A stretch of 37,726 bases of DNA from Planctomycetota bacterium (GTDB taxonomy: Bacteria; Planctomycetota; UBA11346): NCBI GenBank assembly GCA_017302815.1, contig JAFLCQ010000005.1, positions 1 through 37,726 of the forward strand, read 5' to 3'. The position numbers were made by a program, and so were the translations under genes. Each line of letters opens with the position of its first letter. Positions within the stretch are counted from its first letter, which is position 1. Positions 1 to 37,726 of this stretch are shown here, one piece after another. The notes beneath the pieces were generated by a model, which saw only the letters and a program-made list of their open reading frames with translations, did no database searches and was not told the DNA's origin.

Positions 1-409
1 GGTGCCCACGGCGCGCAGCGCCACCGCTAGCTGCGCCGTGCTGGCGCCGCCGGCGGTGTTGCGCGCGATCCGCCGCCAGGCGGTGGCGAAGGGGGATGTC
101 CTGGCGGTGGCGCGCATCGCCGGCATCCAGGGCGCGAAGCGCTGCGCCGATCTGGTGCCGCTGTGCCATCCCCTGGCCCTGGACGGCGTCGATGTCGAGC
201 TGCGCCTCGGCCGCGACCGCGTGCGCATCCGCGCCACCGTCCGCTGCACCGGCCGCACCGGCGTCGAGATGGAGGCGCTGGCCGCCTGCTCGGCCGCCGC
301 CCTGACCGTCTACGACATGTGCAAGGCCCTGGACAAGGGCCTGGTGGTCACCGACCTGCGCCTGGAGGCGAAGTCCGGCGGCCGCAGCGGCGACTGGCGC
401 CGGACCTGA
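1..409 (+). CDS. moaC: Cyclic pyranopterin monophosphate synthase MoaC, C-terminal ~135 aa (5-prime end lies outside the window)
   Basis: Translation ...[36 protein letters not shown]...[24 protein letters not shown] matches the conserved MoaC core. Stop is TGA at 407-409. Confidence 0.9.
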
Positions 410-418
410 ACAAACAAA

Positions 419-437
419 CCCCTGGCATGGCCAGGGG
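419..437. terminator. Bidirectional stem-loop terminator between moaC and the tRNA fragment
   Basis: Perfect 8-bp GC-rich stem CCCCTGGC / GCCAGGGG with a 3-nt loop. It is followed by TTGTGT on the plus strand and by TTTGTTTGTT on the minus strand. Confidence 0.55.
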
Positions 438-442
438 TTGTG

Positions 443-497
443 TGGTGCGCGGGGGGGGACTCGAACCCCCACGAATTTTACTTCGCTAGCACCTCAA
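443..497 (-). tRNA. Truncated 3-prime portion of a type-II tRNA, Leu(GAG)-like. The 5-prime half is missing. Putative att-core remnant.
   Basis: Minus strand reads TTGAGGT (anticodon-loop-like, GAG) GCTAG CGAA-GTAAAA-TTCG (variable arm) T GGGGG-TTCGAGT-CCCCC (T arm) CCCGCGC-A-CCA. No complementary 5-prime acceptor strand (GCGCGGG) or anticodon-stem partner (CTAGC) lies upstream. Confidence 0.6.
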
Positions 498-568
498 AAC
501 CGCCTCGGTTGAATTCGTAAACTATTGCCAATAATAAATCTACATTGATTCCTTCAAGGGTGCCAAGG

Positions 569-614
569 TGGACGATCGTGGACACACTTGGACAACGATG
601 GACAAGCTTGGACA
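569..614 (+). repeat. Five direct TGGAC(A) repeats at exact 10-bp phasing
   Basis: TGGAC starts at 569, 579, 589, 599 and 609 (TGGACGATCG TGGACACACT TGGACAACGA TGGACAAGCT TGGACA). The array sits just right of the AT-rich stretch and the tRNA fragment. Confidence 0.9.
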
Positions 615-665
615 CCCCTGCGGTTGGTCACGCGACCTCGATCCGGTCTCGCTCACGGGCCACAG

Positions 666-947
666 GTGACCGCCAGCGGCGGCCAGGGAACGACCCGCAC
701 CCGCCACGCCCTCGGCGCAACGCCCGGCCTGGTGCGGGTCACCTACGACATGTACGGCATCCCCAACCGCCTCGACTGCTGCTATAAGGGCGTGCTGGTG
801 GCCTCGACCGGCGGGCTGGTGTCGGGGACCGGGACGCTGCAGTGGGCATATGCTCCGGCACCGGGAGATCCGGCCGTGTGCCTGATCGTCATGAGCGCGC
901 CGAACAGCGGCACGGCGTGGGTCTACACGATCAACTGCCCAATCTGA
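666..947 (+). CDS. Orphan Cys-containing ORF (~93 aa from an in-frame GTG), possibly a gene fragment
   Basis: High GC3 coding-like codon usage in ...VRVTYDMYGIPNRLDCCYKGVLVASTGGLVSGTGTLQWAYAPAPGDPAVCLIVMSAPNSGTAWVYTINCPI. No family recognised and the start is uncertain. The annotated ATG at 588 lies inside the repeat array. Confidence 0.3.
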   Translation: MTASGGQGTTRTRHALGATPGLVRVTYDMYGIPNRLDCCYKGVLVASTGGLVSGTGTLQWAYAPAPGDPAVCLIVMSAPNSGTAWVYTINCPI

Positions 948-1021
948 CTTTGAGTAGCCATTTCGTGGCGACCGGAAACACCTTGGGCATTGGGCTGTCT
1001 GGGAACCCACCACAGATGTCA

Positions 1022-2038
1022 CTAATAACTGGTCTTGTCTATCTTCGCCTTGCCGCGAAATATCCAGTAAATGCCGGCCGTGTAGGCCAGCACTAGCGGC
1101 ACACCGATGAGAGCGATGATCAGCATGATCCAGAGGGTCTTCTGCGAGGACGCGGCGTTCACGATGGTCAGGGAATGGGCCGGATCATTGGTGGCGAGCA
1201 GCAGGTTCGGATAGAGGCCGACCCCGATCAGCGTCACCAGCAACCCGATGGCGGCGCTGCTGGACAGGAAGGCGCGGAACTCGCGGCCGTGAAATATCTC
1301 GCGCGGCACGTTGGCCACCGACAGCATGGTCAGGATCGGCACCAGGAACCAGACCGGTTCTGCGCGCATGCGCTCCGCCAGATGCGGGTGCCAGAGCAGG
1401 GTCGCCATGGTGGTCAACCCATAGCAGATGACGAACCAGATGATCAGCGGCCTCACCCAGGTGCGGATCCGCGCCTGCAGGTCGCCCTCGGTCTTCAGTA
1501 CCAGGTAGATCGCCCCATGCATGGCAAAGAGCACGACCGTGGTGGCGCCGACCAGCAGGGCGTAGGGGTTCAGCATGCCGGTGAGGCCGGCAGTGATGTT
1601 GTGCTCCGCGTCCATCGGCACTCCGGCGGCGACATTGCCGAACGCCACACCCATAAGCAGGGCGGCACCGAAGGATCCGGCCGCGAAGGCGAGGTCCCAG
1701 CCCTGCCGCCATTGTGGGGAGGGCCGCTTGCTGCGGAACTCGATGGCCACCGCCCGGAAGATCAGCGTCACCAGCAGCAGCATCAGCGCGGTGTAGAAGC
1801 CGCTGAAGGCGCTGGCGTAGACCTCGGGGAACGCGGCGAAGAGGGCACCACCGCCGGTGACCAGCCAGACCTCGTTGCCATCCCAGACCGGGCCGATGCT
1901 GTTCAGCGCCAGGCGCCGCTCGTTGTCGCCCTTGATGAAGAGATGGAGAATGCCTACCCCGAGATCGAAGCCGTCGAGGATGGCATAGCCGGCCAGGAGG
2001 ACGGCTACGAGGATGAACCAGATGGTGTTGAGGTCCAT
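1022..2038 (-). CDS. cydB: Cytochrome bd-type quinol oxidase subunit II
   Basis: MDLNTIWFILVAVLLAGYAILDGFDLGVGILH... is a typical CydB N-terminus. 338 aa, polytopic, immediately downstream of cydA. Confidence 0.95.
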   Translation of the reverse strand: MDLNTIWFILVAVLLAGYAILDGFDLGVGILHLFIKGDNERRLALNSIGPVWDGNEVWLVTGGGALFAAFPEVYASAFSGFYTALMLLLVTLIFRAVAIEFRSKRPSPQWRQGWDLAFAAGSFGAALLMGVAFGNVAAGVPMDAEHNITAGLTGMLNPYALLVGATTVVLFAMHGAIYLVLKTEGDLQARIRTWVRPLIIWFVICYGLTTMATLLWHPHLAERMRAEPVWFLVPILTMLSVANVPREIFHGREFRAFLSSSAAIGLLVTLIGVGLYPNLLLATNDPAHSLTIVNAASSQKTLWIMLIIALIGVPLVLAYTAGIYWIFRGKAKIDKTSY

Positions 2039-2041
2039 TGT

Positions 2042-3445
2042 TCAGCCCTCCCCATCGGCGCGATGGCCGCTGAGGGCATCGGTGAGCTTCTGCGGCAGTT
2101 TCAGCAGCGGCCCCTGGGCATCCTCGGGATCGGGGCCATGCTGGATCTTGTCATTGAGCAGGTAGATGAACGCCGCGAACAGGCCGGTGTAGACCACGGT
2201 GAACAGGCACAGGCTGAAGATGATCTGCCCGCTGCTGACATTGGGCGATATCGCGTCCTTGGTGCGCATGAGTCCTTGCACGATCCACGGTTGCCGGCCG
2301 ACCTCGGCTGCCATCCAGCCCAGTTGGTTCGCAAGCTGCGGTCCGAGCACAGCGAACACCAGCAACCACAGCATCCATCGTTGCCGTTCGAGGCGACCAC
2401 TCCACCACAGGATGCAGGCCAGCAGCGCTACGGCGATCAACGCCATCCCGATGCCGATCATGGCGTGATAGGCTTGGAATGTCAGCTGCACGGGGGGATG
2501 CTGGTCGGATGGGATGGCATCCAGCCCCGTGACCGGGACGGTAAAATTCTGGTGTAGCAGGAAGGACGTGCCACCTGGGATGGTGAGGCCATGGACGGCC
2601 TTGGCCTTTTCGTCCACCCAGCCGACGATGGTGAGATCGGCCGGTGCGCTGGCTGCATAATGCCCCTCCATGGCGGCGAACTTGGCGGGCTGGTTCTTCG
2701 CCACGCCATCAGCCGAGATATGGCCGGTGAGCAGTTGCAGCAACGAGGCCACCAGCGCGAAGACCAGTCCGATGCCGAGCGAAACGCGGGCGAAGCCCTC
2801 GTGCCTGCGTTTGAGCAGATACCAGGCGCTGATCGAGATGACCAGGAAGGCACCAGCCAACCATGCACCGATCAGCACATGCGCCAGACGCTCCATGCTG
2901 CTGGGGTTGAACACCAGAGCCCAGAAGTCGGTAATCTCGGCGCGCAGTCCGTTCGGCCCCTGCACGATGTGATGGCCGGCCGGCGTCTGCATCCAGGAGT
3001 TGGCGATGACGATCCAGACGGCACTGAAGTGCGCGCCCAGGCAGACCATGATGGTGGCGAAGTAATGCAGCTTCGGCCCGACCTTGTCCCAACCGAAGAG
3101 CAGCAGGGCGAGGAACCCGGACTCCAGGAAGAAGGCGAAGATGCCCTCGGCGGCGAGGGCCGAACCGAACACATCGCCGACGAAGCGGGAATACTTCGCC
3201 CAGTTGGTGCCGAACTCGAACTCCATGACCAGGCCGGTGGCGACGCCGATGGCGAAGGTCAGGGCGAAGACCTTGGTCCAGAAGCGCGCCACCTGCCGCC
3301 ACTGCGGATCACGCGTCTTCAGGTAGAGTCCCTCGACGATGACCAGGAACACGCCCAGGCCGATCGACAGGGGCGGATAGATGTAGTGGAAGCCGATGGT
3401 GACGGCGAACTGGATACGCGCGAGCAGCGGGGTCAGGTCATCCAT
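2042..3445 (-). CDS. cydA: Cytochrome bd-type quinol oxidase subunit I (short Q-loop, CioA-like length)
   Basis: [24 protein letters not shown]..., [12 protein letters not shown] motif, 467 aa. Confidence 0.95.
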
Positions 3446-3544
3446 GCGGGACTCCAGGAGGGGTCAACATTCGGCGACAATCGCAGCGGGGTGGCAGGAG
3501 CCAGTCCGTTCGCCGTAGCCTTCCATGTGAAAACGGCGGGCGCA

Positions 3545-4117
3545 TCACCACCAATGCCTGGGGTAGCGACGATGCTCCACCGCATTGTTGTAGACCGCTG
3601 CAGCAAGCACCAGGAGGACCGACCCAGCCAGCACGGGAGCAACCAGGAAGGCCCAGCCCGCATGCGCCTGGATGCAGACGATGGCAGTCGCTCCGGCCGG
3701 CGGATGGACACTCTGCGTGGCCTTCATCGCCGCGACCGTGGTGGCAACCGCCAGCGCCATGGCCAGCCATGTATCACCCAGCGCCATGCCCGTCAGCATG
3801 CCAATAACGCCTCCCAGCATGTGCCCACCGATGACGTTGCGCGGCTGGGTGAGGACGCTGTCGGGATGGGCGTACAGGAGCACGATCGATGCCCCGAAGG
3901 GCGCCATCACCAGGGGAGCGTGGGTGGATTGAGCCAGCCAGCCAAGTGTTCCCAGGGAAACCAGGGCACCGATCCACGAGATGAGGATGATGTGCCAGGG
4001 TGGGCGTTCAGGTGGTCGCGTGCCATCACCGGAAAATTTTCCCGTGTAGCGGCCAAGCGGACGACGCACCACAGCCAGCCGGTAACGCATCACGCGCCAG
4101 GGTCGGGTGCGGGTCAT
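3545..4117 (-). CDS. HPP-family membrane protein (putative nitrite transporter family)
   Basis: Contains SVHPPAGATA (the HPP motif) and 4-5 hydrophobic helices. The ATG overlaps the clc stop (ATGA at 4114-4117). Confidence 0.85.
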   Translation of the reverse strand: MTRTRPWRVMRYRLAVVRRPLGRYTGKFSGDGTRPPERPPWHIILISWIGALVSLGTLGWLAQSTHAPLVMAPFGASIVLLYAHPDSVLTQPRNVIGGHMLGGVIGMLTGMALGDTWLAMALAVATTVAAMKATQSVHPPAGATAIVCIQAHAGWAFLVAPVLAGSVLLVLAAAVYNNAVEHRRYPRHWW

Positions 4118-5496
4118 CGGTCGCCACGCCGTCGCCAGAAGCGAGGAAGTCGGAAGGCGGCGCGTTCCACGCGCTCCCGGTCACGTGGCAGCGGATCGCC
4201 CTGATGGCCAGGTACACGCACACCTCGGCGCGCGATCTTCTCCACCATGATCGAGGCGCCGATCATCCGTGACGCGACCAACCACGAGATGGCACTGGCC
4301 AGGAGCGCCGCTCCGGCAACTTCAGCCTGCCCAGTCGCTTCGGCCACGAAGACGGCGGAGGCGAGCACCGCGTGCGAGGCGCCGGCGAACACCGCTGCCA
4401 TGCCGACCAGGACGGCTACCGGCAGCGGCAGGTGCAGCCCGGTTGCGCTCCATGCGCCGATGCAGCCGCCGATGGTGATCAGGGGCGCCAGGGTCCCTCC
4501 GGACGTTCCGCTGCCCAAAGCGATCGACCAAGCGCAGGTTTTCCAGAGCAGCAGCCCCAGGACGCCGAGCCCAAGCAGGTGCCCCTCGGCCAGATCCGTC
4601 AGGTTGCCATACCCGATGCCGATGGCCCGGGGTTCGATCAGACCGGTGACGCCCACAGCGATGCCACCCAAGGCTGGCCACCACATCCAGTGCACACGGG
4701 TGCGCCCGAAGGCGTCCTCGATGCCATACACCAACCGTGTGACCGCCGCAGCAGCGATGCCAGCCAACACGCCAAGGACCGCCACGCCCATGAGCTGAGA
4801 CGCGCTCGTACCCGCCGGTCCGGTGATCGGGAATGCCACGGCCCCGCCCGTGATGAGGGTTCGCAGGCCGGTAGCCACAGCCGCGGCAACGACGACAGGG
4901 ATGAATGAACTGGCGCGGAATTCAAACAGCAGCAATTCAACGGCCAACAGAACAGCGGCGATGGGCGTGCCGAAGATGGCTGCCATGCCGGCGGCTGCTC
5001 CTGCGGCAAGGAGCGTCCGACGTTCCCGGGTGCTGACGCGGAGGATCTGGCCCAGGAGCGAACCCAGCGCTCCGCCGGTAGCGATGATGGGGCCCTCCGC
5101 GCCGAATGGCCCACCGGTCCCGATGGCAATCGCGGCGGAGAGCGGCTTGAGCACGACCATGCGTGGAGGGATGCAGCCGCGCTTCGTCAGGGACAGTTCC
5201 ATCGCCTCGGGAATGCCATGCCCTCGGATACCCGGAGCACCGCATCTGGCCATCAGGCCGACGATGAGCCCGCCGGCTACCGGGATGACGAGGGTCCACC
5301 AACCCATCCGGTGCGGATTCGGCTCGGCAGTCACCAGCGACCAGCTCCCATTCCAGCTGAGGTTCGTAATCACGGCGATCAGACGGAGGAGTATCTCGGC
5401 CGCGAGCGCGGCCAGGATCGCGATCCCGGCTGACAAGACGCATATGCCGCCCAGACGGCGCGAGGATCGGGTGGGATGCGGGCGGATCCCGCACAT
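4114..5496 (-). CDS. ClC-family anion channel or anion/H+ exchanger
   Basis: ClC signature motifs GHGIPE, GAEGP (gating Glu retained) and IFGTP. Start set at the internal ATG (MCGIRPHP...) because the longer ORF to 5826 overlaps marR. Confidence 0.85.
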   Translation of the reverse strand: MCGIRPHPTRSSRRLGGICVLSAGIAILAALAAEILLRLIAVITNLSWNGSWSLVTAEPNPHRMGWWTLVIPVAGGLIVGLMARCGAPGIRGHGIPEAMELSLTKRGCIPPRMVVLKPLSAAIAIGTGGPFGAEGPIIATGGALGSLLGQILRVSTRERRTLLAAGAAAGMAAIFGTPIAAVLLAVELLLFEFRASSFIPVVVAAAVATGLRTLITGGAVAFPITGPAGTSASQLMGVAVLGVLAGIAAAAVTRLVYGIEDAFGRTRVHWMWWPALGGIAVGVTGLIEPRAIGIGYGNLTDLAEGHLLGLGVLGLLLWKTCAWSIALGSGTSGGTLAPLITIGGCIGAWSATGLHLPLPVAVLVGMAAVFAGASHAVLASAVFVAEATGQAEVAGAALLASAISWLVASRMIGASIMVEKIARRGVRVPGHQGDPLPRDRERVERAAFRLPRFWRRRGDR

Positions 5497-5557
5497 CACC
5501 AGCACGGGCGTCAATGATGGCGCCAGAGGAAGTGCCAGCGTCTGGCGCTGCTCGGCC

Positions 5558-6052
5558 TCAGCCACGCAGCTTCGACTCGAAGAACATCTCCGGTTCGGCC
5601 ACGTCGATGCCCATGGCCGTGATCCAGTGACCAAGATCCGTTGCAAGCCGCTGACGCACGCCGAGCGGTAACCGATCGAGACTCTGGAGGAACCGCTCCT
5701 GGATCGGGTCCGCACTGCGCTTCGCCAGCGCCCTGCCGGAAGCTGTCGGATCCAAGGCGACGCTGCGTCCATCACCGACCGCCGGACGTCGAACCACCAG
5801 GCCGGCCGCCACGAGCTTGCGCACAACCACAGATACTGAGCTTTGATGGGTCAACGTCCGACGCGCCAGCGCGTTGACGCTGAGTCCTGGCTCTCGCACC
5901 AGGGTTCGCAGCACGAACACCTGCGCCGCGCTCAAGCCCGTTGCCTGTTCGGTCGCTGCTGACGACGTGCGGATTTCTCGAAACAAGACCCGGATACAGT
6001 CCAGGATCAGTTGATCTGCCGCACGGGATTCAGCTGGCGCGGTCCTGGGCAT
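5558..6052 (-). CDS. MarR-family transcriptional regulator
   Basis: wHTH region LSAAQVFVLRTLVREPGLSVNALARRTLTHQSSVSVVVRKLVAAGLVVRR...DGRSVAL is typical of MarR. Confidence 0.85.
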   Translation of the reverse strand: MPRTAPAESRAADQLILDCIRVLFREIRTSSAATEQATGLSAAQVFVLRTLVREPGLSVNALARRTLTHQSSVSVVVRKLVAAGLVVRRPAVGDGRSVALDPTASGRALAKRSADPIQERFLQSLDRLPLGVRQRLATDLGHWITAMGIDVAEPEMFFESKLRG

Positions 6053-6072
6053 GGGCGGCAGACGCTATCTAT

Positions 6073-6084
6073 ATGGGATCCCAT
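6073..6084. promoter_or_regulatory. 12-bp perfect palindrome ATGGGATCCCAT upstream of marR (candidate operator)
   Basis: Perfect dyad 21-32 bp upstream of the marR ATG. Function is only inferred. Confidence 0.3.
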
Positions 6085-6118
6085 GCAATTCGATTCTCGG
6101 TTCACCTCAACGGCAGGA

Positions 6119-6467
6119 TCATCGCGAAAGACCGTCTGCCTGGAGTCGGCGCAGGCGTTCTGTGGTCAGGAGCGGTGTCGCCGACGGCGTCAAACCCATC
6201 GACAGGCCAAGTCCGGCCCCATGGACGATGATCTCGTCCAGGTCCGGGCGCTTGAGTGGATCTCCACCGGTGGTCACGAACAAGATGGGACCGAAGTCGG
6301 CTCGCACCTGATCCGGCAATCCGCAGGACTCCGCGGTCGACAATTCACCAGCATCGCGGCCAGGCACCGCCTCGGCGCGGCTTGCACGCCAGGTAGCAAG
6401 CGCGGGTGGCTTCTCAGATGACGATCCTCGGAGCCTGGCTGAAATCGGGTGGTCGTCTGGATTCCAT
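6119..6467 (-). pseudogene. Relic of a radical-SAM/SPASM gene, paralogous to 32678-33751. It has an in-frame TGA, a frameshift and a 3-prime truncation.
   Basis: Minus strand reads MESRRPPDFSQAPRIVI*EATRACYLAC... (versus MRPDFSVSPMIVIWEATRACDLACRHC in the intact copy). It then shifts frame into ...ILFVTTGGDPLKRPDL...GLTPSATPLLTTERLRRLQADGLSR* and stops where the intact paralog continues LAISIDG. Confidence 0.7.
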
Positions 6468-6470
6468 GAT

Positions 6471-7187
6471 TCAAGCCCCAGGCTGCAGTCGTGGGAACAA
6501 CAGATTGTTCTCCAGATGCATGTGCTCCATCAGATCGGCCTCGAAACCCTCAAGACGCAGGTGCAGGGCGTTAATCGGTCGGTCTGGATCGTTGGGTAAT
6601 GGGTAGGCGAAGCGACGCAGGGTGCGGTAGTCCTCACACCAATCACGGAAGGCGACCAGTCGATGGTCATGGCCCTCGTGCTCATCGCGCAAACGCCTGA
6701 TCAGTGCAGCCAATCCAGCGGTCTCGCCAGCAGCGATGGGTGGGAACAGATCGCGCTCCTCCATCTCCAGGTGGTGGTAGGTCTCGGCCATGAAGGTGGG
6801 GAATGCCGCCGCCAGTTCGCGGAGCACCGGGCGCCTCTCGCCTTGGGTCACGGCCAACTCCGTGATCATCGCCGAGAGTTCGGGGAGATCACGGCGATGG
6901 GCCTCGTGGAAGGTCAGGATATGGGCAACCAGTTCCGGGGTCGATTTGGCGGCCCAATTGGGGCCCGTCGGAGCCGATGCCGCTTCGTCAGCGATCTCTT
7001 CGAGAAAGGCGATCGGGTCAGCACCGACCTCCGCACAGTGGTTGCCGAGGCTCATCAACCCCTTGCAGCACCAGTCCATGCGATTGCGGGTGAACACCCG
7101 CGCCGCACCAGGGATGGCCGAGGCGATAATGAAGGCCGGAGTGTCTCGGGTGATCACCAGGTTGTTGATGGTAGCGAGCGTGGTCAT
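6471..7187 (-). CDS. RIC/YtfE/ScdA (NorA/DnrN)-type di-iron protein, copy 1
   Basis: ScdA_N-like N-terminus with the DWCCKG Cys pair, then a hemerythrin-like domain (HEAHRRDLPEL, HLEMEERDLFP, DEHEGHDH, MEHMHLENNLLFPR). Start set at MTTLATINN to match copy 2. Confidence 0.85.
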   Translation of the reverse strand: MTTLATINNLVITRDTPAFIIASAIPGAARVFTRNRMDWCCKGLMSLGNHCAEVGADPIAFLEEIADEAASAPTGPNWAAKSTPELVAHILTFHEAHRRDLPELSAMITELAVTQGERRPVLRELAAAFPTFMAETYHHLEMEERDLFPPIAAGETAGLAALIRRLRDEHEGHDHRLVAFRDWCEDYRTLRRFAYPLPNDPDRPINALHLRLEGFEADLMEHMHLENNLLFPRLQPGA

Positions 7188-7243
7188 GGGTGTTCCGGGC
7201 CAGGGTGCTGGCGGCAGCATAGCCACCGCCAGCACCCCTACAC

Positions 7244-7257
7244 ATGATGCGGGTCAA
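7244..7257 (-). promoter_or_regulatory. FNR/DNR-type box (8/10 match) upstream of RIC copy 1
   Basis: Minus strand reads TTGACCCGCATCAT versus consensus TTGAT-N4-ATCAA. Centre is ~63 bp upstream of the ATG. A similar box sits at the same distance upstream of copy 2. Confidence 0.35.
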
Positions 7258-7272
7258 GCCTTCTTACTCGAC

Positions 7273-7986
7273 CTATCCACCCTCTGCTCCGGTGAGCGGC
7301 GGGGGTGCAGCCCTGAGTTTGTGCTCAGAGGTGGAGATCCGACCACAGCTCCACCGCACGACGCGGACGGCCGCCAGACCAGCATGTACGATATACCATG
7401 CCAAGCCGGGAGCGCGGGCGTCCGCCAATTCGATGGCCCAAGCCTCTACATCGGGATACCCGAGGCGATTCGCCACAGCACCAGCCCGGCACGCCCAGTA
7501 CCGGTCCCATGCCCAAACCCCGACCGATACCACCGTCGCCACGGTCAGCGCAAGTCCAAGCACCACGACATCAGCGCTGGACCTTCCGGTCACCACGGCT
7601 GCAACCAGGAGGGAGATCCCCGCCACCTGGCAAGTGAGCCCCAGCAACCGCGCGGTGTCCATCACGCTCACCAGCGACGGAAGTCGCCGAGTTGCATCGA
7701 CCAGAGCGCAGGAGACGGCCAACTGGACGGCCCGCAGTGCATCGGTGCCAGTCGTCCGCGTGAGCACCAGGAACTGCCCAGCAAAAGCCAGGCGATCCGT
7801 GCTGCCGCCATACACTACGGTCACCGGCGGCGAAGCCCCGTGTTCCCGCAGCAGGTTCTCGCAGAACCGCAGTGGGTTGTCATCCGGCGGCGGCAGATGC
7901 GCCAAACGGGCAAGCAGAGTCAACAGACGCCACGTCGGCCACGCCACCAGGACGAGGGCCAATATGATCAATGCGATGTTAGTCAT
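7273..7986 (-). CDS. Hypothetical membrane protein (238 aa), third gene of the coupled cassette
   Basis: N-terminal TM (IALIILALVLVAWPTW) plus 2-3 central TMs. ATGA overlap with the upstream gene and a GGAGGAAG SD. No family recognised. The segment VTVVYGGSTDRLAFAGQFLVL...AVQLAVSCAL faintly resembles an M48-type peptidase core without HExxH. Confidence 0.6.
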   Translation of the reverse strand: MTNIALIILALVLVAWPTWRLLTLLARLAHLPPPDDNPLRFCENLLREHGASPPVTVVYGGSTDRLAFAGQFLVLTRTTGTDALRAVQLAVSCALVDATRRLPSLVSVMDTARLLGLTCQVAGISLLVAAVVTGRSSADVVVLGLALTVATVVSVGVWAWDRYWACRAGAVANRLGYPDVEAWAIELADARAPGLAWYIVHAGLAAVRVVRWSCGRISTSEHKLRAAPPPLTGAEGG

Positions 7987-8990
7987 GCTTCCTCCTGGTC
8001 TGTACAAGCGACAGTGGACGGCGCTCCGGCTCCGACGAGGGCCTCGTCGTCGAGCATGAGAATACTGCGAAACTGGGCGGGATCTGGCGCCGCAAGCAGA
8101 TCTGAGCGGAGACGGGGCATCAGCAGCAGTTCGCGCAGCATCTCCCAGGACTGGTGCAGTCCGGGATCAAGGAGCGATGCCGCGCGCAATTCGACGGTCA
8201 AACCCGTGTGGTCCGCGGTGCCCGTTCCCGGCAACGCATAGCGCACGGCATCTTCATCCAGGTGCACCCGAAGACGCACATCTCCTGCATTCACGTCGTC
8301 GCGATGTGGCACGCCGAATCCGTTGGCAACCGTGATGCCTCCCGAGTCCAGCACATCGGACATGCGCGCTGCACTGCGCTGTGGGATGACAATCCAGCCC
8401 ATGTGTACGCCCAGACCTCGGTGGGCATGCATCGAGCCGGGCCCATCAGGCCCGATGGTTCCCAGCAGCAATCGGTCCGCATGACGCCACACCGGCACCT
8501 CCGCCCGATGCCGTGGCCAGGTGGGCCGCGCGCCATTGAACACGGCTGCGATGGCATTGCTGGTAATCGGATCGCCACGATATCCCTGTGGACGAGATCC
8601 CCGCCAACGCAGGTGCTGCTCGACGACAACAGCGCACAACGCGGCTTCGCTGTTGGCCGATGGCGACGCAGATACATCCGGGCTCCATCCACCCCACAGG
8701 CGGTCATTCGGCGCACGGTTGGGCGGCAGCAGCAACGCCCGATGGCCAGCTCGCAGCAGCATGTGAACCATGCCAGCCGCCATGAGCGCGTCTTCCGGCA
8801 GTTCAGCGATGACGAGATCGCCACGCTGCGGTCGTCCGAGGCGCAGGCGCAGCGACGTGATCGGATTCACAGGTACGACATACGCTTCGACATGGGCGTC
8901 ACACCACCGGGCAAACGACCATCCGAGGTCGATCAGGTTGGCGACATCCCTGCTGGTCGTCGCCTGGATGTGGATGCGGCAGCGGTTCAT
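7983..8990 (-). CDS. Hypothetical protein (335 aa), second gene of the coupled cassette. The N-terminus may be Usp-like.
   Basis: Start at MNRCRIHIQ, with an ATGA overlap and a GGAGGGAG SD. High GC3. The segment DLVIAELPEDALMAAGMVHMLLRAGHRALLLPP is reminiscent of the C-terminus of a universal-stress-protein fold. The remaining ~230 aa are unassigned. Confidence 0.55.
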   Translation of the reverse strand: MNRCRIHIQATTSRDVANLIDLGWSFARWCDAHVEAYVVPVNPITSLRLRLGRPQRGDLVIAELPEDALMAAGMVHMLLRAGHRALLLPPNRAPNDRLWGGWSPDVSASPSANSEAALCAVVVEQHLRWRGSRPQGYRGDPITSNAIAAVFNGARPTWPRHRAEVPVWRHADRLLLGTIGPDGPGSMHAHRGLGVHMGWIVIPQRSAARMSDVLDSGGITVANGFGVPHRDDVNAGDVRLRVHLDEDAVRYALPGTGTADHTGLTVELRAASLLDPGLHQSWEMLRELLLMPRLRSDLLAAPDPAQFRSILMLDDEALVGAGAPSTVACTDQEEA

Positions 8991-9241
8991 GGCTCCCTCC
9001 GATCGATGGCCGTGATACGGAATCCAGCCATCCCCTGCGGTGTCGGCCAGGTGACCGTGTCGTGGAGGCAGGCGCCGAGCAGGGCCCGGGCGATCGGGGA
9101 ATCCGGCATGATGCATTCAGGATCAAGCGGATACGAGTGGTCGGAGGGGACTATGGTGAGCGTGAACTCGTCACGGTTACGCAGGTCGCGAACCGAAACG
9201 GAGGATCCGACGCCCACGATGGGGGCGGTGGCGGTGAACAT
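8987..9241 (-). CDS. Small GreA/GreB C-terminal-domain (Rnk-like) protein, 84 aa
   Basis: VGVGSSVSVRDLRNRDEFTLTIVPS...PDSPIARALLGACLHDTVTWPTPQG...RITAIDR matches the Gre-factor C-terminal domain pattern (S-P-I/L-G/A-x-A-L-L-G). There is no coiled-coil N-domain. Confidence 0.6.
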   Translation of the reverse strand: MFTATAPIVGVGSSVSVRDLRNRDEFTLTIVPSDHSYPLDPECIMPDSPIARALLGACLHDTVTWPTPQGMAGFRITAIDRREP

Positions 9242-9663
9242 GACATAAGCACCTTGGAAACTGGGTGGAACGGACCGACGCCTGGACGGCGTCATGCGTG
9301 CGCGCCGGACCGTGACCGGTCCAGCATGGACGCGGTCTCAGTTCCGGGGCACGCCCATGCCAGGGGTATCAAGTCCTCCGACGATCGCATGCTGAACCGT
9401 CCACACGACAGGGGCGTCGGTGACAGCAGCACTCCAGATGATGTCGACGGACAGGGCCATGCTGCGTCAACCTTTAGCCCGTGATGCTGAGAAGTCAACT
9501 CGGCGCTGCGCGATCACGCTCGTTTGCCGCACTGCTCCCGCCGATGCCAGACCCAAGCGGACTATGCGATTGGCGAAACACTCTGGGCGCAGGAAACGCC
9601 GCGATCAGAACAAACTGGTCCACCCACCTGACCAGACCTGCCACTCCGTGCTTCGAACTGTTA

Positions 9664-9709
9664 CTCCGCAACTCATTCATTCCACGACTGAGATGAATGA
9701 GTTGCGGAG
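9664..9709. repeat. Perfect 17-bp inverted repeat with a 12-nt spacer
   Basis: CTCCGCAACTCATTCAT (9664-9680) and ATGAATGAGTTGCGGAG (9693-9709). Additional outer pairing GTGCTT (9648-9653) with AAGCAC (9713-9718). Confidence 0.9.
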
Positions 9710-9845
9710 TGAAAGCACGAAGGGTGATCATCTGTTTTTCGCCACCACGACCGGTTTCCCGCTCGAGTTTAGTGGCCCTGTCTTGCTGCGCCGTTTCAAC
9801 CCTGCTTGATGATGCCGATATCAAGGACATAAGCCTCTCCAGAGC

Positions 9846-11294
9846 ATGGACATCGCCTATCTCATCGCACCGCTGCTGCTGATCGCCATCGTGCTCGCCT
9901 CGGTGTGGCTCGACCGCTGGAGCGTGCCGGTCATCATCGTGGCGCTCGCCGCCGGCATCCTGTTCGGCAGCGACGTCCTCAACCTGTGGTATTTCTCGAA
10001 CGTGCATCTAGCCAACCAGGTGTCCAACATGGCCCTGGTGTTCATCCTGTTCCAAGGCGGGTTTGCCACCCGTCGCGACAGCCTGCGCCTCGTGGCGTTG
10101 CCGGCCATCGGCATGGCCACGTGGGGCGTTGTTCTGACTGCACTGGCGACCTTCCTCGTTCTCTGGGGCGTCCTGGGCTGGGCGTACCAGTTGGCAGCCC
10201 TCATCGCCGTCATCATCTCCTCAACCGACGCTGCGGCGACCTTCTCCATCCTACGCCGACAGTCGCTACCTCCTCGTCTCGCTAGCACGGTTGAGGTCGA
10301 GAGCGCTGCCAACGACCCGATGGCCATCCTGCTGACCCTGGTGGCGGTCGAGGCATTCGCCTCGGGGCAGTCCGGCGGATGGACCATCGTCCCGGCCTTC
10401 TTGTGGAAGTTCGCCGCCGGACCGCTCATCGGTTGGCTCGTCGCGCGTGGCAGCCTGGCGTTGTTCAACTGGCTCCAACCGCAGGATCGCGGGCATTATT
10501 ATGTGCTATTTGTCGGCATTGTCCTGCTGACCTACGGACTGGCTGAGGTCTCGCAGGCGAGCGGCATGCTCGCCGTATTCACGGTGGGCTATCTGCTCGG
10601 CAACAACGCCTTCATCTACAAGCAGGGCATCGCCAACTTTTCCTCAGCGCTCTCGACAGTAGCAAACATTGCCATGTTCGTCGTCCTCGGCCTGCTGGTT
10701 TTCCCGCATCAATGGGGCTCCATATGGTTCGACGGCGTCATCCTGTTCTTGGTTTTGACCCTCGTCGCACGGCCGTTCGCGGTCTGGCTTGGCACCGTCA
10801 GGATGGGGTTCAACAACCGGGAGAAAGCCTTCCTCAGCTGGTCTGGACTCCGTGGCGCCGTACCTGTCGTCCTCGCCACCTACCCGATGGCCCGCGGCAT
10901 GGAGATTGGCCAGGAAGTGTTCAACTTGGTGTTCTTTGCCGTCATCCTGTCGGTTTCTGTCCAGGGATCGACGCTAGGGTGGCTGGCCCGCCTTCTCCGC
11001 CTCGCAGCTCCAGCGAAACCATCGCCGTGCTACAGCCTCGAATTGATGACCATGTCCCACAGCGACCTCGACTTGATTGTGGTCGACATGCCGGGACCAG
11101 CCGGCAATCCGGGGCCGCTCATCCAGGATCTGCGCCTGCCGCAAGGGGCAGTGATCGCCATGATCGCCCGGGGGCCTGAGATTGTCTCCCCGCGCGGCAA
11201 CACGCAGTTGCGCGGGTGGGACCAGATAACCGTACTGGCACACGCTCGCGATGAACATGCCGTGCGCAGCGCCCTCTTGGGATCCTCGACCTAG
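9846..11294 (+). CDS. nhaP2: K+/H+ (cation:proton) antiporter, CPA1 NhaP2/CvrA type, with a C-terminal TrkA_C-like domain
   Basis: SSTDAAATFSILR and VESAANDPMAILLT motifs, ~12 TMs, and a soluble C-terminal ~90 aa domain. Confidence 0.85.
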   Translation: MDIAYLIAPLLLIAIVLASVWLDRWSVPVIIVALAAGILFGSDVLNLWYFSNVHLANQVSNMALVFILFQGGFATRRDSLRLVALPAIGMATWGVVLTALATFLVLWGVLGWAYQLAALIAVIISSTDAAATFSILRRQSLPPRLASTVEVESAANDPMAILLTLVAVEAFASGQSGGWTIVPAFLWKFAAGPLIGWLVARGSLALFNWLQPQDRGHYYVLFVGIVLLTYGLAEVSQASGMLAVFTVGYLLGNNAFIYKQGIANFSSALSTVANIAMFVVLGLLVFPHQWGSIWFDGVILFLVLTLVARPFAVWLGTVRMGFNNREKAFLSWSGLRGAVPVVLATYPMARGMEIGQEVFNLVFFAVILSVSVQGSTLGWLARLLRLAAPAKPSPCYSLELMTMSHSDLDLIVVDMPGPAGNPGPLIQDLRLPQGAVIAMIARGPEIVSPRGNTQLRGWDQITVLAHARDEHAVRSALLGSST

Positions 11295-11357
11295 ATCGCA
11301 GGCATGAATTGCCTTCTGGATCTGATTCCGGCGCTGACAGTAGCCCGGGAGAACTGA

Positions 11358-12044
11358 TCAAGCTCCCATCAATTCGCCATCTTCCATTTCCAGATGACGG
11401 TCGAAGACGTCGAGGGCACGATGGTCGTGGGTGACGACGATGACGGCGGCGCCCTGCTCATGCGCGACCCGGGCGAACAGTTCCATCACCTGGCGCCCAC
11501 GCTCGCCATCAAGGGCTGCGGTCGGTTCGTCCGCCAGGATCAGTCCTGGCTTGTTGGCCAGGGCGCGGGCGATGGCGATACGCTGCTGCTGACCGCCGGA
11601 CAGTTCTACCGGTCGATGGTTGGCCCGGTCGGCAACCCCGAGGTAGTCGAGCAACTCCAGAGAGCGGCGTCGGGCTTCCCGGCTGGGCAGGTCGTTGATC
11701 TCCATCGCCACCTGGACGTTCTCGACCGCAGTGAGGAAGGGGATGAGATTGGCCTTCTGGAAGACGAAGCCGATGTGCTGCCGGCGGATGGCCCGCATAT
11801 CCCCGAGTTCGCGCGCCCCGTCCACCACCGGAGTGCCGGAGATCACCACCGACCCGGAGGTTGGCGCGGTAACCAGACCGAGGATGCTCAGCAGGGTGGA
11901 TTTTCCGGCGCCGCTGGGGCCGAGCAGGGCGACCACTTCGCCACCGGCGACGCTGAAGCTGGCGCCTTTCAGAGCCACCATCTCGGTGTTGTCGTGCCCG
12001 TAGACCTTGCGCAGGTTCCGCGCCTCGACGATGGGCTGGCTCAT
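11358..12044 (-). CDS. ABC transporter ATP-binding protein (MacB/LolD/DevA type)
   Basis: Walker A GPSGAGKST, signature LSGGQQQR, Walker B LILADEPT. Start at MSQPIVEARNL, with an ATGA overlap with the permease stop. Confidence 0.9.
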   Translation of the reverse strand: MSQPIVEARNLRKVYGHDNTEMVALKGASFSVAGGEVVALLGPSGAGKSTLLSILGLVTAPTSGSVVISGTPVVDGARELGDMRAIRRQHIGFVFQKANLIPFLTAVENVQVAMEINDLPSREARRRSLELLDYLGVADRANHRPVELSGGQQQRIAIARALANKPGLILADEPTAALDGERGRQVMELFARVAHEQGAAVIVVTHDHRALDVFDRHLEMEDGELMGA

Positions 12045-13252
12045 GACAGCACCTCGCCGGCCCGCACGCGCATGGCCTTCCAGATACCAAGCCCGCTCGC
12101 CAGCACCGAGATGCCGACCACGATGCCCGCAAGCATGAGCAGATCCGGCCCTGTGATCAGCACCCGGCGCGGGAAGAGGAGGAAGATGCGCTGCCCGAGC
12201 AGCCACGCGATGGCGTAGCCCAGGGCACCGAGGAGCAGGGCCTGCTGGAGGATGAGCCCGACAATGACACGGTTGCGCGCCCCCATCAGCTTGACCAAGG
12301 CGATGTCATGCACCTTGTCGAGAGTCATGGTGTAGATCACCAGGGCCATGATGATGGCCGAGATGGCGATGAGTAGGCCGCGGAACAGGCCGATCTGCCG
12401 GCGGGACTTGTCCACCGGACCGGCGAGCAGGAGGTCGCGCTGCTCGGTGCTGGTGTACACGCTGGCATCGCCCCACCCGGCGATGGTCCGGGCGACCTGG
12501 GCGGGATCGGCTCCAGGCGCAACCCAGACCAGCACGGCGCTCACCGGCGGCGGAGCCAGCACCGGCACATTGCCCGAACTGCCGCCAGCACGCTCGATGA
12601 GGCCCGGCTGGATACGACCGATGTCAGCAGCACCAACCCGGGCGCTGCGGGCCGCCCGCTCCAGACGCTGCGACTCGCCATCGCCATCGTTCTGGATCGC
12701 CTGGGCGTCATTGCTGGTAAAGAAGGCCATGCCATCACCAGCCTGGCTGATCATGCCGGCGGTGATCCCGACCACGGTGTAGCGGTCACGGCCAAGTTGC
12801 AGGCTCTCACCCAGATCGAGACCGAGGGAACGATCGGCGATCAGGCCGAAGTGGGCGGTGTCGAGGGTGCGTCCGGCGATCAGCGGCAGCCACGTGCCGC
12901 GGTCCTCGGGCCAGGCCAGGCCCTGCACGGTCATACGCAGAGATCTGCCGGCGTGTTCGCGCTGGATGGTATGGGAGACGAAACGCCGGGAGGCCACCAC
13001 GCCAGGCACCGCTCGCAGCCGCTCTTCTAAGGCGGCTGGCAGCCGCGAGACCTCGGCGAAGGGCCCGCGCGTGTCGCGTTGTACGACCCAGAGATCAGCG
13101 TCGATGCGGTCGATCAGGACGGTCGCATCATCGACCAGGCCGCGGTAGATACCGCCCATGCCCATGACGATCATCAGCAGCAGGCCGATGCCCACGGTGG
13201 TGAAAGCGAAGCTGCCCAGGTGGTAGCGGATGTCCCGCAGGGCCAGGTTCAT
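12041..13252 (-). CDS. ABC transporter permease, FtsX/MacB-like (DevC type)
   Basis: N-terminal TM, a large periplasmic domain and a C-terminal FtsX-like 3-TM block. Start at MNLALRDIRYH. Overlaps its neighbours at both ends. Confidence 0.85.
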   Translation of the reverse strand: MNLALRDIRYHLGSFAFTTVGIGLLLMIVMGMGGIYRGLVDDATVLIDRIDADLWVVQRDTRGPFAEVSRLPAALEERLRAVPGVVASRRFVSHTIQREHAGRSLRMTVQGLAWPEDRGTWLPLIAGRTLDTAHFGLIADRSLGLDLGESLQLGRDRYTVVGITAGMISQAGDGMAFFTSNDAQAIQNDGDGESQRLERAARSARVGAADIGRIQPGLIERAGGSSGNVPVLAPPPVSAVLVWVAPGADPAQVARTIAGWGDASVYTSTEQRDLLLAGPVDKSRRQIGLFRGLLIAISAIIMALVIYTMTLDKVHDIALVKLMGARNRVIVGLILQQALLLGALGYAIAWLLGQRIFLLFPRRVLITGPDLLMLAGIVVGISVLASGLGIWKAMRVRAGEVLS

Positions 13253-14418
13253 CGACCGCTGATCCGCTGGCCCTCGCGCAGCGCCGCAGTTGGTCCACCG
13301 ACCGGGATGACCACGACGTCGCCTGCGGCTAGTCCGGCGGTCACCGCCACGGCTTCCAGACCGCGCAGGCCGAGACTCAGCGGACGCCAAGCTGCCCGGC
13401 CGTGGTCGTCAAGCCAGACGCCCTCGACGCCATCGCGGGTGCGCAGCAGGCGCCATGGCAGGCTGACGACGCCCTCGGCCGCTGTGGTGCGAATATAGAC
13501 CTCGGCGCGCTGGCCGATGGCCCACTGGGCAGGCGGATCGCTGATCTGCACATCGACGAGGAACTCCCGGCTCTCCCGATCGACCTCGCGGCCGACCCGC
13601 AGCACCGTGCCGACGCGCGGCGTGTCCGGCTCGGCCCGCAGGGCAATGCGCGCCGGCTGTCCAACGGCGATGGCTGCCACAGCGGACTCGTCCACCCAGG
13701 CGGAGATCCACAGCGTGTCCGTCGCCACCACGGTCATCAACGTCGTGCCGGGGACCACGACATCGCCGACTTCGCGTTCGCGCCGCACCACCAGACCAGC
13801 GAAAGGCGCTGTGATGGAAGCCTCCGCCAGGCGGGCCTGGAACAGGCGCACGTTCTCCTCGGCGGCCGACATCTGCTGCTCCGCCTCAGTGATGGCGGCT
13901 GCAGAACGGGCCAGATCCGCTTCGGCCACGGCCAGGCGCTCGCCGGACTGCTCGTAGATTTCCAGGCTGGCGATGTTGGCCTCGCGCAGCGGTTCGATGC
14001 GTTTGCGCTCGCGCAGCGCCTGATCGAACACCGCCTGGGCGCGGATCCGATCAGCCTTCACCCGTACCACCGATGACTGGCTGGCCCGCCAGCCCGCCTC
14101 GGCAACCGAGACCTGGCGGCGCAGATCGGCATCGTCGATGTGGGCCAGGGCCTGGTCCTTCGTCACCCGGTCGCCTTGGTCGGCCGAGAGTTGGTCGATC
14201 CGGCCGGCAATCTTGGCCGCCACGGTTGCCCGCGTACGCGCGTCGAGCGTACCCATCCCCAGGGTTTCGCTGACCACCGTGGCGAGCGTGACGGGGTGGC
14301 GCTCGACGGCGACAGGCCGCAGGCGGACCGCGCCGACAGCCACCAGCAGGACCACCACCAGAGCCAGCTTGCTCCAATGACGGCTCAGGAATCGAGGAAC
14401 GACGCTGGCAGAAATCAT
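13249..14418 (-). CDS. HlyD/MacA-family periplasmic adaptor (membrane fusion protein)
   Basis: Signal-anchor, then lipoyl/coiled-coil/beta-barrel pattern (KIAGRIDQLSADQGDRVTKDQALAHID...ITAPFAGLVV). ATG at 14418. Confidence 0.85.
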   Translation of the reverse strand: MISASVVPRFLSRHWSKLALVVVLLVAVGAVRLRPVAVERHPVTLATVVSETLGMGTLDARTRATVAAKIAGRIDQLSADQGDRVTKDQALAHIDDADLRRQVSVAEAGWRASQSSVVRVKADRIRAQAVFDQALRERKRIEPLREANIASLEIYEQSGERLAVAEADLARSAAAITEAEQQMSAAEENVRLFQARLAEASITAPFAGLVVRREREVGDVVVPGTTLMTVVATDTLWISAWVDESAVAAIAVGQPARIALRAEPDTPRVGTVLRVGREVDRESREFLVDVQISDPPAQWAIGQRAEVYIRTTAAEGVVSLPWRLLRTRDGVEGVWLDDHGRAAWRPLSLGLRGLEAVAVTAGLAAGDVVVIPVGGPTAALREGQRISGR

Positions 14419-14555
14419 GCCAGATGATCGGCAGTGCGAGGAAGGGGACAATGCACAACCATACGCTGGTTTGCCGTTGTGGGATGGCGCACGGGGCTCC
14501 TAGATGACGGGCGCCGATGTCGGAAGGAAGTAGGGTGAACACCTGCTTCCCATGA

Positions 14556-15272
14556 TCAGGCCACTGGCACCAGTCGCGGGAAGAGCAGGTTGTTCTCCAG
14601 GTGCATGTGCTCCATGAGGTCGGCCTCGAAGGCTTCTAGGCGCATGTGAAGCGTGTTGATTGGCCGATCGGGGTCGTTGGGCAATGGATAGGCGAAACGC
14701 CGCAGAGTGCGGTAATCCTCGCACCAATCACGAAATGCGACCAATCGATGATCATGTCCCTCGTGCTCGTCGCGCAGACGCTTGAGCAACGGAGTGAGTG
14801 ATGCCGTTTCGCCTGCGGCGATGGGAGGGAAGAGATCCTTCTCCTCCAATTCGAGATGGCGGTAAGTCTCCGCCATGAACGCCGGCCATGCCGCAGCCAG
14901 GTCGCGGAGGGCAGGCCGACACTCGCCCTGTTCGGTGCTCAGCGCGGCGATCATCGTCGCCAACTCTGGCAGATCCCGGCGGTGAGCCTCGTGGAAGGTG
15001 AGAATGTGGGCGATCAATTCGGGAGTCGGTTTAGCTGCCCAGTTCGGGCCAGCCGGGGCCGATGCCGCCTCGTCCGCCACTTCCTTGAGGAAGACAAGCG
15101 GGTCAGCACCAACCTCAGCGCAGTGGTCGCCGAGTCGCATCAACCCCTTGCAGCACCAGTCCATGCGATTGCGGGTAAAGACCTTGGCTGCCCCAGGGAT
15201 GGCCGAGGCGATGATGTACGCCGGGGTGTCGATAGTGATGGCAAGCCCGCTGATGGTGGCGAGGGTCGGCAT
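14556..15272 (-). CDS. RIC/YtfE/ScdA (NorA/DnrN)-type di-iron protein, copy 2
   Basis: 238 aa, roughly 80% identical by eye to copy 1. Same DWCCKG and hemerythrin His/Glu motifs. The DNA differs at many synonymous sites. Confidence 0.85.
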   Translation of the reverse strand: MPTLATISGLAITIDTPAYIIASAIPGAAKVFTRNRMDWCCKGLMRLGDHCAEVGADPLVFLKEVADEAASAPAGPNWAAKPTPELIAHILTFHEAHRRDLPELATMIAALSTEQGECRPALRDLAAAWPAFMAETYRHLELEEKDLFPPIAAGETASLTPLLKRLRDEHEGHDHRLVAFRDWCEDYRTLRRFAYPLPNDPDRPINTLHMRLEAFEADLMEHMHLENNLLFPRLVPVA

Positions 15273-15326
15273 GATGCGCTCCGGGGTGTGCTGACGGGAC
15301 CCTAGCGGCTCCGCCGAGCCTAGGAC

Positions 15327-15340
15327 ATGACACGGATCAA
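15327..15340 (-). promoter_or_regulatory. FNR/DNR-type box (8/10 match) upstream of RIC copy 2
   Basis: Minus strand reads TTGATCCGTGTCAT. Centre is ~61 bp upstream of the ATG. Confidence 0.35.
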
Positions 15341-15435
15341 GATCCCCTGCCGTACCCGCTGGCGATCGACCTCGCTACGGGAGCACGCATGGCTGTGACG
15401 CTGCCAATGTCTCGACGCCAGCGTGCCTACTGTGT

Positions 15436-15843
15436 TCACCTCATCAGGCGCTGCAGGCATCCGGCGATAGCGAGAATATCGCTCCTGGGCAACACGGGCA
15501 CCTCGACATGGTAGGGCAACGGGCCGTCGCTGATCAGCACCATGATCGACGGGTGGATGCCAGACAGTGGCGATTCACCCAGATCCGCTCGCCAGACTTC
15601 GATCAGCGGTGCAGCGGGATGGTTGCTCCCGTCGCACTCGATGAGCACAACATCGGCGCGGCCCATCAATGGCAGGATGGCCTGATAGCCCGTCGCGGAG
15701 CGCTGCCACTGGCCGATGTCCGCAACTGGCGTCGTGCTGGTGATCGTCAGCACACTTCGCCCCAGCGACCCCCAATGGTCCGCCAGGGCTCGGATGAGCG
15801 TGCTCTTCCCATGTCCGCGCCGGCCGGTGATGTGGATCTCCAT
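15436..15843 (-). CDS. mobB: Molybdopterin-guanine dinucleotide biosynthesis adaptor MobB-like P-loop protein
   Basis: MEIHITGRRGHGKSTLIRAL (P-loop), ...VVLIECDG. Size and position downstream of narK fit MobB. Confidence 0.7.
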   Translation of the reverse strand: MEIHITGRRGHGKSTLIRALADHWGSLGRSVLTITSTTPVADIGQWQRSATGYQAILPLMGRADVVLIECDGSNHPAAPLIEVWRADLGESPLSGIHPSIMVLISDGPLPYHVEVPVLPRSDILAIAGCLQRLMR

Positions 15844-15868
15844 CGCGAGCTTGTCTATCAAATTCTGG

Positions 15869-17443
15869 TCAGGCCGATGACTGGCGATCAACCCGCTCGA
15901 CGCCGCCATGGCGGAGGTAGAACCACCAGACCAACGCGAGGCAGATGCTGTAGTAGGCCGCAAAGCCGAAGAAGGCGCGCTCCGGGGTGTGTGCCGCAAT
16001 GTGCTGGCCGAGGATCTTCGGGATCACGAAGGCACCATAGGCGGCAATGGCGGAGATCCAACCCAGCACGGCGCCAGCAAGCTGGGCGGGGACGATGAAG
16101 GGGACGATACGGAAGTTCGCCCCCATGCTGAGACCCGAGCAGATGAACAGTACGATCACGGTGACAAGAAAGGGCGGGAACCACGACAAACGGTCAGCGC
16201 TCGCCAGCGCTATCGGCAGCATGATTGCCAGGGCGATGACGGCTGCCAGCATCACCAAGCCGGCAGCGCAGGTGACCCGTGCACCGCCCACGCGATCGGA
16301 CAGCCAGCCGCCGACGGCGCGCATCAGCGAACCCACCAGTGGGCCGATCCAAGCGTAATGGAACGGGTTGGGAGCTCCGACCAGCGGAACGCCATCCGCT
16401 CCGCTCGAGAAGATGTCCTGGATGAATTTGGGGAACGAGGCGCTGAAGCCGATGAACGAACCGAAGGACATGGTGTAGACCAGCGTCATGATCCAGGTGT
16501 GCCGGTTCGGGAAGATGGCGAACTGGCGCTGCAAATTCGCCCGGACCGCCGCCGGGGTGCCGTAGCGCATCGCGAGCAGCGCGAACACGGTGGCCAGCGG
16601 CAGCACGATGAGCCAATGCAGTCCGAGGCCGATGAGCAGGTACAACCCAGCGCCAGCGGCGACAAGGCTGATCAGCACGACCCAGGTAGCCCGAAGGAAA
16701 GCTGGCAACTGCGCCGTCCGGGTGTGCGGCGGCAAGGTGCTCGCACCGAACCAGGCGATGAGGCCGCAGACGAGGCAGAGCGGGACCCACATCAGGGTAC
16801 TGTTCTGGATCCACAGCGGCGAACCGATGGCGCGACCGCCGGCCGGCACGACGAGCGGCAAGGGCGGACCAGTCAGCGCACCGAGCACGGCGCAACCGGC
16901 TACCACGGGTACAGTGAACTGCATCAGACTGACGCCGAGGTTGCCGATGCCGGCGTTGACCCCCAGCGCCATCCCCTGCATGCGCTTCGGGAAGAACCCC
17001 GAGATGTTCGCCATCGACGAGGCGAAGACGGCGCCGCCCTGCCCGGAGAGCATGGCGAGCACGCAGAACGTCGTGTACGGGGTCTCCCGGTCACGCAGCG
17101 CCAGACCGGTCAGCAGCGCCGGGACGGCCAGCAGCAGGGTCGAGGCGGCCATCACCAGCCGACCACCGGCGATGCCGAGCAGGAAGCTGTGCGACAGACG
17201 CATCATAGCGCCAGACAGGCCGGCGATGGCCGGGAGCTGGTAGAGTTGGGCCTTGCTGAAGGGGAACCCAACCTGCTCCATCTGCACGATCAGCACCGAC
17301 CAGACCATCCAGGTGGCGAAACCCAGCAGCAGGCAGGACATGCTGATGAGCAGGTTGCGGCAGGCCGTCCGCTGTCCGCCATCCTGCCAGCACCCGGCGC
17401 ACTCGGGATCCCAACCGTCGAGCGTCCGCGTCGTCCCGACCAT
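15869..17443 (-). CDS. narK: MFS nitrate/nitrite transporter NarK
   Basis: RNLLISMSCLLLGFATWMVWS, 12+ TMs, start 3 nt after the narI stop. Confidence 0.9.
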   Translation of the reverse strand: MVGTTRTLDGWDPECAGCWQDGGQRTACRNLLISMSCLLLGFATWMVWSVLIVQMEQVGFPFSKAQLYQLPAIAGLSGAMMRLSHSFLLGIAGGRLVMAASTLLLAVPALLTGLALRDRETPYTTFCVLAMLSGQGGAVFASSMANISGFFPKRMQGMALGVNAGIGNLGVSLMQFTVPVVAGCAVLGALTGPPLPLVVPAGGRAIGSPLWIQNSTLMWVPLCLVCGLIAWFGASTLPPHTRTAQLPAFLRATWVVLISLVAAGAGLYLLIGLGLHWLIVLPLATVFALLAMRYGTPAAVRANLQRQFAIFPNRHTWIMTLVYTMSFGSFIGFSASFPKFIQDIFSSGADGVPLVGAPNPFHYAWIGPLVGSLMRAVGGWLSDRVGGARVTCAAGLVMLAAVIALAIMLPIALASADRLSWFPPFLVTVIVLFICSGLSMGANFRIVPFIVPAQLAGAVLGWISAIAAYGAFVIPKILGQHIAAHTPERAFFGFAAYYSICLALVWWFYLRHGGVERVDRQSSA

Positions 17444-17446
17444 CGT

Positions 17447-18175
17447 TCACGACCTGGCTTGGGTCCGGGTAGTCGCCCGGCCGCTGGTCCGCACCAGACG
17501 CCGATCGGCATACCAGCGCTGGTGCTGCTGCTTCCAGAAGGCGTAGCTGAACGGGGCGACCAGGAGGTGGACCAGGCGGGTGAACGGAAAGATGATGATC
17601 AGCAGCCACGCGCCGAGCACATGCGCGAGGACCAGATCCGGCATGGCGGCCACGGCTCCGGCATCCGGGCTGAGGGTGACCAGCGACCACAGGTAAGGCG
17701 CCATCACCGCGGCGTACCACGAACTGCCCCAGGGATACCACAAGGCGATGGCGATGCCGGTGAGGATCTGCCCAGCCAGCAGCGCCAGCAGGATGACGTC
17801 CATCCGGCTGGTCACGACGCGGACCCGGGGGTGGAAGATGCGCCTGGAGATGTAGCCGGCGATGCCGGCGAGAGCGAGCAGGCCGCCGACTAAGGCGGTG
17901 ATTTCCAGGATCGCTAGGCGATACGGATCAGCATTCCAGGCCAGGATCTGCCCGGGCACCAGGAAAGCGACAAGGTGGCCGCCGAGGACCAGCAATACAC
18001 CCCAGTGGAAGGCGAGCGAGGCCCAGAACTGGTGGTGGTTCTCCAGGAACTGCGTCGACAGGGCCGAATAGGTGAAGGGCAGACGCCGGTAGCGCCAGAT
18101 CGACGCGCCGACCAGCGTGGCCACGGCGACATAGGGCAGCACGACAAGGAGGGCGAAGGCGAGATGATCGTTCAT
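17447..18175 (-). CDS. narI: Respiratory nitrate reductase gamma subunit (cytochrome b)
   Basis: MNDHLAFALLVVLPYVAVATLVGASIWRYRR..., 5 TMs with conserved His residues, overlaps the narJ stop. Confidence 0.95.
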   Translation of the reverse strand: MNDHLAFALLVVLPYVAVATLVGASIWRYRRLPFTYSALSTQFLENHHQFWASLAFHWGVLLVLGGHLVAFLVPGQILAWNADPYRLAILEITALVGGLLALAGIAGYISRRIFHPRVRVVTSRMDVILLALLAGQILTGIAIALWYPWGSSWYAAVMAPYLWSLVTLSPDAGAVAAMPDLVLAHVLGAWLLIIIFPFTRLVHLLVAPFSYAFWKQQHQRWYADRRLVRTSGRATTRTQARS

Positions 18176-18699
18176 GAGGCGGCCCTGGCGACCGGCGTCG
18201 CGGTGCAGATGGAGGCGAAGGCGTCGAGCGGAAAGATGTAGGGGCTGTGCAGCTTCTCGAGGTTCGTCCGCAGAGTCGCGCAGGCTGGCTGGACGCAGGC
18301 CGCCATGAAGTCGGCAGCCTCGTCATCCGGCAGCAGTTCCAGCAGGTGCAGGGCATGGATCAGATGATCGGGCAGGCAGCCGACCTCGTCGATGTGGTGC
18401 TCCGCCAGCATGCCGCGCAACTTTGACAGGTAGATGCCACGCGCGTACTGCTCGCCGAAAAGATGCCAGCCCAGCTACAGGGTGGTGTCGCCGGTGAGGT
18501 CGAAGGTCTGGGTGTAGCGTTCCTGCAGTTCGTGCAGGCTGCGCATCGTCAGATCGCCCGCGAACGGCTGGAGGTGCTCCTCGGCCTGGTACAGACCCGC
18601 TTGACGCAGGCCATTGCGGGCCGTCTGCAGATCCTCGATCAGGCGGGTCTGGGGATAGGCGAAGAGGCGGGAGATCGCCAGGCAGCAGGGCAGGCCCAT
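18172..18699 (-). pseudogene. narJ: Nitrate reductase Mo-cofactor assembly chaperone NarJ, interrupted by one in-frame TAG (18475-18477)
   Basis: Same frame on both sides: ...ERYTQTFDLTGDTTL * LGWHLFGEQYARGIYLSKLRGMLAEHHIDEVGCLPDHLIHALHLLELLP... This aligns with the E. coli NarJ core (YSELFD...LLLFEHVHGE...ELPDHLPLYLEYL). The ATG is 1 nt after the narH stop. Confidence 0.8.
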
Positions 18700-18700
18700 G

Positions 18701-20194
18701 TCAGGGTCCCCGCTTCGGCCCGTCGACGAAGCCGAAGCCGGTCGACTGCTTGACCTCGTGCGGATCCTCAAGCATCTCCAGCGCCTGTTCGCGATGCATC
18801 GGCGGGATGACGAAGCGATCCTCGAAGGTGCACAGGCTGGTCAGGCGGTAGATATCCTCAGCCTCCTCTGGCGTGCAGTCGGCCTGCTTCAGACAGATCT
18901 CTGCTTCGGCCTTGGTGACATCGCCAACCGTGCAGGCGCGCCGCCACATCCGCACGGCCTTCTGCTTGGCCAGGGCGTAGCGCACCACGCCTTCATTGCC
19001 GGCCCCGAGCAGGGTCGTCAGGTAGGCCATCGGCACCCGCGCCTCGTCGATGTCGTGGAACAGGTTGCCATCCTTGGCATTGGAGGTGCCGCCTGAGACG
19101 GTGGACATCACCGGCGATAAGGGCGGGACGTAGAACAGCATCGGCAGGGTGCGGTATTCGATGTGCGGCGGCAGGGCGATGCGCCAGATCTTGACGAACT
19201 TGTAGACCGGCGACTTCTGTGCCGATTCGATCACCGAGTCATGGATGCCGTTCTCCCGGGCCGCCTGGATCACCGCCGGGTCGTTCGGGTCGAGGATCAT
19301 CCGGCGTTGCGCCTCAACCAGATCGACGTCCTTGGACGAGGCGACCTCGTGAATGCGGTCGGCATCGTAGAGGACCACGCCGAGATAGCGGATGCGGCCG
19401 ACGCAGGAGTGGAAGCAGGCCGGCGCCTGCCCGGTCTCCAGTCGCGGGAAGCAGAGGATGCACTTTTCCGACTTGCCGGTCGACCAGTTGTAGTAGGTCT
19501 TCTTGTAGGGGCAGGCGGCGACACAGGCGCGCCAGCCGCGGCAACGCTTCTGGTCGACCAGGACCAAGCCGTCCTCGCCGCGCTTGTACAGCGCCCCGGA
19601 CGGGCAGGAGGCGACGCAACTCGGATTGAGGCAGTGGTTGCAGATGCGCGGCAGATAGAACATCACCAGACGCTCGACCGAGAAGAGCTGGCGCTTCTGG
19701 TCGTCGGTCAGTTGGGCGAGATTGGGGTCATTGCGCGCGTACAGCGGCGTGCCGGAGAGATCATCATCCCAGTTCGGGCCGGCCTTGATGTCGATCGGCT
19801 TGCCGCTGACCATCGAGATGGGCCGCGCCGTCGGCTGGTCTGTGCCGGGCGGCGCGTTGAAGAGGTTTTGGTAGTCGTAGGTCCACGGCTCGTAGTAATC
19901 GTCCATCGCCGGCTGGCGCGGATGGTGGAACAGGTTGGCGACCAGGCCGGTCGATTTGGAGGTCGAGCGCAGCCGCAGGTCGCCACCCTCGGCAGTCCAG
20001 CCGCCCTGGTAACACTGCTGGTCCTCCCACTTCGTCGGATAGCCGGTACCCGGCTTCGTCTCGACGTTGTTCCACCACATGTACTCGCTGCCCTTGCGAT
20101 CGGTCCAGATGTTCTTGCAGGCGATGGAGCAGGTGTGGCAACCGATGCACTTGTCGAGATGGAAGACCATCGCGATCTGGGAGCGGACATCCAT
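18701..20194 (-). CDS. narH: Respiratory nitrate reductase beta subunit (Fe-S)
   Basis: MDVRSQIAMVFHLDKCIGCHTCSIACKNIWTDRKGSEYMWWNNVETKPG..., with four Fe-S Cys groups. Confidence 0.97.
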   Translation of the reverse strand: MDVRSQIAMVFHLDKCIGCHTCSIACKNIWTDRKGSEYMWWNNVETKPGTGYPTKWEDQQCYQGGWTAEGGDLRLRSTSKSTGLVANLFHHPRQPAMDDYYEPWTYDYQNLFNAPPGTDQPTARPISMVSGKPIDIKAGPNWDDDLSGTPLYARNDPNLAQLTDDQKRQLFSVERLVMFYLPRICNHCLNPSCVASCPSGALYKRGEDGLVLVDQKRCRGWRACVAACPYKKTYYNWSTGKSEKCILCFPRLETGQAPACFHSCVGRIRYLGVVLYDADRIHEVASSKDVDLVEAQRRMILDPNDPAVIQAARENGIHDSVIESAQKSPVYKFVKIWRIALPPHIEYRTLPMLFYVPPLSPVMSTVSGGTSNAKDGNLFHDIDEARVPMAYLTTLLGAGNEGVVRYALAKQKAVRMWRRACTVGDVTKAEAEICLKQADCTPEEAEDIYRLTSLCTFEDRFVIPPMHREQALEMLEDPHEVKQSTGFGFVDGPKRGP

Positions 20195-20236
20195 GTCAGT
20201 GGTCTCGTTTCGTCGTTGGAGGATCGTTCAATGCTG

Positions 20237-23200
20237 TCACCAGTTCACGCCCGGCAGCTTGCGCACCAGGATGTGGGTGTCGCGGTTGCAACCGATCGGC
20301 CCCCAATAGTTGAAGTGGTAGGTGAACTGGCCGTAGCCGCCGAACAGGAGATTCGGCTTCATGCGCGTCCGGGTCAGCGAATTATTCATACCTGCCCGCT
20401 TGTTCCCACGGCCGGGCGACAGCGGCACGCCGACGGTGCGCTCGGTGGCATGGTAGATGATGCACACCCCGCGGGGTATGCGGGCTGAGATATTGGCCCT
20501 AGTGACGACGACACCGTGATCGTTGGTGACCTCGACCCAGTCGTTGTCAGCGATGTCGAGTTCGCGCGCGTCCTCCTCGCTCAACCAGAACGGATCGATG
20601 CCGCGCGAGAGGGTTGTCATACGCTGATTGTCGCCGTAGGTCGAATGGATGTGCCATTTGCCATGCGGCGTCAGCAGGTTGAGCATCTTGGTCTGCCCGC
20701 CCTCCTTGGAGAAGGCGAGGTCAGCGTACTGCGTCGGGATCGGACGCGGCTTGTAGGTCGGCACGTGCTCGCCGAACTGGATGTAGCCAGGGTGATCAAG
20801 GTAGAAGTGCTGCCGTCCGGTCAGGGTTCGCCAGGGGACGCCAGTCTCGACATTGTAGGTGAACGGGGCATATGGCCGGCCATTTTCCGTCAGCCCCGAC
20901 CACATCGGACTGTTGAGCAGGCGCATCGGCTTCGCCTGCAGATCCTTGTAGGTAACGCGGACGTTGCGCGACTTCTCGGCGAGGTGGACGAGGGGGACAC
21001 CGGTGCGTTCCTCCATGTCGCGGTAGGAGCGATAGGCCAGCTCGCCGTTGGTCACCGTCGCGCAGCGCAGGATGACATCGCACACCAGTTCATCTTCGGC
21101 CAGGGACGGATACGATTTGCCGTCGAAGCGGTACGGAGGCTTCTCGCGCAGGATACGATCGTACTCATCCTCAATGCCATAGTGCGTCCCGTGCGCGCCG
21201 AGGCCGTTGGCGCGGGCCAGCGGTCCGAACGAGCAGTACTGGTTGAAGACGTTGGCGTAGTCGCGGGTGACGACGCGGAATCCCGGCATGGTCTTGCCGG
21301 GGATCGCCTCGCACTCGCCGGTCTTCCAGTCGAGCATCGCGGCCTGGCTAATCTCGGCCGGAGAATCATGGGCCAGCGGCGTGGCGACGACGTCACGCAC
21401 GGGCTGTGGGAACTCGCGGGCCGAGATGGCCGAGAAGCTGCGGGCGATACCCTTGAAAATCTGCCAGTCGCTCTTCGATTCCCAGCATGGCGGCACTGCC
21501 GCCGACAACGGGTGGATGAAGCTGTGCATGTCGGTCGAGTTGAGATCGGCCTTCTCGTACCACGAGGCTGCCGGCAGGACGATGTCGCTGTACATCGCCG
21601 AGGTGTCCATGCGGAAGTTCAGATCGACGACCAGGTCCATCTTGCCAGTGGGAGCCTTCTCGTGCCACACCACCTCCTTGGCCTGGTCCTTGGCGAAGTC
21701 GTCGCTGGCGACAGCGTTGGTGTGCGTGCCGAGGTAGTGCTTGAGAAAGTATTCGTGACCCTTGGCGCTGGTGCCGATGGCATTGCCGCGCCAGATGATC
21801 CACACCCGCGGCCAGTTCGCCTCGGCATCCGGATCCTCGACCGAGAAGCGTAGCGATCCATCTTTCAGCCGACGCACCACCTCGCCTACCACCGCCTCGG
21901 GGGTGGTCGCGCCGGCGGCCTCGGCCTCCTTGACCACATCCAGCGGGTTGCTGGCGAACTGCGGATAGAACGGCATCCAGCCGCTGCGTACCGCCCGCAC
22001 CTGCAGGTCCATGGTGTGGCCGTGCGCCAGGCTGCCGGGCGGCTGGTGGCTGGGGACGGTATGGTAGTCGGTGAACGACTTTTCGTAGCGCCACTGGTCG
22101 GTGTTGACGTAGTGCCAGCTGGTGCCGTTCTGCAGGCGCGAGGCCGGCACCCAGTCCTTGGCGAAGGCGATCGCGCCCCAGGACTCGCCGGGCGCAAGCT
22201 TCTCCTGGCCGACGTAGTGGGCCAGGCCGCCGCCATTGACGCCGACGCAGCCGGTAAACATCAGCGCATGCATGCCGGCCCGGTACATCAGGTTCGCATG
22301 GTACCAGTGGTTGATCCCCGCGCCGATGATGATCGTGCACTTGCCGCCAGTCAGCTCGGCGGTCCGGCCCCATTCGCGGGCGAAGCGGATGACCGCCTTG
22401 CGGTCCATGCCGGTGAGCCGTTCGCTCCAGGCCGGGGTGTATGGAGCCTCGGCGTCGTCGTACGAGGTGGGATAGGCGCCACCCAGGCCGCGTTCGACGC
22501 CATACTGCGCCATCAACACATCGTAGACTGTGGCGACCGTGATCTCGCGTCCGTCGGCCCCCTGCAACCGGCGGACCGGAACGCCGCGCAGGCGCTCCTG
22601 GCCGGCGGCGAAGTCGTTGAAGACGGTAGCGACGACGCCATCATTGCGCCCGACGAAGGTGAGTACCGGGTCGATGGCGCTGCCATCGGCGAGGTCCTTC
22701 AGCTGGAGATTCCAGCGCCCCTTCTCCTTCGCCCAGCGCGTACCCACCGCGCCGTGCGGCACGCGGACAGCATCGCTCGCCGCATCCCACATCAGGAACT
22801 GCCAGTCCGGGTTCTCGATAGCGGCATAACGGTCACCGGCGAGACGGTTCGGACGCAGCAGCTGGCCCGGACGCCACGAGTCGCCGGAGGCGGTCAGCTC
22901 GACGAGGAACGGCGCGTCGGTGAACCGCTTGGTGTAGTCGAGGAAGGCTGGGACTTGGCGGGCGTGGTGGAACTCGCTGAGCAGGACATGAACCACCGCC
23001 ATCCACCAGGCGCCATCCTGGCCGGCGTGGATCGGGACCCATTCATCGGCGAACTTCGCGACCTGGTTGAAGTCGGGCGAGAATACCCACATCTTCGAGC
23101 CGTTGTGCCGCGCCTCGGCGGCGAAGTGGCAGTCGGGCGTGCGTGTCATGTTCAGGTTCGCGCCCATCACCGCGAGCAGCTTGGCGTTGAACCAGTCGGC

Positions 23201-23890
23201 CGACTCATGCACGTCGGTCTGCTCGCCCCAGGTCTCGGGCGAGGCCGAGGGCAGGTCGCAGTACCAGTCGTAGAAGGAGAGGGAGATGCCACCGACCAGT
23301 TGCATCAGCCGCGCTCCGGCGGCATAGCTGATCATCGACATGGCCGGGATGGGCGAGAAGCCGGCGATGCGGTCGGGGCCGTGCTTCTTGGCCGTATGAA
23401 CCATCGATGCAGCGATGATCTCGTTGGCCGTGTCCCAGTCGCAACGGCGGAATCCACCCTTGCCGCGGGCCTGCTGCCAACTGCTGCGGGCAGCCGGGTC
23501 GCCGACCAGGGCTGCCCAGGCCCGAACCGGATCGCCATGGCGCTCACGCGCTGTTCTCCACAAATCGAGAAGAGCCCCCCGGATGTAGGGATAGCGAACG
23601 CGCAACGGCGAGTACAGATACCACGAGTAGCTGATGCCGCGCTGGCAGCCGCGCGGCTCGTACGGCGGGATGGCCGAATCGAGCGTCGGATAATCAAGCG
23701 CCTGCATTTCCCAGGTCACGATCCCGTTCTTGACGTAGATGTTCCATGAGCACGAGCCAGTGCAGTTGACACCATGCGTGCTGCGCACGACCTTGTCGTG
23801 CTGCCAGCGGTTGCGGTAGAACTCTTCCCAGCTGCGCAGCTTCGGATCGTCGTGATCCTTGATCCACTCGTGGGCGGTACGATGCGTCAT
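20237..23890 (-). CDS. narG: Respiratory nitrate reductase alpha subunit (Mo-bisMGD)
   Basis: [39 protein letters not shown] (the FS0 H/Cys motif), ~1217 aa. Start chosen at MTHRTAHEW (GAGG SD 5-8 nt upstream) rather than the ATG at 23935. Confidence 0.97.
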
Positions 23891-23906
23891 GCGACCTCGG
23901 ACAGGT

Positions 23907-25196
23907 TCAGGAACGGTTGGAGCGGGTAATGGCATCTGGGCGAATCGGCTTGAGCGACGCGCGGACCGAATCGACGCGCCGATGCCAGATCAAGTTGAAT
24001 ACGGCCATCACGGCTGCAGCGATGGCGAAGGCGACGATAAAGAACATGCCAGCGCGCGAAAACCGCTCGATGAACTGTTTGAAGGTGGCATGTGGGCCTT
24101 CGGACGTCGCCAGCCAGGCGGCCAAGTCCCGTGCCTCGCCACCCTGGAGCGGATGGGCGGCGAAGAGATCGCGCATCACCGGGGTCGGCGGGGATGCCAG
24201 CCAGGCGGCGAGGCCAGCCTCACCACCCAGACGACCGCCGATGGCGGTGAGATCGGGACCCAGGGACCCGCCGCCGCCAGGGACGGGCAGACCGGCCACG
24301 GCATGACAGGAAACGCAGGATGCACCATGCTTGCCCATGGCGACGCGTCCGGTGAACAGCGACAGACCACGCGCCGGATCGCCTGGCGCCTGCACCTCGG
24401 GTGTGGTCGCCGACACGCTGCGGATATGGTCGAGGATGGCGACAGCCTTGGCCTCATCCATGCCGGTACCGGGCATGACGACGTTGCCATATTCCTTGAG
24501 CATCGCTTGGGCTTCGACGTCCCCGGAATCGAGCACTTTCTTGGGATCGACAATGAAGCGGATCAGCCAATCGCGCTGCCGCCGCTCCTCGACGCCGCGC
24601 AGGTCGGGCCCCAGGCGCCGGCCCTGGCCGATGCTGTGGCAGGCGGCACAAGCCTGCGTGAATAAGGCCTCACCCGTGTCGGCCGCCATCACGGCGCCCG
24701 CGCTCAGCAGGAGCAGGAGGACGGCGGCCGAGGCCGACGATCGCCCCTTGCCAGATGAACGGGGCCGCGGCTTCCTGACGTAGAGGGACCGGGATGGATG
24801 GTTGGTGATGTCGGCGAGCGTCATGGTTTCCAGGAAGTCGAGGTAGGCCCGGTGCACCGCACGCCAGGCATGGTGCGCCGAGCACGGGCGGTCGTCGCGG
24901 CAGGCCACTTGGCGGTTCACCAGGCAGTGCGGTTGGCAGTCGCCGCCATCCAAGGCGATGAACACGGCCTTCAGCCGGATGTCGCGCGCCGGCCGGGCCA
25001 GGCGGTAGCCGCCACCCACGCCGCGCACGGCCTCGACGATGCCGGCCTTGCCGAGCGTCCACAGGATCTTCGACATGTAATTCGCAGGTATGTCGCAATC
25101 CTCCGCCAGTTCATGTCCTTGCTGCAGCTGTCCTGCCGGCCATTCGGCCAGCGCGGCCAGGGCGCGCAGCGCATACTTGATCGTCGACGAGACCAT
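23907..25196 (-). CDS. In-frame fusion: a full Rrf2-family (NsrR/IscR-like) wHTH domain, a signal-anchor TM, a periplasmic diheme cytochrome c (NarC-like) and a C-terminal TM
   Basis: N-terminus [17 protein letters not shown]...GGGYRLARP...C-x3-C-x7-C-x5-C...TLADITNHP. Linker [14 protein letters not shown]. Hydrophobic segment [15 protein letters not shown]. Two heme-c motifs, CAACH and CVSCH, with Met ligand candidates. C-terminal [23 protein letters not shown] plus a basic tail. There is no in-frame stop, and no ATG/GTG/TTG between the Rrf2 end and the hydrophobic core. Confidence 0.75.
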
Positions 25197-25354
25197 GTGC
25201 ACGATACTTCATGCGTACGTGATCAATCGCACGGCGTCAACGCAACCGTGCATGAAATCAACGACATTTACAGTAATTTGTACGCAGCCACATGGGACAT
25301 CAGAACTTAGAATGCGGATCGCTCGATCCACATTGCCGTGACCTGGAGTCGGCC

Positions 25355-25683
25355 TCAGCCGCCGAATGCTGCCATAGTCGCGTGACGACTGAATGCAGGT
25401 GGAGGCGATTTTCCACGCACCGCATACCGGATACGGCGATGGACTTCCTCAAGGTGGCCATCGCGCAATGGCGTGAGCAGATCGTGGCCGCTCTCATCGA
25501 ACAGACAGGTGTGCAGGCGGCCAGGAGAGATCAGCTCGCCGCCCCTGCGACGGCGACCACGGCAGAGATCAGATCCTGAAGTTCCTCGCTGGTCGCTGAC
25601 CCGGGGCGCAGATCTGCCTGCTCTGGCAGCCAGTAGGTGCAGCGCAGGTTGCACTGCTAGGCCAGCGCGACGCGCAGATACAT
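25355..25683 (-). pseudogene. moaA: Relic of GTP 3',8-cyclase MoaA, with an in-frame TAG, a frameshift and a large internal deletion
   Basis: Minus strand reads MYLRVALA*QCNLRCTYWLPEQ...SEELQDLISAV (the MoaA radical-SAM CNxRCxYC region, with the third Cys lost). It then shifts frame to GGELISP-GRLHTCLFDESGHDLLTPLRDGHLEEVHRRIRYAVRGK...MAAFGG*, which is the MoaA C-terminal region including the terminal Gly-Gly. Confidence 0.6.
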
Positions 25684-25690
25684 GGCCTTA

Positions 25691-26095
25691 TCACCGCTGT
25701 GGCATGCAGGACGCTAGCAGGTCGCGTATGGTGGTCTGACGCAGGCGGTGATCAGCGTCCTGGCGCACACCGCTCAGCAATCGATTGACGGCACAGGCGA
25801 GCGCGGGATGACCGAGTTGGCAGGCGCTGCAGGTGGTGAGCCGACCATCGGTCTCGGTGGCCTGCAGGATGTCGTGCACGGTGACCCGCTCGGGCGGGCG
25901 GGAGAGTCGGTAGCCGCCCTTGAAGCCGCGATGGGAGACGAGGAGGCCGGCATCCACCAGCATCTGGAGCACTTTGCTCATGTAGCCGGATGCGACGCCC
26001 GAGGCGATGGCGATATCACGTTTGCTGCACCATTCGCCGGACTTGGCGATGTGCATCACGGCCCGTACGGCGTACTGGCTGGTCAGACCGAACAT
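25691..26095 (-). CDS. Rrf2-family transcriptional regulator (paralog 2)
   Basis: MFGLTSQYAVRAVMHIA...SGYMSKVLQMLVDAGLLVSHRGFKGGYRLSRP. Cys motif C-x2-C-x8-C. Confidence 0.85.
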   Translation of the reverse strand: MFGLTSQYAVRAVMHIAKSGEWCSKRDIAIASGVASGYMSKVLQMLVDAGLLVSHRGFKGGYRLSRPPERVTVHDILQATETDGRLTTCSACQLGHPALACAVNRLLSGVRQDADHRLRQTTIRDLLASCMPQR

Positions 26096-26255
26096 GCAGC
26101 CATCCTGTTCAGCGTCGTTCCATGATGGCCCACTGTGCGGGACGAGTTGGCATGTTCAATGTGGATGCGCAGGTACACATTGCCGAGCAGCGGTTGACTG
26201 GTGGTCGCGGACTGTGCATCGTTACGAGTTCATCCCCTGCCAGCAAGGGCGCGAC

Positions 26256-27095
26256 ATGTCCACCATCGCGGATCTGCGACACGACCATCGACATCTGATG
26301 TCGATCGCGGTTTCCTTGTCTGCAGCACAATTGCTGTCAGCGACGGATGTTGACCGGCTGCGCTACCGTGTTGATAGCTTGTGTCAGCATCTTGCCGATC
26401 ACCTGGCTCGCGAGGCGCATTGCTTCGACAGCATCGCTTCGAGCATCGCCGGAAAGGCACGCTTGGCCGAGGCGGAGGCAGTCGATAAACTCGTCGCCAC
26501 TTTCTCCGCCAGGTGGCGACAGACCGGCGCGATCGAATCAGACCCGTGCGGCTACGCTCAGGCAGTCACCGACCTGCGCCTGCGTCTCGACCGTCTGGTC
26601 CGCCTCGAAGAGGACTGCATGTTCATGCTGCTGGATGGCGGGCATGCCGGCCACATGGTGCTGTACGCGGCCGAATGCCGTTGCCCAGTTATCCGTTCAG
26701 CCTTGGGACGGACTATTGCGGCTCTCGACGCCCTGCGCGTCGACGTGGTGGCCGGGCATACCGCCATCCCGCAGCGCATCAGCCGTCTGGGTGAAGCCGT
26801 GAAAGAACTCTTCGCCTGCGAATCCCAAGCAATGGCGACATGCATGCCGGCCGGGCCGATGGACTTGGTCGGTGAGGGCGCGCGACTGCTCACCATGCTG
26901 CAGGAAGTCTCCAACGATGCCACTGCTGGGCGCTTGCGCATCGCTGTCGAATCCATTGATTTCATTAGCCGCTGGCTCCATGTGCATGTGACCGAATGCA
27001 TGGCCCAGCTCGCCCACTACGGCTACCAGCAGCCCACCGTCAGCCCTGATACCGCATCAGCGGACACACTGACACCGACCCCCACCGATCACTGA
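26256..27095 (+). CDS. Two-domain hemerythrin-like protein (N-terminal HHE-like, C-terminal degenerate bacteriohemerythrin-like)
   Basis: MSTIADLRHDHRHLM..., LVRLEEDCMF. C-terminal half contains FACESQAM and ISRWLHVHVTECM. Start set at the ATG at 26256 because the longer ORF overlaps the Rrf2 gene. Confidence 0.55.
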   Translation: MSTIADLRHDHRHLMSIAVSLSAAQLLSATDVDRLRYRVDSLCQHLADHLAREAHCFDSIASSIAGKARLAEAEAVDKLVATFSARWRQTGAIESDPCGYAQAVTDLRLRLDRLVRLEEDCMFMLLDGGHAGHMVLYAAECRCPVIRSALGRTIAALDALRVDVVAGHTAIPQRISRLGEAVKELFACESQAMATCMPAGPMDLVGEGARLLTMLQEVSNDATAGRLRIAVESIDFISRWLHVHVTECMAQLAHYGYQQPTVSPDTASADTLTPTPTDH

Positions 27096-27110
27096 ACCGA
27101 CAGGAACACC

Positions 27111-27752
27111 ATGCCCAGCTGCCATGCCCATCTCCCTCCGCTCGACCTGGAGCGCCTGAGCGCAGTCAGCGTTCTGCACGGCGAACACCGCATCATCTTG
27201 CGTCTGCTCGACTGCCTCGACCTCATGGCCGAGCGTGCTGCCAAAGCGCATGCCATGCCGGTTCTAGAGGCACGTGACGTCATCGCCGTGCTGCGCGGCT
27301 TCGCGGACGAGTGCCATCATGCCAAGGAGGAGCGAATCCTGTTCCCGGCGCTCGAACGCCTGGCTCCGGGCTTCGGTCCGGTGCAGGTCATGCGTCATGA
27401 GCACGACCTGGGCCGCGACCATGTCCGCGGCATGGCCATCGCCGTGGACGCGGTCGATGTAGCAGGCTTCGTCCAGGACGCGCAGGCCTTCAGCGGGCTG
27501 CTGCGGCAGCATATCGACAAGGAGAACGAAGTGCTCTTCCCCATGGCGCAGGCCATGCTCTCAGCTGAAGACGATGCCGCCATCCTGAACGCCTACCGTG
27601 AGGCTGGTCGCGAACGTCCGTGCGGCCCCCTGCTGGCCCGGGTCGATAGCCTCGCCGGCACCTACGGATTCGCCTCCATCGGTGAGTCACCAGAGTGCAC
27701 GCCACGCCACGCCTTGTGCGGATGCGGATCCGGATCTGGTATCTGCCGATGA
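27111..27752 (+). CDS. Hemerythrin-domain protein with an N-terminal MPSCH and a C-terminal Cys-rich tail
   Basis: LHGEHRIIL, ECHHAKEERILFPALE, VMRHEHDLGRD, HIDKENEVLFPMA. Tail is CGCGSGSGIC. Paralog of 36348-36995. Confidence 0.8.
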   Translation: MPSCHAHLPPLDLERLSAVSVLHGEHRIILRLLDCLDLMAERAAKAHAMPVLEARDVIAVLRGFADECHHAKEERILFPALERLAPGFGPVQVMRHEHDLGRDHVRGMAIAVDAVDVAGFVQDAQAFSGLLRQHIDKENEVLFPMAQAMLSAEDDAAILNAYREAGRERPCGPLLARVDSLAGTYGFASIGESPECTPRHALCGCGSGSGICR

Positions 27753-28417
27753 CGGAACTGCTCGACATGACTGTCGGCGATGTAGCTCTCCGGTTGCCAG
27801 GAGCGAACCGGGTGCTCTGGCGCCACGGCATCGCCTATGGCAGCTGGGGCCAGCGCACCCTTCGGGACTCGTGCCAACATCTCGGCGTCGATCTACAACT
27901 GATCGAGCGAGATATCGACAGCGCCGCCGATCCGCTCGCCATCCGTTGGCAGGCAATGGAGACGGCAGATCTCGTGCGCGTGATGCAGGTGCGCTATCAC
28001 GAGCCGTTGCTGGGCGAACTAGACCGCCTGACCCGCCAAGCTCGAACAACGGCCATTGCCGATCGGGGACAGCATCCGATCCTGATGATCATCGCGCCGC
28101 TGGTTGCCCGTCTCGCCATTGAACTGGCAGACCGGATCAACCACGAAGAGCGGACCGTGTTCCCAGCCATCCTCGCCAAGACCGCTGTTCCCGTCGTGCC
28201 ACAGGCGACTCCAACCGATGTGCAAGCGATACCTGGACAACTGCTTGATGATATCCGTACCCTGACCGGTGGCTACGTGTACCGGGGTACGGATGGCGAT
28301 ACCGGCATCCGCCCACTGTACCTCGGCCTGCAGATGCTGGACATGGACATCCAGGAGCACCTGCACGTCGAGAACCACCTGCTGTTCCCACGGGCCCGCT
28401 CACAGGGACAGGCGTGA
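27749..28417 (+). CDS. RIC/YtfE-like di-iron protein lacking the N-terminal Cys pair
   Basis: ScdA_N-like N-terminus VGDVALRLPGANRVLWRHGIAYGSWGQRTL (SW replaces CC). C-terminus HEERTVFPAI and DIQEHLHVENHLLFPRA. ATGA overlap with the upstream gene. Confidence 0.7.
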   Translation: MTELLDMTVGDVALRLPGANRVLWRHGIAYGSWGQRTLRDSCQHLGVDLQLIERDIDSAADPLAIRWQAMETADLVRVMQVRYHEPLLGELDRLTRQARTTAIADRGQHPILMIIAPLVARLAIELADRINHEERTVFPAILAKTAVPVVPQATPTDVQAIPGQLLDDIRTLTGGYVYRGTDGDTGIRPLYLGLQMLDMDIQEHLHVENHLLFPRARSQGQA

Positions 28418-28851
28418 TCGCTCCCCGGTTCCCGCTGTGCGACCTGCTGCGCCGAGAGCACAGACTGCTCCGCCTCGCGTTGATGGCCAGCTATGTGGGC
28501 GAGGCCACCTCGTCGGCGACCACTGACGATGCCGAAGAAGTACGCTCGTTCATCATCGGCCATCTCCACTTCGAGGATCGCATGGTGGTACCAGCCATAC
28601 GGACCTGGCTGCCGCGTGACTGGCTGACTGGCGATGCGCGATTGGTCGAAAGCTGGTGCCAGGCCAGGTCACGTCGCGATAGCAACAGCGTCCGACGTGC
28701 CTTGGCGGCCATTTCACGGCGCATCGCCGACGAGGAGCGCGTGTTGCTGCCACTGATCGAACTGCATATCGCTGTCGATGAGCAGCATGACCTGATCGAT
28801 AAGTTGCAATTCGCTACACGGCGCGAGCACATGCGATTCGTCGACGCCTAA
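28414..28851 (+). CDS. Hemerythrin HHE-like domain protein (145 aa, GTG start)
   Basis: LLRREHRLL, IIGHLHFEDRMVVPAI, IADEERVLLPLIE. GTGA overlap with the upstream stop. Confidence 0.55.
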   Translation: MIAPRFPLCDLLRREHRLLRLALMASYVGEATSSATTDDAEEVRSFIIGHLHFEDRMVVPAIRTWLPRDWLTGDARLVESWCQARSRRDSNSVRRALAAISRRIADEERVLLPLIELHIAVDEQHDLIDKLQFATRREHMRFVDA

Positions 28852-28902
28852 ACGCGGGCCAATCGGCACCGCCATTTCTTCCATGCAGGAATACAGGACA
28901 TC

Positions 28903-29310
28903 ATGATCACCTTGTCTGCTCGTTACGCCATCAAGGCCGTGATGCATCTGGCTCGTATCGACGGTTGGGTCGGAGCTGAGGAACTCGCCAGGAGCACTGG
29001 AATACCCTGCGGGTACCTCGCGAAGGTCCTGCAGCGGCTTACCATGGTGGACATTCTGCGAACTCAACGTGGCATTGGTGGCGGATATCGCCTGCTACGC
29101 GAGGCCAGCACGATTTCCCTCTGGGATATCGTCCAAGCCATCGACCGTCCCGCTGCTGGCCACACCTGCCATTCATGTGCCAACTGCCTGGGTTGCGGCG
29201 CCGATCAGGTCCTTGCTGCGATCGAAGCTGATGTGGTGCGTTCGCTCCGCGCCCATGACATCGGCACGATGGTCGCGATGTGCCGAGATCACGCCACGAA
29301 TCGCCCGTGA
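28903..29310 (+). CDS. Rrf2-family transcriptional regulator (paralog 3)
   Basis: MITLSARYAIKAVMHLA...CGYLAKVLQRLTMVDILRTQRGIGGGYRLLRE. Cys motif C-x2-C-x2-C-x2-C. Confidence 0.85.
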   Translation: MITLSARYAIKAVMHLARIDGWVGAEELARSTGIPCGYLAKVLQRLTMVDILRTQRGIGGGYRLLREASTISLWDIVQAIDRPAAGHTCHSCANCLGCGADQVLAAIEADVVRSLRAHDIGTMVAMCRDHATNRP

Positions 29311-29568
29311 TCCGTTTCACCATTCCATCGACGGAAGACGCAGAACCCATAAGCCGGTGTGCGTCACTTCGATTGCCGACCTGCTCTTCAAACGTACTAG
29401 GCTGGCATTGGACCCAAGGCGGATCAACGCGCCTTCACCAAGCCATCCAACTCGGCGGATAACGGGATCCATATGTCCGGCTGTGTGATAAGGCCCTGGT
29501 GATGGACGTCTTGTAGAGGCGGTCATCGACACGTGCTCTGTCGGAACTCGAACGGTTGCCACCTCCAG

Positions 29569-29582
29569 TTGATCTAGATCAA
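29569..29582 (+). promoter_or_regulatory. Perfect FNR/DNR/NNR (CRP-FNR family) box TTGATCTAGATCAA
   Basis: 10/10 match to TTGAT-N4-ATCAA, centred ~56 bp upstream of the ATG at 29632. TGATAA -10-like element at about 29607-29612. AGGAG SD at 29621-29625. Confidence 0.7.
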
Positions 29583-29631
29583 GGCGGGCGGGCAACCGGA
29601 TCCACATGATAACGCTTCTCAGGAGCTCGCC

Positions 29632-29856
29632 ATGCCGCTAGATCCGGACCAGACCGTCGCCGTACTCATCGACCGCCATCCGTGGTTGCTCCAGGCCCTG
29701 GTCGACCAGGGATTCACCCCGTTGGCAAATCCGGCTGTCCGCCAGGTGATGGCGTCAACCACCACCCTACGTGAAGCAGCCAAGCGGCATGGCCATGATC
29801 TGTCAGGCCTGCTCGCTGCGCTGGAGGCCGCCGCTCCCCGGGAATTCAAGTCATGA
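29632..29856 (+). CDS. DUF1858-domain small protein
   Basis: 74 aa, TVAVLIDRHPWLLQALVDQGFTPLANPAVRQVMASTTTLREAAKRHGHDLSGLLAAL fits the DUF1858 pattern. ATGA overlap with the DUF438 gene, its usual partner. Confidence 0.7.
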   Translation: MPLDPDQTVAVLIDRHPWLLQALVDQGFTPLANPAVRQVMASTTTLREAAKRHGHDLSGLLAALEAAAPREFKS

Positions 29857-31058
29857 GTGAACTCATCAACAACCGCGAACACCGCGTCGCCACCCTCAAG
29901 CAGATCGTCCTCGACCTGCACGCCGGCGCCGACATGGCCTCGGTCAAACACCGCATGAAGGAACTGGTCGGCCAATGCGATGCTGGCGAGATCGCTGCCA
30001 TGGAGCAGCAACTCATGGCCGACGGCATCCAGGTGCACCAGATCATGGGCATGTGCGACCTGCACCGTGAGGCCGTGTCGGAGGTGCTGGCGCCCGACCG
30101 CACGCCGCTGCCGCCCGGACATCCCGCCGATGTGTTGCACCAGGAGAACGCTGCCCTCACCGTCCATGTCCAGGAGTTGCGCCGGCTGCTGACTGCGGCG
30201 GCTGCGCCCGGTGCCGATCCAGCCATGCAATTCGGCCTGCGGCAGGCCTTCAATCTGCTGATGGACCTCGACAAGCATTACCAGCGCAAGGAGCACTGCT
30301 TCTTCAGCATGCTGGAGCGCCACGGCATCGACGGACCGAGCAAGGTGATGTGGGCCAAGGATGACGAGGTCCGGGCTGCTCTGAAGGAGTTCGCCGCTGC
30401 GCTGGCCCTTGACGGCGCCTGGGACCGCATCACCCCGGCCGGGATGCGTGCCTGCGAGCTGGTCGAAGCAATGGTCCGGCGCGAGGAGGACATCCTCATT
30501 CCCATGTGCTTATCGGTCTTCACCGCGGACGACTGGGCGCGCATCCATGCAGACAGCCCGCAATATGGCTGGTGCTTGATCGAGCCGCGTCGCGGTTGGC
30601 AGCCAGCAGCCGCCGTCCCCGGTCCAGACGGAGCAGCCCTGCCCGTCGGCACGGGCATCGACCTCGCTACCGGCGTGCTCACTGCGCAGCAGCTCATCGC
30701 CCTCTTCCGCCACCTACCCGTGGATATCACCTTCGTCGACCACGAAGACCGCGTGCGCTTTTTCAGCGAAGGCCCGAATCGCGTCTTCGCCCGCACCCCG
30801 ATCATCATCGGCCGACTGGTGCAGCATTGCCACCCGCCCAAGAGCGTCGATATCGTCGAGCGCATCCTGCACGACTTCCGTGGCGGTCGGCAGTCCAAGG
30901 CGGAGTTCTGGATCGACTTCAAGAACCGCTTCGTGCACATCCAGTACTTCGCCATGCGCGGCGCCGATGGCACCTACCTCGGCTGCCTGGAGGTGACGCA
31001 GGACGCCAGCCATGTCCGAGCCCTGACCGGCGAGCGCCGCCTGCTGGCCTACGATTAA
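29853..31058 (+). CDS. DUF438 / hemerythrin / PAS-domain protein
   Basis: N-terminus LKQIVLDLHAGADMASVKHRMKELVGQCDAGEIAAMEQQLMADG (DUF438). HYQRKEHCFFSMLERHGIDGPSKVMWAKDDEVR (hemerythrin). C-terminus LPVDITFVDHEDRVRFFSEG...GRLVQHCHPPKSVDIVERIL...FWIDFKNRFVHIQYFA...LEVTQDASHVRALTGERRLL (PAS). Confidence 0.88.
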   Translation: MSELINNREHRVATLKQIVLDLHAGADMASVKHRMKELVGQCDAGEIAAMEQQLMADGIQVHQIMGMCDLHREAVSEVLAPDRTPLPPGHPADVLHQENAALTVHVQELRRLLTAAAAPGADPAMQFGLRQAFNLLMDLDKHYQRKEHCFFSMLERHGIDGPSKVMWAKDDEVRAALKEFAAALALDGAWDRITPAGMRACELVEAMVRREEDILIPMCLSVFTADDWARIHADSPQYGWCLIEPRRGWQPAAAVPGPDGAALPVGTGIDLATGVLTAQQLIALFRHLPVDITFVDHEDRVRFFSEGPNRVFARTPIIIGRLVQHCHPPKSVDIVERILHDFRGGRQSKAEFWIDFKNRFVHIQYFAMRGADGTYLGCLEVTQDASHVRALTGERRLLAYD

Positions 31059-31116
31059 CACTCGCCTGGCAGCGCTGTTGCACGCCAACGGCCCTCCATC
31101 GCGGCCAGCTAGGCCT

Positions 31117-32451
31117 TCAACCCGCAGCACCCCCATCCGTTCCCTCACGCCGACGCATCCCGGTGCACCCGTCGGCCACTCCTTCCCCGGTAATCAGGCG
31201 CGCATTCCGGTTTCTGGTTAGATAGTGCCAGGCCCACTGGGTCAAGACCAGCAGGCGATTCTCGAACCGCACCAGGGCCATGAGGTGGACGAACAGCCAT
31301 GCCAACCAAGCGATGGTCCCCGATAGCTGCCAGCGACCCACCTGGGCAACAGCCAGTCGCCGTCCAATGGTCGCCATGCTTCCCTTGTCGCGATAGCTGA
31401 ATGGCGGACTCCCACGCTGGCGCAGACGTGCGCAGATGACCTGGGCGACATAGGCACCCTGCTGCATGGCCACCGGGGCAGTGCCGGGCAGAGGCTTCTG
31501 CGCGAGCCCTCCGAAACGAGCAAGATCTCCGATGACAAAGACGTTGCCATAACCGGGAACGGAGCAGTCCGGCGCGACCACCACCCGTCCTGCGGGGTCA
31601 AGCGTGGCGCCGGTTGCCGTGGCAATCTCCGCACCCAGGCTGGACCCCTGGACACCAGCCCCCCACAGCACGGTGTGTGTTGCCACCCGTTCCCCGCCCT
31701 GCTGATGTCGCAAGAGGACTCCCTTGCCATCCAACTCGACGACACTTGTTCCGGTGCGAACCGTCACACCAAGCTGAGCCAAGGCCGCCGTGGCATTGGC
31801 CGAGGCTTTCTCCTCATAGCCCGCCAAAATCCGCGGTCCGGCCTCCACGAGCAGTATCCGGGCTGTACCAGTGTCGATATGGCGGAATTCCCGTCGCAGC
31901 GTGTGCCGGGCGATTTCGGCCAAGGCTCCGGCCAGTTCAACCCCGGTTGGCCCACCGCCTACGACCACGAATGTCAGCAGCGCGTCACGTCTGCTTGGGT
32001 TATCCTCGCGTTCGGCGGCCTCAAACGCGGAAAAGATGCGCCGACGCATATTGGTTGCATCTTCGATGGTCTTCAAGCCAGGCGCATTCGGCTCCCATTC
32101 CGGGTGTCCGAAATAATGATGCCGTGCCCCAGCGGCGATGATCAGCGAATCATAGGATACCGAACCGTCCGAGAGCCGGAGGATGTTGCGGTCAGCATCA
32201 AGACCGACAGCCACGGCCAACATCACTCGGGTATTGGCATGGCTTCGAACCAGGGCGCGCAGCGGTGAGGCAATGTTCGCTGGCGACAACGCTCCGGTGG
32301 CCACCTGGTACAGCAACGGCTGGAAAACATGAAAGTTGCGCTGATCGATCAGCGTGACGGTCACCGGTGATCGGCCGAGAGCCAAGGCTGCCTGCAGTCC
32401 GCCAAACCCACCGCCGACGATGACGACATGATGGCTTCGGGATGCTGTCAT
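31117..32451 (-). CDS. ndh: Type II NADH:quinone oxidoreductase (NDH-2) / FAD-dependent pyridine nucleotide-disulfide oxidoreductase
   Basis: Start MTASRSHHVVIVGGGFGGLQAA..., NFHVFQPLLYQVATG, second dinucleotide fold FVVVGGGPTGVELAG. Confidence 0.85.
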   Translation of the reverse strand: MTASRSHHVVIVGGGFGGLQAALALGRSPVTVTLIDQRNFHVFQPLLYQVATGALSPANIASPLRALVRSHANTRVMLAVAVGLDADRNILRLSDGSVSYDSLIIAAGARHHYFGHPEWEPNAPGLKTIEDATNMRRRIFSAFEAAEREDNPSRRDALLTFVVVGGGPTGVELAGALAEIARHTLRREFRHIDTGTARILLVEAGPRILAGYEEKASANATAALAQLGVTVRTGTSVVELDGKGVLLRHQQGGERVATHTVLWGAGVQGSSLGAEIATATGATLDPAGRVVVAPDCSVPGYGNVFVIGDLARFGGLAQKPLPGTAPVAMQQGAYVAQVICARLRQRGSPPFSYRDKGSMATIGRRLAVAQVGRWQLSGTIAWLAWLFVHLMALVRFENRLLVLTQWAWHYLTRNRNARLITGEGVADGCTGMRRREGTDGGAAG

Positions 32452-32677
32452 GGGGACCACGCTAGCACTGGCGCTCCGAACCCGATTGCGGTGAACACCC
32501 CAGAGCATTCTGACGCCCCGTTTGATCTCACCGAAACAACGAGGCACGAAGCGAGGGATGGGCCACTCGGGGCTGATTGGGAGGTGTTCAGGGTTGAGCT
32601 GTTGCTTGCCGTCCGCTGGCACCAGTTGGGGAAAGAGCTGGCTTCGACAGGGGCTACGTCGGTTGAGCCGGATTTCA

Positions 32678-33751
32678 TCAGGCCGCAGGCGGCATGTAGA
32701 TGCAAGTCGGATCCGATCCGCAGGCATCGCCGGTCAGCGCGTAGGTCCTGCTGCGACTGCCACCGCACATGTGCTGGAAGGAGCAGCGGCCGCATTTTCC
32801 GGTAAACCGTTCTGGAGTGCGCAGTCCGATGAAGGTCGGGTGGGTGCGGTAGACCGTGGCGAGGTCGTCCTCGCGCACATTTCCGCACGGCAGGGGGAGG
32901 AATCCGGACGGACAGATGACCCCGCAGTGATCGATGAAGAGGAAGCCGTTGCCATCATTGACGCCAAGGCCGCGTCGAGCCGCCGGCGGCAGACCGCGAC
33001 GGCGTCGCTCCTGCTCCAGCACGCGGTAGTAGGGCTGTCCGGCGGTGGTCTTGATGGTGATGGCGTTGGCCGAATCGAGCGCGATCGCCGCCAAGTCGAG
33101 GTAGGTCCGCTCGTGCTCCAGCGCAGTCGGGACGAGATCGGCGCCAACCGCGCGGCCGGTCGGGACCATGACGAAGACCGACCACAGGCTGACGCCCAGG
33201 AAGCGGGCCAGCGCCGCCAGTTCGTGCAACTGGTGACGGTTGTGCGTGCCGATCGAACTGTTGATCTGGATCTCCAGGCCGCGCGATCGGGCGTGCTCGA
33301 GGATGGCGATCGAGCGCGCAAAGGTTCCGGACACGCCGCGGAACTGGTCGTGGGTGGTGGCATCGGCCCCGTCGATGCTGATCGCCAGTCGACTCAGGCC
33401 AGCGGCGTGCAGGCGGTCTACCGCCTCCGGGGTCAGCAGCGGTGTCGCCGAAGGGGTGAGCCCCACCTCCAGGCCGAGCGAGGCGGCGTGGGTGACCATG
33501 CCGGCCATGCCCTGGCGCTTGAGCGGATCGCCACCGGTAATGACGAAGAGCGGCGACCCGAAGGCGCTGTGCACGCGGTCGATCATCGCCCGCGCTTCAT
33601 GGTCGGTCAGCTCACCCGCGGCAGCCTCGGACTGCGCCTCGGCACGGCAGTGCCGACAGGCGAGATCGCAGGCGCGGGTCGCCTCCCAGATCACGATCAT
33701 GGGCGAGACCGAGAAGTCAGGGCGCATGGTCGTGATCATGGGAGGCCTCAT
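32678..33751 (-). CDS. Radical-SAM protein with a C-terminal SPASM-type Cys cluster (NirJ/AhbD-like branch)
   Basis: CDLACRHC (CxxxCxxC), FVITGGDPL, and a C-terminal CGVICPSG...GKCGRCSFQHMCGGSRSR...CGSDPTC. Start could instead be an internal Met (33739 or 33727). Confidence 0.85.
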   Translation of the reverse strand: MRPPMITTMRPDFSVSPMIVIWEATRACDLACRHCRAEAQSEAAAGELTDHEARAMIDRVHSAFGSPLFVITGGDPLKRQGMAGMVTHAASLGLEVGLTPSATPLLTPEAVDRLHAAGLSRLAISIDGADATTHDQFRGVSGTFARSIAILEHARSRGLEIQINSSIGTHNRHQLHELAALARFLGVSLWSVFVMVPTGRAVGADLVPTALEHERTYLDLAAIALDSANAITIKTTAGQPYYRVLEQERRRRGLPPAARRGLGVNDGNGFLFIDHCGVICPSGFLPLPCGNVREDDLATVYRTHPTFIGLRTPERFTGKCGRCSFQHMCGGSRSRTYALTGDACGSDPTCIYMPPAA

Positions 33752-33771
33752 GTGGAGCTCCTTGATTCAAC

Positions 33772-36039
33772 TCAACTCCTCCGGATCGACCAGCCGGTCC
33801 ACAGGCCGAGGGCGAACCAGGCCAGGGCGATGCCGCCGATGGCGAAGATGGTGTCGCCGACGACGCGCAGCCAGCGCAGGGTCTGCATCGCGTCCTGCTG
33901 CATGAACTCGGCCGAGCGCGCCGACCACAGGCCGACCTCGATCGATTCGTGCGCCTGCCACAGCCCCACCGGCAGCAGCGACAGGGCGAGCATCAGGCCG
34001 AGACCGATGTTCAGCGACCAGAAGGCGAGCTTGAGCGGCCCGTCCTTCCACGTCTTTCCGGCGGTGGCCCGGCGCATGATGAATAGGACCATGCCGATCG
34101 AGAGCATGCCGTAGACCCCGAAGAGGGCGGCGTGGCCGTGCACCGGCGTGGTGTTGAGGCCCTGCAGGTAGTAGAGGCTGATCGGCGGGTTGATGAGGAA
34201 GCCGAACAGGCCGGCGCCGACCAGGTTCCAGAAGGCCACCGCCAGGAAACAGGCGATCGGCCAGCGGTAGGCGGCGGCCCACGGCGCGGCCAGGCCGAGT
34301 TGCTGGTTCTTCCAGGCCTCGAAGCCGATCAGCACCAGGGGCACGACTTCCAGCGCGCTGAAGGTGGCGCCGATGGCCATGATGGAGACCGGCGTGCCGC
34401 TGAAGTAGAGGTGGTGGAAGGTGCCGGGGATGCCGCCGAGCAGGAAGATGGCGGTGGCGAAGAGCACGGCACGGGTCGCCGATTTCGCACTGACCAGGCC
34501 GAGACGGGTGAAGATGAAGCTGATCGCGACCGTGGCGAAGACCTCGAAGAAGCCCTCGACCCACAGGTGCACGACCCACCAGCGCCAGTATTCCATGACC
34601 GACATGTGGGTGCGCGCGCCGTAGAACAGGCCGGCACCGTAGAACAGGGCGATGGCGACGCTGGAGCCGACGAAGAGGATGAGCAGCTGCTTGCGGTTCG
34701 AGCCTTCGACGTCGCCGGGCGCGACCTGGGCGGTCAGCGCCGGCCACAGCCCGCGCAGCATCAGGCCGAGCCACAGGACCAGGCCGACGATGAGGAAGAG
34801 CTGCCAGAAGCGGCCGAGGTCGACGTATTCGTAGCCCTGGTGGCCGAACCAGAAGCCGGTGTCGAGGCCCATGCGCTGCATGATCGAGGCCCATTCGCCG
34901 GCCAGGCTGCCGACCACGATGACGACCAGGGCGACGAGCAGGAACCACACGCCGGCCGCCTGGAACCGCGGTTCGCGGCCACCGACCACCGGGGCGAGGA
35001 ACAGGCCGGCGGCGAGGAAGGCGGTGGCGATCCAGAAGATGCCGAGCTGGATGTGCCAGGTGCGGGTGACGGCGTAGGGCAGCCAGCTCGACAGGTCGTA
35101 ACCGTAGAAGGCCCGGCCCTCGACGCCGTAGTGCGCGGTGATGATGCCGAAGACGATCTGCGCCAGGAATAGGCCGATGACCGTGGCACCGTAGGCCAGC
35201 GTCACCTTCATCGAGGGGGTGAGGGCGAAGCCGTCGAGCGGATCGCGCTCCGGTGCCTTGAGCTTCTCGTCCTCATGGTGGTAGGCCTGCCAGTAGACCA
35301 GTCCGCCGATCGCCGCGAGCAGCACGACGATGGAGATCAGCGACCACAGCAGGTTTGCGGTGGTCGGGACGTTGCCGATCAGCGGTTCGTGCGGCCAATT
35401 GTTGGTGTAGGTGACGTTCGAGCCGTGGCGCTCGGTGGCGCAGCTCCACGAGGTCCACCAGAAGAATGCGGTGAGCTTGCTGCGCCGGTCAGCGTCGGGG
35501 ATGGCGGTGTCGTGGATGGCGTAGGCGTCGCGCAGCTTGAGCACCGCGGGGTCGGTGCTGGCACCGAAGATCGCGTCGTAGTGCGCAGCCACCGTGGCCA
35601 TCACTGTGGCGCGTTCAGCCGAGACGGTGATGCGTCCGCTGGCGACGTCGTGCGTGTTGGTGCGCAGCTCGCGCTTCACCCGCTCGCGCAGGCCGGCCTG
35701 GCGTTCGGGCGGCAGTGCAGCGTAGGTCGAACCCTCGGCCTTGGCCCAGAGCTCCAGCAGGCCGGTGGCCTCGCGGTGCAGTTGGTCGGCTGACCAGTCG
35801 GGCGCGACATAGGCACCGTGGCCCCACACCGTGCCGACCTGCTGACCACCGATCGACTGGTAGACCTGCTGGCCGGTGAGGATGTCGTCCTCGGTGAACA
35901 GCGTGCGGCCATCGCTGGTGACCACCGCCGTGGGAATCGGCGGTGCCTGGCGGTAGACCTCACGGCCGAAGAAGCCGAGGAGGAGGAAGGTGGCGCCGAC
36001 GGTGACGGCGAGGAATACCCAGAGGCGGCGGTTGGTCAT
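33772..36039 (-). CDS. norB: Quinol-dependent nitric oxide reductase (qNor, long single-subunit NorB/NorZ)
   Basis: 755 aa. N-terminal extension with TM plus periplasmic domain (GQQVYQSIGGQQVGTVWGHGAYVAPDWSAD), fused to a heme-copper-oxidase-type 12-TM core (HLWVEGFFEVF, HHLYFSG, HGHAALFG). Confidence 0.95.
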   Translation of the reverse strand: MTNRRLWVFLAVTVGATFLLLGFFGREVYRQAPPIPTAVVTSDGRTLFTEDDILTGQQVYQSIGGQQVGTVWGHGAYVAPDWSADQLHREATGLLELWAKAEGSTYAALPPERQAGLRERVKRELRTNTHDVASGRITVSAERATVMATVAAHYDAIFGASTDPAVLKLRDAYAIHDTAIPDADRRSKLTAFFWWTSWSCATERHGSNVTYTNNWPHEPLIGNVPTTANLLWSLISIVVLLAAIGGLVYWQAYHHEDEKLKAPERDPLDGFALTPSMKVTLAYGATVIGLFLAQIVFGIITAHYGVEGRAFYGYDLSSWLPYAVTRTWHIQLGIFWIATAFLAAGLFLAPVVGGREPRFQAAGVWFLLVALVVIVVGSLAGEWASIMQRMGLDTGFWFGHQGYEYVDLGRFWQLFLIVGLVLWLGLMLRGLWPALTAQVAPGDVEGSNRKQLLILFVGSSVAIALFYGAGLFYGARTHMSVMEYWRWWVVHLWVEGFFEVFATVAISFIFTRLGLVSAKSATRAVLFATAIFLLGGIPGTFHHLYFSGTPVSIMAIGATFSALEVVPLVLIGFEAWKNQQLGLAAPWAAAYRWPIACFLAVAFWNLVGAGLFGFLINPPISLYYLQGLNTTPVHGHAALFGVYGMLSIGMVLFIMRRATAGKTWKDGPLKLAFWSLNIGLGLMLALSLLPVGLWQAHESIEVGLWSARSAEFMQQDAMQTLRWLRVVGDTIFAIGGIALAWFALGLWTGWSIRRS

Positions 36040-36061
36040 AGGATGGTCCAGTGCTAAGCGG

Positions 36062-36343
36062 TCAGGAGCGCAGGGCGTGCAGGCCGGCGAAGAGGGCTCG
36101 CACCGAGCCGCAGGCCTCGGGCCATGGCGTGTAGGCGGCGGTCAACTGGTGGATCTGGGCGTGGTCGGTGTCCGCGATCGCGTTCTGCGGCGCGCCCGCG
36201 ATGCGGTCGACCACGGTGGCCAGTTCCGTCATCGCCGGATGGTGGCCCCCATGCACCAGGGCGACCTTGCGCGCCAGCAGGCGGAGGCGGGAGAGTTCGG
36301 CGGCACGATCGGCGATCGGCTCGGGGATGGAGCAGTTGTGCAT
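36062..36343 (-). CDS. Small hypothetical helical protein (93 aa) between the hemerythrin gene and norB
   Basis: ATG 4 nt after the upstream stop. The segment LLARKVALVHGGHHPAMTELATVVDRI loosely resembles the central helix pair of RIC proteins. No confident family call. Confidence 0.4.
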   Translation of the reverse strand: MHNCSIPEPIADRAAELSRLRLLARKVALVHGGHHPAMTELATVVDRIAGAPQNAIADTDHAQIHQLTAAYTPWPEACGSVRALFAGLHALRS

Positions 36344-36347
36344 GGGA

Positions 36348-36995
36348 TCAGGCCTTTCCCGTGTGGCAGCCGCACACGGCGGTGAGGAGGGCGAAGGTCT
36401 GCGGATCGTTGCTGGCGCGTTCGACGCCATAGACGTCGGCGATCGCGTCGGCGATCCCGAGCAGGCGTTCATGGGTGCCGTCGCCCATGTCGTCGTGTTC
36501 GACGGCGCGATAGGCTTCGAGGATGGCTGCATCCTGGGCCGGACTCAGCATCGCCTGCGCCATGCGGAAGAGGATGTCATCCTCCTTGGCGATGTGGGCC
36601 CGCAGCAGTTCCGTGTATCCGTTCGCGGCGGGGACGAAGCCTGCGACATCGTCGGCATCGATCGCCGCCGCCATGGCGGCTACATACTGACGGCCGATGA
36701 CGTGCTCCTCGCGCATCACCGCGGTCGGTCCGAAGCCGGGCACCTGCGCCTCCAGGGCCGGGAAGAGGATGTCCTCCTCCTTGCCGTGGTGGCAGCGGTC
36801 GGCGAAGGTGCGGATGACCTCGATCGCCGAGCGGGCGTGGCCGGTGGGGATGCGCCCTTCGCGGGTGGCCTGCACCGCCATGCGCTCCAGGCAGGTGATG
36901 ACCTGCAGGATGACCCGGTGCTCGCCGGAGAGGATGCTGACCGCGCTTGGGCGAGTGAGGTCGACTGGTAGGAGATGATCGTGGCAGGAGGGCAT
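36348..36995 (-). CDS. Hemerythrin-domain protein with an N-terminal MPSCH and a C-terminal CGC motif (paralog of 27111-27752)
   Basis: LSGEHRVIL, RCHHGKEEDILFPALE, VMREEHVIGRQ, HIAKEDDILFRMA, ...AVCGCHTGKA. Start set at MPSCH, downstream of the sigma-54 promoter. Confidence 0.8.
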   Translation of the reverse strand: MPSCHDHLLPVDLTRPSAVSILSGEHRVILQVITCLERMAVQATREGRIPTGHARSAIEVIRTFADRCHHGKEEDILFPALEAQVPGFGPTAVMREEHVIGRQYVAAMAAAIDADDVAGFVPAANGYTELLRAHIAKEDDILFRMAQAMLSPAQDAAILEAYRAVEHDDMGDGTHERLLGIADAIADVYGVERASNDPQTFALLTAVCGCHTGKA

Positions 36996-37026
36996 GGCGG
37001 TGATCCCAGGGTTGATGGGGGAACAC

Positions 37027-37042
37027 TGCACATGTCGAGCCA
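37027..37042 (-). promoter_or_regulatory. Sigma-54 (-24/-12) promoter for the hemerythrin-norB operon
   Basis: Minus strand reads TGGCTCGACATGTGCA. GG and GC have the canonical spacing of TGGCAC-N5-TTGCA. It lies ~32 bp upstream of the ATG at 36995 and faces away from norR. Confidence 0.6.
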
Positions 37043-37052
37043 ATGCTTGAGC

Positions 37053-37074
37053 ATGTAAGGACAGTCACTTACAT
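37053..37074. promoter_or_regulatory. Inverted repeat ATGTAAG-N8-CTTACAT in the norR/norB intergenic region (candidate enhancer/operator)
   Basis: Perfect 7-bp arms. The same AT-rich region also carries two GTAATCAT direct repeats (37094-37101 and 37122-37129) and TATGA-GTAA-TCATA (37089-37102). Confidence 0.3.
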
Positions 37075-37144
37075 TGCAGATTGCTCTTTATGAGTAATCA
37101 TATTTAGCATTCGCCTTCAATGTAATCATTCCAATCATCTGGGT

Positions 37145-37726
37145 ATGCTCGACCAGGATCTGCTCCAACTCGCCTGCGATCTCACCGCCGGACTCGCGGC
37201 CGAGGATCGCTACCGCCGGCTGATCGACACCGTCCTACGCATCATCCCGTGCGAGGCGGTCGCCCTGCTGCGTCTGGATGGTGACGCCCTGGTACCGCTC
37301 GCCTTCAGCGGGCTGGTCCCCGAACTCGCCGGCCGCCGACTGATCCCGCGCGAGCACCCGCGCCTGGGCATCATCCTCGGCCATCGCGACGCCGGCGGCG
37401 GGGCGGCGCCGGTGCGCTTCGCCCCCGACAGCACCATCCCAGATCCCTATGACGGGCTGATGCTCGCCGACCCGCACGCCTGCGCACGCATCCATGCCTG
37501 CATGGGCTGCCCGCTCATCGCGCACGGCGAGGTGATCGGCGCACTCACCCTCGATTCGCGCGATCCCGCCGCCTTTGCCGCCATTCCCGACGCGACCATC
37601 GCCACCCTCGCCGCGCTTGCGGGAGCCTCCATCCATACCGTCGGACTGATCGAGGCGCTGGAGCGCACCTCGCAGCACCGCAGCACCGTCCTGCGCCAAC
37701 TGGTGCGCGACGACCGCGAGCGGCGC
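37145..37726 (+). CDS. norR: NO-responsive sigma-54 activator NorR, N-terminal GAF domain (3-prime end outside the window)
   Basis: DRYRRLIDTVLRIIPCEAVALLRLDGDALVPLAFSGL...REHPRLGIIL...IPDPYDGLM...HACMGCPLIAHGEVIGALTLDS aligns with the E. coli NorR GAF domain ([25 protein letters not shown]...LPDPYDGLI...[22 protein letters not shown]). Confidence 0.9.
   Translation, partial: MLDQDLLQLACDLTAGLAAEDRYRRLIDTVLRIIPCEAVALLRLDGDALVPLAFSGLVPELAGRRLIPREHPRLGIILGHRDAGGGAAPVRFAPDSTIPDPYDGLMLADPHACARIHACMGCPLIAHGEVIGALTLDSRDPAAFAAIPDATIATLAALAGASIHTVGLIEALERTSQHRSTVLRQLVRDDRERR

Follow-up and report, generated by a model that had tools for sequence, protein, structure and literature searches.

An old in-frame fusion of an Rrf2 regulator and a NarC-type diheme cytochrome c heads a nitrate reductase operon

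Can a soluble Fe-S regulator work when it is made ahead of a signal peptide? This question is posed by a gene on contig JAFLCQ010000005.1 (assembly GCA_017302815.1) of a Planctomycetota bacterium, where a DNA-binding domain of the Rrf2 family and an exported NarC-type cytochrome share one reading frame at the start of a narGHJI-narK operon. The gene constitutes a natural experiment, as it forces the cell to make a transcription factor in a 1:1 ratio with an exported cytochrome. Nar regulation is understood mainly via the proteobacterial FNR and NarXL systems and Thermus DnrST. We analyzed the stretch from position 1 to 37,726 of the contig, 37,726 nucleotides in all and referred to as the window herein, starting from an earlier note that had been made on its sequence.

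Results

A single frame encodes the regulator and the cytochrome

The genes of the operon are as follows:
23907..25196, minus strand, whole fusion gene, first gene of the operon (429 aa plus stop)
20237..23890, minus strand, narG
18701-20194, minus strand, narH, following narG
between narH and narI, minus strand, narJ
17447-18175, minus strand, narI
15869-17443, minus strand, narK, last gene of narGHJI-narK

The five downstream genes were assigned with Pfam and by synteny with two other loci, L001 and L083. The fusion gene is a single minus-strand ORF that runs from 25196 to 23907 and encodes 429 aa counted from the ATG. That one unbroken frame leads from Rrf2 to cytochrome, as the earlier note had claimed, was confirmed by the ORF list, the sequence, Pfam matches for both Rrf2 and Cytochrom_C, and full-length homologues (P0001-P0005 and P0021). 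An alternative GTG start lies two codons 5′ of the ATG, at 25202; we placed the start at the ATG at 25196 because stand-alone partner proteins are homologous there (MLSxT...). At the other end, 16 nt separate the stop codon from the narG ATG (23890), within one base of the 17 nt counted previously. The AF2 model of the fusion is of moderate confidence (pLDDT 68, pTM 0.34) and was read for secondary structure only. Look-ups of the window's 429- and 431-aa products and of P0172 gave no record. Annotation pipelines may label such a gene with only one of its two parts, as a "c-type cytochrome" or an "Rrf2 regulator", and thereby overlook the other half.

The N-terminal half is a full-length Rrf2 domain

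Two features define this half:
24792..25196, minus strand, Rrf2 winged-helix DNA-binding and dimerization domain, residues 1-135
24873..24926, minus strand, putative Fe-S ligand motif Cys91-x7-Cys99-x5-Cys105-x2-His108

Residues ~1-135 had been read as a full-length Rrf2 regulator, and the Pfam Rrf2 profile (PF02082) covers residues 3-132 with nearly its whole length, positions 2-131 of 132 (E 1.2e-31; 110 bits against a cut-off of 30). Membership in the Rrf2 family is also indicated by the NCBIfam model rrf2_super (TIGR00738), with which the protein scores 105 bits against a cut-off of 73.3, by PDB relatives (7zpn, 6y45/6hsd (RsrR), 4hf0 (IscR), and 5n07 (NsrR)), by AF2 secondary structure that fits the Rrf2 fold, and by the low dN/dS given below. 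Within the fusion protein, conservation is highest in the HTH region. The domain had further been called NsrR-like, which found no support at the family level: the NsrR equivalog model (NF008240) gives 60.4 bits against a cut-off of 182. Since the NCBIfam equivalog cut-offs were likewise missed by both IscR models (TIGR02010, 63.7 against 207.55; NF008110, 44.4 against 275), we rejected orthology with NsrR or IscR; the RirA equivalog model gives 53 against 193. The window protein is thus like IscR, NsrR, RsrR, and RirA in having a full-length Rrf2 domain, but it lies far under every IscR, NsrR, and RirA equivalog cut-off, and its first Cys spacing is x7, not x5. Moreover, these known Fe-S regulators are soluble, whereas the window Rrf2 domain is joined to an exported protein. 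Two further Rrf2 paralogues are encoded in the window, at 25691-26095 and 28903-29310.

The four-Cys pattern reported in the earlier note, Cys87-x3-Cys91-x7-Cys99-x5-Cys105, is present, with Cys34 as an additional cysteine. Together with His108, three of these residues provide what Fe-S Rrf2 proteins have, namely three Cys and a fourth ligand in the loop that precedes the dimerization helix, and we predict a cluster site here. The Cys3+His pattern with its C-x2-H resembles the ligand set of IscR. All four residues are kept in the window clade and, with few exceptions, in the narC-linked Rrf2 proteins of 26 genomes. One distant fusion, P0021, has neither Cys91 nor Cys99, which implies that not all members of the fused clade sense through an Fe-S cluster.

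The C-terminal half is a NarC homologue

The cytochrome half contains the following features:
23910..24683, minus strand, mature NarC-type diheme cytochrome c, residues 172-429
24636-24650, minus strand, heme 1 motif CAACH (C183AAC186H187), invariant CXXCH
24303-24317, minus strand, heme 2 motif CVSCH (C294VSC297H298), invariant CXXCH
about 23985-24047, minus strand, C-terminal membrane helix (residues about 384-404), then a basic tail

By sequence, the cytochrome half is homologous to NarC of Thermus thermophilus. The NarC-like assignment of the earlier note holds, with a BLASTP match of 37% identity over 213 aa (E 2e-22) and the narC position, directly 5′ of narG as the first structural gene. 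Pfam Cytochrom_C matches residues 173-261 (E 6.6e-13). Both CXXCH motifs and their proposed Met ligands hold up among homologues, where Met341 is invariant and Met241 nearly so, and the expected C-terminal hydrophobic helix with its basic tail was found as well. The resulting layout, with two CXXCH motifs, an export signal, and a C-terminal anchor, is also that of Thermus NarC.

T. thermophilus NarC is a membrane-bound periplasmic diheme cytochrome on which active Nar depends; it is needed for Nar maturation and membrane attachment and interacts with NarI, roles known for Thermus only (PMC7694296). In the Thermus narCGHJIKT operon (our comparison locus L091, with narC upstream of narG), narC is the first gene, and its product shares with the window protein the signal peptide, the two CXXCH motifs, the C-terminal helix, and a narG gene directly downstream. 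However, the Thermus protein stands alone and has 262 aa, whereas the window protein is longer by 171 residues at its N-terminus. The Thermus operon also differs in that it uses DnrS and DnrT, encoded divergently upstream, and no Rrf2 protein.

Separate rrf2 and narC genes are common elsewhere

The earlier note had asked whether orthologous loci have one gene or two, and the answer is both: the genes are fused on at least 10 contigs and separate in 26 genomes. In 79 of 80 genome loci from many phyla, the gene directly 5′ of narG encodes a NarC-type cytochrome, and in 26 of those genomes a separate rrf2 of the same subfamily, with Cys91, Cys99, Cys105, and His108 conserved, lies directly upstream of narC. 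The products of these narC-linked genes resemble the fused domain more closely than they do the other Rrf2 proteins of the window. Two-gene operons from MAGs of Planctomycetota, Acidobacteriota, Ignavibacteria/Chlorobi, Marinimicrobia, and Methylomirabilis encode Rrf2 proteins of this subfamily at 28-54% identity, with Cys3His, and stand-alone Rrf2 partners frequently end in basic C-terminal tails. In these rrf2-narC-narGH operons, NarC, gene order, and strand are as in the window, and the stop and start codons overlap or abut; the junctions are TAA/ATG, TAG/ATG, ATGA, TGATG, or gaps of at most about 25 nt in most loci. In contrast to the window gene, they yield separate polypeptides, with NarC translated from a start codon of its own and bearing an N-terminal signal peptide. 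Because separate and tightly coupled rrf2 and narC genes are common elsewhere, we conclude that the window gene is a fusion of this conserved pair.

A search of the available literature for a link between Rrf2 and NarC returned no paper on this pairing. The locus points to a module distinct from FNR/NarXL and DnrST, widespread and, as far as we could find, undescribed, in which a translationally coupled gene at the head of narC-narGHJI operons encodes an Rrf2 protein with Cys3His. It reaches Planctomycetota, Acidobacteriota, Ignavibacteria, Marinimicrobia, and others, and a promoter-proximal element is common to it across phyla.

The fusion arose long ago and has been maintained

We found the same fusion on at least 10 independent contigs (L001, L002, L083-L090, and L092) from different samples in NCBI, ENA, Logan, and JGI, at 94-46% identity. 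In each fusion narG follows 16 nt downstream, and narGHJI-narK is present where the contig extends. Full-length fusions show 94, 89, 83, 80-81, and 68-70% identity (P0001-P0005) or 46-49% (P0021) to the window protein, and the fused Rrf2 domains group as one clade. Synonymous sites are saturated in the comparison with P0021. Among the fusions, dN/dS is 0.06-0.17 for the Rrf2 domain and 0.09-0.21 for the cytochrome, which indicates purifying selection on both halves; in the linker it is 0.27-0.9, and indels there are whole codons that retain the frame. Taken together, these data show a genuine, evolutionarily maintained joining of two neighboring operon genes, an rrf2 regulator gene dedicated to the nar operon and narC, which encodes the diheme cytochrome c subunit of respiratory nitrate reductases of the NarCGHI type. 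The window's lineage lost the intervening stop codon in a single, ancient event. The earlier note had entertained a recent stop-loss fusion. The fusion origin agrees with the separate, coupled genes seen elsewhere; the recent date does not survive a clade that extends to 46-49% identity, with saturated synonymous sites and purifying selection. An error of assembly or sequencing, or a stop-loss or pseudogene fusion of very recent date and without function, might be suspected given that the window is a metagenome-type contig and that single-base errors can erase stop codons. Yet the occurrence on independent contigs of NCBI, ENA, Logan, and JGI samples at 46-94% identity, the selection on both halves, and the frame-preserving linker indels leave such an origin exceedingly improbable.

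The fusion is lineage-specific, the lineage being probably Planctomycetota to judge by a single named MAG in the same 90% clusters, with one independent fusion in an Elusimicrobia MAG. We rejected a widespread Rrf2-cytochrome architecture, as only the clusters P0004 and P0021 are fused among the best 150 matches from 1.84 billion representative proteins; other long matches among these 150 are tri- or tetra-heme extensions. A scan of JGI metagenomes added one fusion only, a partial one. Apparent matches over residues 1-415 in about 27 genomes were two adjacent ORFs and not fusions, except in L011.

The junction has the features of an internal signal peptide

Three features lie at or near the junction:
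24735..24791, minus strand, basic, probably disordered linker, residues 136-154
24684..24734, minus strand, signal-peptide-like h- and c-regions, residues 155-171, with a predicted cut between Ala171 and Ala172
24822..24824, minus strand, in-frame ATG (Met125), by codon scan the sole internal codon from which a separate pre-NarC could start

The strongly basic stretch that had been seen after the Rrf2 domain corresponds to residues 136-154, with seven K/R and no D/E, and AF2 pLDDT is <50 for residues 142-158. The uncharged residues 155-171 form the hydrophobic segment with an AxA-like site (VMA/AD) that had likewise been pointed out. Hydropathy of the fusion protein peaks at 158-167 and 387-399. 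In stand-alone NarC homologues, the aligned counterpart of segment 155-171 is the N-terminal signal peptide, with AxA/Q(E/D) at the equivalent position. A basic n-region, a hydrophobic core of 8-10 residues, and a Ser/Gly/Pro c-region (SAGAVMA/AD) are kept in every fusion, as are small residues at -3/-1 (VMA, AMA, MMA, or ASA). From this arrangement we predict an internal n-h-c signal sequence of the type found in an FbcH-like processed polyprotein.

Since segment 155-171 is orthologous to the cleavable NarC signal peptide and retains the AxA site, we favor cleavage. The gene probably encodes a Sec-exported polyprotein that is cut at the conserved AxA site into a normal NarC and an Rrf2 autoregulator, equal in job to the two-gene version. 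The 429-aa product would be made as a single chain whose Rrf2 domain remains cytoplasmic, held by the basic linker according to the positive-inside rule, while segment 155-171, the former NarC signal peptide, would engage SRP/Sec and export the apocytochrome. Signal peptidase I would cleave after Ala171. Mature NarC would then gain its hemes in the periplasm, be anchored by its C-terminal helix, and assemble with NarI and NarGH. The Rrf2 fragment with its signal-peptide remnant would arise 1:1 with NarC and either be freed by signal-peptide proteases or stay at the membrane. With Cys91, Cys99, Cys105, and His108, its Rrf2 part may act as an Fe-S-based autoregulator responding to O2, NO, or redox at the conserved promoter-proximal element. 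Should cleavage re-create the two-gene situation, the long retention of the fusion would have no evident explanation except neutrality.

The hydrophobic stretch of about 17 residues could instead serve as an uncleaved signal anchor. The product would then be a membrane-tethered bifunctional protein in which an Rrf2 dimer, anchored via residues 155-171 and part of NarC/NarCGHI, regulates the nar promoter in the manner of ToxR and may sense periplasmic heme, redox, or assembly. The charge distribution agrees with the coherent N-in/periplasmic loop/C-in topology proposed in the earlier note, and AF2 shows a single long helix over residues 158-182. Long selective retention of the fusion, which a mere polyprotein does not require, also speaks for tethering, and the basic C-terminal tails of stand-alone Rrf2 partners are compatible with a membrane- or DNA-proximal role. 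On the other hand, the hydrophobic core of the segment is short, its orthologue in stand-alone NarC is a cleavable signal peptide, and the AxA site and helix-breaking c-region are kept in all fusions. The same two proteins also function as separate polypeptides in >25 lineages. Although transmembrane transcription regulators are widespread, a survey of them mentions no Rrf2 member (PMC10269533), and our literature search for membrane-bound Rrf2 proteins found none that was relevant. We regard permanent tethering as possible but on balance unlikely.

A third route is internal initiation. The earlier note held that the cytochrome cannot start on its own, and there is indeed no in-frame ATG, GTG, or TTG between residues 125 and 169; the note had overlooked the ATG at Met125 itself, in the last Rrf2 helix. 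Starting there would give a pre-NarC with a 47-residue signal peptide and leave the full-length chain as a minor by-product or mainly as the source of Rrf2. This ATG has a weak GGAA four nt upstream and is conserved in the window, L001, L090, and L087. However, residue 125 is Arg in P0021, so Met125 is not conserved, and in the absence of any ATG, GTG, or TTG ahead of the hydrophobic core of P0021 we rejected a conserved internal start codon as a general mechanism. Met125 also falls in the region of the conserved TLADI motif, and the Rrf2 fold can therefore account for its conservation. As the site lacks a strong ribosome-binding site and full-length chains would be produced regardless, we consider this route quite improbable.

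Comparison with processed and membrane-bound systems

Bradyrhizobium FbcH is reportedly a cytochrome b-c1 precursor in which a c-type cytochrome stands after an internal signal peptide and is cleaved following membrane insertion. The window protein resembles it as a respiratory polyprotein with an internal signal peptide before a c-type cytochrome, its cleavage being predicted. The upstream partner in FbcH is a membrane cytochrome b from the complex to which the c-type cytochrome belongs, whereas that in the window protein is a soluble DNA-binding regulator. If cleaved as we favor, the window protein would add to the rare bacterial cases in which a polyprotein is split at an internal signal peptide.

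If uncleaved, it would represent a new class of membrane-tethered regulator. With ToxR-type regulators it would share a DNA-binding N-terminal domain in the cytoplasm and a single passage through the membrane to a periplasmic domain, a topology that is predicted here; it differs from them in its DNA-binding fold and in having a separately anchored enzyme subunit as its periplasmic part.

In B. subtilis RsiV, signal peptidase performs the first cut. We tentatively raise a speculative option in which Rrf2 activity depends on membrane events, either as a tethered reader of periplasmic heme or assembly state or through stepwise release, first by signal peptidase and next by a signal-peptide or site-2 protease, such that nar transcription would be coupled to NarC export and assembly. 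If true, export-coupled proteolytic release would make this a type of Fe-S transcription factor that we have not encountered as described for the Rrf2 family.

Conserved DNA lies upstream of the fusion gene

Two conserved features precede the start codon:
25197..25240, minus strand, 44-nt block abutting the fusion start codon, TTGACG...CACGTACGCATGAAGTATCGTGCAC, candidate promoter/operator
25311..25334, unstranded, conserved palindrome (inverted repeat) AATGTGGAT-N6-ATCCACATT

A scan for promoter and terminator consensus sequences over 23800-26200 gave no match. The 44-nt block is unique within the window, and its 3′ 27-30 nt are identical in the window, L001, L090, and L087 despite a coding dS >1. 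In two-gene loci of several phyla, the element TTGAC-N~17-TATA-yTTsTTCATCnACArGTCAAnA-ATG is shared upstream of rrf2; the exact pattern occurs in only 6 of 97 loci, with one copy each, always immediately 5′ of rrf2. The promoter region of the window clade differs from this cross-phylum element, and autoregulation at that element is thus an extrapolation for the window. The palindrome is located 115-138 nt upstream of the fusion start and is conserved in L001, L087, and L090. A second copy is present at 26158-26181, making two copies against 0.01 expected.

The fusion gene and its product

The open reading frame of the earlier note (minus strand, 25196 to 23907) was found as stated, encoding 429 aa from its ATG, with a GTG two codons upstream. 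Pfam profiles placed an entire Rrf2 domain in residues 3-132 (profile positions 2-131/132, E 1.2e-31) and a cytochrome c domain at residues 173-261 (E 6.6e-13). The Rrf2 part carries the pattern Cys87-x3-Cys91-x7-Cys99-x5-Cys105, and the remainder of the protein contains the following features.

Residues 136-154: linker with seven Lys/Arg and zero acidic residues
Residues 155-171: uncharged stretch
C183AACH and C294VSCH: heme motifs
Residues ~384-404: C-terminal hydrophobic helix, followed by a basic tail

An AlphaFold2 model built from a shallow alignment (mean pLDDT 68) gave the Rrf2 part the secondary structure expected of its fold, predicted residues 142-158 as disordered and 158-182 as a helix, and showed a mostly helical cytochrome part ending in a long helix. 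Between the stop codon and the narG start codon at 23890 lies a 16-nt spacer containing GAGG. Homologues and the gene calls in contigs L001 and L083 support this narG start (1217 aa); called mechanically, narG would begin earlier, at an ATG at 23935, overlapping the fusion-gene end (23891-23935).

The cytochrome half is 37% identical to Thermus thermophilus NarC over 213 residues (E 2e-22), bearing out its assignment as NarC-like, and is by this similarity a NarC. A plasmid tblastn search likewise matched, on T. thermophilus megaplasmids, a 'c-type cytochrome' gene that immediately precedes narG; there, in contrast to the fusion, dnrST-type regulators are encoded divergently, upstream of the NarC gene. 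The layout of the fusion cytochrome recurs in T. thermophilus NarC, with a signal peptide ahead of two CXXCH motifs and, at the C-terminus, a helix and basic tail. The Thermus protein is a membrane-bound periplasmic diheme cytochrome that is required for NarG maturation and membrane attachment; it interacts with NarI and presumably hands electrons to Nir and Nor (PMC7694296). Variant architectures occur among NarC-like proteins (P0022-P0029, P0031, P0033, P0039, P0041): many are tri- or tetra-heme proteins of 386-569 aa, lengthened at the N-terminus by one or two further class I cytochrome c domains. A Rieske-like extension ends P0109, and P0165 starts with a cupredoxin-like region.

Age of the fusion

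A search of 5.8 billion proteins yielded five full-length relatives (429-436 aa; 94, 89, 83, 80 and 68% identity), all five with both Rrf2 and cytochrome c domains. P0021, a further and more distant fusion (430 aa; residues 2-416 align at 49% identity), came from exhaustive HMMER searching of 1.84 billion cluster representatives. The other long matches in that list were rejected as Rrf2 fusions, being NarC-like proteins with extra heme domains. Samples in ENA, Logan, NCBI and JGI supplied the independent contigs that carry the fusions (L001, L002, L083-L090, L092), and on every one narG follows 16 nt downstream, with narHJI-narK next if the contig is long enough. Among the fusions, pairwise Nei-Gojobori dN/dS was 0.06-0.17 in the Rrf2 part and 0.09-0.21 in the cytochrome part; at 0.27-0.9 the linker was looser, its differences being whole-codon indels only. 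Synonymous sites were saturated versus P0021. Neighbour-joining (no bootstrap support) grouped the fused Rrf2 domain of the window with those of its relative P0005 and of P0021 in one clade, which points to a single ancient fusion event. Taken together, the independent contigs, purifying dN/dS and frame-keeping linker indels exclude a sequencing or assembly artefact. The recent stop-loss fusion that the earlier note had offered as an alternative is excluded by this clade and by the persistence of the architecture, under low dN/dS, in relatives down to 49% identity, at which synonymous sites are saturated.

Two-gene loci and the origin of the fusion

One genome per GTDB species was scanned with a first-heme-region pattern and the best 80 loci were kept. 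The cytochrome homologue was immediately followed by narG in 79 of these, with narH next wherever the contig continued, and among the phyla represented are Planctomycetota, Acidobacteriota, Chloroflexota, Ignavibacteria, Marinimicrobia, Nitrospirota, Myxococcota and Actinomycetota; the narC-narGH operon type is therefore widespread. The sole exception (L073:5908-10921) has the NarC homologue, then narH, narI and a narK-like gene, and no narG match between.

Directly upstream, on the same strand, 26 of the best 80 loci have an rrf2 gene. The encoded proteins are 28-54% identical to the fused domain, consistently above the similarity to the window's neighbouring stand-alone Rrf2. Although tblastn matched residues 1-415 in these loci, as if they were fusions, ORF analysis resolved two genes in all but one case. 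What the earlier note had described as a single gene is two adjacent genes in these loci; it is fused in the window clade, in P0021 and in L011, from an Elusimicrobia MAG. L011 is a true fusion whose Rrf2 domain branches elsewhere in the Rrf2 tree, and it is an independent event. The rrf2/narC junctions are very tight, as in the following loci.

L009: TAA followed by ATG
L035: TAG followed by ATG
L046 and L081: ATGA
L021 and L066: TGATG

Most other two-gene loci have gaps of ~25 nt or less, and three (L013, L039, L059) have wider ones of ~90 to 600 nt. In 16/26 (junctions within L003-L059), rrf2 and narC share a frame and are split by stop codon(s) only, so that one stop-codon loss would give exactly the architecture of the window. 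Chance would predict one third in the same frame; the loci are not phylogenetically independent, so the excess may mean nothing, or it may point to read-through or to genes that have fused and split more than once.

The Rrf2 half

The label 'NsrR-like' was not justified, since the fusion's Rrf2 part, although a member of the family, fell below every equivalog cut-off tested (NsrR, 60 versus 182; IscR, 64 versus 207; RirA, 53 versus 193). Rrf2 proteins partnered with narC share the motif C91-x(6-7)-C99-x5-C105-x2-H108 (window numbering), and Cys87 is confined to the window clade. Three Cys with a His at C-x2-H is the ligand pattern of IscR-type [2Fe-2S] binding; in these proteins the motif is a putative Fe-S ligand set. 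P0021 (L083:8001-9293), the most distant fused relative, has Gly for Cys91 and Tyr for Cys99, keeps Cys105 and His108 and has gained several His; on this branch the cluster would be either gone or differently ligated.

Lys/Arg-rich C-terminal tails are frequent in stand-alone narC-linked Rrf2 proteins (L004, L005, L012, L026, L035, L039, L046), examples being KTKKKAKIIL and RRARKRTSS...RRRAGGRTATRSN. Since these tails resemble the basic linker, the linker may stem from an Rrf2 tail and not from a signal-peptide n-region.

Fate of the fusion protein

In alignments, segment 155-171 falls on the N-terminal signal peptides that stand-alone NarC proteins carry, and it has the classical three-part build: a basic n-region, an 8-10-residue hydrophobic core and a Ser/Gly/Pro c-region with small residues at -3/-1. 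Stand-alone NarC proteins have AxA followed by Q(E/D) at the equivalent position, and all fusions keep VMA, AMA, MMA or ASA before A/V-D. C-type cytochromes leave the cytoplasm unfolded, through Sec, and acquire their heme in the periplasm. From this export route, the signal-peptide-like segment and the conserved -3/-1 residues, we infer a cleaved polyprotein, and we lean toward a fusion that is exported and cut at an internal signal peptide into NarC and an Rrf2 part. The chain would insert with the Rrf2 domain on the cytoplasmic side, the cytochrome part would be exported, and signal peptidase I would cleave after Ala171, freeing a mature NarC of the same design as in other organisms. The Rrf2 part would keep the signal-peptide remnant and may be held at the membrane or trimmed by signal-peptide proteases. 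Bradyrhizobium FbcH, reportedly a respiratory polyprotein with an internal signal peptide, would be a bacterial precedent.

NarC could also arise from its own start. The earlier note's claim that the cytochrome part lacks one held between residues 125 and 169, where a codon scan found no in-frame ATG, GTG or TTG, but it overlooked the ATG at Met125, within the last Rrf2 helix. Initiation there is possible in the window; it cannot be general, because P0021 has Arg at this position and no other start. The main rival to cleavage is the tethered regulator proposed in the earlier note, in which periplasmic hemes would signal to an Rrf2 domain inside the cell. The topology permits it, and it would fit the length of time for which the fusion has persisted and the basic tails on stand-alone Rrf2 partners; we consider it less likely than cleavage.

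The Rrf2 domain, the cytochrome c domain and the NarC-type operon are already known. The fused architecture is rare: the collections searched yielded one clade plus a single independent case, and in the literature searched we found no description of it, in agreement with the earlier note, or of the conserved rrf2-narC pairing. We regard the gene as a genuine, informative fusion of natural origin, which brings to light a Nar regulatory module that the literature searched does not describe. A new signalling principle is improbable here unless a tethered or export-coupled reading holds, which we judge unlikely.

Regulatory DNA and genomic neighborhood

Two-gene loci from Planctomycetota, Acidobacteriota, Ignavibacteria and one unclassified MAG share a layout upstream of rrf2, TTGAC-N~17-TATA-yTTsTTCATCnACArGTCAAnA-ATG, with a TATA-type -10. 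Examples of the promoter-proximal element (within L003-L081) are:

L007:5940-6003
L066:150-219
L076:5940-6003

The element forms a perfect ACTTGT-N6-ACAAGT dyad in some Acidobacteriota. The exact pattern TTCATNNANANGTCAA occurred in only 6/97 loci, one copy each, always just before rrf2. An autoregulatory, promoter-overlapping operator would be expected to look like this, and the element is a likely operator of the narC-linked Rrf2 subfamily. The P0021 locus retains the cross-phylum layout, whereas the window clade has a different, equally well conserved upstream block; the 27-30 nt directly before the start codon are identical across its relatives with coding dS >1. One palindrome, conserved in relatives, was found twice in the window versus 0.01 expected.

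25311-25334: AATGTGGAT-N6-ATCCACATT, upstream of the fusion/nar operon
26158-26181: second copy, in the divergent promoter region that the stand-alone rrf2 (25691-26095) shares with a hemerythrin-like gene

Proteins of a MAG labelled Planctomycetota bacterium fall in the 90%-identity clusters of the window's NarG, NarH and NorB, a taxonomic hint. The 37-kb window as a whole is an island for denitrification and nitrosative stress, with the following content.

cydAB, an HPP protein and a CLC channel
narK-narI-narJ-narH-narG and the fusion gene
A stand-alone Rrf2, then several hemerythrin-domain genes and a third Rrf2
DUF1858 and DUF438-hemerythrin-PAS proteins, NDH-2, a radical SAM protein and a quinol-type NorB
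25691-26095 (minus) and 28903-29310 (plus): positions of the two Rrf2 genes just listed, stand-alone paralogues flanking the hemerythrin, ScdA, DUF1858 and DUF438-PAS cluster
6471-7235, 14556-15272 and 27695-28417: three ScdA_N/hemerythrin (YtfE-like di-iron) paralogues

The stand-alone Rrf2 paralogues differ in Cys pattern, and none reaches an NsrR or IscR equivalog score; the island thus has three Rrf2 regulators within 5 kb. At least three further hemerythrin-domain genes accompany the ScdA_N/hemerythrin paralogues, an unusually dense di-iron set around nar and nor.

Follow-up and report, generated by a model that had tools for sequence, protein, structure and literature searches.

A coupled four-gene block with hemerythrin-type proteins beside the nitrate reductase operon of an uncultured bacterium

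Described relatives and setting of the locus

In Escherichia coli, the RIC protein YtfE functions in the repair of iron centres and is controlled by the Rrf2-family repressor NsrR. Trichomonas vaginalis, which a review (PMC9268430) calls the sole organism known to have two RIC paralogues, carries one (RIC2) that is unable to assemble a binuclear centre, and in Desulfovibrio desulfuricans a hemerythrin-PAS protein (Ddes_1165) and its short neighbour (Ddes_1166) are induced by NO (PMC5701242). Modules in six Bacteroidales MAGs (L039, L043, L057, L067, L068 and L084) place a divergent Rrf2 gene next to a RIC gene and a gene for a B-like hemerythrin, as does the locus described here. They have two structural genes only, RIC then hemerythrin, and in their RIC proteins none of the six ligands is missing and the CC motif is present.

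The present locus lies in a stretch of 37,726 nt (the window, meaning the whole of the DNA analysed) from an uncultured bacterium of activated sludge and groundwater, whose relatives carry the NCBI label Planctomycetota. Four consecutive genes, here called A to D, are flanked on either side by an Rrf2 gene, as an earlier, sequence-only reading had described, and all of the open reading frames it proposed are present at those positions. The surroundings are rich in genes for nitrogen oxides: narGHJI, a narK-like MFS gene, qNor, two intact RICs, cydAB, an HPP protein and a NorR-like regulator. Pfam matches and context also bear out the count of eight hemerythrin-fold genes in the window (RIC1, RIC2, A, B, C, D, a DUF438 gene and the gene at 36348-36995); as A carries two such domains, the eight genes specify nine. 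While these observations were confirmed, the interpretation placed on them is only partly supported. The block relates to known gene sets for nitric-oxide stress, the Rrf2-linked RIC/hemerythrin nitrosative-stress modules, and is no new kind of system: its core of Rrf2, RIC and HHE hemerythrin recurs in other phyla, and the novelty lies in its enlargement by A and D and in a C protein that has shed ligands. The description of the operon as uncharacterised agrees with the literature searched, where no publication on such an operon was found, and family searches returned no named family for either A or D. With moderate confidence, we regard A-D as a lineage-specific accessory operon of an island for nitrate respiration and NO detoxification.

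Metal sites of the four proteins

Gene B (27111..27752, plus strand) encodes an HHE hemerythrin of 213 aa (Pfam Hemerythrin, 88.4 bits) and is alone among the four in having the full H-HxxxE-H-HxxxE set of di-iron ligands (H26, H69, E73, H98, H134, E138). It is a paralogue, at 51% identity, of the gene at 36348-36995, with which it shares the complete ligand set and a conserved quartet of cysteines (Cys4, Cys68, Cys203 and Cys205 in B). That gene accompanies an NO reductase in an arrangement (32678-37726) where a NorR-like regulator is divergent from an operon of hemerythrin, a small ORF, qNor and radical SAM. The same arrangement occurs in two other loci, with a sigma-54-type activator in one (L005) and an adjoining Rrf2 gene in the other (L006). 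B differs from its nor-linked paralogue in having been recruited to the A-D operon and in the loss of the EHDDMGxGTHE segment. With its intact site, B would be the chemically active centre of the module, through YtfE-like chemistry on NO or nitrite, or through donation of iron.

Gene C (27749..28417, plus strand; 222 aa) is RIC/YtfE-like. It aligns end to end with E. coli YtfE (E=1e-16), has the same architecture (Pfam ScdA_N 31.5 bits, Hemerythrin 29.7 bits), and likewise stands in a nitrosative-stress context with an adjoining Rrf2 regulator. It differs in its equivalog score of 94.5 bits (cut-off 204.7), in being one of four coupled genes, and in having regulators and an operator that are not of the NsrR type. 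Scored with the YtfE ligand list (PMC9052748) and the RIC CC motif (PMC9268430), C has Arg in place of H129, Gln in place of H160, and Gly-Ser in place of the N-terminal Cys-Cys motif (the DfCCgG pair). One or both Fe2 histidines are missing among its orthologues, His129 being Arg in all five and His160 being Gln in three of the five, while RIC1 and RIC2 of the window each keep 6/6 ligands. A partial-site RIC paralogue alongside intact RICs recalls T. vaginalis RIC2, but the latter is eukaryotic and outside any operon, and against the two paralogues of T. vaginalis there are three RIC-family genes in this window alone.

Gene A (26256..27095, plus strand) encodes a tandem double hemerythrin-fold protein of 279 aa, assigned by Pfam, ligand alignment and distant relatives. 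Its own score against Pfam Hemerythrin (20.7 bits) is just under the gathering score of 25.3 bits. The assignment is transitive, since distant relatives pass Pfam at 44-75 bits, two over the N-terminal domain (P0139, P0141) and two over the C-terminal domain (P0137, P0138). The N-terminal domain retains H11, H49, E53 and E118/E119, together with W87, and all of these are invariant in its family down to 26% identity. The C-terminal domain descends from a bacteriohemerythrin (NF033749, the O2-binding type), and P0137, P0138, L088 and L089 share the two-domain layout of A with a canonical second domain. A differs in having lost five of the seven ligands (E189 and H244 remain), in having conserved cysteines in their place, and in scoring 29.9 bits against the NF033749 cut-off of 84; the domain would be a pseudo-hemerythrin. 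Conserved cysteines (C121, C196 and C248) adjoin the metal sites that A formerly had.

Gene D (28414..28851, plus strand) encodes a small helical-bundle protein of 145 aa with half of an HHE signature (H16, H50, E54, W81, E107/E108). Its Pfam Hemerythrin score, 23.7 bits, is again under the gathering score, and alignment to the B family by hhalign gives E=2.4e-4 at a probability of 44%. The best two Foldseek matches are hemerythrin domains, FBXL5 being the top one, at non-significant values (TM 0.45-0.49, E about 0.6). A hemerythrin fold for D is weakly supported, by sub-threshold sequence and structure comparisons.

The proposal of four hemerythrin-type proteins stands for B and C, which are above the Pfam threshold; A joins them by transitive homology and D weakly. 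The number with degenerate ligands, previously given as two, is three in the ligand tables (A, C and D). A site of 2 His and 2 Glu, which might hold no metal at all, is left in D and in the first domain of A; these two, and C with its Fe1 half-site only, would bind at most one iron, or iron weakly. Because of their incomplete sites, A, C and D are most likely partner, adaptor or iron-handling subunits, serving B or damaged Fe-S proteins, rather than independent di-iron enzymes. The complex or relay of the four products suggested in the sequence-only reading is hypothetical.

Conservation and coupling of the block

The junctions are as first described: a 15-nt gap with an AGGAA ribosome-binding site separates A from B (27096-27110), B overlaps C by ATGA (27749-27752), and C overlaps D by GTGA (28414-28417). 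The A-B-C-D order and coupling recur in 5/5 related metagenome contigs read as DNA. By synteny the block is kept in L001-L004, the Aur9 contig and the divergent L090, with junctions and coupling retained in L001, L003, L004 and L090. Identities of L090 to the window are 55% for A, 74% for B, 53% for C and 50% for D, so that co-occurrence of the four genes, which the sequence-only reading had suggested checking, extends to a locus where A, C and D are only 50-55% identical. Contigs from a wastewater metatranscriptome cover Rrf2a, A, B, C and D, one of them crossing the A-to-B junction; these are assembled contigs of a related strain (80-97% identity) in which DNA may be present.

At dS 0.6-0.9, dN/dS is 0.20-0.25 for A, 0.08-0.13 for B, 0.18-0.19 for C and 0.24-0.27 for D. 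The ratios of A, C and D exceed that of B two- to threefold and, with the loss of ligands in the same three proteins, might be taken to mean that they are decaying duplicates, pseudo-proteins alongside a functional B. This is very improbable and largely refuted, as the range of 0.18-0.27 at such dS indicates purifying selection, the reading frames are intact at every locus compared, the retained residues of the A N-terminal domain are invariant across its family, and the block persists at 50-55% identity. The four genes form a real, conserved and translationally coupled unit under selection. They encode four different proteins, which upholds the view that this is not simple redundancy.

It is possible, though we consider it unlikely, that under the same regulation and in the same stress context the four proteins act separately, as sub-functionalised paralogues grouped for co-expression only: one di-iron enzyme and three proteins that carry a single iron or buffer iron, each directed at a different target. 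A-D are not close paralogues of one another (the clear pairs are C-RIC and B-Hr8 only), and their evolutionary rates differ. Between the window and L001, dS is 0.68 for A and 0.10-0.17 for B-D, indicating recombination breakpoints within the operon, which are easier to accommodate if subunits have no need to co-adapt. Genes distantly related to A stand by themselves, with no B, C or D, and the RIC and HHE pair of Bacteroidales occurs without A or D. Against this, the 4-nt overlaps and gene order are fixed down to 50% identity, three more stand-alone enzymes are hard to reconcile with three members having lost catalytic ligands, and the close relatives of A and D, tiny families with 7 close matches each among 5.8 billion proteins, are found solely within the A-B-C-D block.

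Regulators, a shared palindrome and the DUF438 pair

There are three Rrf2 regulators within 5.4 kb. Rrf2a (25691..26095, minus strand; Pfam 95.6 bits, TIGR00738 93.7 bits) is divergent from A; its Cys89, Cys92 and Cys101 are conserved in 4 loci and its dN/dS is 0.05-0.12. Rrf2b (28903..29310, plus strand; Pfam 83.7 bits), with the motif C89-x2-C-x2-C-x2-C98, is co-directional, no terminator was found in the 51-nt gap before it, and it is probably the last gene of the A-D transcript; A, B, C, D and probably Rrf2b would then be coupled on one message. The third (23907..25202, minus strand; Pfam Rrf2 110 bits, Cytochrom_C 50.2 bits) is an Rrf2-cytochrome c fusion and the first gene of the narGHJI operon, with an N-terminal Rrf2 domain (4 Cys), a transmembrane helix (155-177), two CxxCH haem motifs (at 185 and 296) and a second transmembrane helix (383-407). 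An orthologue of 429 aa adjoins narG in L001 and the Aur9 contig. The flanking regulators are not NsrR orthologues: against the NsrR equivalog cut-off of 182 bits, Rrf2a scores 43 and Rrf2b 27, and the conserved palindrome described next differs from the NsrR motif gATGyAT-N5-ATrCATc (PMC1274295).

The 26-bp palindrome CAATGTGGAT-N6-ATCCACATTG occurs at two sites in the window and no more, where 0.01 would be expected, and two were reached in 0/100 shuffles. Copy 1 (CAATGTGGAT-N6-GTACACATTG, 26157..26182) lies between Rrf2a and A, its end 12 nt before a conserved TTGAC; copy 2 (GAATGCGGAT-N6-ATCCACATTG, 25310..25335) precedes the Rrf2-cytochrome c/nar operon by 108 nt. Both positions carry it in L001, L003 and L004, where the arms of copy 2 are kept and its spacer varies; copy 1 is kept also in L002 and L090, with changes in the spacer. 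About 80 unrelated loci contained none (1.16 Mb scanned in all). Occurrence before both operons points to co-regulation of A-D with nitrate respiration through a common putative operator, and strengthens the link to nitrogen oxides made in the sequence-only reading. Copy 1 precedes the -35-like TTGAC in front of gene A, a position that would suit either activation or repression. A dimeric winged-helix regulator would bind both copies. Judging by adjacency, it is most likely one of the three Cys-rich Rrf2 proteins encoded nearby, Rrf2a being the leading candidate. On this reading, synthesis of the hemerythrin module would keep pace with that of nitrate reductase, at times when nitrite and NO appear within the cell.

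This density of Rrf2 regulators, with Rrf2b inside the operon and an operator in common with nar, also suits a sensory role, in which A, C and/or D, as sensors or adaptors, would signal the state of iron, O2 or NO through protein-protein contact to the flanking Rrf2 proteins or the membrane Rrf2-cytochrome c and so tune nar. Hemerythrin domains sense O2 or iron elsewhere (DcrH is an example of such a sensor, and FBXL5 heads the structural matches of D), and A has conserved cysteines adjacent to its former metal sites. We judge this improbable: no output or interaction domain can be recognised in A or D, the literature searched yielded no earlier case of a hemerythrin partnered with an Rrf2 protein, and the intact site of B and RIC architecture of C favour chemistry over signalling.

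Downstream of Rrf2b, a DUF1858 small protein (29632..29856, plus strand; Pfam 52.8 bits) overlaps by 4 nt a DUF438-hemerythrin-PAS_10 protein (29853..31058, plus strand; Pfam DUF438 64.5, Hemerythrin 51.9, PAS_10 94.7 bits). The FNR box noted before this pair is present as a perfect match to the FNR/CRP type (TTGATCTAGATCAA, 29569..29582), 49 nt ahead of the start codon of the DUF1858 gene (chance expectation 0.35 at <=1 mismatch), and is kept in L001 and L004 inside an indel-rich spacer. The pair resembles Ddes_1165 and Ddes_1166, if these are assumed to have DUF438 and DUF1858 content, and differs in being preceded by the FNR box and forming a unit separate from A-D. It would be an FNR-driven unit of the NO-induced kind already seen elsewhere.

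The nitrate-respiration island and the four-gene block

The window derives from an activated-sludge metagenome and has a G+C content of about 65%; its close relatives come from groundwater, wastewater and drinking-water samples. Proteins of related metagenome-assembled genomes (MAGs) carry the NCBI label "Planctomycetes/Planctomycetota bacterium", and the taxonomy used here rests on these labels, since the window's own lineage is absent among the matches to the gene-B family listed in a scan of GTDB genomes, the best of those listed being 45-50% identical. By Pfam annotation of the whole window, the region is a nitrate-respiration and NO-detoxification island. Its genes run from moaC, cydAB, an HPP protein, a CLC channel and a MarR regulator, through RIC1, a Na/H exchanger and a MacB-type ABC exporter, to RIC2, a narK-like MFS transporter, narIJHG and an Rrf2-cytochrome c fusion. 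The A-D region comes next, and beyond it are NDH-2, a radical-SAM gene, qNor, a further hemerythrin gene and a GAF (NorR-like) regulator. The HPP membrane protein and MarR genes (3545-6052) are distant from the block, with the CLC channel between, and in the relatives' contig L001 they lie directly downstream of DUF438 (15233-16336), so the island has been rearranged among relatives. At 7983-9248, two long ORFs without a Pfam match, one of 377 aa on the minus strand and one of 364 aa on the plus strand, overlap each other.

The block consists of genes A (26256-27095), B (27111-27752), C (27749-28417) and D (28414-28851), all on the plus strand. The open reading frames and their junctions are exactly as the sequence-only reading described them: A and B are separated by 15 nt that include an AGGAA ribosome-binding site, B and C overlap by ATGA, and C and D overlap by GTGA. 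Two Rrf2 genes flank the block, Rrf2a (25691-26095, minus strand) and Rrf2b (28903-29310, plus strand), the latter 51 nt beyond D. Pfam confirms Rrf2a, B, C (ScdA_N plus Hemerythrin) and Rrf2b, as well as the downstream genes for DUF1858 (29632-29856) and DUF438-Hemerythrin-PAS_10 (29853-31058). Consensus scans of the operon for sigma-70 promoters and terminators gave nothing useful, and one for sigma-54 sites showed no enrichment and no site upstream of A.

Conservation of the four genes as a block, on which the proposal of a distinct operon depended, is found in other metagenome contigs. The arrangement of a divergent Rrf2a followed by A-B-C-D-Rrf2b recurs in L001 (a 111-kb contig), L002, L003 (which ends within Rrf2b), L004 and the Aur9 contig, and the DUF1858-DUF438 pair lies downstream wherever the contig is long enough (L001, L002, L004 and Aur9). 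L092 has C and D. L090, from a more distant lineage, has the full A-B-C-D with unchanged gene order, a 16-nt gap and stop and start codons that overlap, at identities to the window of 55% (A), 74% (B), 53% (C) and 50% (D). Neither A nor D was ever found outside the block in the protein and locus searches. At dS values of 0.6-0.9, dN/dS is 0.20-0.25 for A, 0.08-0.13 for B, 0.18-0.19 for C, 0.24-0.27 for D, 0.05-0.07 for Rrf2a and 0.18 for Rrf2b. These low ratios indicate that A-D all have a function, A, C and D changing at two to three times the rate of B; decay of A, C and D is contradicted by this selection and by the synteny, and is very improbable. Contigs from a wastewater metatranscriptome, at 80-97% identity, cover Rrf2a, portions of A, B, C, D and DUF438, and one spans the end of A into B. 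They are compatible with expression as one message; they are assembled contigs and may include DNA carry-over.

Divergence within the operon is mosaic. Between the window and L001, dS is 0.68 for A and 0.10-0.17 for B-D, while L001 and L003 have identical A genes and C proteins that differ by 9%, indicating recombination between strains inside the block.

Hemerythrin-type proteins with unequal ligand sets

The sequence-only reading took all four products to be hemerythrin-type. Scored against the Pfam Hemerythrin family (PF01814, gathering score 25.3 bits), this holds for B (88.4 bits) and C (29.7), while A (20.7) and D (23.7) fall narrowly below; predicted models of A and D both have the four-helix bundle of that family. 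The degenerate ligand sets it reported for two of the four are found in three (A, C and D). The di-iron set H-HxxxE-H-HxxxE is complete in B, in the two intact RICs of the window (RIC1 and RIC2) and in the hemerythrin encoded at 36348-36995. It is incomplete in C (H,R,E,Q,H,E), in D (H,H,E,-,-,E) and in the first, N-terminal domain of A (likewise H,H,E,-,-,E), and the C-terminal domain of A keeps two of the seven bacteriohemerythrin ligands.

B alone among the four has a complete site (H26, H69-x3-E73, H98, H134-x3-E138). With the hemerythrin at 36348-36995 it shares 51% identity, and its wider family (motif FADxCHHGKEE) is very common, with at least 541 confirmed loci in GTDB species genomes of many phyla. 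An alignment of these two hemerythrins and their group shows four conserved cysteines, C4, C68, C203 and C205. They lie outside the di-iron ligands, in an N-terminal SCHxH, beside ligand H69 and in a C-terminal CGC, and the quartet might form another site for a metal or for redox chemistry.

C aligns over its full length with Escherichia coli YtfE (E ~1e-16) and has the RIC architecture of ScdA_N followed by a hemerythrin domain, the former at 31.5 bits against a cut-off of 32.5, with matches on record for the orthologues in L001 and L090. Against the RIC equivalog TIGR03652 it scores 94.5 bits (cut-off 204.7). RIC1, although intact, reaches just 133.6 bits, so the whole lineage is remote from that model. 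YtfE binds its iron through His84 and His204 and through His129 and His160, with Glu133 and Glu208 as bridges (PMC9052748); a RIC was recognised by these six residues and a DfCCgG motif, all of which are present in RIC1, RIC2 and the RICs of seven unrelated genomes. C retains His84, Glu133, His204 and Glu208. Position 129 is Arg in all five orthologues, position 160 is Gln in the window, L001 and L003 (in L004 and L090 there is a His at or beside it), and the N-terminal Cys-Cys is replaced by Gly-Ser or Gly-Cys. Judged by these residues, C is a RIC with half a site. Its nearest precedent is the RIC2 of Trichomonas vaginalis, a paralogue unable to form the binuclear centre; a 2022 review gives T. 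vaginalis as the only organism known to have two RICs (PMC9268430). In the window, RIC1 (6471-7235) and RIC2 (14556-15272), both on the minus strand and 7 kb apart, are 83% identical and each has the six iron ligands and the CC motif; counting C, the contig has three RIC-family genes.

A is a double hemerythrin-fold protein, and its family is tiny. A word-indexed search turned up just seven relatives among 5.8 billion proteins, each at least 73% identical, and a scan of GTDB genomes with the gene-A alignment gave 46 pattern matches, none of them confirmed. In a full HMMER scan of 1.84 billion cluster representatives, the A-family profile had nine matches at E<1e-3. Two of these, P0136 and P0140, are long repetitive proteins without a hemerythrin domain and were dismissed as spurious. 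Distant relatives at 24-32% identity (the proteins P0137 and P0138, and the loci L088 and L089) share the two-domain layout, with a canonical bacteriohemerythrin as second domain, which clears the Pfam threshold at 63-75 bits (P0137 74.8, P0138 62.8). Stand-alone or truncated forms of the first domain also pass (P0141 49.3 bits, P0139 44.3). In A itself, NCBIfam assigns residues 5-62 to a hemerythrin domain model and residues 166-248 to bacteriohemerythrin (E=5e-7), at 29.9 bits against the 84-bit cut-off of NF033749, a family with seven ligands (five His, Glu and Asp); a DUF6634 match is weak and under its cut-off (25.1 bits). The AlphaFold2 model predicts two consecutive four-helix bundles (pLDDT 72, pTM 0.68). 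A Foldseek search of the PDB with the whole model returned generic helical bundles, none significant, PDB sequence searches with the A and D profiles found nothing meaningful, and hhalign comparisons of A with B and with D, on shallow alignments, were not significant.

The first domain of A retains H11, H49-x3-E53 and E118/E119 and is without the helix-3 and helix-4 histidines; the retained residues and W87 are invariant through the family of this domain down to 26% identity. In the second domain E189 and H244 alone remain, and C121, C196 and C248 are conserved in place of the lost ligands. The distant relatives stand alone, one after nap-like genes and the other adjoining an AraC regulator, and neither has B, C, D or Rrf2 among its neighbours.

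D likewise has only seven relatives in the 5.8-billion-protein set, and no match in NCBIfam. Its Pfam Hemerythrin match is partial (E=7e-5), and its alignment with the B family is weak (hhalign E=2.4e-4, probability 44%). The conserved residues H16, H50-x3-E54, W81 and E107/E108, the last within RRIADEERVLLP, line up with the H/HxxxE/W/xxxxEE pattern of the first domain of A. The hhalign comparison with the wider family of that domain is collinear and motif-matching at an E-value of only 0.045, a suggestion that D may be akin to it. AlphaFold2 predicts four long helices and a fifth (pLDDT 78), for which the top Foldseek matches are the hemerythrin domain of FBXL5 and an Rv2633c-like HHE protein, at non-significant scores (TM 0.45-0.49, E ~0.6). 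D is probably hemerythrin-like.

In the reading given most weight here, the reactive di-iron centre would be that of B, partnered by the half-site or ligand-poor A, C and D, which would serve as subunits for iron handling, as adaptors or as scaffolds. That A-D act independently of one another in the same context is somewhat unlikely, with the free-standing distant relatives of A to be set beside the fixed gene order of the block.

The palindrome common to the block and nar

When the intergenic region between Rrf2a and A is aligned with that of the divergent L090, a clear footprint remains: arms of CAATGTGGA and CATTG are kept on either side of a centre that varies, and an invariant TTGAC comes after them. 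The idealised palindrome CAATGTGGA-N8-TCCACATTG, allowing up to three mismatches, occurs at exactly two sites in the window (0.01 expected), and none of 100 shuffles reaches two. The first site (26157-26182) lies between Rrf2a and A. The second (25310-25335) is 108 nt upstream of the Rrf2-cytochrome c gene (23907-25202, minus strand) that heads the narGHJI operon. L001, L003 and L004 have the palindrome at both orthologous positions; in L002 and L090, whose contigs stop short of the nar side, the A-side copy is present. About 80 unrelated loci (1.16 Mb scanned in all) have none. In the nar-side copy, the 6-nt centre is different in every locus between unchanging arms (GAATGyGGAT / ATCCACATTG), a pattern characteristic of a protein-binding site. 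The conserved palindrome, CAATGTGGAT-N6-ATCCACATTG, has only the ATGy/rCAT core in common with the NsrR operator consensus, gATGyAT-N5-ATrCATc (PMC1274295), and in it that core spans 22 bp end to end against 17.

An identification of the flanking regulators as NsrR is rejected, both by this unlike operator and by scores of 27-61 bits against the 182-bit cut-off of the NsrR equivalog NF008240 (Rrf2a 43, Rrf2b 27.4 and the Rrf2 domain of the fusion 60.8). Rrf2a and Rrf2b do belong to the Rrf2 superfamily (PF02082/TIGR00738), at 95.6/93.7 and 83.7/83.1 bits, and have conserved cysteines (Cys89/92/101 and Cys89/92/95/98, respectively). All three Rrf2 proteins retain Cys-rich loops after the winged helix, where Rrf2 proteins bind Fe-S clusters. 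Both palindrome copies adjoin Rrf2 genes, and by the adjacency rule for assigning a regulator to a site (used, for example, in PMC1274295) its likely reader is an Rrf2 protein, with Rrf2a the first candidate. As a putative shared operator, the palindrome ties the A-D operon to nitrate respiration, and this tie is new. A sensory role, in which the A-D proteins would feed the Rrf2 regulators, is a doubtful alternative that we consider improbable.

The Rrf2-cytochrome c protein is encoded by a single uninterrupted ORF, which overlaps the narG start by 29 nt, and comprises an Rrf2 domain with four cysteines, a TM helix, two CxxCH haem motifs and a second TM helix. L001 and the Aur9 contig both have it conserved, at 429 aa. 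Such a protein, with an Rrf2 anchored in the membrane and a dihaem cytochrome c loop in the periplasm, would make an unusual one-component redox sensor.

In a set of 80 genome loci built around a B-like gene, about 25 have an Rrf2 gene next to it, and six, from Bacteroidales, have an Rrf2 gene divergent from a RIC-hemerythrin pair. The Bacteroidales loci are like the window in this core, and unlike it in that their RIC has all its ligands and A and D are missing; no relative of A or D occurs in any of the 80. Since such neighbourhoods recur, the core (Rrf2, RIC and an HHE hemerythrin in a nitrogen-oxide context) is of a known, recurrent kind. In the literature searched, no account of an operon like A-D turned up. 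What is new are the lineage-restricted members A and D, the conserved loss in C of the CC motif and of the ligands of Fe2 (one of the two iron positions of the di-iron site), the pseudo-bacteriohemerythrin domain in A, and the tight coupling of the four genes, together with the palindromic operator common to nar.

At about an even chance, the operon is an accessory module, with B reactive and A, C and D as partners, that would be produced together with nitrate reductase and would cope with the nitrite and NO arising in the cell. A bolder version, in which A-D form a hetero-oligomeric hemerythrin-like machine, is unlikely. There, the half-sites of A, C and D (two His, two Glu and an invariant Trp) would acquire, retain or hand over single iron atoms or iron-nitrosyl species, to or from the intact di-iron centre of B, and a previously undescribed Rrf2 operator, possibly read by the membrane-anchored Rrf2-dihaem cytochrome c sensor, would set production jointly with nitrate reductase. 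If true, this would be a new multi-subunit form of a family known so far as single-chain proteins only.

The role of RIC/YtfE-type di-iron proteins is still debated, with iron donor, nitrite reductase and NO handler all proposed. The operon is a natural experiment in this respect, with an intact B in fixed linkage with three partly de-liganded relatives whose losses are defined and conserved, and with a shared operator that would bind the set to nitrate respiration. If the half-site proteins are partners or iron carriers, they would show hemerythrin-fold teamwork and help to separate the functions of Fe1 from those of Fe2. Together with the three Cys-rich Rrf2 proteins, the 26-bp palindrome offers a testable regulatory circuit in denitrifying Planctomycetota-like bacteria, in whose wastewater and groundwater habitats the release of NO and N2O matters.

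The DUF1858/DUF438 pair and the nor unit

DUF1858 and DUF438-Hemerythrin-PAS_10 are encoded in adjacent genes, with Pfam domains above cut-off, and form a unit separate from A-D. The FNR-type box reported ahead of the pair is indeed perfect and conserved in relatives: the palindrome TTGATCTAGATCAA occupies 29569-29582, with 49 nt between it and the start of DUF1858. An FNR/CRP promoter was defined as TTGAT-N4-ATCAA upstream together with a cognate CRP/FNR regulator, and Pfam annotation found no CRP/FNR-family gene within the window. The spacer between Rrf2b and DUF1858 is rich in indels, with about 170 nt inserted in L001 and an MCP gene fragment in the Aur9 contig (6219-6833), and the box and the sequence downstream of it are conserved despite them. 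In Desulfovibrio desulfuricans, a hemerythrin-PAS protein and its short neighbour are NO-induced (PMC5701242). DUF438 proteins occur near B-like genes in 3 of the 80 genome loci.

Chemoreceptor insertions are seen at the block edges in relatives, in the Aur9 spacer and at 7413-9356 of L001, where a NIT-HAMP-MCP gene (nitrate/nitrite-sensing type) lies between the Rrf2-cytochrome c gene and Rrf2a. The stretch of the window that corresponds to this position (25203-25690, 488 nt) is geneless.

Orthologues of the hemerythrin at 36348-36995 in other MAGs are divergent from a regulator gene and are followed by a small ORF and qNor, with a radical-SAM gene next in L005; the regulator of these nor-linked loci is NorR-like in L005 and Rrf2 in L006. 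The unit of GAF/NorR-like regulator, divergent hemerythrin, small ORF, qNor and radical SAM is conserved across the window (32678-37726), L005 and L006, and its small ORF (about 100 aa) has no Pfam match. A sigma-54-like sequence, TGGCTCGACATGTGCA, lies just upstream of the hemerythrin start (37027-37042, minus strand), and a near-FNR box with one mismatch, TTGATTCAACTCAA, is located at the junction of the qNor and radical-SAM genes (33762-33775).
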